Assembly: GCA_963976915.1 (NCBI GenBank) | Contig: CAXBNA010000040.1 | Coordinates: 1 to 34,465, forward strand | DNA: 34,465 nt | Source of the DNA: an uncultured Verrucomicrobiales bacterium | Lineage (GTDB): Bacteria; Verrucomicrobiota; Verrucomicrobiia; Verrucomicrobiales; Verrucomicrobiaceae | Direction of reading: 5' to 3' | In this document: one piece after another, positions 1 to 34,465 of the stretch | Position numbering within the stretch: the first letter of the stretch is position 1 | Layout: each line of letters starts with the position of its first letter | The notes under the pieces: generated by a model | Databases searched by the model: none | What the model was told of the DNA's origin: nothing | The model's input: the letters and a program-made list of their open reading frames with translations, nothing else | Made by a program: the position numbers and the translations under genes

Positions 1-1431
1 GACGGAGTTCAGTCCGTAATTTGAGAACGAGGCTCGCGTCCTGTCTTGTGCCATTGCGGCAACGGAAATGATGTTGGGACAGTCGTACGATGCCGGGTAG
101 GCAGGTTGGCTGTCGGTATCCTGTCCGGCGTTGCCCGCAGCAGCGATGAACAGAAAACCCAAGTCATGGCCTTCTTCAATCTTGGTCTTCAGGGATGAGC
201 TGTAGCCTCCTCCTCCCCATGAGTTGCTGGTGATGGCGACGCCCTGTGTATTGGCATAGTGCACCGCGCGAATCGCGTCCGAAGTCGAGCCACGCCCCTG
301 GTGGTCGAGAAATTTGAGCGACATCAACTGGGCGCTCCAGGCAACTCCAGCAACGCCGAGGGTGTTGTTGCCAACCGCTCCGACAGTCCCCGCGCAGTGG
401 GTGCCATGGTAATGGTCATCCGAGGGGTCATTGTCGTCAGCGACGAAATCCCAGCCATAGACGTCATCGACAAACCCATTGCCGTCATCGTCGAGACCGT
501 TGTTCTCGCGTCCAGATCCGGATTCGCCCGGGTTCAACCAGATGTTGGCCGAAAGATCTGGATGTTGAAGGTCAATGCCGGTGTCAATGATGCCCACCAC
601 AACGCTGGAAGAGTCGGTCGTTGTATCCCAAGCCGTGGGTGCACCCATATCGAACATCCCCCAGAGTTGATTGAAGTCCGCATCATCCGGGGTGGTGGCG
701 GTTGAAAAAACCAAGTAATCAGGTTCCGCTTCGAGTCCATTCGAGGACAGGCTCTCCATGGTCTGCCGCAGAACGTCCTCTTCTTGCTCGTAGACCGTTT
801 CAAAGTCGTTCGCGAGTTGGAGCAATCCGGTTTCCCCCTCAATCAACCAACTGAATCTTGGATCGTGGACGAGTGGTGCCAAGGCGACGGCACTCCCGGC
901 CTCGACGACAAGGTGGTCGGCAACCATCGATGCTTCGTGAAAGAGCACCTCGCTCCCATCGGGGTTGGTGTAGTACACCTCATCCACCCTCAGGTGCGGA
1001 TATTTGAAGGATGGGGAAACGAGGTAGCGGGTTCTCCTCAGCCACTCGACATCTTGGCGGGGCAGCTTGGGTTCGCCTTTCATGGGAACATACTTGGACA
1101 CGGTGGAACGAACCAAGCGGCTCTCCCGAAGGAGCCCTTGAATCTCCTTGGAACGTTTTTGATCACCCTTTGAGGTATGGGAAATGTTGGGATTTGCCGA
1201 GGGTTCCCGCGTCGGGACCGCCTGCACGATGGAAGGGGAGGGGGTCTCCGATGGAAGTGGATGTTCCTGCATGGAATCGGGCGCCTTTCGGAGAGCTTCG
1301 TGACGCTTCTCCAACTCGACCATTTCAGGTGTCTCCTGCGGCTGGAGCATCCAAAGGCCTCCGAGGATGGCCGCGGCAATCAGGGCGGCGCTTAGCGCCC
1401 GCTTGGGTTGGAAGGAGTATCGTGTATTCAT
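1..1431 (-). CDS. S8-family subtilisin-like serine peptidase. N-terminal part only; the C-terminus, including the catalytic Ser, runs off the left window edge.
   Basis: Translating the minus strand by hand from the ATG at 1429-1431 gives MNTRYSFQPKRALSAALIAAAILGGLWML (signal-peptide-like). Further on come the catalytic Asp motif VVGIIDTGID and the His motif DDHYHGTHCAGTVGAVGNNT (positions 361-420), then AAAGNAG and SNSWGGGG. The frame stays open to position 1. This ORF is missing from the supplied track, presumably because it is edge-truncated. Confidence 0.85.
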   Translation of the reverse strand, partial: MNTRYSFQPKRALSAALIAAAILGGLWMLQPQETPEMVELEKRHEALRKAPDSMQEHPLPSETPSPSIVQAVPTREPSANPNISHTSKGDQKRSKEIQGLLRESRLVRSTVSKYVPMKGEPKLPRQDVEWLRRTRYLVSPSFKYPHLRVDEVYYTNPDGSEVLFHEASMVADHLVVEAGSAVALAPLVHDPRFSWLIEGETGLLQLANDFETVYEQEEDVLRQTMESLSSNGLEAEPDYLVFSTATTPDDADFNQLWGMFDMGAPTAWDTTTDSSSVVVGIIDTGIDLQHPDLSANIWLNPGESGSGRENNGLDDDGNGFVDDVYGWDFVADDNDPSDDHYHGTHCAGTVGAVGNNTLGVAGVAWSAQLMSLKFLDHQGRGSTSDAIRAVHYANTQGVAITSNSWGGGGYSSSLKTKIEEGHDLGFLFIAAAGNAGQDTDSQPAYPASYDCPNIISVAAMAQDRTRASFSNYGLNSV

Positions 1432-1555
1432 CGGTTTGCTAGTTCTCACTGGTACTGGCGGATACCCCTCCGGTTCCGGGATGTAACAAACTTTGTCGAA
1501 ATCAGAGGCTTTTCGATGTGAGCCCACGCTGCACGACGGGAAATGACCTGCGTAG

Positions 1556-1796
1556 TGTATTGATGATGATGAGATTGAAGATCCCTTGCTGCATTTGCTG
1601 GTGATCATGACGATGCAGACATGAGTGCGCCTCTGCCGCGAGCACCTCGATCACAATCGACCGGCTGTTCTTGAACCAGTGCGGCACCAATGATCTGTGG
1701 ATCGCCGCCGCCAGCCTTGCGCACGGCCTCCCGCTTGTGACCAACAACACAGCCCACTTCAGTCGCGTGCCAGGTCTAGCCTTGGTTGGTTATTGA
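1556..1796 (+). pseudogene. Decayed PIN-domain (VapC-type) toxin remnant. Only the C-terminal ~60 codons are in frame, with no start codon.
   Basis: The frame ending at TGA 1794-1796 reads ...ITIDRLFLNQCGTNDLWIAAASLAHGLPLVTNNTAHFSRVPGLALVGY*. This is the characteristic VapC C-terminus (D-x-W-IAA..A..HG..LvT.N...F..v.GL). In-frame stops at 1602-1604 and 1608-1610 cut it off, and the upstream frames are scrambled (DDDEIEDPLLHLLVIMTMQT in another frame). No partner antitoxin ORF is recognisable. Confidence 0.45.
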
Positions 1797-1857
1797 GAGG
1801 GCGTCATTCCACCTTGCTCAAGCGTCTCGACAGGGGAGGGACAGATGCCTGGTGCTT

Positions 1858-2811
1858 CTATCGAGAATCGACTCGCGGTGAGGGGAGTCCGGCACTCCAC
1901 TGAACCTGGGCGGCCTGTCGAAAAAGGTCCGCATGGGCGTTGACGGAGGTTTCCAAGGGCTCGCCATAACCGCCACCCATGGTGATCACCAACGGGATGC
2001 TCCAGGCTCGGGCAAATTCGAAGACCAATTGGTTTCGGAACTGCATGCCTTCGCGGGTGAGATCGAGGTGCCCCAGTCGGTCGGTGGCAAGGGCGTCGAC
2101 GCCTGCCTGGAAGAGAATGAGGTCGGGGAGTTCACGGGTGGCGCGCTGGGTGAGAAAGGCGGTCAGCCGATCAAGAAAGAGGTCGTCGGTGGTGCCTTCG
2201 TCGAACACTTCGTCATGATCGGACTGGGTTTTGCGGAAGGGGAAGTTCTTGCCGCAGTGAAACGAGACGGTCTCCACGCTTGGGTCGTCGGCAAAGATGG
2301 CCGCAGTGCCATCTCCCTGGTGAACGTCGAGGTCGAGGATCAGGACATGGCGAGCCCCATGGTCCCGTTGTGCGATCCGGGCGGCGATGGCGAGGTCATT
2401 GAAGATGCAGTAGCCCGAGCCGAAGTCGCGGTAGGCATGGTGGGTGCCGCCTCCGAGATTGGCTGCGATGCCGCCTGTCGTCATCACCCGACGCGTCGCC
2501 TCGACCGTTCCATGGGTCAGAATCAAGGTACGTTGGACGATGGCCGACGTCCATGGACGCAGTCCGATCCGGCGTTCGGCCTCCACGCTCAGGGAACCAC
2601 TGAGGAAAGCGCGACAGTACTCCCTATCGTGGGCCAAATGGAGCAGGTCTGGGTGCAGCGCTGAGGGTTCGAAGAACTCAATGCTCCCTGCATCGACCTC
2701 AGGTGCCAGGTTCTGGCGGACCTCCCGGTATCGCGCCCTCGGGAAGCGTGCTTCGGGATCCAAGCCGTCGGTATAGATGGGAGAGTACCAAATGGGTAGC
2801 ATGGCGGTCAC
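1858..2811 (-). CDS. Histone deacetylase superfamily protein (AcuC / acetoin-utilization-type deacetylase/amidohydrolase).
   Basis: 317-aa ORF with HDAC-family signatures: GGGTHHA, FGSGYCIFNDLAIA, LDLDVHQGDGT, and GGGY near the C-terminus. Confidence 0.85.
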   Translation of the reverse strand: MTAMLPIWYSPIYTDGLDPEARFPRARYREVRQNLAPEVDAGSIEFFEPSALHPDLLHLAHDREYCRAFLSGSLSVEAERRIGLRPWTSAIVQRTLILTHGTVEATRRVMTTGGIAANLGGGTHHAYRDFGSGYCIFNDLAIAARIAQRDHGARHVLILDLDVHQGDGTAAIFADDPSVETVSFHCGKNFPFRKTQSDHDEVFDEGTTDDLFLDRLTAFLTQRATRELPDLILFQAGVDALATDRLGHLDLTREGMQFRNQLVFEFARAWSIPLVITMGGGYGEPLETSVNAHADLFRQAAQVQWSAGLPSPRVDSR

Positions 2812-2966
2812 TGATTACGCTCGTCGCAGGGGACAGTCGTCGCAGGGCGTTCAAAGGTCAGAGCTTCAAGATTGCAAAAAAGTGAACGAAATAGAACAAA
2901 AGATGAATTGGATAGAACGCAGCCGAGGTGTGATGAACGGATCGTCACGATTCTGACCCTACATTC

Positions 2967-3947
2967 ATGGATTTCTTTTCAGCTGTTCAGGCCAATCTAC
3001 TCAGCCCCGCGGTCCTCTTCTTTGGCCTTGGTGTCTTCGCCTCGGTCGCCAAGAGTGACCTCAAGTTTCCCGAGGCGTTGTACTCGACGCTGACCATCTA
3101 CCTCCTGACCGCCATTGGATTCAAAGGAGGGGTCGCGATTCATGAGGCTGGCCTGGGTCAGGTTTGGCTGCCCGTGATCGTCGCCGCGACACTCGGCGGA
3201 TTGATCCCGTTGTGGACCTACCCTTGTCTTCGCAAGATCGGCCGACTCAGCGTGACGGATGCGGGCTCCATCGCGGCGCACTATGGCAGTGTCAGCGCCG
3301 TGACATTCATCGCCGCCACCAACTTCTTGAAGGGGATTGATCAGCCTTACGAGGACTATGCCTCGGCCTTTCTGGCGGTCATGGAGTCGCCAGCCATCAT
3401 CGTGGGTGTGCTGTTGGGAAAGGGCGCCTTGGGAGGCAAGTTGTCTTTCTCGGATCAGGGCGTCAGGCATGCTCTTCGGGATGCCGTGCTGGGGAAGGGC
3501 GTGCTGCTGTTGATGGGTGCCATGGTGATTGGTGGAATCAGCGGGAAGGCTGGCATGGCCTCGGTGGAAGGCTTCTTTGTGACGCCTTTCCAAGGGGTGC
3601 TGGCGCTGTTTCTCCTCGAAATGGGCATGGTGGCGGGACGGCGCTTGGGCGACCTGAAGAAGGTGGGTTTCTTCCTCCTCGTCTTTGGAATCCTGGCACC
3701 CCTGGTGCATGGGGTGGTCGGCGTCATGGTGGGCTCTGCCGCAGGGCTGAGCACGGGTGGCAGCATGCTGCTCGGGGTTCTTGCAGCCAGTGCCTCCTAC
3801 ATCGCCGCTCCCGCAGCCGTGCGGCTGTCCCTGCCGGATGCCAATCCGACCTATTCTCTGACCGCCTCGCTTGCGATCACCTTTCCCTTCAACATCATCG
3901 TGGGCATCCCCCTGTTCTTTGAAGTCTCCAAATACGTTCACCCCTGA
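2967..3947 (+). CDS. sbtA: SbtA-family (DUF897 / Sbt_1) membrane permease. It is homologous to the cyanobacterial Na+-dependent bicarbonate transporter.
   Basis: 326-aa polytopic membrane protein. N-terminus MDFFSAVQANLLSPAVLFFGLGVFA, then DAGSIAAHYGSVSAVTFIAATNFL...ESPAIIVGVLLG. This is recognisably similar to Synechocystis SbtA (MDFLSNFL...SPTLAFLIGG...DALATGGLFGAVSGSTMAAALTTL). A PII-like gene follows 6 nt downstream. Confidence 0.85.
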   Translation: MDFFSAVQANLLSPAVLFFGLGVFASVAKSDLKFPEALYSTLTIYLLTAIGFKGGVAIHEAGLGQVWLPVIVAATLGGLIPLWTYPCLRKIGRLSVTDAGSIAAHYGSVSAVTFIAATNFLKGIDQPYEDYASAFLAVMESPAIIVGVLLGKGALGGKLSFSDQGVRHALRDAVLGKGVLLLMGAMVIGGISGKAGMASVEGFFVTPFQGVLALFLLEMGMVAGRRLGDLKKVGFFLLVFGILAPLVHGVVGVMVGSAAGLSTGGSMLLGVLAASASYIAAPAAVRLSLPDANPTYSLTASLAITFPFNIIVGIPLFFEVSKYVHP

Positions 3948-3952
3948 ATCTC

Positions 3953-4255
3953 ATGACCCTTCATCCCATGAAACTTGTCACCATCGTCTGCGAAGCGGTC
4001 TTGGAGGATCGCGTGGTCGATTTGCTTCGAGAGGCGGGAGCGCAGGGTCATACCGCCTTCCATGTTCGCGGCCACGGACATCAGGGCGAGCGCGAGGCAG
4101 ATATCGCCGAATCCGCCAACGTCCAGATCCAAGTGATCGTTCCCCCTGCCACGGCCGAGTCGATCTTGCAGCGTCTCCACGACGAGCTCTTTGCCAGCTA
4201 TGCCATGGTGGCTTACGAGAGTGACATCCGGGTGCTCCGACCGAACAAGTTCTGA
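3953..4255 (+). CDS. sbtB: PII-like signalling protein of the SbtB type (GlnB-fold, nitrogen-regulatory protein P-II family).
   Basis: 100 aa with a PII-like beta-alpha-beta layout: KLVTIVCEAVLEDRVVDLLREAGAQGHTAFHVRGHGHQGER (T-loop-like RGHGHQGEREAD) ...IQVIVPPATAESILQRL. It sits immediately downstream of sbtA, which is the canonical pairing. It has no C-terminal CGPxGC extension. Confidence 0.8.
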   Translation: MTLHPMKLVTIVCEAVLEDRVVDLLREAGAQGHTAFHVRGHGHQGEREADIAESANVQIQVIVPPATAESILQRLHDELFASYAMVAYESDIRVLRPNKF

Positions 4256-4363
4256 TTGGGCGGATTGGTCGATGACTGTCATGAGCCGGCGCGTGGATCG
4301 AATGCTGAGCTTCCGCGACAGGCGCTCGATGTCGCTTCTCAGATCTGCAAGGAGAATCGCCAA

Positions 4364-4403
4364 AGGGGCGGGCTCAAGCCCGCACCCCCGCCGCTGTTTT
4401 TTT
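4364..4403 (+). terminator. Rho-independent terminator candidate downstream of sbtB.
   Basis: GC-rich imperfect hairpin (ggggcgggc tcaa gcccgcacccc) followed by the run gctgTTTTTTT at 4396-4403. Confidence 0.5.
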
Positions 4404-4499
4404 GGGGGGCTTCCTCACCCGCTGGGTTGTCCGCGCCGGAGCCGCTTTCCCACCGTGCCACTCATGACGCCGTAAAACGTCGCACACGGCTACCCGGTA

Positions 4500-4526
4500 G
4501 GGACGCGCTGCGTCGCGTCCCATTTT
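4500..4526 (+). terminator. Second hairpin/terminator-like element ~100 nt after the first.
   Basis: Perfect 8-bp stem gggacgcg / cgcgtccc with a 6-nt loop (4500-4521), then aTTTTg. On the minus strand no U-tract follows it. Confidence 0.4.
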
Positions 4527-4590
4527 GAGAGGGAGGAGATGGTGGGTGAGGATGGACGTTTGTGTTGAGAAGTCTGACGAGGAAAGTTTG

Positions 4591-4610
4591 GGCCGGGGCA
4601 CAGCCCGGCC
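4591..4610 (-). terminator. Possible terminator hairpin for the por gene.
   Basis: 7-bp GC stem ggccggg / cccggcc, 30 nt downstream of the por stop on the minus strand. Only a weak T-run (aaactttcc) follows on the transcribed strand. Confidence 0.3.
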
Positions 4611-4641
4611 CTACCGGGTGTGGGACGGGCTGAAGCCGAGA

Positions 4642-7600
4642 CTACTTTGTTGCTAACTCCGCCTCATAGAGCTCCCTCGTCTTTGCACGGAGGTCTTCGA
4701 CACTGAATTCGCCTTGGTCGACCTTGGCGAGGAGGGTGCGTTGGGCTTGGTAGTCGAGGTTTTCCTGGCCGGCTTTGCTTTGGAGCATGCGCCAGGCTTT
4801 GCGGCGTTCGACGGCGAAAAGGACCATCTGGCGACTGACGGCGTAGTGCTTCAGCTTGCCGTTCACCTCGGCCTTGATGAAGACGCCGAAGTCGGGGACG
4901 AAGGCGCGGTGCTTCGGATCGAAGATGCGGCGCTTGACGACGTCGTTCTGCGTGATGCAGACGAGGATGTCGTCGAGGTGCATCATGTCGGCGGTGTCTT
5001 CCTCGCTGATGGCCTTGAGGTGCTTGCGGAAGCGGGCCTCGGTGAGCGCCCAGTGGGCGACGGTGTAGTTGTACTTTTCCTTGTTGGAGTACGCGGCCTG
5101 CCACCAGTCGCGGTTGATGGTGGGGTTGCCCTTCACGTCGAGGCACTCCTGCGAGGTCTCGCCCTGCTGGGGATCGTAGATGAACTCGGGCATGCCGCGG
5201 CTGTCGCGCGAGAGCTTGGCCTGATGGGCGGACATGTTGTCGCCGACGCCGTGCTCGGGCTGGCAGGTGGTGTAGGCCTGGAAGAAGGCGGTGCCGCGAT
5301 ACTCGAGGCCGTCGAGCAGGGCCTTGTAAAGCTTGGCCGCGTTGGCGATCGAGACCTGGGCGACGAAGGGCGATCCGTGGCCGGCGGTCAGTGCTTCGGC
5401 GACGGATTTTTTCTCCGTCAGCTTGCCCTGGGAGGCGCGGCCGAACTGGTTCATGTCGTAACCACCGAGCATGGTGGAGCTGTCGCTGTTCTGGCCGCCG
5501 GTGTTCGAGTACACCTGCGTGTCGAGCATGATGGCCTTCACGTTGGGCCGGTTTTGCAGCATCACCTTGGAGAGGTTTTGGAAACCGATGTCGCCCAGCG
5601 CACCGTCGCCGCCGACGATCCACACCTTGGGCAGTTCACGGATCTCCTGGTCGGTCATCAGGGTCTCGGTGAGGTGGGTGAGATCCCAGTCGTCGATGCT
5701 GGAAAACTCGGCGGCGGAGTCTCCGAGCAGCACGTCGGCCAAACGTTCGGGGGCGACCGAGCGGCGCGCGTGGTTGAGCAGGAGGCTTTCGGCCAGCAGC
5801 CAGGAAATGGTGGAGCCATCCTGGAACAGGCTGTTCATCCACGGATACGGGTGCGGATTGGACGGCGGCGTGGAGCCATAGACCGTGTTGCAGCCGGTGG
5901 AGGCACCCATGGCCATCACGGACATGCCGTTGTCGAGGCGGCCATCGGTGGCCTGAAGCTTGAAGTGGTTGAAGGCGTCCTGATTCATCACGGCGCAGAG
6001 TCCGTCGATGAGTTCCTCATCGCTGATGGGACCGTGGTCGGCGATGCGCTTCTCGGTGTCGGCATCGTCCTCGCCGCCGAGTCCCATGACGATGTGGGCG
6101 AAGCTGCGCTTGAGGCGTTGGTAGGCTTCCGCGTCGGAGGCCTTGAGCGTCGCGAGCCGTTGCACGCCGTCCAACTTCAGGCGACCGGCCTTGTCGTAGA
6201 GGCGGTTGGCCTTGCTGTGATAGAGCGGGCGCATGTAGGCCTCGGTGACGGAGGCGATGGCGCGGAGGATGCTCTTTTCTCCGCACCCGGCGCAGGCACC
6301 ATCTCCGGAGACGAGGGCCTCGTAATTTCGGCGGACCATGAGGTGGTTCCGCAGCGCGGCGGGGCGACTGTCCTGCGGAGCGTCGTCGTCGTAGAGGCCG
6401 AGGTACTTCTGCGGGGTGTCGGGAAGGAGACGACCGAAGATCTGGGCGGAGGTGAGCTGGTAGTTCAGTTCCTCGGTGTCGGGCACCATGCGCAGCGCAT
6501 CGTGATCGCCGCACTGCTCGACGCACTCGCCGCAGCCTTTGCAGAGGTCGGAGACCTGGATCATGAAGACGCCTCCTTCGCCGGGGCTCTTTTTCTCGAT
6601 CGAGCGGAAGATGGCGGGGACGTTGCCATAGGCGATCGGCAGAAGATCCATGATGGCGTTGAGCTCGTCCTTGGCCTGCTGGCTGATGCCGTGGTTCAAA
6701 CCGGCGACCTGTTCGCGGACGATGTCCTTGAACGGCAGGCTCTCCTTGGCCGCCACGGCGGCGACCATTTTTTCACGGGCGCCGGCATCGATTTCGGGGA
6801 TGGCGGCGAGCAGCTTCTTCCGGTCGTCGGCAGCGCTAACGTAGTTCATCACCGCCGTTTTCAGGACGGTGGAAACATCCTGCGCGGTATTGGGCAGCGC
6901 GGTGTCGGGACAAGCGGTGATGCATTCCATGCACTGGGTGCAGTTTTCCGCGATGTACATGGGTGTCTCGCGACGGGCGACGTACTTCGACTGCGTGGCG
7001 CCCGTTCCGGCAGCCATGACGCCGACGGAGGCCAGCGCTCCAGCGGGCTGGTGGTAGCCGAGGCCGTGGCGGTATTCCCCGTCGAACTTGTCGAGCGTGA
7101 AGACGGGAGCTTTGGCCGGTTGATCGGGGTTGTGTGAAATGGCTTTCAGGGACGGTGCAAACACCCCTGCGGTGGGCAGGATGGGATGCGCGTCAACGGG
7201 CAAGACGGGATCGAGGCGCATGGAGGAACGGTCTTCGTCCTCGTCTTTGCCGTATTGAATCTCGACCAGGCGATTGAAGGCCTCGATCATGACCTTCATG
7301 TTCGATTCGACAACGGCGTCGCCGAAACGGCCGAACTTTTTCACATACTGCTTCCGCACGAGTTCCTCGAACTGATCGCGCGAGATGCCGTACTCCTGGA
7401 GGAAGGGCGACACGGCGAAGAAGGCACCGAGGAAGGCGTTGCCCTGCATGCGCAGTTGGAGATCGGGCCGCTCGGTGGCTTCCTTGGCGATGGCGAAGCC
7501 GGGGAGGAGGAAGACGCGGATGTGGTTGTCGCGGACAAACTGGCGGTACTTCTGCGGGATGCGTTTCCAGGCCGTCTCGGGATCGTCGCTGGATTCCCAG

Positions 7601-9462
7601 ACGAGGCAGCCGCCCTTGTTGATGCCGGCCAGCGGGTTGGTGTGGGTGAAGGCCTTGGGATCGCAGCAGAGCACGACGTCCACATGATTGAGCTCGCAAT
7701 TGACCCGCACGCGCTCGGGCGCGACGACGAGGTAGTAGTTGGTGGGCGATCCCTTTTTCTCCGACCCGTATTTCGGGTTGGCCATGATGTGGAGCTTCTG
7801 GATGAGCGCGCCGTCGCCATCGTATTTGGGATCCTGTTCGGAAATGAAATTGCCGAGGTCGCCGATGATGCTGCCAAGGTTCTTGCCGGTGGTGATCATG
7901 CCCCAGCCGCCGATGGAATGGAAGCGCACGGCGATGGCACCGCTTGGTAGAAGCGAGGGCGTGGTCTTGGAAATCACCGCATAAGGGTGATCGACACCGA
8001 GGACGAAGTAGGTCTCGCCGTCAGCGGCGCTTTTGCCGTCGGTGCGCTTCGTCATGCCGGTGGCGAATTCGTAGGCACCGAGGGTGTGCTCGGGACGGAA
8101 GTCGCGAGAGCCGAGGCCGTAGCTGCCGCGGAACAGGCGTGGGGTTTCCTCGGGCGTTAGCGCTGGGAGATCACCGCCGAACTTCGCGGCTTCGTTGGCC
8201 TTACCAAGCGCCACTCGGATGTCGCGTGAAAGCGGGTTGTCGCCCGCCATGCCTTCGTCCGTGCGCTCGATGACGATGACGTTCTTTTTGCCGCGAAGCG
8301 CCTCGATGACCGCCGCTTCCGGGAAGGGGCGGATGACGTTGATGTGGATGGAGCCGACCTTGGCGTTGCGTTGGTCGCGCAACCAGTCGCAGGCTTCCTC
8401 GATGTTCTCTGCCGCACATCCGAGCGAGACGAAGACCGTCTCCGCGTCCTCGCATTTGTATTCCGTGACGAAACCGTAGCGGCGGCCGGTGAGCTCACCG
8501 AATTCCCGGTAGGCGTCGGCGAGGAACCCGAGGATGGGCTCGTTGAAGTTGTTCCGGCGGGCGACCACACCATTCATGTGGTGCTCTTGATTCTGAACCG
8601 GGCCGAGCAGAATCGGATGCTTCAAGTCCATCATCTCAGGCAGGCGGCGGCGGGTGGGACCGAACAACTCCTTCTGGGCGGGCGTGGGGCAGTCGATGAT
8701 GTCGTTGGGCGCGCCAAGGAAGTGGCGTAGCAACTCGGCCTCGGGAGCGAGGTAGGCCCGTTCCGAGTGGGTGGTGAGCATGCCATCCTGCACGTTCATG
8801 CCCGGGTTCAGGGCCAGTTCGCAGACCTTCCGAAGGATGACCGCCTGATCGGCTGCCTGCTGGGCGTCTTTGGCAAAAAGGATGCTCCAGCCGGTGTCGA
8901 GCGCGGCATAGACGTCATCGTGGCCGCAGTGGACGTTGAGGGCGTGTTTGGTCAGCGCCCGGGCGCCGATCTCCAGCACCATGGTCGAGCACTTGCCCGG
9001 CGCGTGGTAGTACTGCTCCATCGCATAGACGATGCCCTGGCCGGAGGTGAAATTGACCGTGCGCTTGCCGGTGACGGCGAGGGCCGTGGCACCTCCTTGC
9101 GCCGCGTGCTCGCCCTCCGTCTCGATGGCAATCTTGCTGTTGCCCCAGACGTCCAGTTTGCCTTCGGCATAGGCGGCTTGATAAAGCTCGCCACCCTCGG
9201 TCGACGGCGTGATCGGATAAAACACACCGCCCTCGGTGATGCGCGCCTCGACATACTGGGCGACGAGTTGGTTGCCGTTGCATGTGACACGGACGCCGGG
9301 AAAGGGAACGTGCGATTCCTTTTGGGATGGCACGACATCAGCAGGTGGGATGGTTGCTTCCATAACGATCTGGGTTGAGCCGAGGCTCCAGGTTGGACGA
9401 TCATTACAGAAGACCGGCGATTGAAAGACAATCCCGGATTTCACCGCACAGCAGGTGCGCAC
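4642..9462 (-). CDS. por: Pyruvate:ferredoxin (flavodoxin) oxidoreductase, single-polypeptide PFOR/NifJ type.
   Basis: 1606-aa ORF. The N-terminal TPP/pyrimidine domain begins ...VTCNGNQLVAQYVEARITEGGVFYPITPSTEGGE. Two 4Fe-4S ferredoxin motifs are present: CTQCMECITACP and CKGCGECVEQC. The TPP-binding motif IVGGDGALGDIGFQNL...VYSNTGGQNS is present. The likely real start is the ATG at 9361-9363 (MEATIPP...); the listed 9462 start is a GTG/TTG extension. Confidence 0.9.
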   Translation of the reverse strand: MRTCCAVKSGIVFQSPVFCNDRPTWSLGSTQIVMEATIPPADVVPSQKESHVPFPGVRVTCNGNQLVAQYVEARITEGGVFYPITPSTEGGELYQAAYAEGKLDVWGNSKIAIETEGEHAAQGGATALAVTGKRTVNFTSGQGIVYAMEQYYHAPGKCSTMVLEIGARALTKHALNVHCGHDDVYAALDTGWSILFAKDAQQAADQAVILRKVCELALNPGMNVQDGMLTTHSERAYLAPEAELLRHFLGAPNDIIDCPTPAQKELFGPTRRRLPEMMDLKHPILLGPVQNQEHHMNGVVARRNNFNEPILGFLADAYREFGELTGRRYGFVTEYKCEDAETVFVSLGCAAENIEEACDWLRDQRNAKVGSIHINVIRPFPEAAVIEALRGKKNVIVIERTDEGMAGDNPLSRDIRVALGKANEAAKFGGDLPALTPEETPRLFRGSYGLGSRDFRPEHTLGAYEFATGMTKRTDGKSAADGETYFVLGVDHPYAVISKTTPSLLPSGAIAVRFHSIGGWGMITTGKNLGSIIGDLGNFISEQDPKYDGDGALIQKLHIMANPKYGSEKKGSPTNYYLVVAPERVRVNCELNHVDVVLCCDPKAFTHTNPLAGINKGGCLVWESSDDPETAWKRIPQKYRQFVRDNHIRVFLLPGFAIAKEATERPDLQLRMQGNAFLGAFFAVSPFLQEYGISRDQFEELVRKQYVKKFGRFGDAVVESNMKVMIEAFNRLVEIQYGKDEDEDRSSMRLDPVLPVDAHPILPTAGVFAPSLKAISHNPDQPAKAPVFTLDKFDGEYRHGLGYHQPAGALASVGVMAAGTGATQSKYVARRETPMYIAENCTQCMECITACPDTALPNTAQDVSTVLKTAVMNYVSAADDRKKLLAAIPEIDAGAREKMVAAVAAKESLPFKDIVREQVAGLNHGISQQAKDELNAIMDLLPIAYGNVPAIFRSIEKKSPGEGGVFMIQVSDLCKGCGECVEQCGDHDALRMVPDTEELNYQLTSAQIFGRLLPDTPQKYLGLYDDDAPQDSRPAALRNHLMVRRNYEALVSGDGACAGCGEKSILRAIASVTEAYMRPLYHSKANRLYDKAGRLKLDGVQRLATLKASDAEAYQRLKRSFAHIVMGLGGEDDADTEKRIADHGPISDEELIDGLCAVMNQDAFNHFKLQATDGRLDNGMSVMAMGASTGCNTVYGSTPPSNPHPYPWMNSLFQDGSTISWLLAESLLLNHARRSVAPERLADVLLGDSAAEFSSIDDWDLTHLTETLMTDQEIRELPKVWIVGGDGALGDIGFQNLSKVMLQNRPNVKAIMLDTQVYSNTGGQNSDSSTMLGGYDMNQFGRASQGKLTEKKSVAEALTAGHGSPFVAQVSIANAAKLYKALLDGLEYRGTAFFQAYTTCQPEHGVGDNMSAHQAKLSRDSRGMPEFIYDPQQGETSQECLDVKGNPTINRDWWQAAYSNKEKYNYTVAHWALTEARFRKHLKAISEEDTADMMHLDDILVCITQNDVVKRRIFDPKHRAFVPDFGVFIKAEVNGKLKHYAVSRQMVLFAVERRKAWRMLQSKAGQENLDYQAQRTLLAKVDQGEFSVEDLRAKTRELYEAELATK

Positions 9463-9547
9463 AAGGGAGGCTGGACGAATGACAACCCACGCGCAGTGGG
9501 CAACCCAGACGGCTCAACAGCGCTGGTGAGAACGAACAAGCGGAACT

Positions 9548-9573
9548 GAAAAATCCACGGAAAATTCGTGGAA
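9548..9573 (-). terminator. Rho-independent terminator immediately after the PiT transporter stop codon.
   Basis: On the minus strand: tccacg aatttt cgtgga followed by TTTTT. On the plus strand this is gaaaaa tccacggaaaattcgtgga, 9548-9572. The stop codon is at 9576-9578. Confidence 0.5.
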
Positions 9574-9575
9574 CC

Positions 9576-11165
9576 CTACATCCACTGCTGCAGAAGGTAG
9601 AAGATGCCGGCTGAGAGCGCCCCTGCTGCGGGGACGGTGATCAGCCAGGCGGCCACGATGCGAAGAAGGATGGATCGGTGAACGAGTTGCTTTTTGTAGC
9701 GTTTCTTCAAGCTCTTGCGCTCTTGCTTGCTCAGGAGTCCAGGAGGGGTCTCACGAGCCTGGACCTTCAGATCCTTGAGCATCTCTCCCTGCTCCTTGAG
9801 GCTCGCTTCATCGAATCTCTGGAGGTAGGACTCGACGATGTCACGGTCTTGGCCTTGATGGTGCTCTTCAATGTCGACAATGACGTCGGCGTAGCGAGCC
9901 TTGAGGAACTCGCGGAGGAAGCCCACACCGAAGACGCCGCCAACGGCGATGTGCGTCGAGCTTACCGGAAGCCCGAGGTGGCTTGCAATCAGCACCGTCA
10001 GCGCGGCTGACATGGCGATGCAAAAAGCGCGCATCTGGTCCAGTTCGGTGATTTCCGAACCGACAGTGCGGATGAGCTTGGGGCCGTAAAGAGCGAGACC
10101 GGCAACGATGCCGAGCGCGCCGACGAGCATGACCCACATGGGGATCGGAGCTTTGACTGAAATCGCGTGAGCAGCCACGGCATCATAGACCGCCGCGAGA
10201 GGTCCGATGGCATTGGCGACGTCATTGGCCCCGTGGGCAAAGCTCAACAGTGCAGCGGAACAGATCAAAGGGATCGTGAAGAGTTGATTCACACCTTTCT
10301 TGTCGTTGGTGAGACGTGCGGAGACACGGGCACAGTGGGGCCGCATCAGAAGCCACGCCAAGAAGGCCGTGCCAGCTCCGATCAAAAGGGCGGTTCCCAT
10401 GTCGATCTTCACCAGCTGCTTGAGGCCCTTGGTGCAGATGTAGGCGGTGAAGGCCCAGGTCATGAGGGCGGTGAGGAGGGGAACCATCCGTCGGGCGGCC
10501 GCGCTCATGTCGGCCCGATAGGTGATCGTGTGTTTGATCACAAAGAGGAAGGCAGCGGCAATGAGCCCACCCAGTGCCGGGGAGATGACCCAGCTCATGG
10601 CGATCTCGCCCATCTTGGGCCAGTTGGCCACATTCCAGCCTCCTGCGGCGATTCCAGCTCCCAGCACGCCACCCACGATCGCGTGAGTGGTGGAAACCGG
10701 CGCTCCGATCGCGGTCGCCAGATTGAGCCAGAGAGCTCCGGCGAGCAAGGCGGCCATCATGAGCGCCACAAAGGTGTTGGGATCTCCGATGGACTTTGGA
10801 TCAATGATGTCGCCCTTCACCGTCCCCACCACGTCGCCTCCAGCGAGGATGGCCCCGCCCGCCTCGAAGAGCCCGGCCATGACAATGGCTCCAAACAAGG
10901 TGATGGCTCCGGCCCCAATGGCGGGTCCGACGTTGTTGGCCACGTCGTTGGCCCCGATGTTCATGGCCATATAGGCACCAAAGATCGTGGCGATCACGAG
11001 TGAGTAGCCTTCGCTCTCAAATCCCGAGGCATACAGTCCGGCAGCCCCAACAAACAGGATGGAGAGGCCAATGCGAGCCATGAAGCCACTCTTGGAAGAC
11101 GCGGGAGGAGGGAGGTTTGAAGATGCCATCAGGTAGTTGCGTGATCTGTGTCGAAAGCGACACAT
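9576..11165 (-). CDS. Inorganic phosphate transporter, PiT family.
   Basis: Paired PiT signature motifs GANDVANNVGPAIGAGAIT (N-terminal half) and GANDVANAIGPLAAV / SSTHIAVGGVFGVGF (C-terminal half). There are about 10 TM segments and a central hydrophilic loop. Start is uncertain: ATGs at 11165, 11129 (MASSNLPP) and 11081 (MARIGLSILF) are all in frame. Confidence 0.9.
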   Translation of the reverse strand: MCRFRHRSRNYLMASSNLPPPASSKSGFMARIGLSILFVGAAGLYASGFESEGYSLVIATIFGAYMAMNIGANDVANNVGPAIGAGAITLFGAIVMAGLFEAGGAILAGGDVVGTVKGDIIDPKSIGDPNTFVALMMAALLAGALWLNLATAIGAPVSTTHAIVGGVLGAGIAAGGWNVANWPKMGEIAMSWVISPALGGLIAAAFLFVIKHTITYRADMSAAARRMVPLLTALMTWAFTAYICTKGLKQLVKIDMGTALLIGAGTAFLAWLLMRPHCARVSARLTNDKKGVNQLFTIPLICSAALLSFAHGANDVANAIGPLAAVYDAVAAHAISVKAPIPMWVMLVGALGIVAGLALYGPKLIRTVGSEITELDQMRAFCIAMSAALTVLIASHLGLPVSSTHIAVGGVFGVGFLREFLKARYADVIVDIEEHHQGQDRDIVESYLQRFDEASLKEQGEMLKDLKVQARETPPGLLSKQERKSLKKRYKKQLVHRSILLRIVAAWLITVPAAGALSAGIFYLLQQWM

Positions 11166-11398
11166 TTGAGCGGCTGACGGTCATGCTGGCAAGCCTGCTT
11201 GTGTGACGATTTTGCGTGGCGGAAGAGGCTTTATCGACTGCAGGGAGTGTTTGATTTTGTGGACTCAGGCCGTCATGGGGAGGAATCCCAACGTCTGGAC
11301 TCGGACTGGCTGGAAACGCCTTTTTGGTGGCATGGCGACGACAGGTGCTTGCGGTCGTTGTGGAACTGCGACCAGATGGCCAGCCTGGCCGCCTTTCC

Positions 11399-12079
11399 AT
11401 GAAACCTTTTCTCACCCTTGCCACCACCCAAACCGCCGACGGAACCGAGCTGTCACTGCACTCGCATGACATCCACTACTACTTGCGGGCGAATCGGCAG
11501 CCCCTGATGGGCACGAATGCGTCGGAGTCCGAGAAGGTGTTGGCAAGTCTCGCCTGCGAGCGGTTGCGGGGAAAAAAGGGAGTCCGGGTCTTGATCGGGG
11601 GGCTGGGATTTGGATTTAGCCTTCGACGCGTTCTCGAGACCGTCGGGCCGGACGCGACGGTGCATGTGGCGGAGCTGCTGCCCGAAGTGGTGGCGTGGAA
11701 TCGCGAGCACTTGGGCGAAGTGAACGGGAAGCTTCTGGACGATCCGCGGGTGGAGATTTTTGAGGAGGATGTGTTTGAGGTCCTGAAGCGTGGAGCGGAC
11801 GCACCCTACGACGCGATTCTGCTGGACGTGGACAATGGCCCCGCCGCGATGGTGCAGGATCAAAACGCGCGGCTCTACGACTTCCACGGGTTCAACGTCG
11901 TCAAACCGGCGATGGCTCCGAAAGCGGTGGTCGCCTATTGGTCCGCCAAGGATGATCGCTTCTTCGTGCGCCGCCTTGCCCGCAACGGCTTTGACGTGAA
12001 GGTGGTGCCTGCCAAGGCCTATCCGCAGGCCAAGCGCTGCGCGCACCGCATCTTCGTGGTGACGAAGATGGCGTTGTGA
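11399..12079 (+). CDS. Spermidine/spermine synthase-like protein (short polyamine aminopropyltransferase-fold, class I MTase-like).
   Basis: Motifs VLIGGLGFGFSLRRVLE (glycine-rich loop) and YDAILLDVDNGPAAM (resembles the spermidine synthase D-x-D-x-xDP region). Start re-set to the ATG MKPFLTL at 11399; the 11324 start in the track is a TTG. Confidence 0.6.
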   Translation: MKPFLTLATTQTADGTELSLHSHDIHYYLRANRQPLMGTNASESEKVLASLACERLRGKKGVRVLIGGLGFGFSLRRVLETVGPDATVHVAELLPEVVAWNREHLGEVNGKLLDDPRVEIFEEDVFEVLKRGADAPYDAILLDVDNGPAAMVQDQNARLYDFHGFNVVKPAMAPKAVVAYWSAKDDRFFVRRLARNGFDVKVVPAKAYPQAKRCAHRIFVVTKMAL

Positions 12080-12113
12080 TTCAAGCCAGGTGTGAGTGAG
12101 GCCGAACGGGCCT

Positions 12114-13307
12114 TCATGACAGCAGCACGCGAAGACTGGACTGCTCCAGCGCCGCGTGGATCTCCGGGAACTTCCGGGTTTCGGTGAACCCGTCCATCGC
12201 TTGGCGGAGCGCATCGACGAACATCTCCGATTGCTCCTCCACGGGCAGGCTGAGAGTCTCAGGGAACTGGGCGTCGAGGAGCATGGTGCCGAAGTCTGTC
12301 GGCTCGACCAGATCTTCCGCCCACCCAAGGACGGTCTCGGTCGGTGACGCATCTGGAAAACGATCCGCCACGAGGGCGAGGATGTCGGCACGGGTGGGCA
12401 CATTCATCAGAAGTGCGAGGAAGAAGCGATGGTCTGGATCCTCGATGCGGTTGCGCATTCTGGCCAGGGTGTCGCGTCGGAGGCATTCCGCCAGCGTCGA
12501 GGGGACACCCGTTGCGAGTTCACCGTGCTTGTTTTGGAAGGCCTTCAGGATGGGTTCCCACTCGTCAAGATCCTGAAGGCGGCCCATGGCGTGTTGCAGC
12601 GTATAGAATCCCCGTTCGAAATCGAGGCTCTCGATCATCTCGTTCACGAGATCGGCGTAGTCGGGATGATCGATGGTCTCCAGCACGTCGAGGAGCTGCT
12701 TGCGGCGCATCGTCAGCGTGTCCGCATAGACGGGATCGATGGCGAGGTGAGGTGGCAGATAGTTGAACTGTGGCCCGGTCCCGGGATCGTTTTGCGTTCG
12801 AACCACCACCGTGACCGAGGGGGAGTCGAGGTGGAAAAGGGAGTGGATGCAGCCCCGGCCGGAGGTGATCGGCACGGTGCGACCCGTCTCAAGAAGCTCA
12901 ATGTGCTTCATCTGAACTTCGCCAATGCGAAGGTGCGGCGTGATCGGCCGGGCGTTTTTGAAATCGAACTCCGCGTGGATGCTCGATCCGGACATCACAT
13001 GAAACGCGCCGGAGAATTCATGCTGATGGATGTCGGTGGTGCCTTCGAGCCAAAAGAGAATCTGGATGTAGAACCGCGGATGATCAAAGGCGATCAGCTC
13101 GGGCTGGCCAAAGCCTGACTGACTTTGAAAGGGCTGATCGTCTTCGAGCAGGAATTCACGAACCAGCTCCTCAAGATCGACATGCTCGAATGGAGGGGCG
13201 TCGTCGATGGCGGACCGGGCAATTTCGGGGAACGCCTCCAGCGAGAAATTCGTCTGCTTCCATTGCTGGAGGACGGTGCGCCCGAGTTGGTTGAAGAAAG
13301 AATTCAT
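12114..13307 (-). CDS. Hypothetical protein, 397 aa. It may have an N-terminal cupin-like metal-binding region.
   Basis: Long ORF with protein-like composition. The HQHEFSGAFHVMSGSSIHAEFDF segment resembles a cupin H-x-H...G motif. No firm family assignment is possible from the sequence alone. Confidence 0.55.
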   Translation of the reverse strand: MNSFFNQLGRTVLQQWKQTNFSLEAFPEIARSAIDDAPPFEHVDLEELVREFLLEDDQPFQSQSGFGQPELIAFDHPRFYIQILFWLEGTTDIHQHEFSGAFHVMSGSSIHAEFDFKNARPITPHLRIGEVQMKHIELLETGRTVPITSGRGCIHSLFHLDSPSVTVVVRTQNDPGTGPQFNYLPPHLAIDPVYADTLTMRRKQLLDVLETIDHPDYADLVNEMIESLDFERGFYTLQHAMGRLQDLDEWEPILKAFQNKHGELATGVPSTLAECLRRDTLARMRNRIEDPDHRFFLALLMNVPTRADILALVADRFPDASPTETVLGWAEDLVEPTDFGTMLLDAQFPETLSLPVEEQSEMFVDALRQAMDGFTETRKFPEIHAALEQSSLRVLLS

Positions 13308-13549
13308 CGCCGGATCCTTCGGCCAACGGAATCAGCGCCACAAGGACCATTGTCTCCCATCGGCTCATGGTGTTCGTGCCGCAGGCTGCGAAATTTGAGC
13401 TTGGCTGATTGGACGCGGGGCTCGTCACATCCGAGACCCGTAAAGGGGATCCCAAAGTCATCCATCATTGAGATTGCCCCGGGGCCTCTGAAGCTGTAGA
13501 TCGCGGGCGTTCCGTCCGATGTGACGGTCACCCCTGACATTGCTCCCGT

Positions 13550-13647
13550 ATGAAATCCAAGGACGCCAAGAAAGAATCGAAGAAAGCGCCTGCAAAAACC
13601 GCTAAGGAAAAGAAGGCGGCCAAGATGGAGAAGAAGAACAAGAAGTA
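13550..13647 (+). CDS. Possible small lysine-rich protein (32 aa).
   Basis: ATG 13550 ... TAG 13645-13647 encodes MKSKDAKKESKKAPAKTAKEKKAAKMEKKNKK. It lies in a 480-nt intergenic region upstream of the RRM protein gene. No clear RBS is visible. Confidence 0.3.
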
Positions 13648-13953
13648 GCGGCGGGGTGCCTTTTGGCACGTTGAACGGCACGCCTGAGTCTCGATGGTGG
13701 GTTCACTTCGCGGTGGACCGCCTGGAGTCATGCCGATGATGTGAGGCCGTCTTGGGAGTGCAGCGATCAGCGGGATTGAGAATCCCGCTTGCTAGTTGGG
13801 AGAAACGCGGCGAGTCATCGGGCGTTCGAGCAAGCCCCTGACGTTTCAATGGCCTGGCAGTTCATCAGGTGGATTCGTTCGGTGATGTTTCTTAAACCCG
13901 ATTTTCGGGACCAGTCGATGAAGAAGACCGGTAGTAGCAAGACATCACAAGAT

Positions 13954-14277
13954 ATGAATACGAAAATGTATGTGGGTAATCTCACATTTGAAGTCACTGA
14001 AGCCGAAGTTCGCGAACTCTTCAGTGAGCATGGCCCCGTCAATGAAGTGGCGTTGATCATGGATCGCGACACCAATCGTCCCCGTGGCTTTGCCTTTGTG
14101 ACGATGAACTCCAAGGAAGGCATGGACAACGCCATCGCCCAACTGGACGGAAAGGATTTCAATGGTCGCGCCCTGACTGTGAATGAAGCACGCCCCCGCG
14201 AAGATCGTCCTTCCGGTGGTGGCGGCGGCCGTGGTGGTCGTGGCGGCAACGGTGGTGGCCGCAGCGAGCGCTGGTAA
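13954..14277 (+). CDS. RNA-binding protein with a single RRM domain and a glycine/arginine-rich (RGG) C-terminal tail.
   Basis: MNTKMYVGNLTFEVTEAEVRELFSEHGPV (RNP2-like YVGNL) ... RPRGFAFVTM (RNP1 RGFAFV) ... GGGGGRGGRGGNGGGRSERW. The N-terminal ORF extension back to 13789 is probably 5' leader. The ATG at 13966 is an alternative start. Confidence 0.85.
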   Translation: MNTKMYVGNLTFEVTEAEVRELFSEHGPVNEVALIMDRDTNRPRGFAFVTMNSKEGMDNAIAQLDGKDFNGRALTVNEARPREDRPSGGGGGRGGRGGNGGGRSERW

Positions 14278-14315
14278 GCCTGTTCTTCCACTTTGACGCT
14301 TCGAAGCGTTTCACG

Positions 14316-14347
14316 AAGGCTCCTCGAAAGAGGGGCCTTTTTTTGGT
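14316..14347 (+). terminator. Rho-independent terminator after the RRM protein gene.
   Basis: aggctcctc gaaa gaggggcct followed by TTTTTTT (14338-14344). Confidence 0.6.
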
Positions 14348-14653
14348 ACGGACGGCATCGTGCGCGGCCTTGGTGGTCCAGACTCACCCGCACCGGCAAG
14401 GGGGAGCGCGAGGCGGAAATCGACCATCTGTCCATTCACCACTATGGTGTGTGGCCTTTAGCTCATATGGCCGTGGCCTTTGAGGAGGACGATGGCAGAG
14501 CGGGCATCTCCAGCGAACGTCTTCTTCACGCTTGGACCGGTGTCCGAGGCATATCTCCTGGCATTCCGTGGGGCAGGATTGGGCCGGTGGAGATTGGTTG
14601 GGTTCGTTGCGGGTCTTCTGATCTCGCTTTTCATGACGTGGTCATTCGTGTGG

Positions 14654-14920
14654 TCAATGGAGATCCTCTACACGATCCTGTATCCCAATTGGGGCCGAGC
14701 TTGATTCGGGTTCGATCAAAGAATCTGCGGCTGAAGGCGGAACGACGAGTGTTGCGCCTTTGAGAAAGCGGCAGAACTCCTTTTTGGAGAGGTGGTGCAG
14801 GGTGCCTTCCTTGGTGGCCGGATCCTTCATGAGTTTGTACTCAATGGAGAGCCGTGCCCATTGCGTGATGCGAATGTAGTCATCGCCCTTTTTCCAGAGC
14901 TGTCCTTGTTCGAGTGTCAT
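14654..14920 (-). CDS. Hypothetical small protein (88 aa), 41 nt downstream of the methyltransferase gene.
   Basis: Hand translation from the ATG (14918-14920): MTLEQGQLWKKGDDYIRITQWARLSIEYKLMKDPATKEGTLHHLSKKEFCRF... The first ~55 residues are protein-like. The C-terminal part is less convincing. Confidence 0.35.
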   Translation of the reverse strand: MTLEQGQLWKKGDDYIRITQWARLSIEYKLMKDPATKEGTLHHLSKKEFCRFLKGATLVVPPSAADSLIEPESSSAPIGIQDRVEDLH

Positions 14921-14961
14921 TCGTTTCTGGTAGTCGCTTCATGTGGGTCTGGCCACGAGAA

Positions 14962-15780
14962 TCATGAAGGGGATTCACTGGCGCCATCTTTCTGCAGACG
15001 AAAGGATCGGTAAAACAGGGATTTTGATTTGAGTGCTTCGTAAACCCGCGATCCTGGAGTGCCAGCAAAGTCGCGCCCAAGGGGATGGAGAAACCTGGGG
15101 AGATGGGTGCGGACGAGCGTTTCATTGCGTGCTGCGTTGGCGTCCATCCCCCGCAGAACTTCCATGCCGATGTCGCGTTGCTGCACGATGTTCAAAGGGC
15201 ATCCAACCACGTCGGATTCCCATTCAGAGAGATCCTCGGCGAACCGGAAGTCGGCATAGAGAAACTGACCTCCGGGTCGGAGCACACGTGCGACCTCCCG
15301 GAGGAAGGCAGGGAAGTCAGGGTAGCAATGGGAGGCTTCGACGTTGAGCACCGCGTCGAACGATGAATCTGGAAACGGCAGATTTTGGGCGTCCCCCTGA
15401 GCAAACTGGAGGTTTGGAAGATCATGCCGCTGTTGACAGAAGGTCACTCCGGCAGGGTTGAGATCAAGACCGGTGTAGCTTGCGGGCCGCATGGTGCGCG
15501 TGAGCCAAGAGGCACCACCTCCGTGACCGCAGCTGACTTCGAGGACTTCCTTGTCTGTGAGGTCGATTTGGCACGCGACATGGTGGTAGAGCTGGATGCA
15601 GACCCGATGGGGCTCGTCAGACGGATCGAGTGACAAATCGACTGCTGGTTTGGTCTCGAAAGCGTAGTTGAGAAACAGCACCTCGTGTCCACGGAGCCGT
15701 CGCGTGAGGAATGGGTACCAGAGACTCCACATGAGTTTGCGGATGGGCCCGATGGAGAGGAGAGACTCAAGCAGCTTCAT
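14962..15780 (-). CDS. Class I SAM-dependent methyltransferase (Methyltransf_11/12 type).
   Basis: SAM-binding motif I VLEVSCGHGGGA, then YTGLDLNPAGV (post-I acidic), LPFPDSSFDAVLNVEASHCY (motif II/III), VLRPGGQFLYADF. Confidence 0.8.
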   Translation of the reverse strand: MKLLESLLSIGPIRKLMWSLWYPFLTRRLRGHEVLFLNYAFETKPAVDLSLDPSDEPHRVCIQLYHHVACQIDLTDKEVLEVSCGHGGGASWLTRTMRPASYTGLDLNPAGVTFCQQRHDLPNLQFAQGDAQNLPFPDSSFDAVLNVEASHCYPDFPAFLREVARVLRPGGQFLYADFRFAEDLSEWESDVVGCPLNIVQQRDIGMEVLRGMDANAARNETLVRTHLPRFLHPLGRDFAGTPGSRVYEALKSKSLFYRSFRLQKDGASESPS

Positions 15781-15870
15781 GGTTTGGATCAGGTGGGGGG
15801 AAGGGTGTGATGGTCAGTCGTTTCAGGCAAAACTTGTGTTGGAGGGCATCGCGATGTTTGGTCGCGGCCT

Positions 15871-16212
15871 ATGAGTGACTCTGTGTGCCCGATGTGCGAA
15901 ATGAATGAGGTTCTGGATCATCCGGATCATGTCGAGTGCATGACCTGCGGTCACGAATGGCCGAAGGCGTCGGCTGAAGACACTTCGGAAGGTGAGCGGG
16001 TGGTGCAGGATGCCTATGGAAACGTGCTCTCGGATGGCGATGTCGTGGCCATGATCAAGGATCTGAAACTCAAGGGTTCGTCCGAGGTCCTGAAGGTGGG
16101 TACAAAGTCGAAGCCGATTCGGCTCGTCGATGGCGATCATGAAATTTCCTGTAAAATGAATGGGATCGCGATTGGACTGAAGGCCTGTTTCGTGAAGAAG
16201 GTCGCTGGGTAA
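15871..16212 (+). CDS. phnA: PhnA/YjdC-family protein (N-terminal zinc ribbon plus PhnA C-terminal domain).
   Basis: CPMCEMNEV...CMTCGHEW zinc ribbon, followed by VQDAYGNVLSDGDVVAMIKDLKLKGSSEVLKVGTKSKPIRLVDGDHEISCKMNGIAIGLKACFVKKV. This is typical PhnA. Confidence 0.85.
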   Translation: MSDSVCPMCEMNEVLDHPDHVECMTCGHEWPKASAEDTSEGERVVQDAYGNVLSDGDVVAMIKDLKLKGSSEVLKVGTKSKPIRLVDGDHEISCKMNGIAIGLKACFVKKVAG

Positions 16213-16220
16213 GGGGCGAT

Positions 16221-17354
16221 TCAATCGTCGTCCATCTCGTGGAAGCGTGGCTTGAGATCACGCTCAATCTGGCGGCGGTCGGCCTTGTTGCGGGCTTTGA
16301 CTTTCCGGTCGCGCTTGGCCACGCGCTCCACCGCAACTTGCCGCTTCTTGTGACGTTGGCGGATTGCTTTGATCTCTTCTCCGAGTTTGAGAAAGCCCTC
16401 GTAGCGCCCAGGATCGAGGTGACCTTCTTCCATCGCGGCGCGGATGGCGCAGCCTGCGTCCTGGCGGTGTTTGCAACCCGTGAACTTGCACTGTGAAGCC
16501 AGCACCTCGAGATCGGCAAAAGGCTCGCGCAGCGTGGTCTCGTCGGTCCACATCTGCACTTCCTTGATGCCGGGGTTGTCGATGACGATGCCTCCCTTTC
16601 GCAGGACCATGAGCTCGCGTGCCGTCGTGGTGTGGCGACCTCGGCCGGAGGCGGCGTGAATTTCCCCCGTCCATTGGTATTCATCGCCAAGCAGATGATT
16701 GATGATCGCCGACTTTCCGACGCCACTGCTGCCGATGAAGGCCACGGTGATGCCTTTGGAAAAGAGTTGGTCGATGGCTTTGAGGCCCTTTTTCTCCAGT
16801 GCGCTGATGGAGTGGACGGCAACGCCCGTGGGAGCGATGGCGCGAATGGCCTCCACGGCTTGCTGGTTTTGCTCGGGTGGAAAGAGGTCGGACTTGTTTA
16901 CCAAGACCGTGGCCTGGGCACCGCTGCGGGAGATGATGGTGAAGTAGCGTTCCATCCGTCGCAGATTGAAGTCCATGCCTGGATCGGTGACGACCGCGAC
17001 GGTGTTGACATTGGCGGCGAGGACTTGCTGCTCGCTGCTGTCGCCAGGAACCTTCCGGGAAAGGGAGGCCTGTCGGGGAAGTCGGGCGCGAATCACCGCG
17101 TCCGTCTGTTCGTCGCCAGGATCGATGGCCACCCAGTCGCCCACCGCAGGGAGATCGGCGTCCGTCTCGGCATCATGGTAGACTTTGCCGGACATGATGA
17201 CGTCCATTTCTTCAAAGGCACCGTCCTCGACGATGAGGGCTCCGTAGCTGATCTTGTTGTCGCGGATCAATCGACCCGGCAGCCAGCCTTCCGCCGCGAG
17301 GGGGGCAAACTCGCGTGCGAAGGTTTCGTTCCAGCCAAGGTCGAGGAGGGTCAT
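16221..17354 (-). CDS. rsgA: Ribosome small-subunit-dependent GTPase A (RsgA/YjeQ).
   Basis: Circularly permuted GTPase order: VLVNKSDL (G4), then GSSGVGKSAIINHL (G1), then GRHTTT (G2/switch), then IDNPGI (G3). The C-terminal zinc finger is CKFTGCKHRQDAGCAI. Start set to MTLLDLGW (ATG 17352-17354). The track ORF extends 113 codons further upstream and would overlap the divergent redoxin gene. Confidence 0.85.
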   Translation of the reverse strand: MTLLDLGWNETFAREFAPLAAEGWLPGRLIRDNKISYGALIVEDGAFEEMDVIMSGKVYHDAETDADLPAVGDWVAIDPGDEQTDAVIRARLPRQASLSRKVPGDSSEQQVLAANVNTVAVVTDPGMDFNLRRMERYFTIISRSGAQATVLVNKSDLFPPEQNQQAVEAIRAIAPTGVAVHSISALEKKGLKAIDQLFSKGITVAFIGSSGVGKSAIINHLLGDEYQWTGEIHAASGRGRHTTTARELMVLRKGGIVIDNPGIKEVQMWTDETTLREPFADLEVLASQCKFTGCKHRQDAGCAIRAAMEEGHLDPGRYEGFLKLGEEIKAIRQRHKKRQVAVERVAKRDRKVKARNKADRRQIERDLKPRFHEMDDD

Positions 17355-17484
17355 TCGTGAAAGGGAGGGGCGACGGCAACCGCCAAGAGGGTCAAGGCTG
17401 GACGCGCCTCGTCTCTGGTGCAACGGCTTTGCTTTCGACGAAGTATTCTTGGGAAAGGTGGCGCTCGCGTTCGTAACAAGCGTC

Positions 17485-18006
17485 ATGACTTCGTCTTCCA
17501 TCGATTCCGATTTGCTTGTGAAGACGCGTGTCAGCACAGGGGAATCGTTGGCCGAACTGACGGAGAAGTCTCCCATGCTGCTGGTCCTGCTCCGCCATGA
17601 AGGGTGCACCTTTTGCCGCAATGCGATGTCGGACATCGCTCGCGTGCTCCCAAGGATTGAGGCAGGCGGGACGCGAGTCGTGATTGGGCACATGAGCTCC
17701 GAGGCTGACTTTGCGACGTTTGCCGAAAGATATGGCCTGTCGTCGATTGCGTCGGTTTCGGATCCGGAGCGGGAACTCTACAAGGGTCTCGGTTTGCGGC
17801 GGGGTCGATTGATCCAGTTGCTCGGTCCGAGGGTGCTGTGGACGTGGTTCAAATCCACGATGTCAGGCCATTTTCCGGGAAAGATCAAGGGAGACCCCTT
17901 CCAGCTTCCGGGGGCCTTTTTGCTTCATCACGGTCGGGTGGTCAAAGCCCACGCCTATCGCGATGCCTCGGATCGACCCGACTACGTGGCCCTGGCGACG
18001 CCGTAA
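17485..18006 (+). CDS. Thioredoxin-fold redoxin (AhpC/TSA / peroxiredoxin-like family).
   Basis: MTSSSIDSDLLVKTRV...MLLVLLRHEGCTFCRNAMSDIA with a C-x-x-C (CTFC) motif in a thioredoxin-like context. Start re-set to ATG 17485. The track's 17254 start is upstream and would overlap rsgA. Confidence 0.7.
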   Translation: MTSSSIDSDLLVKTRVSTGESLAELTEKSPMLLVLLRHEGCTFCRNAMSDIARVLPRIEAGGTRVVIGHMSSEADFATFAERYGLSSIASVSDPERELYKGLGLRRGRLIQLLGPRVLWTWFKSTMSGHFPGKIKGDPFQLPGAFLLHHGRVVKAHAYRDASDRPDYVALATP

Positions 18007-18018
18007 CGTCCGACGATG

Positions 18019-18981
18019 CTATCGCAGCATCATCCACAGGGTGGTCGCTCCGTGACCCGCTGGAAAATCCAGGGGAGAGGGTGTGGCCATATAGCTGGCG
18101 GTTCGGCGCTTTCCTTTGGCGCAGACCCGCGCACGCCGCTCCAGACTGTCGCGATCGATCTTGGTGCTGTTGGTGGACAAAAGAATCGCACACTTCGGCA
18201 TCGCCACCTCCAGAGCCGCGTCGAGGAGGTCTTCGAAATGGCGTTCGACCTGCCAACGGCGCCCTTGGCGGGTGCGGGAAAAGGTGGGGGGATCAAGGAT
18301 GATCGCATCGAACCGCTCGTTCTGTCCTCCCAGGCGCGGCAGCAACTCCAAGGTATCGTCCGCGAGAAAACGATGCTGTGTTGGGTCGATCCCATTGAGG
18401 ATGAAGTTTTGCTTCCCTCGATCCAGGGACTTGCGGGAGAGGTCCACGCTGACGGTCTGTGCCCCCAAGAGGGCGGCTTCGACGCTGAAACTGCAGGTGT
18501 ACGCGAAGGTGTTGAGCAGGCGTTTGGGCCGCAACGTCCGGAGCTTTTCGCGATTGGAACGTTGATCGAGAAAGAGGCCGTGACTGTAGCCTGCAGCGAA
18601 GTCGATCTCGTACCGCGTTCCGGCCTCACTCACCACAGTGGTGGCGGGAAGCGTCGGGTCACCACTGCACAAGACGGGCGAGACGCGGTCGGCGTTCTTG
18701 AGCGGAAGGAAACGGGAGAAGATCCGTGCCTCATCCCACCCGGCTTCGGCCTTCCAGTGTTCAAACTCGGCGATCAGGGTCTTCAGCGCGGCGTCATTCT
18801 TGTGAGAGATCAAGACGTCGTCTCCCAATCTCTCGACCCACCCGTCCGGGCCTGAGGCCAAGCGATGGGCCGTGGTGCCGGTTTCGGCGAATTGACTCGC
18901 GAGTTCAGTGGAGATCCACTCGGCGGGGGTGTCTGATGGAGGAGGGGAGGAGGCAGGTGGCACGCCCCAAGCCTGTCGCAC
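18019..18981 (-). CDS. Class I SAM-dependent RNA methyltransferase of the RlmI/YccW-like (PF10672) type, without a PUA domain.
   Basis: TTAHRLASGPDGWVERLGDDVLISH (matches the AHRL..G.DG..V.R.GD.LV.Q N-terminal motif of this family). Then LNTFAYTCSFSVEAALLGA...VDLSRKSLD...AIILDPPTFS. The track start is a GTG (18979-18981) and the real start is uncertain. Confidence 0.7.
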   Translation of the reverse strand: MRQAWGVPPASSPPPSDTPAEWISTELASQFAETGTTAHRLASGPDGWVERLGDDVLISHKNDAALKTLIAEFEHWKAEAGWDEARIFSRFLPLKNADRVSPVLCSGDPTLPATTVVSEAGTRYEIDFAAGYSHGLFLDQRSNREKLRTLRPKRLLNTFAYTCSFSVEAALLGAQTVSVDLSRKSLDRGKQNFILNGIDPTQHRFLADDTLELLPRLGGQNERFDAIILDPPTFSRTRQGRRWQVERHFEDLLDAALEVAMPKCAILLSTNSTKIDRDSLERRARVCAKGKRRTASYMATPSPLDFPAGHGATTLWMMLR

Positions 18982-19493
18982 GGTTGGTGCAGAATCAATC
19001 GACCGTGTGGGTCAGTGGGGAAGTTCCGGAGGCGTCGCTGTAGGGCCAGGAGCCGGGACTTGGGGGTGCTTGCGAGAACGCGCGCAGGCAGTGAAAGCGT
19101 GGCGAGCGTTGGGCGGCCGATCTCAAGCTTCTTCGAGTTCATCCAGAGAATCGATCGGGGCGTTCGCGAGGCGACTTCCGACCAAGGGATGAAGAGCGCG
19201 GGTGAGCGAACCTGAACAGTGGCATCACGGATAGAAAAAAGGCCCTCGTCGCTGAGGTGGACGGTGAGGACCCCTTTGTAGCTGGTGAGGCGGACCATCC
19301 CCCGAAGTCCACGGTGATACTGACCGACGACGGGACGATCCCCGGCCGGGTAGTGTTTGGCCAGACGAGACCAACCGCCGATTTTGCTGAGGAGCCACCC
19401 GACGAAGCACCAGAGCATGGGGAACGTGACCAAAAAACCAACGACGATCCCGGGTATTCCCCAAGCGGGGAAATTGGATCCGTTCTGGTTCAT
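18810..19493 (-). CDS. Membrane protein with a bacterial PH-like (YdbS/YdbT-type) domain. Its 3' end overlaps the next gene.
   Basis: One or two N-terminal TM helices (GIPGIVVGFLVTFPMLWCFVGWLL), followed by a beta-rich region (GVLTVHLSDEGLFSIRDATVQVRSPALFIPWSEV). The last ~55 residues are Pro-rich and low-complexity, and overlap the methyltransferase ORF by 172 nt. Confidence 0.5.
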   Translation of the reverse strand: MNQNGSNFPAWGIPGIVVGFLVTFPMLWCFVGWLLSKIGGWSRLAKHYPAGDRPVVGQYHRGLRGMVRLTSYKGVLTVHLSDEGLFSIRDATVQVRSPALFIPWSEVASRTPRSILWMNSKKLEIGRPTLATLSLPARVLASTPKSRLLALQRRLRNFPTDPHGRLILHQPCDRLGACHLPPPLLHQTPPPSGSPLNSRVNSPKPAPRPIAWPQARTGGSRDWETTS

Positions 19494-19620
19494 TCAGAAA
19501 TGATCGTTGGAGCTCGGTCGGAAATCAATTCGCAAGCCGGGAAGGCGGCGGATCGAATTCTCGACACAATTTGTAATCGCATGCATTGAACGGACCTCCT
19601 AAGCTCGCTGAGAATTTTCC

Positions 19621-20301
19621 ATGATTGCCCTGTTTCAAGAAGCCATCGCCGCCTGCAACCTGCCGTTCACGGCACTGCTGGGCATGGTTCTATTTTATTG
19701 GTGCCTGGTGGGACTCGGTGCGTTGGATTTCGACATCGATGTCATTGACCTCGATTTTAGCGATGTCGGTGACTTGGGGGACACACCTGCCGGTCCGATC
19801 AACACGGGCGGCGCCTGGATCACCCTGGGAGGTGCGATTGGTTTCAACAGGGTGCCCATCGTCGTCTGGGCCACCTTTCTGGCGCTCTTCCTGTGGGCGG
19901 GGGCGATGCTGCTCAATCACACCTTCAATCCCACCAAGGCCATGCTGATGGCCGTACTGCTCGTGATCCCCAATCTGATCGGTTCACTGCTCGTGACGCG
20001 GGTGGTGGTGTGGCCCCTTGGGAAAGTCTTCACCGCGATGGCGGAAGCCCAAAGCGAGACGGAGAAAGTGGTCGGCCGGCAAGCCCTGGTGATCAGTGCC
20101 AAGGTGGACTCCACCTACGGGCAGGTCGAGATCGCAAACTCTGGTGCCCCGGTCCGCGTGAATGCACGAATTGTGGATGGTGCTTCTGCGCTTGGCAAAG
20201 GCACGCCGGTGCGCATCACCGCAGCAGGCCCGGATGCTCAGTACTATTTCGTCGAGCCAGTGGCTGCCGCCTCTATTCCAGCGACAACCGCTTCCGACTG
20301 A
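19621..20301 (+). CDS. yqiJ: YqiJ/NfeD-like membrane protein (DUF1449-type: N-terminal TM helices plus C-terminal OB-fold). This is the usual partner of flotillin YqiK.
   Basis: 226 aa with 3-4 TM segments, an acidic loop (DFDIDVIDLDFSDVGDLGD), and a C-terminal soluble region (QALVISAKVDSTYGQVEIANSGAPVRVNARIVDG..GTPVRITAAGPDAQYYFVEP) typical of the NfeD OB-fold. It ends 22 nt before the flotillin start. Confidence 0.7.
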   Translation: MIALFQEAIAACNLPFTALLGMVLFYWCLVGLGALDFDIDVIDLDFSDVGDLGDTPAGPINTGGAWITLGGAIGFNRVPIVVWATFLALFLWAGAMLLNHTFNPTKAMLMAVLLVIPNLIGSLLVTRVVVWPLGKVFTAMAEAQSETEKVVGRQALVISAKVDSTYGQVEIANSGAPVRVNARIVDGASALGKGTPVRITAAGPDAQYYFVEPVAAASIPATTASD

Positions 20302-20323
20302 ATCCCATCAACTCATCCCTACT

Positions 20324-22438
20324 ATGATCGACATCCCTCCCTCTCCACTTGCCTTTTTTGGCATCTTCGAAAGCCTCGGCATGGGGCTCGTAGCCACCTT
20401 GTTCACGCTTGGCTTTGGTCTCCTGATGTTCATCTTTGCGGCGTTTGCGCGCTTTTTCCGCAAAGTGCAGCAGGGGCAAGCCATCGTGAGAAACGGGATG
20501 GGCGGTACCCGGGTGACGTTCAACGGGATGATGGTCTACCCGGTCGTTCACCAGGCCGAGTACATGGATATCTCACTCAAAAGAGTCGAGATCGAGCGCC
20601 AGGGCGCAGAAGGCCTGATCTGTCAGGACAACATTCGAGCCGACATCAAAGTGGCTTTCTTTGTCCGTGTGAACAAGACGGAGGACGATGTGCTGCGGGT
20701 GGCTCAGACCGTGGGCACTCAGCGTGCATCGAGCGTCGATACGATGCGCACCCTGTTTGACGCCAAGTTTTCCGAGGCACTCAAAACGGTCGGCAAGCGT
20801 TTTGACTTCGTGCAGCTCTACAATGAGCGGGATCATTTCAAGGACGCGATCCTGAAGGTGATCGGCACCGACCTCAACGGCTTCACGCTGGACGACTGTG
20901 CCATCGACTTTCTGGAACAGACGGCGGTTGAGAATCTGGATCCGGACAACATTCTGGATGCGGAAGGGATCAAGAAAATCACCGAACTGACAGCTTCCCA
21001 AGCGAAGCTGTCGAACAACATCCAGCGGGACAAGGAGAAGGTCATCAAGAAGCAGGATGTGGAGGCCCGCGAGGCGATCCTCGAGCTGGAGCGCCAACTT
21101 TCCGAGACGGAAGCCAAGCAACTCCGCGATGTGGAGTCGGTCCAAGCGCGCGAACAAGCGGAGACGATCAAGGTGAAGGAAGAGGAGCGCATGAAGTCCG
21201 AGCGGGCACGCATCGCGACGGACGAAGACCTGGCTGTGGCGACGGAGAATATGGAGCGCCAGGTACTCGTGGCGCAGCGCAACAAGGAGCGCACAGACGC
21301 CATCGAGGTCGAGCGCGTTGAGCGGGATCGGATGCTGGAGCAGATCGAACGCGAGCGCGCCACGACGCTCAAGAGCATCGAGAAGGACAAGGCGGTCGAG
21401 ATCGAGCAAAAGAACATTCAGGAAGTCATCAAGGAGCGTGTGGCTCTGGAGAAGACCGTGGTGATCGAGCAGCAGAAGATCAAAGACACGGAGGCCTTCG
21501 CCACGGCGGATCGCGAGAAGCAGGTGGCTGTGACCTTGGCGGAAAAATCCGCTCAAGAAGTGGTCATTCAGAAGATCAAGGAGGCGGAAGCGCAGAAGCA
21601 GGCCGCGCAGTTCAAGGCGGAAGAGGACGCCTTCAATCAAACGAAGGCGGCGGAAGCCTCGAAGCAAGCTGCCGAACTGAGAGCGCAGGAGATGATCACG
21701 CTGGCGGAAGCTCGTCAGGATGCGGCGGCACGCGAATCGCAGGCCGAGAAACTCATGGCGGAAGCGGTGACGGCTCAAGCGGCAGCCCAGGGCCTGGGTC
21801 AGGCTCAGGTGCTCGTCGCCAATGCGGATGCCTCGCAGAAGCAGGGGCATGTCGATGCGGAGATTCTCCAGCTCAAGCTGGCGGCCGAAGCGGATGGCAT
21901 CCAGAAAAAGGCGGAAGCGATGAAGGTCCTCGAAGAGGCCGGGCGCGAGCACGAAGAGTTCAAGCTCCAGCTCGACAAGGAGAAAGAGATCGCCATCAAG
22001 CAGATCGACATCCAGAAGGACATCGCCACGCAGCAGGCCATCGTGCTCGGCGAGGCGCTCAAGAGTGCCAAGATCGAGATTGTGGGAGGCGAGAGCCAGT
22101 TCTTCGACAAGATCACTCAGGCGATTGGAAACGGTCGTGCGGTGGATCGTTTAGTCGCCAACAGCGAGGTGCTCAGCGATGTGAAGGAAACCTTCTTCAA
22201 TGGAGATCCCGATTACTTCAAAGGGCAGTTTCGCGGGCTGATGGACCAGTTCAGCTTCTCGACTGAGGACCTCAAAAACCTCACGGTTTCCGCCGTGCTG
22301 GGCAAGATGATGGGCCTCAATCCTGATGCCGGTCTCATGAGCAAGCTCCAGGGCATGATGGGCGCGGCCAACCGCTTCGGTCTGGGTGACAAGCCAGCCG
22401 ACGCATTGATCGCGGCCGTTGCCAAAGGGAAGAAGTGA
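20324..22438 (+). CDS. yqiK: Flotillin-family SPFH/Band-7 protein (YqiK-like), long form with an extended E/A/K-rich coiled coil.
   Basis: 704 aa. N-terminal TM region, then an SPFH domain: AIVRNGMGGTRVTFNGMMVYPVVHQAEYMDISLKRVEIER...ADIKVAFFVRVNKTEDDVLRVAQTVG. This aligns by eye to E. coli YqiK (AFVRTGLGGQKVVMSGGAIVMPIFH...LKLEVSR...VDVVVAFFVRVKP). A long EA-repeat (flotillin) region follows. Start set to the ATG at 20324 (MIDIPP). Confidence 0.9.
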   Translation: MIDIPPSPLAFFGIFESLGMGLVATLFTLGFGLLMFIFAAFARFFRKVQQGQAIVRNGMGGTRVTFNGMMVYPVVHQAEYMDISLKRVEIERQGAEGLICQDNIRADIKVAFFVRVNKTEDDVLRVAQTVGTQRASSVDTMRTLFDAKFSEALKTVGKRFDFVQLYNERDHFKDAILKVIGTDLNGFTLDDCAIDFLEQTAVENLDPDNILDAEGIKKITELTASQAKLSNNIQRDKEKVIKKQDVEAREAILELERQLSETEAKQLRDVESVQAREQAETIKVKEEERMKSERARIATDEDLAVATENMERQVLVAQRNKERTDAIEVERVERDRMLEQIERERATTLKSIEKDKAVEIEQKNIQEVIKERVALEKTVVIEQQKIKDTEAFATADREKQVAVTLAEKSAQEVVIQKIKEAEAQKQAAQFKAEEDAFNQTKAAEASKQAAELRAQEMITLAEARQDAAARESQAEKLMAEAVTAQAAAQGLGQAQVLVANADASQKQGHVDAEILQLKLAAEADGIQKKAEAMKVLEEAGREHEEFKLQLDKEKEIAIKQIDIQKDIATQQAIVLGEALKSAKIEIVGGESQFFDKITQAIGNGRAVDRLVANSEVLSDVKETFFNGDPDYFKGQFRGLMDQFSFSTEDLKNLTVSAVLGKMMGLNPDAGLMSKLQGMMGAANRFGLGDKPADALIAAVAKGKK

Positions 22439-22510
22439 CCTGAGCCATTCCTGACGTCCTGTTCTGATTCCGACCTGACTTCTCGGGTATCGGGATCGGG
22501 ACGAGGATGA

Positions 22511-25500
22511 ATGAGGAACCCGAATCCGATGTCCGATACCCCGCCATCCGCCCAACTCGAAGCCGGTGCTTACGAGGTCATCCGCAAGCGCCTCGATGCG
22601 CAGGGCGAGGATCTGCGTTCGCGGCTGGATCAGCTCAACGAGGCGCGGAAGTCGATCTTCGGCGGGGTGGAGACGCAGCTGCTCTCCACGGCGCGGCTGA
22701 CGACGGAGCACAACTGCGTGCCGCGTGACATGGCGACGATTGGGGCCAAGCGGTTCGTGTTTGGCTACAATGTCACGTTGGGGCTGAAGAGTCACCTTGC
22801 GGCGGAGGATGTTTTTTCGACCTACGACTACGATCCCTCGGACCACAGCTTCCACGCCAACAAGGACGGCTTGCTGGAGGACAAGCGTTTTGTCGAGGAC
22901 TTTGACTACCTCTACAAGTACTACAAGAACGCCTTCTTCCTGCGGTTTCATCGCAGCGGGCATGCGGTGTATTTCGTCTTCCAAGTCGGGCGGGATGTGG
23001 GCGAGGTGAAGGCCTTTAAGTGGCTGCTGGACAAAGATGCAGGGACGCTGCGCTACGAAGGCAATCGCTTCGATCATGAGATCGCCATGCCGGATCCACA
23101 CGAGTTTGTGTGGCGAAAGGCGACGCATGACATGTATCGCCACGGCACGTATCCGCATGTGTCCATCGAGGATCGTGTGTTTGTGGAGACGGTGGGCGGG
23201 GATCTGACGGTGAAGGTGGAGGACAACACGGCCTCGGGTGCCGGGATCTACTCCGAGCCGGTGGAGAACGGAGACCAGATCCTCGACGATGCGCAGATCC
23301 AATACGCGATTGTTGGCAATCTGATTCTACTGAAGGTGCTGCCCTACCAGGAGAAGCAGTGGCGGCATCTGGTCTTCAATGAACGCACGCAGGACGTGGT
23401 GAGGATCGACGCCCTCGAGGAGTCCTGCCAGCTTTTGCCTGATGATCATGGCATTGTGTTTCCGCGCGGCTACGTGTTGCAAACCGGCGGAATGAAGGTG
23501 CTGGACACCGGGCTGCCCGAGATGCAGTTCGAGCGAAAGGTGACCTCGGCCAATGGGGAGGACACGCTCTATGTCTTCCATCACATCGAGACGGGCACCT
23601 ACCTCTTGCTCTCCTACAATTTGGTGGAGCAGGAGATGGCAGCGCCGACGATCAGCCATGGCTTTGCGATGTTTCCGAATGGTGAGCTGATCGTTCTGAA
23701 TGCCGAGGAAGAGGCGCGGAAGCATCACTCGATTCAAGTCTGGCAAACACCGTTTGTCGCGGAGCAGCAGGCGGTCGATGAACATCGCGACAGCTTGTTG
23801 GGCAAGCTCGGGAATGCGGAGATCGTGCGCTGCATGGCGGAGTGCCGTGGCATCCTGACCTTGCTGGGGAAAGAAGACAGCTACTCGGGATTGTACGTGG
23901 AGCTGGTCCGTCAAGCGGGCGACATCGCCGACACGTATTTCTGGCTGGACAAGGCGGAAGCCCATGGCCTGCGGGGCACGCTGACGAAGATCAAGGACGC
24001 TGCAGAAGCGGCGCTGGGTGAGTTTGAAAAGGTGCGTCGTCTCCGGGCGGCGGCCAAGACGGAGGTCGCATCATTGACGGAGGCCGCGAACAAGGCGGTG
24101 CGTGAGGCCGAGAGCGCGAGCTTTGATGACGTGCAGAGTTTTGTGAAGTCGCTCGCCACCTTGCGTGAGCTTCGCGGCCGGATCATCGCTGCCCAGGAGA
24201 TCCGGTACATCGATGAAGAAGCGCTGAAGGCGTTGGATGCAAAGGTGGCGGAAGCGGCGGAACTGGTGGGCGGTCGTTGCACGGAGTTTTTGCTGCTGCC
24301 TGAGGCGCTGGCACCCTACGATCAGGCCGTTACCAAGCAGCGGGCGGCTTTGGAGAAAGTGGCCAAGGTCACGGAGGCGGAGGAACTGGACGCGCAACTG
24401 CGGTCAACGAGTGAGGAACTGGAACTCCTGATCAGCGTGGTGAGTTCTCTCAAAATCCGTGATGCGACCGAGACGACTCGGATCACGGAAAGCATCTCCG
24501 GCCAGTTTGCGCAGCTCAATCAGGTGCGCTCTCGGGTGAAGGCGCGGCGTGATGAGTTGGCGCAGACGGAGGGTGAGTCTGAGTTTTACGCGCAGCTCAA
24601 TTTGCTGAAGCAGGTGGTGATCAATCAGGTCGAACTCTGCGATACGGCAGAGAAATGCGATGATGCCCTGACGCGGACGCTGGTGCGGATCGAGGAACTG
24701 GAGGGACGCTTTGGAGACTTTGAGGGATTTGCGGAGGAACTGATTCGTCGACGTGAGGAAACGCAATCGGCGTTTGATGCACGCCGACAGCAACTCGTCG
24801 AGACGCGGAATCGCCGCACTCAGGCTCTGGTCCAGGCGGCGGACCGGGTGCTGGCGAGCATTCGCAATCGTCTGAACACTCTGGCCACGCCGGAGGAGGT
24901 GCACTCGTATTTGGCCTCGGCTGCGATGGCGGCGAAGGCGCGGGATTTGATCGCCGATCTTCGGGACCTTGGCGACCCGGTGCGTGCGGATGAGATTCAG
25001 ACACGGCTGAAGACCCTGAGCGAGGGAGCGGTGAAGCAGATTCGCGACAAGGCGGATCTGTTTGTGGAAGGCGGCGACGTCATCAAGCTCGGGCCTCATG
25101 CCTTTTCAGTGAATCGGCAACCGCTGGATCTGACGCTGGTGCAACGGGAAGGGGCGTTGTTTTTCCATCTCACTGGAACGCGCTATTCGGAAGCAGTCCA
25201 GGATGAGGTGCTGGAGCAGCTGCGCCCGGTGTGGCCTTTGGAATCCAGTGCGGAGTCGCCGGGGGTCTATCGCGGCGAGTATCTTGCTCATATTTGGGTG
25301 GCGCATCTGGCGACCCAAGGGCAGGAGGCCTTGGACGCTTTTGTGGCGCAGGATGTCGAGGCGAGGCAGGGTGTGATTCGGGATTTCATGGCGGAGCGGT
25401 TTGCCGAAGGCTACACGAAAGGCGTTCATGATCATGATGCGGCCCGCATCGCTCTGCCTCTGGCGGAGCTTCGCGGGCGATTGGGACGCCTTCGTCACGC

Positions 25501-27664
25501 GCCTGTGGTTCGTGGCTGGGCATTGCTGCTTTGGAAACTGGTTCCCGAGGGCCCCAAGAAGAACGCGATGGCTGCGCGGTTGCAGGGGCAGGGAAGCCGG
25601 TCTCTGGTTTTTGGGGTGGCGGCCCATTCCGACGCAGGTGATCCGCGATTGCGGGCATTGCTCGAACGGGTTGTGGCCGATGCGCAGGTTTCGATGCCGG
25701 AGGAGGTCTCGCTGGCCGTGGTGGCTGCCTGTCTCACCGACGAATTGCAGGGACTCACCAGCAAGCATTCCGAACTGCCTCTGACGCGGTCTGCGGAGGC
25801 CTCGGAGCTTGCGCGAAGCTTTGGGAAGTTGCTGACCGCGAAACGGGCGGCGACGGAGTTTCATGAACTGCGTCAGCGCTTAGAAGAAGATCCCGTGGCG
25901 GAGTTTGAGCTGATTTTGGATTGGCTCGACGCGGCTCATCCCGAGGCGGGCGAAAGCATTCGCTCCGAGGCTGCGGGTCTGCTCATTTATGGAGAAGTCT
26001 CGGCTCATGGTGTGGAGGAGGTCGTGACTCAGGTCGAGATTGAAGGTCTTGTGGGCGCCCATTCGCAGATCGAGGGTGGAAAGCTCCGGCTGGACTACCA
26101 CGAGTTTCAGTCGCGTCTGCAGCATCATGAGCGGGAGATTGTTCCTCAGTTCCGGGCGATGCAGGATCGGAAGCATGCGCTGATTCAGAAACGCAGGGCG
26201 GAGCTGAGGTTGGAAGAGTTTCGTCCCGGGATGCTGAGTTCGTTCGTGCGAAATCGGCTCATCGATCAGGTCTATCTGCCGATCATCGGAGCGAATTTGG
26301 CAAAGCAACTCGGAGGGGTGGGGGCGGATACGCGCACGGACCGGATGGGCATGTTGATGCTGATTTCACCACCAGGATACGGGAAGACGACGTTGATCGA
26401 GTATGTGGCGAATCGCCTGGGCATGGCGATGGTGAAGATCAATGGGCCGGCCATCGGGCATCAGGTCACCTCGCTAGATCCGGCCGAAGCTCCCAACGCA
26501 AGTGCACGTCAGGAAATCGAGAAGCTCAATCTGGCCTTCGAGATGGGCGACAACGTGATGATCTACCTGGATGACATCCAGCACTGCAATGCTGAGCTTC
26601 TTCAGAAATTCATCCCGCTCTGCGATGGACAGCGCCGCATTGAGGGGGTGTTTCAGGGCGATGCCCGGACCTATGATCTTCGGGGCCGGAAGGTGGCTGT
26701 CGTGATGGCGGGGAACCCGTATACCGAGGTCGGCGGAAAATTCCAAGTGCCAGACATGCTGGCCAACCGAGCAGATACTTACAATCTGGGCGACATCCTC
26801 GGTGGTCACGACCATGACTTCAAGGCGAGCTACATTGAGAACTGCCTGACGAGCAATCGCTCACTTTCACGGATCGCAGCTCGCAGTCACAAGGACACAT
26901 TGGCGGTGATGAAAATCGCAGAGACAGGAAATCGCGAGGGCATTGAGTTTGAGGCCAATCACCAGGCCGACGAGATGGAGGAAGCCATCGCGGTTATGGG
27001 GCATCTGTTGCGCGTTCGGGAGGTCATTTTGCGAGTGAATCAGGAGTACATCCGTTCCGCAGCCACTGAGGAGGCGTTCCGCACAGAGCCGGCATTCAAG
27101 CTTCAGGGGTCCTACCGCAACATGAATCGACTCGCGGAAAAGGTGCAGCCACTGATGACGGCAGACGAGATCGAATCGTTGATCGAAGACCACTATCGCA
27201 GCGAGTCACAGACGCTGAGCAAAGCCTCGGAAGCCAACCTTCTGAAGTGGAAAGAACTGACCGGAAAGCTCTCTGAACCTGAAGCGGCGCGATGGGGCGA
27301 CATTCGCAAGACCTTCAGCCGGAATCTTCTCACTGGCGGTGGCGGAGACAATGATCCAGTGACGCGGATCGGCGGGTTCATGAATGCGTTTACGGTCGGG
27401 CTTGAGCGGATCGAGTCCACCCTCGAGAAAGCGCGAATGGATAGGGCTGCTCCAGCCACGCTCGCGGACGTCACGGTGGAGAAACTGGAGTCGATCATCG
27501 CGAGCCTGCGGGCAGTGCCAGTCAATGTGGAGATCAAGGTGCAGCCGGTGGAGCAGAGCTTGGGTCCAGCAGGTCCTGCCAACGATGGGCTTCCTGTCGA
27601 AGTCGAGTCCGGGGTGGTTCAGCCGGTTGACCCCAAGGTCACGCCCTCAAAGAAGAAAAAGTGA
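22511..27664 (+). CDS. Giant (1717 aa) multidomain protein with a MoxR/AAA_5-type P-loop ATPase module near the C-terminus. The rest of the protein cannot be assigned to a family.
   Basis: Continuous ORF. The ATG at 22511 is preceded by gaggatga (SD-like). Walker A MLISPPGYGKTTLIEY (GYGKTT = 26375-26392, ~aa 1289). Walker B NVMIYLDDIQHC (DD = 26570-26575). Sensor-1 region KVAVVMAGNPYTE, then QVPDMLANRADTYNL (MoxR-like NP...LPEA.LDRF pattern). N-terminal ~470 aa look globular and aromatic-rich. Residues ~480-900 are alpha-helical, EARL-rich and coiled-coil-like. The C-terminus ends in a Lys tail, PSKKKK. No TM helices are evident. Confidence 0.85.
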   Translation: MRNPNPMSDTPPSAQLEAGAYEVIRKRLDAQGEDLRSRLDQLNEARKSIFGGVETQLLSTARLTTEHNCVPRDMATIGAKRFVFGYNVTLGLKSHLAAEDVFSTYDYDPSDHSFHANKDGLLEDKRFVEDFDYLYKYYKNAFFLRFHRSGHAVYFVFQVGRDVGEVKAFKWLLDKDAGTLRYEGNRFDHEIAMPDPHEFVWRKATHDMYRHGTYPHVSIEDRVFVETVGGDLTVKVEDNTASGAGIYSEPVENGDQILDDAQIQYAIVGNLILLKVLPYQEKQWRHLVFNERTQDVVRIDALEESCQLLPDDHGIVFPRGYVLQTGGMKVLDTGLPEMQFERKVTSANGEDTLYVFHHIETGTYLLLSYNLVEQEMAAPTISHGFAMFPNGELIVLNAEEEARKHHSIQVWQTPFVAEQQAVDEHRDSLLGKLGNAEIVRCMAECRGILTLLGKEDSYSGLYVELVRQAGDIADTYFWLDKAEAHGLRGTLTKIKDAAEAALGEFEKVRRLRAAAKTEVASLTEAANKAVREAESASFDDVQSFVKSLATLRELRGRIIAAQEIRYIDEEALKALDAKVAEAAELVGGRCTEFLLLPEALAPYDQAVTKQRAALEKVAKVTEAEELDAQLRSTSEELELLISVVSSLKIRDATETTRITESISGQFAQLNQVRSRVKARRDELAQTEGESEFYAQLNLLKQVVINQVELCDTAEKCDDALTRTLVRIEELEGRFGDFEGFAEELIRRREETQSAFDARRQQLVETRNRRTQALVQAADRVLASIRNRLNTLATPEEVHSYLASAAMAAKARDLIADLRDLGDPVRADEIQTRLKTLSEGAVKQIRDKADLFVEGGDVIKLGPHAFSVNRQPLDLTLVQREGALFFHLTGTRYSEAVQDEVLEQLRPVWPLESSAESPGVYRGEYLAHIWVAHLATQGQEALDAFVAQDVEARQGVIRDFMAERFAEGYTKGVHDHDAARIALPLAELRGRLGRLRHAPVVRGWALLLWKLVPEGPKKNAMAARLQGQGSRSLVFGVAAHSDAGDPRLRALLERVVADAQVSMPEEVSLAVVAACLTDELQGLTSKHSELPLTRSAEASELARSFGKLLTAKRAATEFHELRQRLEEDPVAEFELILDWLDAAHPEAGESIRSEAAGLLIYGEVSAHGVEEVVTQVEIEGLVGAHSQIEGGKLRLDYHEFQSRLQHHEREIVPQFRAMQDRKHALIQKRRAELRLEEFRPGMLSSFVRNRLIDQVYLPIIGANLAKQLGGVGADTRTDRMGMLMLISPPGYGKTTLIEYVANRLGMAMVKINGPAIGHQVTSLDPAEAPNASARQEIEKLNLAFEMGDNVMIYLDDIQHCNAELLQKFIPLCDGQRRIEGVFQGDARTYDLRGRKVAVVMAGNPYTEVGGKFQVPDMLANRADTYNLGDILGGHDHDFKASYIENCLTSNRSLSRIAARSHKDTLAVMKIAETGNREGIEFEANHQADEMEEAIAVMGHLLRVREVILRVNQEYIRSAATEEAFRTEPAFKLQGSYRNMNRLAEKVQPLMTADEIESLIEDHYRSESQTLSKASEANLLKWKELTGKLSEPEAARWGDIRKTFSRNLLTGGGGDNDPVTRIGGFMNAFTVGLERIESTLEKARMDRAAPATLADVTVEKLESIIASLRAVPVNVEIKVQPVEQSLGPAGPANDGLPVEVESGVVQPVDPKVTPSKKKK

Positions 27665-27735
27665 AAGGCTTGGAAGGCTCAGATCCGGGGGCTCAAAGCA
27701 CTTGCAGAGCCTCGGATACGTCGCCTGAGTGAGGC

Positions 27736-28479
27736 ATGAGAATTGTGCTCCTGATCGGCCTCCTCGTGCTTCCAATCCTCGCTGAGGCTCAGGTGGAGAC
27801 GGCGCATCACCGCGCCGTTTACAAGGAAATCAACGACCGCGAAGAATCGTTTCGAAAGGTGACGGGAACGTTCGAGGATGAGCCGACCGTTTTTGCGCTG
27901 ACGGGTTGGTTTGACGGGCGGGAGCTGAAGAAAATCGTGGCTCGGTCTGGCGATGACGGCGGGGGCTTTGACGAGTACTATTTTGAGAACGAGCGACCAC
28001 TCTTCGTTTTCAGCACTTACGAAAAAGGGGCGACGGGCGAGCGCGTGGAAAATCGACTGTACTTCAAAGATGGGTCGATCTTCAAGTGGCTGACCACGGA
28101 CAAGGCCGTCGGTGCCCTTCATTCAGAAGACTATCAATCCGAGACCGAGCGGCTGAATGCAAACTGCGCCGCCTTTGTGGCAGCGTTGACGGGGAAGCCT
28201 GTCCCCAAGGTGACGTCCAAAGTCACCTTGGGTGTTTTTCTTGGGATCGAGGAAGGCGATTACTTTCACTGGATGATGCGGTCTGCGGGTGGCGAGGAGA
28301 CGTCCTTCTTCATTCTTCATCCAGATCCAGCCGTGGAGCGGGTTCTCGATGACCCAGACACATTTTTCGGCAGAACCTGCAAGGTGACGTGGAAGACATC
28401 CAAACAAAACATTCCTGAAGCTGCCGGCACCATGGAGCTGGATCAAATCTTGAGCGTCGAGTGGTCGACGGAGAAGTAG
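27736..28479 (+). CDS. Secreted hypothetical protein (247 aa) with an N-terminal signal peptide.
   Basis: MRIVLLIGLLVLPILAEAQ signal peptide. Protein-like composition. 72 nt downstream of the giant ATPase gene on the same strand. GTGAGG lies 3 nt before the ATG. Confidence 0.6.
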   Translation: MRIVLLIGLLVLPILAEAQVETAHHRAVYKEINDREESFRKVTGTFEDEPTVFALTGWFDGRELKKIVARSGDDGGGFDEYYFENERPLFVFSTYEKGATGERVENRLYFKDGSIFKWLTTDKAVGALHSEDYQSETERLNANCAAFVAALTGKPVPKVTSKVTLGVFLGIEEGDYFHWMMRSAGGEETSFFILHPDPAVERVLDDPDTFFGRTCKVTWKTSKQNIPEAAGTMELDQILSVEWSTEK

Positions 28480-28762
28480 CGCCGCGTTCGAGTTTGAACC
28501 AATCTGACACAGTCATGAGGAGCCAAAAACAAAACAACCGGTCGCCACGGCCATTCAAAAACCAGTCCTCTGGACGTGATTGGTCAGGCAACAGGGAAGG
28601 GGGAGGGTTCATTCCAGGCGCCAAAAAGACTCGGCCTGTAAAGAAGTTGGACCCTCCGAAGCCCTCCGAGCGTGGTCAGAATTCCGACGGGGCTTGTGCG
28701 GAGAGCTAGGCGATTCGTGATAGAGGTGGCATGGCTTGGCGTTCGAAGTCCACCCCCTCTTC

Positions 28763-29461
28763 ATGAACCCCGTTGCTGCCATCTTTGCCCTCCTGCTGGC
28801 CTCGTCTTGGACTCAAGCCGGGGAGGTTCCCGTGGGTGATCCTGACCTCCCGCATCCTTTGGATCTGAGCTTCGTGGAGAGCTTGGTCGCGGCCTCACCC
28901 TTCACCCGGACCGTGAGTCTGGAAGACTCATTTCAACTGACTGGGATTGCCTTCTTTGACGGGCATCCGGTCGCTACGATTCTGAACCGGGAGACCCAGG
29001 AACGATTTGTGGTCTCTGAAGAACCGAACGCTCAGGGTTGGACCCTCGTGGCAGCGACCACAGGCGCGAACATTGGAAGCTCAAGGGTGGAGATGCGGGT
29101 TGGCACTGAGGCGCTGACCTTGCACTACGGTGGGCAGCAGTTGTCGCCCGGACCTGATGGCAAGGCTGGATCGAAGAAGATGTATGCCTCATCGAAAAAG
29201 TCTGGCGGCAAGACGCATCCCTCTTCGTTTCTTGGAGATGGAGGACGGGAACGGTACGAGTCCCTCTCATCCGAGGGACGGAGCCACTTCAAGGAGCTGG
29301 TCCGGGCGCATATGGAAAAGCACCCGGAACTCAGTCCTGAACAGTCTGCGGACTACGCCCGAAAGGTTTTTGCGAAGATTCAGAGCGCGGATGTCTCCAA
29401 TTCCGGGGATGGCCCAGCACCTTCCAAGGCATCGAAACCCCCGAAGAAGAGGCAGGCGTAG
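28763..29461 (+). CDS. Secreted hypothetical protein (~232 aa) with a signal peptide and a Lys/Ser-rich low-complexity C-terminal half.
   Basis: Start set to ATG 28763 (MNPVAAIFALLLASSWTQAGE). The track ORF starts at 28736. The C-terminal part (KKMYASSKKSGGKTHPSS...PSKASKPPKKRQA) is basic and disordered. Confidence 0.5.
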   Translation: MNPVAAIFALLLASSWTQAGEVPVGDPDLPHPLDLSFVESLVAASPFTRTVSLEDSFQLTGIAFFDGHPVATILNRETQERFVVSEEPNAQGWTLVAATTGANIGSSRVEMRVGTEALTLHYGGQQLSPGPDGKAGSKKMYASSKKSGGKTHPSSFLGDGGRERYESLSSEGRSHFKELVRAHMEKHPELSPEQSADYARKVFAKIQSADVSNSGDGPAPSKASKPPKKRQA

Positions 29462-29549
29462 AGGCGTGTGTCCGGATCCCGGGGCAGTTTCTCTCGCACG
29501 CTCCATCTCTCCACGATCTCGGCTCGAATTCTGCTTTCCTCCACTCGCC

Positions 29550-29876
29550 ATGTACCCTGACACCATTCCTTGGAAGGTTCTCTCCGCCACCGCCAGCGTT
29601 GGCGCATTCACTCCCGAGTGGGAACTCGATCAGGTGCCTCTGTCATCGGAAGAAACCCGGAGTTTCTCCATCGTTATCGACTTCGCGACGTCTTTTGAAG
29701 GCGTGCCAGTCATCCACCTCGGTCTGACGGGCTTTGATGCGGATCAGCGTGACAGCACTCGATTGAGTCTTTCTGCGGTGGACATCACGCCGCATGGATT
29801 CACCGCCGTGGTTTCCACCTGGGCCACGACGAGGCTCTACTCGGTGGAGTTCAACTGGCTGGCGATCGGGGCCTAG
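29550..29876 (+). CDS. Small H-type lectin domain protein (108 aa).
   Basis: MYPDTIPWKVLSATASVGAFTPEWELDQVPLSSEETRSFSIVIDFATSFEGVPVIHLGLTGFDADQRDSTRLSLSAVDITPHGFTAVVSTWATTRLYSVEFNWLAIGA. The pattern F..PP.V...L...D.....R....A..IT..GF......W.D..LY.....W.AIG matches the H-type lectin (PF09458) consensus. Confidence 0.6.
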   Translation: MYPDTIPWKVLSATASVGAFTPEWELDQVPLSSEETRSFSIVIDFATSFEGVPVIHLGLTGFDADQRDSTRLSLSAVDITPHGFTAVVSTWATTRLYSVEFNWLAIGA

Positions 29877-30342
29877 CGTCTGGCGACTTGGGCGGCCACT
29901 CCACGCCGTCGAGTTCCTTCGGGAGTTGGGTCGGGTCTTCCGGATAGATCAGGGATAGGTCCATGTCGGAGTGGGAGCCTTTGAGAAATTCCAATTCTTC
30001 GGGCGCGCCGATGACGAGCCACAGAACTTCATCGTCCGTGTCATTGAACACTTGGCGCAGTTGATCCGGACCGACGTGCACACCGCCGTGTTTTGGGACG
30101 GTGAGAGACTGGTCGCCCACGCGGATTCTACCTGTGCCTTCGAGCACAAAATAGAACTCCTCCGACCGGATGTGCTTGTGAAGCGTGTTGGCGCTCTTCG
30201 GCGGCATCCGCCACAGCCGTGCGCCCATGTTCTCGCTTCCCGTGCGTTCCAAAAAGTCCGCATTCGGGATCTTCATCAAGTTGGAGGGCCTCCAAACGAG
30301 ATCGTCCGGCGTGATGAGCTGATGGCCTTGAAAAGAGTTCAT
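29851..30342 (-). CDS. Cupin-domain protein.
   Basis: LHKHIRSEEFYFVLEGTGRIRVGDQSLTVPKHGGVHVGPDQLRQVFN. This is a classic two-motif cupin (H.H...E...G ... G..H..P....H). It converges on the lectin gene with a 26-nt overlap. Confidence 0.75.
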   Translation of the reverse strand: MNSFQGHQLITPDDLVWRPSNLMKIPNADFLERTGSENMGARLWRMPPKSANTLHKHIRSEEFYFVLEGTGRIRVGDQSLTVPKHGGVHVGPDQLRQVFNDTDDEVLWLVIGAPEELEFLKGSHSDMDLSLIYPEDPTQLPKELDGVEWPPKSPDARPRSPAS

Positions 30343-30518
30343 GAATTCTGTGGAGAAGACCTACTGGCGCAGCTACTTCAGAGCTTCAAGAACCTCTTTA
30401 ACCCCTGCCAGGCTGACCTTGCGGCGTCGTTGTCATCCGGGTTGTTGAGCTGGGCGTAGTCTGGGTGGTTGTCCCAAAACTCCGGAACGGCGCACCTTGG
30501 AACCCCAATGGCACAGCC

Positions 30519-30944
30519 TTACTTGGCGGCCGAACTGGATTCCTGCTCGTCGGCATCGTCCGTCCTTGGATCAGGCGCACCGAGCATCACCCACGTGGTT
30601 AGCAGAGCAATCTCGATCTGGGGAAGTCGCTCGTCCGGGGGCATCATGTTGCTTGAGTTGCGACTGTGGATCGTCCGAATCAGGGAACTCTTTTTGAGGT
30701 TGTTGGGCACCACTGCCGGGCCGTGATCACCTCCCGTCATCCACCCATCCTTGGTGTCCAGCACCAAGCCGCCTTCGTCGATGCCCTCTTTCTCGGAGTG
30801 GCACTCAAAGCATCGACTTTCAAGAATCGGTAGGATCTGAGTCTGGAAGAACCTGGCTGGCTCGTACGAAGACGGCGTTTCCTCGTCCGCCCAAATGGGT
30901 GCCGATACCCACAGGCAGATGACAAGGATGGCCGAGACTCGCAT
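30519..30944 (-). CDS. Planctomycete-type cytochrome c domain protein (PSCyt1, PF07635), stand-alone, with a signal peptide.
   Basis: MRVSAILVICLWVSAPIWA signal peptide, then FFQTQILPILESRCFECHSEKEGIDEGGLVLDTKDGWMTGGDHGPAVVPNNLKKSSLIRTI...MPPDERLPQIEIALLTTWVMLGAP. This matches the PSCyt1 consensus (F...I.PIL...C..CH.......GGL.LD.......GG..GPAIVPG....S.L...I......MPP...L......L..W...GA) with a CxxCH haem site. Confidence 0.8.
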   Translation of the reverse strand: MRVSAILVICLWVSAPIWADEETPSSYEPARFFQTQILPILESRCFECHSEKEGIDEGGLVLDTKDGWMTGGDHGPAVVPNNLKKSSLIRTIHSRNSSNMMPPDERLPQIEIALLTTWVMLGAPDPRTDDADEQESSSAAK

Positions 30945-31122
30945 GCCAACTAAAACGATCCGCCACTCACCCTGTGTGCGGCGAATCTTGTGGGATTGTC
31001 AGCATCTCTTGGGCGGGGGATTTGCGGAGGCCTCGTCCGGGTCCAGCGTGGCGAACTTGATGATCAGCCGAAAGCCCCGGACCATTCGCATCGTTTCACG
31101 GGGCCAATCCACGGATCCACTC

Positions 31123-31797
31123 ATGAAAACTCCCTTTTGCCTTGCCGCTCTGCCCATCTTCGCGATGGCCGTCTTGCTCAATCCTGCCCTCCAGGCCGAC
31201 ACAAAGGAGTATCAATCGGAGTTGTTTGAGACCACCAAACTCGTCTATGAAGACAGCTTTGATGGTGGCGCGATCAATGCCGATTTTTGGGAGGTTCGCC
31301 AGAACACGACCTGGGAAGTGAAGGACGGGGTGCTTTTCGGAAGCGAGTCGTCCAAGGAGTTCCAAGCGATGAAGAAAGCGAGCAAGGACCCGTCCCACGC
31401 GGGTTTGAAGCCGGTGATGTGGCTCAAGAAGGTGCCGGAAAATTTCGTCTGCCAAATGCGCGTGCGCTACGATGCCACGGACTACCAGCGCGGCTTCCCA
31501 CTCCTCGACATCGGACACCACATTCACACGCTCAGCTTCAGCACGGAAGCCACCACCCTTGCGATCAAGAAAGACGTGGAGAAGATCGAGATCAAAGAGC
31601 CGCTATTTTCCCTCAACGAATGGCATGACGTGGTGATCGAGTTGAAGAAGGGCACGATCCTTCTGTCGATTGATGGCAAAAAACACCTCTTCGAGAGTGA
31701 AAACATCGACATGACCGGTCACGCCCAGATCGATTTCAAGGCGGTCGATTTCGGCACCTGCCAAATCGACGACATCAAGGTTTGGGAAGGGCAATAG
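31123..31797 (+). CDS. DUF1080 (3-keto-disaccharide hydrolase-like, LamG-like jelly-roll) secreted protein.
   Basis: Signal peptide MKTPFCLAALPIFAMAVLLNPALQA. ADFWEV...WEVKDGVLFG near the N-terminus and C-terminal ...FKAVDFGTCQIDDIKVWEGQ. This resembles the DUF1080 pattern (W......W...DG.L.G ... NI.V). Confidence 0.65.
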   Translation: MKTPFCLAALPIFAMAVLLNPALQADTKEYQSELFETTKLVYEDSFDGGAINADFWEVRQNTTWEVKDGVLFGSESSKEFQAMKKASKDPSHAGLKPVMWLKKVPENFVCQMRVRYDATDYQRGFPLLDIGHHIHTLSFSTEATTLAIKKDVEKIEIKEPLFSLNEWHDVVIELKKGTILLSIDGKKHLFESENIDMTGHAQIDFKAVDFGTCQIDDIKVWEGQ

Positions 31798-31893
31798 GGG
31801 CCGTGGGCCTTCCGGGAAGGTGGTCCTTTCCTTACGAGGGGCGGCGGTTTCGGTTTCCGGGGAAGACCTCGCCCCAGCGGGCAACCGCAGCGA

Positions 31894-32592
31894 TCAAGGC
31901 ACCTTCGCCTGCCAGATTTTCACGTCGTCGAAGTGGGCCGCGTTCCCGTTGACGGTGAAGTGCACGCTCTCCTTCGTGGGATGGGCGAGCCCGGGTGATT
32001 GGAGGTAGCCGATGGCTTCACCGTCGAGACTCACACGCATCTCGTCGCCAACCACTTCGATGGTCATGGCGTACCAGCGCTCCTGCTCAATGTCCGCCTT
32101 CACCGCGGCACCGCGTCCCACAATGAGCTTGTCGGCCGCTGCTTTTCTGGCTGGGTCCCGACGCATCTCGAAAATGTCGTTCCGCATCACGCCTTCCTTG
32201 TCGTCGCCCAGGCGAATCTGTTTCGCCGCCACCGCCACCCGGCAGATGTGTCCGGCGTGGGATCCTTTGTGATTCTTGTCGTCGAACACCACATTGAAAG
32301 TGGGAGAGCCTGCCAACTTGAACCGGAACGACACGATCACATCCTTCATCGGTACGTAAACCCGGCCGACTGAACCATGGTCATCCCGATCCTGCGTGGC
32401 GACCAGCACGCCGTCCGCGACCTTGAATCCGGGAATGATCACCTTCCAATCCCCCAACTCCGTCCGCTCAAAGTCATCGGAGAACATCAGTTCGCCCTTC
32501 TCGGCAAGCGGTCCCGGAACGACGACGTTTTCCGCGACGGTGAGGGTTGCGGCCGACGCGAGGAAAAAGGAGAGCAGGGTGTTTCGAATCAT
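31894..32592 (-). CDS. DUF1080-like secreted protein (second copy, divergent in sequence).
   Basis: Signal peptide MIRNTLLSFFLASAATLTVA. DWKVIIPGFKVADGVLVATQ ... AHFDDVKIWQAKVP. The architecture is the same as the neighbouring DUF1080 gene. Confidence 0.65.
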   Translation of the reverse strand: MIRNTLLSFFLASAATLTVAENVVVPGPLAEKGELMFSDDFERTELGDWKVIIPGFKVADGVLVATQDRDDHGSVGRVYVPMKDVIVSFRFKLAGSPTFNVVFDDKNHKGSHAGHICRVAVAAKQIRLGDDKEGVMRNDIFEMRRDPARKAAADKLIVGRGAAVKADIEQERWYAMTIEVVGDEMRVSLDGEAIGYLQSPGLAHPTKESVHFTVNGNAAHFDDVKIWQAKVP

Positions 32593-32730
32593 GATCTCCT
32601 GATCCTACGAGGTTGCAGGCGGCAAGACAATCTCTTCATCGAGGGCCAACTCACTTCAACCTGACCCGAGTGTAGAGGCAAGAACGGTAGGCCGCGGAGT
32701 TTTCGCAGCCATAGTGGACGGTTTTTCGTT
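32581..32730 (-). repeat. Leader/promoter copy A, upstream of the DUF1080 gene. It includes the first 4 codons, MIRN.
   Basis: ~85% identity over ~75 nt with 34276-34345: gtttcgaatcatgRtctSctRatcctacgaggttgcaggcKgca...actcttca. A second shared block, gtggacggtttt, sits 122 nt upstream of the ATG (32714-32725). Confidence 0.6.
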
Positions 32731-32835
32731 AGTTGCTGACAAAGTCGATGCGGGAGGCGTTTGGATCGAGTTTGAGCGAAGCGGTCCAGACGCCACGCCG
32801 ACCTCGCTTGCATCTGAACGCGTTGGCTTCCAGGC

Positions 32836-34287
32836 CTATCGGCTAATCGTCTGATAGCGTTCCGGTTTGCCGGGTGCTTCCTTTTTGGGTAGATGCTGGC
32901 GATGCTTCGCGAGAACGTCCGCAAACGTCTGATCCGAAGCGAGGTTCGTGTGATTCCACGGGTCGCTGTCGGCGTAAAGTTCTTCGAAGCCGTCGTGATA
33001 GCGGATGTAGCGAAATCCGGGCGTTCGGATCGCGTGGTTGCCGGGCCCCTCGGTCATCAGAGCGGGACGAGTCCACTCTGCGTTGGGGTCCTTGAGAAGA
33101 GGCACGAGCGATTGCCCATCATTCTCCGCTTTGGGAGGCAGGCCAGCCAACTCGACGAGCGTTGGGTAAATATCGACCAGGCTGACCGGTGTTTCACATA
33201 CGGAGCCGGGCTTCGCCACTCCGGGTGCGACAATGATGAAGGGGACATGGGTGGCCTTTTCCCAGAGAGTGAATTTCACCCCGCACTGCTTGTCGCCGAG
33301 GTGGTAGCCGTGGTCGGACCAGAGCACGATGATGGTGTTTTCCGCCCGACCGGTGGCATCCAGTTTGTCGAGCAGACGACCCACCATCTGATCGGCGTAA
33401 TCGGCGGCGGCTTGGTAGCATTGCACCATGCGATGAAGGGATTGGTTGGAATCCGGATCCGCAGCGGTGGTCTCGTCGTAGACAAAAGATTCCTTGTCCG
33501 ACATTCGAATGCCGACCGGTCCAACGTCCTGCATGTCATCCTCCGGCATTGGTGGAAGCATTACCTTTTCTTTCGGGTAGCGTTCAAAGGTCGCCGCATC
33601 GGCGTAGAACGGCAGGTGGGGATTGAAGATGCCCGCCGCGAGAAAGAGCGGGGCGTCCTGCTTCTCCTCCATCCTTGACTCGACCCATTCACACATATCG
33701 ACATCGATCATCTTCTGATCGTGCACGCCCCAGTCGAAGGCGAGGCCGGAGAGCCGGGTCTTGTCCTCGATTCGGTAGCCGTTGTAGTTCTGGTTTTTGC
33801 CCGGACCGCGGATGGGAAGTTTCTTGAAGAACTTCTGGAACGAGGGGCGGTCTTTCGGCTCCGCTCCGGTGTCGCCGTGATGATAAATCTTGCCGGCACC
33901 GCGGGTCGTGTAGCCGCCCTGTTGGGCGAAATATTCCGGCAGAGAGATGGCATTCGGGATCTTGTCCCGCCAGGCCTGCCCGTTGGAATAGACGCCGGAT
34001 GTGGTCGGACGCAGTCCGGTCATGATGGCGGTGCGCGACGGGTTGCAACCGGCCGAGGCGCAATAGGCACGGCTGAAAAAAGTGCCGCGCGCGGCCAGAC
34101 GCTGGAGGCTCGGTGTCTGGATCGGGTTGGTCTCGTCGAAGAGCGTTGTCCAGTCGTTCATGTCGTCGATGGCGATGAAGAGAACGTTTGGCTTCTCGGC
34201 CGCGGATACAGCGAGACTCCAACACGAAAGCATCGCGCCGAGGCACAGGGATGCAGAGAGAAAGGGGCGCAAAGAGTTTCGAATCAT
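32836..34287 (-). CDS. Sulfatase (formylglycine-dependent arylsulfatase family), secreted.
   Basis: Signal peptide MIRNSLRPFLSASLCLGAMLSCWSLAVSA. PNVLFIAIDDMNDW, the sulfatase signature C-x-P-S-R as YCASAGCNPSRTAIMTG, and IIVLWSDHGYHLGDK. Confidence 0.9.
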   Translation of the reverse strand: MIRNSLRPFLSASLCLGAMLSCWSLAVSAAEKPNVLFIAIDDMNDWTTLFDETNPIQTPSLQRLAARGTFFSRAYCASAGCNPSRTAIMTGLRPTTSGVYSNGQAWRDKIPNAISLPEYFAQQGGYTTRGAGKIYHHGDTGAEPKDRPSFQKFFKKLPIRGPGKNQNYNGYRIEDKTRLSGLAFDWGVHDQKMIDVDMCEWVESRMEEKQDAPLFLAAGIFNPHLPFYADAATFERYPKEKVMLPPMPEDDMQDVGPVGIRMSDKESFVYDETTAADPDSNQSLHRMVQCYQAAADYADQMVGRLLDKLDATGRAENTIIVLWSDHGYHLGDKQCGVKFTLWEKATHVPFIIVAPGVAKPGSVCETPVSLVDIYPTLVELAGLPPKAENDGQSLVPLLKDPNAEWTRPALMTEGPGNHAIRTPGFRYIRYHDGFEELYADSDPWNHTNLASDQTFADVLAKHRQHLPKKEAPGKPERYQTISR

Positions 34288-34430
34288 GGTCTGCTAATCC
34301 TACGAGGTTGCAGGCTGCACTACAAACTCTTCAGCGAGGTCCATCGTGCTTCTTACCTTACCCGGATGTAGGGACAGAAAAGGTATGTCGCGTAGGCTTC
34401 GCCGCCGTTTGTGGACGGTTTTCCGGTGAT
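34276..34430 (-). repeat. Leader/promoter copy B, upstream of the sulfatase gene. It includes the first 4 codons, MIRN.
   Basis: Matches 32581-32730. The shared core atcctacgaggttgcaggc is at 34298-34316, and the distal block gtggacggtttt is at 34411-34422, 124 nt upstream of the ATG. Confidence 0.6.
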
Positions 34431-34465
34431 TGGTGAAGAATTTCATGCGTGTGGCGTGTGGCTTT

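What the first reader, a model, noticed from the sequence alone, without database searches (positions are those of the whole stretch)
19621..27664. Flotillin operon that encodes its own giant AAA+ ATPase (YqiJ/NfeD-like -> YqiK-like flotillin -> 1717-aa MoxR-type ATPase)
Three co-directional genes are separated by 22 nt and 72 nt with no intervening terminator. From the sequence: the first is an NfeD/YqiJ-type membrane protein with an OB-fold, the second is a long flotillin, and the third is a 1717-aa protein with intact Walker A (GYGKTT), Walker B (IYLDDIQ) and a MoxR-like sensor region (MAGNPYTE...VPDMLANRAD). Established knowledge: SPFH proteins pair with NfeD partners, and known SPFH scaffolds organise AAA+ machines (HflK/C with FtsH; B. 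subtilis flotillins with FtsH). I do not know of any described system in which a flotillin operon carries a dedicated giant non-protease AAA+ ATPase. Inference: this may be an SPFH-microdomain-scaffolded ATPase machine of unknown function (membrane remodelling, export or defence). The giant protein has no TM segments, so flotillin/NfeD would be its membrane anchor.
Basis: partly seen in the sequence, partly recalled or inferred. Interest (0 to 1): 0.85.

Follow-up and report, generated by a model that had tools for sequence, protein, structure and literature searches.

The report
Flotillin operon with giant AAA+ ATPase
The three genes are real and almost always travel together in many bacterial phyla, but this flotillin plus giant ATPase module was already described by comparative genomics in 2020/2024, so this is an ordinary member of a known module whose function has not been tested.

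Summary
Three co-directional genes sit at 19621-27664, 22 nt and 72 nt apart. They encode a 3-TM YqiJ-like protein, a 704-aa YqiK-type flotillin, and a 1717-aa soluble protein with a beta-propeller (Pfam DUF3686), a coiled coil (DUF7902) and one AAA+ module.

The linkage is not chance. A flotillin homologue lies directly upstream on the same strand in 66 of 69 homologous loci with enough upstream sequence. These loci come from Verrucomicrobiota, Planctomycetota, Bacteroidota, Desulfobacterota, Clostridia, Kiritimatiellota, Actinomycetota, Deinococcota and Gammaproteobacteria.

The novelty claim fails. Ravi et al. (mSystems 2024; bioRxiv 2020) describe exactly this operon: YqiJ/YuaF, then Band-7/flotillin, then "beta-propeller + coiled-coil + AAA-ATPase". 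It is often preceded by CesT/Tir-PspA. I recovered that longer form in 13 Bacteroidota loci and on Pseudomonas plasmid pQBR103. The window holds the abbreviated form, without PspA.

"MoxR-type" is not specifically supported. The Walker B motif is DD, no MoxR model matches, and the best matches are RuvB, Clp and NorQ without a clear clade.

The most likely role is inferred, not shown: a flotillin-docked, ATP-driven remodeller of sub-membrane scaffolds (flotillin and/or PspA) in envelope stress. I found no experimental work on it.

The parts
19621..20301 (+). YqiJ/YuaF-like 3-TM inner-membrane protein (226 aa), first gene of the module
   Evidence: Pfam YqiJ_N 23.8 bits, cut-off 23. Hydrophobic segments at about aa 14-37, 77-99 and 105-133. 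BLASTP to E. coli YqiJ E=0.002. A homologue lies upstream of the flotillin in 53 of 61 loci. The C-terminal OB/NfeD domain was not confirmed.
20302..20323 (+). 22-nt intergenic gap between the YqiJ-like gene and the flotillin gene
   Evidence: Sequence read directly. No terminator-like site.
20324..22438 (+). YqiK-type flotillin (704 aa): N-terminal TM region, SPFH domain, long coiled coil, conserved C-terminal region
   Evidence: BLASTP to E. coli YqiK E=4e-45. Homologues are named 'flotillin family protein' or YqiK by NCBI and JGI. TM region at aa 9-45. Residues 520-660 are conserved among ATPase-linked flotillins but align poorly to E. coli YqiK.
20462..21010 (+). SPFH/Band-7 domain of the flotillin (aa 47-229)
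   Evidence: Pfam Band_7 40 bits, E=5.7e-10, when aa 1-259 are scanned alone.
22439..22510 (+). 72-nt intergenic gap between the flotillin and ATPase genes (90 nt if the ATPase starts at 22529)
   Evidence: Sequence. No terminator-like site. The median gap in homologous loci is 150 nt.
22511..27664 (+). Giant soluble beta-propeller / coiled-coil / AAA+ ATPase (1717 aa; 1711 aa from 22529). DUF3686 family, named 'DNA repair ATPase' by NCBI
   Evidence: Pfam hits. A 100%-identical 1711-aa protein is in public data. No TM segment.
22610..23941 (+). DUF3686 domain (aa 34-477): beta-propeller-like, flanked by helices
24302..24556 (+). DUF7902 (aa 598-682) within the long helical middle region
   Evidence: Pfam 83.7 bits and 85.3 bits on the fragment.
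26318..27220 (+). Single AAA+ module (about aa 1270-1570). Walker A is at 26366-26392, Walker B (DD) at 26561-26584, the predicted pre-sensor-1 hairpin at 26633-26689, sensor 1 at 26699-26728, the Arg-finger region at 26747-26776, and the conserved motif RTEPAFKLQGSYRNMNR at 27080-27130.
   Evidence: Pfam AAA 31.4 bits and AAA_5 26.2 bits. Invariant residues across 22 diverse homologues. Model and secondary structure. Fold matches to RuvB, Clp, NorQ and p97. Coordinates.

Best explanation
This is the abbreviated (PspA-less) form of a conserved bacterial three-gene module. The genes encode a YqiJ/YuaF-type 3-TM protein, a YqiK-type flotillin (TM + SPFH + coiled coil), and a soluble giant protein made of a beta-propeller, a long coiled coil and one AAA+ module.

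Shown here:
- The identity of the three proteins.
- Fixed order and strand across nine phyla or classes.
- Correlated divergence of the flotillin and the ATPase.
- Recurrent fusion of the module to a CesT/Tir-PspA (bacterial ESCRT-III) operon.

Inferred:
- The flotillin and YqiJ-like proteins form an oligomeric scaffold on the cytoplasmic face of the inner membrane.
- The TM-less ATPase docks onto that scaffold, plausibly through its propeller and coiled coil.
- It uses ATP to assemble, remodel or dismantle sub-membrane polymers (flotillin itself and/or PspA, which may be encoded elsewhere) during envelope stress. This would be analogous to Vps4 acting on ESCRT-III.

The database name 'DNA repair ATPase' has no support in these data.
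For: Protein identities.

Conservation:
- There are 1288 clusters at 50% identity.
- Among the 80 best loci, 61 of 64 with at least 2.5 kb upstream have the flotillin directly upstream on the same strand, and 53 of 61 have the YqiJ-like gene.
- Five more loci show the same arrangement: Streptomyces, Deinococcus, Pseudomonas pQBR103, Vibrio and Proteus.
- Spearman rho between ATPase and flotillin identity is 0.61, p=2e-7.

PSP link:
- In 13 Bacteroidota loci, PspA (Pfam 140 bits), CesT_Tir_1 (189 bits) and a divergent HTH gene precede the triad.
- pQBR103 has YjfI-PspA-...-glutathionylspermidine synthase-hypothetical-SPFH-ATPase.

Literature:
- The same operon and the membrane-dynamics proposal are in Ravi et al. 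2024 (PMC11237479).
- A B. subtilis SPFH protein has been reported to link PspA to the membrane (Scholz et al. 2021, as cited in PMC7619361).

ATPase motifs: Walker A, sensor 1 and the Arg finger are invariant in 22 diverse homologues.
Against: - No physical interaction, localisation or phenotype data exist for any member that I could find.
- The window's 34 kb contains no PspA or CesT.
- Three of 69 loci lack an adjacent flotillin.
- E. coli yqiJK has no such ATPase gene next to it.
- Walker B is an invariant DD instead of DE. From memory, this is seen in slowly hydrolysing or oligomerisation-only AAA domains such as NSF-D2, so the protein might act as a nucleotide-dependent switch rather than a motor.
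- Cotranscription is inferred only from spacing and the absence of a terminator consensus.
Confidence: 0.6

Rival explanations
1. It is a DNA repair ATPase, as the Pfam and NCBI names say, and acts on DNA; the flotillin neighbourhood is incidental to its function.
For: Pfam calls DUF3686 'ATPase involved in DNA repair' and NCBI names homologues 'DNA repair ATPase'. The weak best matches of the P-loop region by sequence and fold are RuvB.
Against: - The RuvB similarity covers only about 45 residues around Walker A, at 20-23 bits against cut-offs of 282-299, and is generic AAA+.
- No DNA-binding or nuclease domain was detected.
- The only conserved neighbours in 69 loci are flotillin, YqiJ, PspA, CesT and an HTH gene; no repair gene recurs.
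- I found no paper supporting the name.
Confidence: 0.04
2. It is an anti-phage or mobile-element defence module, in which an SPFH-anchored NTPase senses infection and triggers membrane damage or abortive infection.
For: - Some copies lie on large plasmids; 13 PLSDB records match, several of which are really chromosomes or chromids.
- Transposase-like and toxin-antitoxin-like ORFs are inserted between the flotillin and the ATPase in a few loci.
- There are weak PADLOC matches: mad8 at 17.8 bits and LmuB at 13.7 bits.
Against: - The PADLOC matches are marginal and cover the generic P-loop or coiled coil; the flotillin and YqiJ-like proteins have none.
- There is no match in 50,697 phage records.
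- The window's flanks are housekeeping genes: RsgA, methyltransferases, PFOR, phosphate and bicarbonate transporters, sulfatase.
- No effector domain (nuclease, TIR, protease and so on) is present in the triad.
- Vertical-looking conservation across whole phyla is unlike typical patchy defence islands.
Confidence: 0.06
3. The ATPase is a MoxR-type chaperone, that matures or inserts a specific client complex, with the flotillin serving only as a raft platform.
For: The post-sensor-1 sequence NPYTE..GGKF.VPDMLANR resembles the MoxR/AAA_5 signature (sequence; the resemblance is judged from memory). AAA_5 scores 26.2 bits against a cut-off of 22. NorQ and CbbQ appear among the fold matches.
Against: - No MoxR model (AAA_3) is among the Pfam hits, and generic AAA scores higher.
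- Walker B is LDDIQH, not DEINR.
- The model shows no helix-2 hairpin insert.
- No VWA-domain partner is conserved nearby.
- RuvB and Clp rank above NorQ.
Confidence: 0.1
4. The genes are only neighbours in this genome and are functionally independent.
For: There are no transcript data. The 72-90 nt gap could hold a promoter.
Against: Sixty-six of 69 loci from nine phyla or classes keep the same order and strand, and sequence divergence is correlated.
Confidence: 0.02

Closest known systems
CesT/Tir-PspA-YqiJ/YuaF-Band-7/flotillin-(beta-propeller + coiled-coil + AAA+) operon and its abbreviated forms (Ravi et al., mSystems 2024, PMC11237479; Table S3 row ANH61663.1, Dokdonia donghaensis)
   Same: The three proteins, domain architectures, order and strand are the same. 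I recovered the long form, with PspA and CesT_Tir_1, in Bacteroidota homologues of this very ATPase. This shows that the paper's 'novel AAA+ ATPase' is the DUF3686 family.
   Different: The window lacks the CesT/Tir-PspA dyad, the divergent HTH gene and phospholipase D, so it is the abbreviated form the paper says is widespread. The paper gives no experiment. The function is a proposal.
E. coli yqiJ-yqiK and B. subtilis yuaF(nfeD2)-floT(yuaG)
   Same: Both are two-gene units of a YqiJ/NfeD-type membrane protein followed by a flotillin. The flotillin is 29% identical to YqiK over 468 aa, and E. coli also has a short gap between the two genes.
   Different: E. coli has no ATPase gene downstream; sibD/ibsD follow instead. 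The window's flotillin is 150 aa longer. Its C-terminal region gives no Pfam Flot hit, while YqiK gives 139.8 bits.
HflK/C-FtsH
   Same: An SPFH assembly working with an AAA+ machine at the inner membrane (PMC13220708 abstract).
   Different: From established knowledge, FtsH is itself membrane-anchored, carries a zinc protease domain and is not encoded with hflKC. Here the AAA+ protein is soluble, has no peptidase domain and is operon-linked.
Vps4 / ESCRT-III (CdvC/CdvB) and PspF/PspA
   Same: This is a functional analogy only: an AAA+ ATPase genetically coupled to a membrane-remodelling polymer. PspA co-occurs with the triad in several lineages.
   Different: There is no MIT domain and no Vps4 or NtrC-type AAA+ signature. 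The 2025 review PMC7619361 states that a Vps4-like ATPase appears absent in bacteria.
MoxR / AAA_5 (RavA, CbbQ, NorQ) ATPases
   Same: The AAA+ core has a predicted pre-sensor-1 hairpin, and the motif after sensor 1 is similar.
   Different: See the membership test: Walker B, the helix-2 insert, the VWA partner and the family HMM are all unmet or inconclusive.

Membership tests
YqiJ/YuaF-flotillin-propeller/coiled-coil/AAA+ operon (Ravi et al. 2024) | Multi-TM YqiJ/YuaF-type protein encoded first | tested here: met
   YqiJ_N 23.8 bits, just above the cut-off of 23. Three hydrophobic segments. Homologues are in the same position in 53 of 61 loci.
YqiJ/YuaF-flotillin-propeller/coiled-coil/AAA+ operon (Ravi et al. 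2024) | [quoted passage not shown] | tested here: met
   TM region at aa 9-45. Band_7 40 bits on aa 1-259. YqiK homology E=4e-45 through the coiled coil. The Pfam Flot C-terminal domain itself was not detected at E<=1, so that sub-feature is inconclusive.
YqiJ/YuaF-flotillin-propeller/coiled-coil/AAA+ operon (Ravi et al. 2024) | AAA+ ATPase with N-terminal beta-propeller repeats and coiled coil encoded third | tested here: met
   The model of aa 7-510 has pLDDT 88, and its Foldseek top hits are all propellers. There is a helical middle region with DUF7902 and a C-terminal AAA module.
YqiJ/YuaF-flotillin-propeller/coiled-coil/AAA+ operon (Ravi et al. 2024) | Homologues of this ATPase sit in the published long operon with CesT/Tir and PspA | tested here: met
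   Thirteen Bacteroidota loci carry HTH (divergent), CesT_Tir_1, PspA, YqiJ, flotillin and ATPase. This matches Table S3. The window itself has the abbreviated form, with no PspA or CesT in 34 kb.
Pfam DUF3686 (PF12458) / DUF7902 (PF25472) | Score above the gathering threshold | tested here: met
   582.6 bits against 25, and 83.7 bits against 26.
SPFH/Band-7 superfamily, flotillin (YqiK) branch | SPFH domain plus significant full-length similarity to a named flotillin | tested here: met
NfeD family | C-terminal OB-fold partner-binding domain (PF01957 or YqiJ_OB PF07290) | tested here: inconclusive
   NfeD 12.5 bits against a cut-off of 29.1, and no YqiJ_OB hit. E. coli YqiJ as a control gives YqiJ_OB 54 bits. 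No structure was predicted for this protein.
MoxR AAA+ family | Match to the MoxR model (AAA_3) or the DE-I-N-R Walker B signature | tested here: not met
   AAA_3 is not among the six Pfam families matched at E<=0.01. Walker B reads YLDDIQH, and DD is invariant. The MoxR signature itself is recalled from memory.
MoxR AAA+ family | Helix-2 insert | tested here: inconclusive
   The model shows a loop and no hairpin between beta2 and alpha2, but the model is of medium confidence, pLDDT 74.
MoxR AAA+ family | Conserved VWA-domain partner gene | tested here: not met
   The only conserved neighbours are flotillin, YqiJ, PspA, CesT and HTH.
HflK/C-FtsH-type SPFH-protease pair | AAA+ partner carries TM anchors and a peptidase domain | tested here: not met
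   No TM segment and no peptidase family hit.
Known anti-phage defence systems (PADLOC v2) | Significant match of the components to a defence-system model | tested here: not met
   Only mad8 at 17.8 bits and LmuB at 13.7 bits for the ATPase. Nothing for the other two proteins.

The most novel reading that the evidence does not exclude
The beta-propeller/coiled-coil/AAA+ protein is a dedicated ATP-driven assembly or disassembly factor for bacterial flotillin (SPFH) cages, and where PspA is present it couples them to ESCRT-III-like polymers. That would make it the missing 'Vps4-like' energy source for bacterial sub-membrane scaffolds. No experiment has addressed this. The conserved, Pfam-Flot-negative C-terminal region of the ATPase-linked flotillins (aa 520-660) would be the docking site.
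Probability: 0.3. Interest if true: 0.7.

Novelty: new member of a known kind. Interest (0 to 1): 0.35.

Why it matters
How bacterial flotillin and PspA scaffolds are assembled, turned over and energised is an open question. A 2025 review notes that bacteria seem to lack a Vps4-like ATPase and that Band-7 partners of PspA have undetermined roles (PMC7619361).

This module is widespread. At least 585 species genomes carry it, and its gene order holds in about 96% of the loci examined. It is therefore a good experimental entry point, and tractable hosts carry it: Pseudomonas pQBR103, Proteus, Vibrio and Streptomyces.

As a discovery, however, it is not new. The association is published, the families are in Pfam, and the window's proteins are already in public databases.

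The value added here is:
- a quantified neighbourhood statistic;
- the identification of the paper's 'novel AAA+' as DUF3686;
- the lack of support for the 'DNA repair' and 'MoxR' labels;
- the invariant DD Walker B.

Tried and rejected
- Pfam and NCBIfam scans of the full-length flotillin returned nothing even at E<=10, which briefly suggested it was not an SPFH protein. Scanning only aa 1-259 gave Band_7 at 40 bits. The negative is probably a filtering artefact caused by the long coiled coil.
- PDB sequence searches gave nothing for the flotillin and only generic P-loop matches for the ATPase.
- Fold search of the AAA module did not resolve its clade.
- The downstream ORFs 27736-28479 and 28736-29461 were tested as candidate PspA or CesT partners. 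They are signal-peptide or secreted-looking proteins without Pfam hits and are not conserved next to the triad.
- ORFs inserted between the flotillin and the ATPase in 18 loci were checked for a hidden fourth component. They are heterogeneous: transposase-like, toxin-antitoxin-like and lipoproteins.
- The three loci without a flotillin showed no alternative conserved partner.
- Literature searches for DUF3686, PF12458, 'DNA repair ATPase' + flotillin, and YqiK + YqiJ + ATPase found no papers.
- The defence hypothesis was tested with PADLOC and the phage collection and rejected.

Full report
**1. Observation**

The window carries three co-directional + strand ORFs: 19621-20301 (226 aa), 20324-22438 (704 aa, inside a longer ORF that opens at 20162) and 22511-27664 (1717 aa). 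The gaps are 22 nt and 72 nt. Public gene calls for the identical contig start the third gene at 22529, giving 1711 aa. That contig is a 281-kb TARA Oceans metagenome scaffold, and the closest named relatives are Verrucomicrobiales. A consensus scan finds no terminator-like hairpin in either gap.

**2. What the three proteins are**

Gene 1:
- It reaches Pfam YqiJ_N just above threshold, 23.8 bits against 23.
- It has three hydrophobic segments.
- It aligns weakly with E. coli YqiJ, E=0.002.
- The claimed OB-fold could not be confirmed by profile search. NfeD scores 12.5 bits against 29.1 and there is no YqiJ_OB hit, while the E. coli control gives 54 bits.

Gene 2:
- It gave no Pfam hit at all as a full-length query, and all 120 listed homologues also lack precomputed Pfam domains.
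- It is nevertheless 29% identical to E. coli YqiK over 468 residues, E=4e-45.
- Its first 259 residues alone score 40 bits on Band_7/SPFH.
- It has an N-terminal TM region.
- It is therefore a YqiK-type flotillin. The full-length negative is most likely a filtering artefact of the long coiled coil.
- Its C-terminal 250 residues do not match Pfam Flot, unlike YqiK. Residues 520-660 are nonetheless conserved among the ATPase-linked flotillins of many phyla.

Gene 3:
- It matches DUF3686 at 582.6 bits (aa 34-477), DUF7902 at 83.7 bits (aa 598-682), and AAA and AAA_5 near aa 1283-1405.
- It has no TM-like segment.
- A model of aa 1181-1717 (pLDDT 74) shows one AAA+ core with a predicted beta-hairpin before the sensor-1 strand.
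- Fold matches are RuvB (E=1.5e-6), ClpA/B, NorQ/CbbQ and p97, with no clear winner.
- In 22 diverse homologues the Walker A lysine, sensor-1 Asn and Arg-finger Arg are invariant, and Walker B is an invariant Asp-Asp rather than Asp-Glu.

**3. Is the linkage real?**

The ATPase family is large. It has 1288 clusters at 50% identity in a 1.84-billion-protein library.

I took the 80 best loci, from Verrucomicrobiota, Planctomycetota, Bacteroidota, Desulfobacterota, Clostridia and Kiritimatiellota. I located homologues of the window's flotillin and YqiJ-like proteins by tblastn and by clustering all ORFs.
- Of 64 loci with at least 2.5 kb of upstream sequence, 61 have the flotillin immediately upstream on the same strand.
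- Of 61 loci with at least 3.5 kb upstream, 53 have the YqiJ-like gene before the flotillin.
- Five more distant loci show the same order: Streptomyces, Deinococcus, Pseudomonas plasmid pQBR103, Vibrio campbellii and Proteus mirabilis, at 37-41% ATPase identity. The total is 66 of 69.
- Flotillin and ATPase identities to the window proteins are correlated, rho 0.61, p=2e-7.
- The median flotillin-ATPase gap is 150 nt. Where the gap is large, the inserted ORFs are heterogeneous.

**4. Is it new?**

No. Ravi et al. (mSystems 2024, PMC11237479; also held as bioRxiv 10.1101/2020.09.24.301986) describe an operon that combines CesT/Tir-PspA with three further components. [quoted passage not shown] I verified that this is the same ATPase family. 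In 13 Bacteroidota homologue loci the triad is preceded by PspA (PF04012, 140 bits), CesT_Tir_1 (189 bits) and a divergent HTH gene. On pQBR103 it follows a YjfI-PspA-...-glutathionylspermidine synthase operon.

The window has the abbreviated form. No PspA or CesT is detectable in its 34 kb, and the two downstream ORFs are unrelated secreted-looking proteins.

**5. Mechanism**

Shown: the three protein identities, the fixed order, correlated divergence, and recurrent coupling to PspA.

Inferred: the flotillin and YqiJ-like proteins form a scaffold on the cytoplasmic face of the inner membrane. The TM-less ATPase is recruited to it, probably through its propeller and coiled coil. It then uses ATP to assemble, remodel or dismantle flotillin and/or PspA polymers under envelope stress.

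This is the reading Ravi et al. proposed. It fits a report that a B. subtilis SPFH protein links PspA to the membrane (cited in PMC7619361).

The invariant DD Walker B is a caveat. It may mean slow hydrolysis or a switch-like role; this point rests on my memory of NSF-D2 and was not tested.

I found no experimental study of any family member.

**6. Rivals**

- 'DNA repair ATPase', the database name. It has no support. The RuvB similarity is a roughly 45-residue P-loop match far below threshold. No DNA-related domain is present, and no repair gene is a conserved neighbour.
- Anti-phage defence. There are only marginal PADLOC scores and no phage matches. The flanks are housekeeping genes, and no effector domain is present.
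- MoxR-type chaperone. The motif after sensor 1 is reminiscent and AAA_5 passes threshold. However, no MoxR model matches, Walker B differs, no VWA partner is conserved, and RuvB and Clp rank above NorQ.
- Coincidental neighbours. This is excluded by the conservation.

**7. Verdict**

The locus is a real, strongly conserved and experimentally uncharacterised module. It is already described in the literature and represented in Pfam, and this locus is an ordinary member in its abbreviated form.

Interest is moderate to low as a discovery (0.35). The open mechanistic question, whether this is the ATP-driven remodeller of bacterial flotillin/PspA scaffolds, would be of real interest if shown.

Noticed in passing
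window 20324-22438: The full-length flotillin gives no Pfam hit even at E<=10, and all 120 close homologues have no precomputed Pfam domain. The first 259 residues alone score 40 bits on Band_7. This is probably a bias or composition filter effect of the long coiled coil, and it means the subfamily is systematically under-annotated.
   Followed up: yes
window 26561-26584 (ATPase aa 1351-1358): The Walker B motif is YLDDIQH. The Asp-Asp pair is invariant in 22 diverse homologues, in place of the usual Asp-Glu. This may indicate slow hydrolysis or a switch-like role.
   Followed up: partly
window 27080-27130 (ATPase aa 1524-1540): The motif RTEPAFKLQGSYRNMNR, about 100 residues after the Arg finger, has many invariant residues across phyla. 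It lies in a loop-rich part of the model, and its role is unknown.
   Followed up: no
window 21884-22303 (flotillin aa 520-660): This C-terminal region is conserved among ATPase-linked flotillins from many phyla, with about 0.7 column identity. It aligns poorly to E. coli YqiK and does not match Pfam Flot. It is a candidate ATPase-docking module.
   Followed up: partly
window 21001-22000: There is a strong AT skew (+0.40) in this kilobase. It coincides with the Glu/Lys/Ala/Gln-rich coiled-coil coding region of the flotillin, so it is a codon-composition effect.
   Followed up: partly
window 4642-9462 (- strand): A 1605-aa pyruvate:ferredoxin oxidoreductase-like ORF has POR_N, PFOR_II, POR, 4Fe-4S and TPP_enzyme_C domains. 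From memory, it is several hundred residues longer than typical single-chain PFORs.
   Followed up: no
window 27736-28479 and 28736-29461: Two downstream + strand ORFs (247 and about 232 aa) have hydrophobic, signal-peptide-like N-termini and no Pfam hit. They are not conserved next to the triad in other genomes.
   Followed up: partly
L083 (Pseudomonas fluorescens SBW25 plasmid pQBR103, 84452-105524): On this well-studied megaplasmid the triad sits directly behind a YjfI-PspA-rhomboid-DUF2491-DUF350-DUF1190-glutathionylspermidine synthase operon. This joins the two PspA operon classes of Ravi et al. in one array, in a tractable experimental host.
   Followed up: partly
L005, L010, L024 (between the flotillin and ATPase genes): In some genomes, transposase-like ORFs (L010, L024) and toxin-antitoxin-like ORFs (L005) are inserted between the flotillin and the ATPase without breaking the order. 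The labels are judged from the sequence starts only.
   Followed up: no
L026, L050, L056: In three loci the ATPase homologue has no flotillin or YqiJ gene within 7-10 kb upstream. No alternative conserved partner was seen.
   Followed up: partly
window 22511 vs 22529: There are two in-frame ATG starts, 18 nt apart. Public annotation uses the second. A GAGGA sequence lies 3 nt before the first ATG, and a GAGGAA about 10 nt before the second, so the true start is uncertain.
   Followed up: no

Follow-up and report, generated by a model that had tools for sequence, protein, structure and literature searches.

A conserved giant AAA+ ATPase encoded beside a flotillin and an NfeD-like protein: a candidate remodeller of bacterial membrane scaffolds

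Proteins of the SPFH family build membrane cages, one of which, HflK/C, surrounds the AAA+ protease FtsH. In bacteria, flotillins and PspA have been studied widely for their part in membrane organisation and repair, and we know of no dedicated energy-consuming remodeller of either. According to a 2025 review (PMC7619361), bacteria appear to lack a Vps4-like ATPase, and none is known for bacterial PspA. Comparative genomics has described a "novel AAA+ ATPase with beta-propeller and coiled coil" together with its YqiJ-flotillin-ATPase operon, for which roles in sub-membrane assembly and dynamics were suggested, and mentions an "abbreviated operon" (Ravi et al., mSystems 2024, PMC11237479). The operon studied here lies in a stretch of 34,465 nucleotides from an uncultured Verrucomicrobiales bacterium, which we call the window. 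It corresponds to that abbreviated operon; domain order, partners and partner order all match. The operon had thus already been described computationally, in a preprint in 2020 and in the paper of 2024, and what the window contributes is a member and anatomical detail, not a discovery.

Table 1. Positions in the window of the three genes of the operon and of the domains and motifs of the ATPase
Feature	Position	Strand	Basis or remark
Gene 1, YqiJ/YuaF (NfeD-like) multi-pass membrane protein, 226 aa	19621..20301	+	Pfam YqiJ_N
Gene 2, flotillin-family (YqiK-like) SPFH protein	20324..22438	+	Band_7; hhalign to YqiK
Gene 3, DUF3686-AAA+ protein, 1717 aa	22511..27664	+	All peptides quoted in the initial annotation present
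DUF3686 domain, aa 34-477	22610..23941	+	Pfam PF12458, E 5.5e-175
Helical-bundle (spectrin-like) rod, aa 429-850	23795..25060	+	Includes DUF7902
DUF7902, aa 598-682	24302-24556	+	Inside helical rod
Small five-stranded beta domain, aa 857-895	25079..25195	+	AF2 and conservation
All-alpha domain, aa ~900-1235	25208..26215	+	AF2 pLDDT above 90
"GVHDHD" motif of all-alpha domain	25421-25438	+	
AAA+ alpha/beta core, aa ~1240-1432	26228..26806	+	
Walker A SPPGYGKTT, aa 1286-1294	26366-26392	+	
Walker B YLDDIQH, aa 1351-1357	26558-26584	+	DD variant
Sensor 1 N1402 and candidate Arg finger R1420	within 26705-26776	+	
AAA+ lid and conserved helical extension, aa ~1433-1610	26807..27340	+	AF2 helices
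Candidate sensor-2 motif LQGSYRN, aa 1531-1537	27101-27121	+	
Variable C-terminal tail, aa ~1611-1717, ends KKKK	27341..27661	+	

The features of the operon are listed in Table 1. The ORF of gene 3 is as given in the initial annotation, whose domain boundaries also agree roughly with those obtained from Pfam and AF2. A database protein (P0001) is 100% identical to the product, yet has 1711 residues and begins at Met7, so that the real start of the gene may be at position 22529. The protein lacks a transmembrane segment (maximum KD19 hydropathy of 1.15) and is soluble. It is genuine and conserved, and belongs to a widespread bacterial family of giant ATPases, which comprises 718 clusters at 50% identity and full-length members of 1500-2036 aa. 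A lone AAA+ module placed C-terminally of more than 1200 non-ATPase residues had been singled out as unusual; the layout is indeed as described, but it is no oddity of this genome, the architecture being fixed across this family. Scanning the 1717-aa protein against NCBIfam gave no family above cutoff, and our literature search returned no experimental work on the flotillin-operon DUF3686-AAA+ ATPase.

The main functional clue, absent from the initial annotation, is the conserved YqiJ/NfeD-flotillin-AAA operon. The product of gene 1 contains strong hydrophobic segments, matches Pfam YqiJ_N (E 5.5e-5, 23.8 bits, cutoff 23) and is detected by BLASTP with E. coli YqiJ (E 0.002). Gene 2, whose ORF is open from position 20162, probably starts at Met55 and encodes an N-terminal transmembrane segment, a Band_7 domain and a long coiled coil rich in E, A and K. 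Although the whole protein matched nothing in Pfam, NCBIfam or the PDB, its N-terminal 260 residues scanned alone matched Band_7 (E 5.7e-10, 40 bits), and its family profile (A3) aligned with E. coli YqiK over 385 columns (hhalign probability 100%, E 8.8e-42). A search with this profile gave only a weak match to QmcA. Both partners thus carry transmembrane segments, whereas the ATPase has no hydrophobic segment.

Comparison of the window's three proteins with 80 related loci by tblastn revealed the gene order YqiJ-like, flotillin, ATPase on one strand. In 57 of the 59 loci that have at least 3.2 kb of upstream DNA, across six phyla, the ATPase gene is directly preceded by the flotillin gene, which runs in the same direction; a homologue of gene 1 occupies the same position in 53 of the 80 loci. 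In loci L061 and L062 the ATPase has no adjacent flotillin. Long antisense shadow ORFs displace the flotillin ORF in seven loci, where the gene is found by tblastn. No fourth gene family is common to more than 8 of the 80 loci. In Bacteroidota, CesT_Tir_1 (E 4e-54) is encoded directly upstream in six loci and PspA_IM30 (E 4e-41) in eight, so that the operon there also specifies PspA and a CesT-like chaperone; PLD-like genes are present in five loci. PspA is encoded neither in the window nor in most loci, so a role directed at PspA could be general only if the gene for PspA lay elsewhere in those genomes.

The variable neighbours bear on the idea that the protein would sense invasion as part of a membrane-based system of anti-phage defence or conflict (abortive infection), whose flotillin, PspA and PLD components would act on the membrane. 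An HTH-S24 regulator, a PLD-family gene or a phage CII-like gene in some loci would fit such a system, as would weak PADLOC matches to mad8 (E 4.5e-4, 17.8 bits) and LmuB (E 6e-3). These matches, however, do not rise above noise and are limited to generic AAA or coiled-coil segments, and no defence gene recurs in the neighbourhood of different loci. In addition, the window context consists of housekeeping genes (PFOR-like, PHO4, SbtA-like, RsgA and methyltransferases), and identity across the loci drops in step with taxonomy, as expected for vertical inheritance. We consider a defence function very unlikely.

The same context bears on the database name of the protein, "DNA repair ATPase", and on the Pfam description of DUF3686 as "ATPase involved in DNA repair". 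Besides these names, what speaks for DNA repair is a set of weak matches to the P-loop of RuvB (E 1e-3 to 1e-5, about 40 residues). The RuvB likeness is confined to the Walker A region, which is also all that is covered by the NCBIfam RuvB models (20-23 bits against cutoffs of 282-299). Moreover, no DNA-binding or nuclease domain was found in the 1717-aa protein, the neighbouring genes encode membrane proteins and not repair proteins, and a literature search gave no paper tying the DUF3686 family to DNA repair. These results agree with the earlier remark that the label lacks support, and a role in repair appears highly improbable. Because the gene adjoins those of a flotillin and an NfeD-like partner, membrane scaffolds are the most likely target, not DNA repair. 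The database name is misleading, and "Flotillin-associated AAA+ ATPase" would be a better one.

The AAA+ module appears most similar to MoxR-type ATPases. Its core matches AAA_5 (26.2 bits, cutoff 22) and, over the same stretch, PF00004 (31.4 bits), and the best structural matches are to the MoxR family (NorQ, CbbQ, RavA; Pfam AAA_3/AAA_5), NorQ and CbbQ being the nearest. In common with this family, the protein has a single AAA+ module with a beta-hairpin predicted ahead of sensor 1, and a sensor-1 Asn followed by an insertion and then an L-x-(D/N)-R motif. Members of the classic AAA clade (PF00004: FtsH, p97, Vps4) have a second region of homology with paired Arg fingers right after sensor 1, which the window's protein lacks: N1402 is followed by a 10-residue insertion and one conserved Arg (R1420), as compared with NRPDVLDPALLRPGRF in FtsH. 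Classic-clade structures ranked lower than MoxR in the structural comparison. Alignments by hhalign of the AAA segment with E. coli RavA, YehL, RuvB, ClpX, Lon, YifB and FtsH covered only 15-41 columns surrounding the P-loop (for RavA and YehL the P-loop alone, probability 17-26%), and so this method assigns no clade. PDB sequence searches with the whole protein and with the family profile likewise gave matches only at the level of Walker A (RuvB, p97, Rpt3, NVL).

The apparent likeness to MoxR raises the question of whether the protein is a chaperone that matures a specific client or inserts cofactors into it, as do NorQ, CbbQ and RavA. The VWA/MIDAS partner typical of MoxR is absent from the 1717-aa protein and from the neighbouring window ORFs that were scanned, and in the 80 loci no genes but those of the ATPase, the flotillin and the YqiJ-like protein recur in more than eight. 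In a MoxR-type chaperone of this sort the long N-terminus would take the place of the VWA adaptor; we judge this explanation unlikely.

The single P-loop proposed for the protein is indeed the only one (one Walker A), and the module looks catalytically intact from its motifs. The family motifs SPPGYGKTT, DDIQH, GNP, NRAD and GSYRN are all present and are conserved at 95% or more in 58-66 homologues, which had been chosen via the N-terminal domain alone. Walker A, Walker B, sensor 1, R1420 and GSYR1536 each reach at least 95%, and within the candidate sensor 2, residues Q1532, G1533, S1534, Y1535 and R1536 are invariant among 58 sequences. Conservation of the Walker and sensor residues had been set beforehand as a check, and with this outcome the reading of the protein as a degenerate pseudo-ATPase fails. 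The Walker B acidic pair, D1354 and D1355, is invariant across the family and departs from the canonical hhhhDE of MoxR. With DD in place of DE, hydrolysis could be slow, or the module could serve as a switch and not as a motor.

The DD pair is one of the points that would fit a mainly structural tether, in which the rod and beta domain would connect flotillin microdomains with some other structure of the cell, and the AAA+ module, instead of working as a motor, would switch oligomerisation under nucleotide control. About 420 residues of spectrin-like bundles and the variability of the final ~110 residues would be in keeping with this. Yet the AAA+ module and lid are by far the most conserved part of the protein (81 positions at 95% or more), and the conserved candidates for sensor 1, Arg finger and sensor 2 serve hydrolysis and not mere binding. 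A tether of this kind seems rather improbable to us.

The initial annotation had noted some 280 residues following the module. Of these, the part up to residue ~1610 is conserved lid and helical extension, and only the last ~110 residues are variable. Pfam gave nothing at E<=1 for aa 1441-1717. The tail has a pLDDT below 50 over most of its length and a mean column conservation of 0.16. The Lys tail exists in the window's protein but is not a family feature, as only 18 of 120 close homologues and 9 of 66 distant ones end in a Lys/Arg tail; it is lineage noise. This lack of conservation also led us to reject the tail as an anchor to membrane or DNA.

The PF12458 match spans the whole profile (positions 1-448 of 448). 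For this region AF2 predicts, with a pLDDT of about 80-93, an N-terminal helix (aa 15-50) followed by about 28 strands (aa 56-412), in agreement with the globular N-terminus, rich in predicted beta turns, proposed from the sequence. The domain was termed a beta-propeller in PMC11237479; self-hhalign found no repeats in it. The helical or coiled-coil stretch that had been noted next corresponds to the ~420 aa of bundles that include DUF7902 and separate the two beta domains. As had been suggested, the first two thirds of the protein lack an assigned function: they match DUF families only, and PDB relatives were not found.

Residues 857-1235, which the initial annotation left undescribed, comprise two domains, the first a small beta domain, the second all-alpha and modelled with confidence. 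In the former, G861 is invariant and F865 and T890 are conserved at 90% or more. The latter contains a conserved cluster formed by E915, R921, G971, H973, D974, D976 and R1001. A Pfam scan of aa 880-1277 gave nothing at E<=1, and no PDB fold match was found for the all-alpha domain. An HD phosphohydrolase, suggested for this domain by its "HDHD" motif, was dropped because both Pfam and fold support are absent. The conserved E/H/D/D residues hint at a further, unrecognised activity that would lie outside the flotillin-remodeller model.

We consider it somewhat more probable than not that the protein is the ATPase subunit of a conserved membrane module formed with the YqiJ/NfeD-like protein and the YqiK-like flotillin, and that it carries out ATP-driven remodelling. 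The best reading, in our view, would be an AAA+ protein that forms a ring in the cytoplasm and remodels the flotillin/PspA assemblies of the membrane. The AAA+ modules would form a ring, probably a hexamer, at the cytoplasmic face of the membrane, and the beta domain and helical arms would bind the cytoplasmic SPFH/coiled-coil cage of the flotillin, of which the NfeD-like protein would be a partner. Under membrane stress or during repair, ATP hydrolysis may then drive the assembly, remodelling or disassembly of flotillin and/or PspA polymers or, alternatively, the extraction of clients held in them. A bolder proposal, which we put forward only tentatively and regard as doubtful, is that the family is the missing ATP-driven machine that remodels or disassembles bacterial membrane scaffolds, a functional analogue of Vps4 but no homologue of it, acting on flotillin cages and on co-encoded PspA/ESCRT-III polymers, with E915, H973, D974 and D976 possibly providing a second, metal-dependent activity. 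As the ATPase gene keeps its place beside flotillin/NfeD in at least six phyla, and in Bacteroidota is linked to PspA as well, the protein is the obvious candidate for a dedicated remodeller of flotillin or PspA, and the question of whether flotillin and PspA are remodelled in this way is now directly testable by genetics, imaging and cryo-EM.

Among known systems, FtsH-HflK/C is likewise an AAA+ ATPase coupled functionally and genomically to a membrane scaffold of the SPFH family. FtsH, however, is a membrane-anchored classic-clade AAA protein with a zinc protease domain and HflK/C as its partner, whereas the window's protein is soluble, non-classic and without a recognised protease domain, and its SPFH partner is of the flotillin/YqiK type. 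With Vps4-ESCRT-III (CdvC-CdvB in archaea), the Bacteroidota loci share the pairing of an AAA+ ATPase with a polymer of the ESCRT-III superfamily, PspA; the likeness to Vps4 would lie in polymer remodelling, which is hypothesised. From the system of PMC11237479 there is no substantive difference, its optional CesT-PspA and PLD additions being reproduced among the loci studied here. What the present analysis adds to that description is the conservation at the level of motifs, the DD Walker B, the small beta domain, the all-alpha domain with its conserved GxHDxD cluster, and NorQ/CbbQ as the nearest structural neighbours.

The ORF on the plus strand at 22511-27664 (1717 aa) reported in the initial annotation is genuine, and all peptides quoted there are present in its product; its length and its thousands of homologues show that it is not a chance feature. 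A database protein that is 100% identical starts six codons downstream, at Met7 (1711 aa). A Pfam scan identified DUF3686, DUF7902 and a single P-loop region (aa ~1282-1405); the latter, initially described as AAA_5-type, scored slightly higher against AAA (PF00004, 31.4 bits) than against AAA_5 (26.2 bits). Two AlphaFold2 models based on 45-sequence alignments (aa 1-1000, mean pLDDT 80.7; aa 880-1717, mean pLDDT 77.7) gave the layout listed in the table, in which a beta-hairpin separates the Walker B strand from the sensor-1 strand of the AAA+ core. Overall, the original description was confirmed with corrections, and its interpretation held in part only.

The initial annotation had proposed a check for a degenerate pseudo-ATPase. 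Homologues were collected with the N-terminal 480 aa only, and hence were not selected by their ATPase motifs. This search of 1.84 billion cluster representatives yielded 718 clusters at E<=1e-3; full-length family members are 1500-2036 aa long and nearly all have an N-terminal DUF3686. In alignments of 58-66 of these homologues, which share 30-47% identity with the query, conservation was by far the highest in the AAA+ and lid module, where 81 positions are conserved at >=95%. Because the Walker, sensor and candidate arginine finger motifs are conserved in homologues chosen in this way, the pseudo-ATPase reading is not borne out; the module is conserved and apparently competent, and the protein is soluble. 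Walker B contains DD in the whole family, as opposed to the usual DE, which may point to slow or regulated hydrolysis. The DD motif would also fit a protein acting mainly as a structural tether with a nucleotide switch; the conserved hydrolysis-related residues do not, and we consider such a role unlikely. The lysine tail, initially presented as a feature of the protein, was found in only 18/120 close and 9/66 distant homologues, and no conservation is seen over the final ~110 aa. The tail is lineage noise.

Sequence methods matched nothing beyond the P-loop region, neither in phmmer searches of the PDB nor in family-profile searches. RuvB models of NCBIfam reached 20-23 bits against cutoffs near 290, and hhalign aligned only 15-41 columns with E. 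coli RavA, YehL, RuvB, ClpX, Lon, YifB and FtsH. As for the label "DNA repair ATPase", which the initial annotation had rightly called generic, its backing is the name only, and a function in DNA repair is very improbable. The all-alpha domain preceding the AAA+ core had no Pfam match and no PDB fold match. Its polar cluster comprises the invariant residues E915, G971, H973 and D976 together with R921, D974 and R1001, each conserved at >=90%, and could bind a metal, be catalytic or serve for docking.

The key clue, which the initial annotation had not used, is the gene neighbourhood. Two genes lie directly upstream on the same strand, encoding a YqiJ-like membrane protein and a flotillin-like protein. 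The family profile of the latter matched E. coli flotillin YqiK (hhalign probability 100%, E 8.8e-42), and Band_7 was detected (E 5.7e-10) when the N-terminal 260 aa were scanned alone. With the whole protein as query, neither Pfam, NCBIfam nor the PDB gave a match, likely because HMMER's composition-bias filter responds to the long E/A/K coiled coil, a pitfall for flotillin annotation in general. The strand opposite the flotillin and ATPase genes contains long shadow ORFs, the largest of 459 aa, and in related loci longest-ORF gene calling let similar shadows displace the true flotillin ORF.

Scanning 185,579 species genomes revealed 593 or more relatives of the ATPase, and 80 loci were retrieved from Verrucomicrobiota, Planctomycetota, Bacteroidota, Desulfobacterales, Omnitrophota and Kiritimatiellota. 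According to tblastn and ORF clustering, the order YqiJ-like, flotillin, ATPase on one strand is kept in 57 of the 59 loci having >=3.2 kb of upstream DNA. The ATPase gene is genomically coupled to flotillin and its NfeD-like (YqiJ-like) partner, a coupling we term obligate. In the exceptions, L061 and L062, both partner genes may have been lost or may lie elsewhere. In some loci the flotillin and ATPase genes are separated by a further ORF.

Coupling to other genes is facultative. PspA_IM30 (E 4e-41) is encoded upstream of the YqiJ-like gene in eight Bacteroidota loci, preceded in six of these by CesT_Tir_1 (E 4e-54). In seven loci a gene upstream is transcribed divergently, and in the one representative scanned (L063) it encodes an HTH_3 plus Peptidase_S24 regulator. 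Five loci (L037, L044, L045, L056, L063) contain PLD-family (PLDc_2) genes. No fourth gene family was common to more than eight of the 80 loci. A classical MoxR-VWA chaperone is improbable, as there is no VWA partner.

The operon in the window lacks CesT, PspA, HTH-S24 and PLD additions, and the rest of the window's genes, among them the ORFs downstream of the operon, show no conservation alongside it in related loci. The neighbours are housekeeping genes: a PFOR-like gene, PHO4 and SbtA-like transporters, RsgA, methyltransferases and a sulfatase. These surroundings, PADLOC matches at noise level and sequence identity that tracks taxonomy all argue against an anti-phage system, which we regard as slightly less probable still than the chaperone. 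The PFOR-like ORF, presumably longer than typical PFOR/NifJ proteins, may represent an atypical fusion or an extended form. For the RsgA ORF, either the start is over-called or the N-terminal extension is long. A terminator-like hairpin (28204-28232) lies inside the first downstream ORF.

Features of the ATPase, its operon and related loci
Feature	Location	Strand	Basis or remark
Helix	aa 15-50		AlphaFold2
DUF3686	aa 34-477		Pfam, E 5.5e-175
Globular beta-rich domain	aa 56-412		AlphaFold2, ~28 strands
20-58-aa helices, short loops	aa 429-850		AlphaFold2
DUF7902	aa 598-682		Pfam, E 1e-23
Five-stranded beta domain, small	aa 857-895		AlphaFold2
All-alpha domain	aa ~900-1235; 25208-26215		AlphaFold2, confident, pLDDT >90
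GVHDHD (all-alpha domain)	25421-25438		
AAA+ alpha/beta core	aa ~1240-1432		AlphaFold2
Walker A, SPPGYGKTT	aa 1286-1294		invariant or nearly so
Walker B, YLDDIQH	aa 1350-1358 (DDIQH 1354-1358); 26558-26584		invariant across family
Sensor 1, GNP	N1402		invariant or nearly so
Candidate arginine finger, PDMLANRAD	R1420		invariant or nearly so
Candidate sensor 2, LQGSYRN	R1536		invariant or nearly so
Helical lid and extension	to aa ~1610		AlphaFold2
C-terminal tail	after aa ~1610		AlphaFold2, low confidence
Multi-pass membrane protein	19621-20301	+	YqiJ_N; weak match to E. coli YqiJ
Flotillin-like protein	20162/20324-22438	+	TM, SPFH, coiled coil
Shadow ORFs	20573-21952, 22151-23302, 23327-23965, 24404-25099, 25106-25864	-	
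PFOR-like ORF, 1606 aa	4642-9462	-	POR_N, PFOR_II, POR, Fer4, TPP_enzyme_C (pyruvate:ferredoxin oxidoreductase)
RsgA GTPase ORF, 490 aa	16221-17693	-	RsgA domain from aa 205 only
247-aa protein	27736-28479	+	probably secreted; no family match
241-aa ORF	28736-29461	+	hydrophobic N-terminus, possible signal peptide
ORF overlapping the 241-aa ORF	29130-29876	+	C-terminal H-type lectin domain, E 6.8e-18
ATPase without adjacent flotillin or YqiJ-like gene	L061:7412-12274, L062:7373-12247		Bacteroidota; >7 kb upstream DNA
PspA-type loci	L050, L051, L063 (e.g. L063:2358-3480), L064, L069, L071, L077, L045		Bacteroidota
IS200-like Y1 transposase between flotillin and ATPase genes	L058:6629-7096		
Intervening ORFs, 409 and 318 aa	L007:6141-7367, L068:6414-7367		no Pfam match

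Exactly this operon was described by Ravi et al. (mSystems 2024, preprint 2020; PMC11237479), who also recorded the CesT/Tir-PspA and PLD additions and widely distributed "abbreviated operons" without PspA; our locus analysis independently reproduced their description. The ATPase typifies a large family that has been described computationally and is experimentally untouched, and is not a new kind of system. Our literature search found no experimental study of the family and no paper mentioning DUF3686 or PF12458. According to a 2025 review (PMC7619361), a Vps4-like ATPase appears to be absent in bacteria, and the roles of PspA's band-7 partners are still to be determined.

We propose a ring of AAA+ modules on the cytoplasmic side of the membrane, with the beta domain and the spectrin-like arms docking on the SPFH/coiled-coil assembly of flotillin. 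ATP hydrolysis would then serve to assemble, remodel or dismantle flotillin and/or PspA polymers, or to extract their clients, in membrane stress. That the ATPase acts as a membrane-face ring on flotillin/PspA assemblies is, stated in this general form, somewhat better than an even guess; any specific substrate is less likely. The ATPase is worth following up as the candidate for what powers flotillin/PspA dynamics in bacteria. Conceptual analogues of the proposed role are FtsH, which resides inside the HflK/C cage, and Vps4, which acts on ESCRT-III.

Follow-up and report, generated by a model that had tools for sequence, protein, structure and literature searches.

Why would two unrelated exported enzymes be preceded by nearly the same DNA and begin with the same codons? 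The question is raised by the 34,465-nt stretch analyzed here (the window), in which a sulfatase gene (32836-34287, minus strand) and a gene for a 232-aa DUF1080/3-keto-disaccharide-hydrolase-like protein (31894-32592, minus strand; Pfam PF06439) share an upstream region and a common gene start, ATGATTCGAAAC (MIRN). The original prediction took the shared sequence for a portable regulatory module of ~130 nt. We put the probability at roughly three in four that it is instead a duplicated gene head, made up of the decayed tail of a neighboring gene, a spacer with a probable promoter, and a start codon with DUF1080 codons that now head the sulfatase gene.

Extent and copies of the repeat

A blastn alignment of 204 nt (75% identity, E=4e-38) shows the 5' regions of the two genes to be homologous, so that the predicted repeat was borne out and its expected size exceeded. 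Weaker similarity reaches back to ~290 nt 5' of the genes (about 200-290 nt upstream), and at the other end the homology stops at codon 13 of both, with 28/39 nt identical across these codons. A 19-mer, GCCTGCAACCTCGTAGGAT, is found unchanged at two places in the window and no others, 32602-32620 and 34297-34315 (both minus strand), compared to a shuffle expectation of 0.01 matches. The more distal block, GAAAACCGTCCAC at 34411-34423 with its counterpart AAAAACCGTCCAC at 32714-32726, is as a short motif alone within chance (two or more matches in 31/100 shuffles).

We refer to the repeat in front of the sulfatase as copy 2 and to that in front of DUF1080 as copy 3. Copy 2 is incomplete in the window, which ends at 34465, and continues on the 281-kb parent scaffold (L001), where a third, partial copy lies at 8495-8632. 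The two full copies and the 3' end of their parent gene, which we call X, are all contained in 3.3 kb.

One possibility for this arrangement is that assembly or scaffolding produced a false repeat. The window does end within copy 2, 25 nt past a 30-nt exact repeat, and a run of 100 N interrupts a related contig (L014) at the 3' end of X. On the other hand, identity between the copies is only ~75% and each has its own indels, all three are spanned by the 281-kb scaffold, which is present in 3 samples, and the window equals the scaffold exactly over 11,630 nt. Given the divergence of the copies and the recurrence of the scaffold, an assembly duplication is next to impossible.

Gene X and the distal block

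X is a conserved PVC gene encoding a secreted protein of 468 aa, and an intact copy lies 1.3 kb past the window end. Its family includes at least 719 homologues (64-86% identity), and its C-terminus, ..IDFFTNHRKTVHYGGKAYATYLSCPYTRV, is conserved as protein among the 60 homologue C-termini listed. No family could be assigned to X by sequence searches of Pfam, NCBIfam and PDB, and an AlphaFold model (pLDDT 72) gave weak fold matches only.

X-family proteins matched both upstream regions (tblastn, best E=2e-14), and the sole part of X present in the relics is that from about residue 410 to residue 468. The copy 3 relic (32651-32830, minus strand) comprises ~59 codons and a stop of an X-family gene. 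It reads EANAFRCKRGRRGVWTASLKLDPNASRIDFVSN, stop, RKTVHYGCENSAAYRSCLYTRVRLK, stop, and includes AAAAACCGTCCAC; the X match begins 6 nt past the sulfatase stop codon. X-family proteins aligned to it at 63% identity over 46 aa (E=4e-13), and one of them (P0002) was matched over 59 aa with an in-frame stop (TAA) inside the alignment (E=2e-14). The copy 2 relic (34353-34465, minus strand, cut by the window end and continuing at L001 9793-9935) was hit twice by tblastn, each time in another frame (E about 1e-6 to 5e-8). It reads KPHATRMKFFTNHRKTVH, a +1 frameshift, NGGEAYATYLFCPYIRVR and a stop, and includes GAAAACCGTCCAC. The frame is therefore broken in both copies, by a +1 frameshift in copy 2 and by an in-frame TAA in copy 3.

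Copy 2 and intact X have an exact run of 30 nt in common (34411-34440, shuffle P=0.00035), and GAAAACCGTCCAC corresponds to the codons (R)KTVH within NHRKTVH of the X 3' end. The homologue C-termini listed exclude X-family genes without ..FFTNHRKTVH.. at that end. Judging by these matches, the distal block is decayed coding sequence from the last ~60 codons of X and not the regulatory element or operator that had been proposed.

Their C-terminal similarity, broken frame and matching position in a relative (below) identify both relics, by comparison, as pseudogene fragments of the X family. They resemble known intergenic 3'-end pseudogene remnants, which insertion or replacement events leave behind, in having C-terminal translated similarity, a stop or frameshift and the rest of the gene missing, and they resemble intergenic gene remnants in sitting where a relative has the intact gene. 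Unlike the usual remnant, this one was re-duplicated with a downstream candidate promoter and start codon, so that it is present in two places and looks like a conserved motif ahead of genes. The locus thus carries a caution: when unrelated genes have a "conserved upstream motif" in common, it may be a neighbor's coding fossil in a local duplication.

Origin of the sulfatase gene head

In an outgroup contig (L017), intact X is followed by 70 nt and then directly by DUF1080. Because X directly precedes DUF1080 there, the relic is a marker of an old X-DUF1080 adjacency. The 58 nt between the relic stop and the DUF1080 ATG in copy 3 (32593-32650, minus strand) are then the former X-DUF1080 intergenic region; this spacer is 94% identical to that of a sister population (L003) and 76% identical to that of copy 2. 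Throughout the syntenic sister population (L003, L012-L016 and L018) the order is X, Mala_s_1, one module, DUF1080. An apparent absence of X from L014 was rejected, as the scaffolding gap falls at the X 3' end there. DUF1080 orthologues at 95-97% identity also have the MIRN start. DUF1080 is the original owner of the 5' module, and its first 13 codons (MIRNTLLSFFLAS; 32554-32592, minus strand) form the 3' end of the duplicated unit. The resident DUF1080 gene lies in a polysaccharide-degradation cluster.

The sulfatase gene is chimeric, and its mature domain is the relocated part. The body (32849-34179, minus strand; Pfam PF00884) has DNA homology to orthologues in unrelated gene clusters, with 75-76% identity to two of them (L023 and L024) over ~1335 nt (blastn), and this homology is confined to L001 10109-11439. 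The first 13 codons (MIRNSLRPFLSAS; 34249-34287, minus strand), as well as the 65-nt spacer from the relic stop to the sulfatase ATG (34288-34352, minus strand), belong to the repeat. Orthologues of the sulfatase (77-83% identity) have different N-termini and longer C-termini and are located in other clusters (GH32/sulfatase). Among the homologue N-termini listed, 0/53 begin with MIRN. Compared to its homologues the protein is truncated after ..RYQT, where it continues with ISR and a stop; that these last codons derive from ..ISEL.. of X is a by-eye hint without statistical support, and we do not claim it. The 483-aa sulfatase is absent from the sister population (L003, L012-L016 and L018).

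Since the orthologues differ in N-termini and gene clusters and the sister population has no such sulfatase, it is the sulfatase that, on these comparisons, captured the putative DUF1080 promoter, the start codon and the signal-peptide start. This is similar to 5'-end (promoter) capture chimeras arising by segmental duplication, as the sulfatase body is fused in frame to the promoter region, start and first codons of a resident gene. What sets it apart from other promoter-capture chimeras is a fusion point within a Sec signal peptide, so that only the n-region and early h-region were borrowed. The capture could have taken place either by tandem duplication and replacement or by single-crossover integration of a circle.

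Divergence is ~25% between the copies compared to 6% between orthologous spacers, and the duplication is not recent. A recent local duplication, with the motif absent elsewhere, had been named beforehand as the outcome that would count against a regulatory module. The duplication is indeed local and the motif is absent 5' of other genes, but the expectation of recency did not hold. The order of events was either an old duplication followed by loss in the sister population or the import of a pre-formed chimera. The locus is an ordinary evolutionary footprint, and also a clean, datable case in which an acquired sulfatase would have gained promoter, start codon and export-signal start from a resident gene.

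The proximal core as a candidate promoter

Sigma-70-like promoter candidates lie at 32602-32630 in copy 3 (TTGTCT-N17-TAGGAT, minus strand, including the 19-mer) and at 34297-34325 in copy 2 (TTGTAG-N17-TAGGAT, minus strand), and each ends 9 nt before the ATG. Identity between the copies is higher over these 29 promoter-like nt (26/29) than elsewhere (65%, p=0.006). The wider architecture, TTGnnn-N17-TAnnnT, ends 9 nt 5' of the ATG in copies 2 and 3, L003, L018 and L019, and 6 nt 5' of it in L017; its background frequency is 1.3e-4 per nt. Across these PVC loci, 10 of ~26 such motifs sit 2-9 nt before the start of a long ORF, in most cases the called start codon. Four sequences show no change in the TTG or the TAGGAT, in contrast to the variable 9 nt next to the ATG, and AGGAG is not kept. 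Apart from the promoter architecture, the spacers of L017 and L019 are unrelated in sequence. Because the same architecture recurs 6-9 nt before the ATG in DUF1080 orthologues with otherwise unrelated spacers, the data suggest that the proximal 58-65 nt hold a sigma-70-type promoter making a nearly leaderless mRNA. From such a promoter and transcript we infer similar expression of the sulfatase and DUF1080.

It could be speculated that the module is a dispersed promoter, operator or 5'-UTR cassette through which an ECF sigma factor or a riboregulator controls many secreted hydrolase genes together. Two unrelated enzymes do carry the same module, an ECF sigma/FecR pair is encoded ~7 kb upstream (L001 1087-2747), and an imperfect inverted repeat, CCTGC-N6-GTAGG, lies within the 19-mer. 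The distal block, however, is decayed coding sequence, and the locus resembles ECF sigma promoters of the GGAAC-N16-17-CGT type in context only (exported enzymes and a nearby ECF/FecR pair). A GGAAC-N15-18-CGT motif is absent from copies 2 and 3 and L003, even when relaxed to AAC-N15-18-CGT, and searches for sigma-54 and Bacteroidetes -7 motifs found nothing. The riboregulatory version fared no better. The whole window had no match to Rfam 15 at the gathering threshold, and at E<=10 positions 32500-34465 gave two chance matches only, both elsewhere. Folds of both leaders and the L003 orthologue are not unusual (z -0.45 to +0.57), and in L018, among few sequences, the 19-mer is changed at two positions and the 5-bp hairpin is broken, its U-A pair becoming G-A with no compensating change.

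Nor did we find evidence of dispersal. No copy occurs 5' of other genes within the 44 kb read, and no terminal inverted repeats are present in or around either copy. Scans with the exact 19-mer (R at the variable site) of 185,579 GTDB species genomes and 241 million JGI metagenome records returned chance 19-26-nt matches only: four in GTDB, in Rhizobium, Mesorhizobium and Bradyrhizobium (Hyphomicrobiales) and a Solibacteraceae, and three in JGI. Both collections evidently lack the source organism. A literature search on motifs upstream of DUF1080 or sulfatase genes found nothing relevant. The repeat is a local duplication and not a widespread regulatory cassette, and the portable-cassette reading, now very improbable, is largely refuted. 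What survives of the original prediction of a shared promoter is homology by descent, start codon included, and a promoter-like core; the distal operator, the ECF dependence, the riboregulator and the portability do not.

Another possibility is that the repeat is an inert scar, left over from the rearrangement that brought in the sulfatase, with a functionless TTG..TAGGAT and transcription reading through from a promoter 5' of X or Mala_s_1. X, Mala_s_1, the sulfatase and DUF1080 are all on the same strand with no terminator-like site predicted in the intergenic regions, so read-through could render the copies dispensable. The hexamers are weak (8/12 consensus matches in copy 3 and 7/12 in the other), and when L001 8300-12600 was scanned for promoter and terminator consensus patterns, nothing passed the promoter threshold and no terminator turned up between the genes. 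Spacer conservation between L001 and L003 (94% identity) is near neutral, given a local divergence of 6-17% at 4-fold sites, and does not demonstrate purifying selection. A scar is nevertheless unlikely. The architecture stands at nearly the same distance from the ATG in the unrelated spacers of L017 and L019 (chance about 8e-4 per gene), and the core is the better conserved part of the repeat. In L017, X is also followed by a terminator-like hairpin and T-run (read by eye), and DUF1080 would need its own promoter there.

We therefore favor a duplicated gene head, with the following history. X used to be the gene immediately upstream of DUF1080, until a Mala_s_1-like gene came between them, and the decayed last ~60 codons of X are the fossil of that arrangement. 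The old 58-65-nt X-DUF1080 spacer would carry a sigma-70-type core promoter, TTGTnn-N17-TAGGAT. With 9 nt between this core and the ATG, the mRNA probably starts at the start codon or 1-3 nt before it and is leaderless or nearly so. A copy of a unit of ~290-330 nt, consisting of the fossil, the spacer and the start (~13 codons) of the DUF1080 signal peptide, now stands ahead of a sulfatase whose coding region for the mature domain originated in another genomic setting. The resulting chimera would use the DUF1080 promoter, AUG and positively charged n-region of the signal peptide. In a leaderless gene the promoter and AUG would form one functional unit, and this would explain why the start codon was included in the duplication.

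The proposed arrangement resembles leaderless, TA-led genes (Zheng et al. 2011, PMC3160421), with TANNNT about 12-15 nt before the start and no conserved Shine-Dalgarno sequence. That survey, which does not mention Planctomycetes, gives as the signature of leaderless genes a TANNNT signal at about 12 bp from the start codon, on its 5' side. Here the first T is at -15 (copies 2 and 3, L003, L018 and L019) rather than the typical -12, which is the position in L017, and this would imply a leader of 1-3 nt.

A broader proposal is that many secreted-enzyme genes of this PVC lineage are leaderless, and that an indivisible "expression-and-export head" of promoter, AUG and n-region is recurrently duplicated onto new sulfatase and hydrolase genes. 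We consider this rather improbable. If true, head duplication would be a route for plugging newly acquired genes into existing regulation, of which this locus would be a single instance, and some regulatory sequence might also come from the upstream part with the relic. The locus also hints that, in these marine Verrucomicrobiota and Planctomycetota, promoters abutting start codons, with near-leaderless mRNAs, are possibly common.

Extent and setting of the shared upstream region

The upstream regions of a Cys-type sulfatase gene (window 32836-34287 (-); L001 10001-11452) and a DUF1080/3-keto-disaccharide-hydrolase-like gene (window 31894-32592 (-); L001 11696-12394) align, and both genes start with ATGATTCGAAAC. 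The 19-mer GCCTGCAACCTCGTAGGAT is exact in the sulfatase copy (copy 2) and the DUF1080 copy (copy 3), with 0.01 matches expected by chance; the 13-mer GAAAACCGTCCAC alone is not significant. The alignment and the exact 19-mer establish that the predicted duplication with a common gene start is real. Its predicted length of ~130 nt was too short: the copies are 75% identical over 204 nt (blastn, E=4e-38), weaker similarity extends to ~290 nt upstream, and the first 13 codons of the two genes are identical at 28 of 39 nt. Copy 2 is cut off by the window end.

A 281-kb metagenome scaffold from TARA Oceans (L001) encodes both proteins, and its positions 9823-21452 are the exact reverse complement of window 22836-34465. 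This independent scaffold and the 25% divergence between the copies exclude an assembly artefact. On L001, gene X (7233-8639, 468 aa, no Pfam), a Mala_s_1-like gene (8697-9677), the sulfatase and DUF1080 lie on one common strand; X falls outside the window, 1.3 kb past its end. A third but incomplete copy of the distal part of the module emerged from a repeat search and lies within the 3' end of X (L001 8495-8632). About 7 kb further upstream, at L001 1087-4526 and likewise outside the window, lies an ECF sigma factor gene with a FecR-like anti-sigma gene, arranged divergently to a second sulfatase (529 aa). These genes and the GCE-like abhydrolase, NHL, Mala_s_1-like and DUF1080 genes together look like a sulfated-glycan utilisation cluster.

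The original prediction interpreted the repeat as a portable cassette that could be an ECF promoter or a riboregulatory leader. This is not supported. There were no further copies in 44 kb, scans of GTDB species genomes and JGI metagenomes gave chance matches only, and no terminal inverted repeats of the module were found. The ECF motif GGAAC-N15-18-CGT was not found either. For a structured leader or riboswitch there was no Rfam match, fold z-scores ranged from -0.45 to +0.57, and a small CCUGC/GUAGG hairpin is disrupted in L018, a contig of a syntenic sister population. The module instead stems from a gene head that was duplicated locally, fairly long ago.

Relics of gene X and the chimeric sulfatase

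Among MAGs of marine Verrucomicrobiota and Planctomycetota, the X family has at least 719 matches, at 64-86% identity, and its C-terminus (..IDFFTNHRKTVHYGGKAYATYLSCPYTRV..) is kept as protein throughout; GAAAACCGTCCAC therefore encodes (R)KTVH. In tblastn, copy 3 matched X proteins at 32830-32657 (-) with 58-63% identity over 46-59 aa (E=4e-13 to 2e-14), and this X-like stretch carries an in-frame stop. Copy 2 matched at 34464-34411 and 34409-34359 (-) (E about 1e-6 to 5e-8), in different frames and thus with a +1 frameshift. Each module thus opens with the decayed last ~60 codons of an X gene, stop codon included. The distal block, once taken for a conserved regulatory element, is fossil coding sequence of X. 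The main lesson is one of method: what passes for a conserved upstream motif can be decayed coding sequence.

Copy 2 and intact X also have a 30-nt exact run in common (shuffle P=0.00035), possibly the result of gene conversion over a distance of 1.3 kb. The window, probably a separate 34.5-kb contig, stops 25 nt past this repeat (window 34411-34465), and the assembly of L014, another sister contig, is interrupted by a gap of 100 Ns at the 3' end of X (L014 4821-4920); the repeat seems to break assemblies. X belongs to a secreted protein family without a Pfam, NCBIfam or PDB sequence match. Its AlphaFold model (pLDDT 72) has a weak likeness to CE15 glucuronoyl esterases (alpha/beta hydrolase) plus a C-terminal beta-sandwich domain.

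In the outgroup contig L017, DUF1080 follows intact X at a distance of 70 nt (79% and 74% identical, respectively), so the X-DUF1080 adjacency is ancestral. In the window lineage, the Mala_s_1-like gene came between the two, leaving the old X tail joined to DUF1080.

Several observations show that the sulfatase gene is chimeric. The MIRN start is present in DUF1080 orthologues at 95-97% identity and in none of the sulfatase homologues examined, including those at 77-83%. DNA homology to sulfatase orthologues is restricted to the mature domain (L001 10109-11439), and these orthologues sit in GH32/sulfatase clusters without X or DUF1080 nearby. The C-terminus stops at ..RYQT|ISR*, where close homologues run on (..YQTLDNEASKQPKK), and the X relic of copy 3 starts 6 nt past the sulfatase stop codon. 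Finally, the sister population (L003, L012-L016 and L018, all from SCHR19-1 samples) has the order X, Mala_s_1, one module, DUF1080, and the 483-aa sulfatase is absent from this syntenic locus. The gene is therefore a fusion of the DUF1080 5' region and ~13 codons with a relocated sulfatase body, and copy 2 is secondary. In the clusters with the closest sulfatase orthologues (L023, L024), GH32 glycoside hydrolases and other sulfatases abound, an unusual pairing that might point to the substrate.

The spacer, from relic stop codon to ATG, is 76% identical between copies 2 and 3, and the first codons 74%; for copy 3 and its L003 orthologue the values are 94% and 97%. Four-fold-site divergence between L001 and L003 is 28% in X, 21% in Mala_s_1, 17% in DUF1080 and 6-10% a few kb further downstream, and the locus is a recombination mosaic. 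In gene content, L003 differs by an additional 936-aa gene and by the absence of the abhydrolase of L001 5756-7075. On these identities and divergences, either the duplication predates the population split and the sulfatase was lost in the sister, or the chimera is an import from a more divergent relative. Under either scenario the duplication is not very recent.

A candidate promoter next to the start codon

In every copy there is a TTGTnn-N17-TAGGAT whose end lies 9 nt upstream of the ATG. The DUF1080 orthologues of L017 (TTGCTT-N17-TAGCAT, 6-nt gap) and of a further contig, L019 (TTGCAT-N17-TAAAGT, 9-nt gap), share this architecture, in spacers otherwise unrelated in sequence. With a background of 1.3e-4 per nt in these loci, the chance probability of a match in that position is ~8e-4 per gene. 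The promoter-like 29 nt are identical at 26 positions between the paralogous copies, compared to 65% elsewhere (Fisher p=0.006). In four sequences, neither TTG nor TAGGAT varies; variation is greatest in the 9 nt preceding the ATG, and copy 2 and L018 do not retain the AGGAG of copy 3. The hexamers are weak, and a stricter consensus scan did not report them. The proximal part looks like a probable promoter abutting the start codon, an activity that we infer from sequence.

A less likely alternative is that the copies are inert and the genes transcribed by read-through. In its favour, intergenic terminators were not found and conservation is near neutral; against it, the position of the promoter-like pattern is conserved across lineages.

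Leaderless genes typically have a TANNNT box ~12 bp before the start codon (PMC3160421). Here the box lies at -15 (-12 in L017), implying a leader of 0-3 nt. In further support of the promoter reading, TANNNT occurred at -16 to -9 in 9 of 45 called genes, compared to 4 in a control window, and 10 of ~26 pattern occurrences in PVC loci lay 2-9 nt upstream of a long-ORF start, mostly the called start codon.

In leaderless-type genes, promoter and AUG work as one unit, a simple reason for the start codon's inclusion in the duplicated unit. The gene head joins the fossil of X to a probable near-leaderless promoter, followed by the ATG and the beginning of a signal peptide; through its duplication the relocated sulfatase was equipped for expression and export. 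Such an event is of a known kind and of modest interest.

At several other sites, a TTGnnn-N16-18-TAnnnT motif ends 2-9 nt before the start codon of a long ORF or called gene: window 1087-1116 (-), L001 5586-5613 (-), L017 3687-3714 and, in other loci, L004 4703-4730 (-) and L020 6466-6494 and 1470-1498 (-). These sites suggest that near-leaderless transcripts occur commonly in these lineages. In the case of the L001 NHL gene, the start indicated by the motif lies 14 codons downstream of that called. By eye, L017 has a strong hairpin and T-run after X (2862-2931, AACAGGGTATG..CATACCCTGTT-GCTTTTG); the T-tract and the -35 of the DUF1080 promoter candidate overlap, which makes this a compact terminator/promoter junction. 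Elsewhere in the window, families of short direct repeats rich in GAAGATCAAGGAGGCGGAAG-like units lie within 21016-24383. Convergent to DUF1080, window 30895-31797 (+) encodes a 224-aa secreted protein without a Pfam match, whose sequence (..WEVKDGVL..IDDIKVWEG) resembles, by eye, the DUF1080 fold family.
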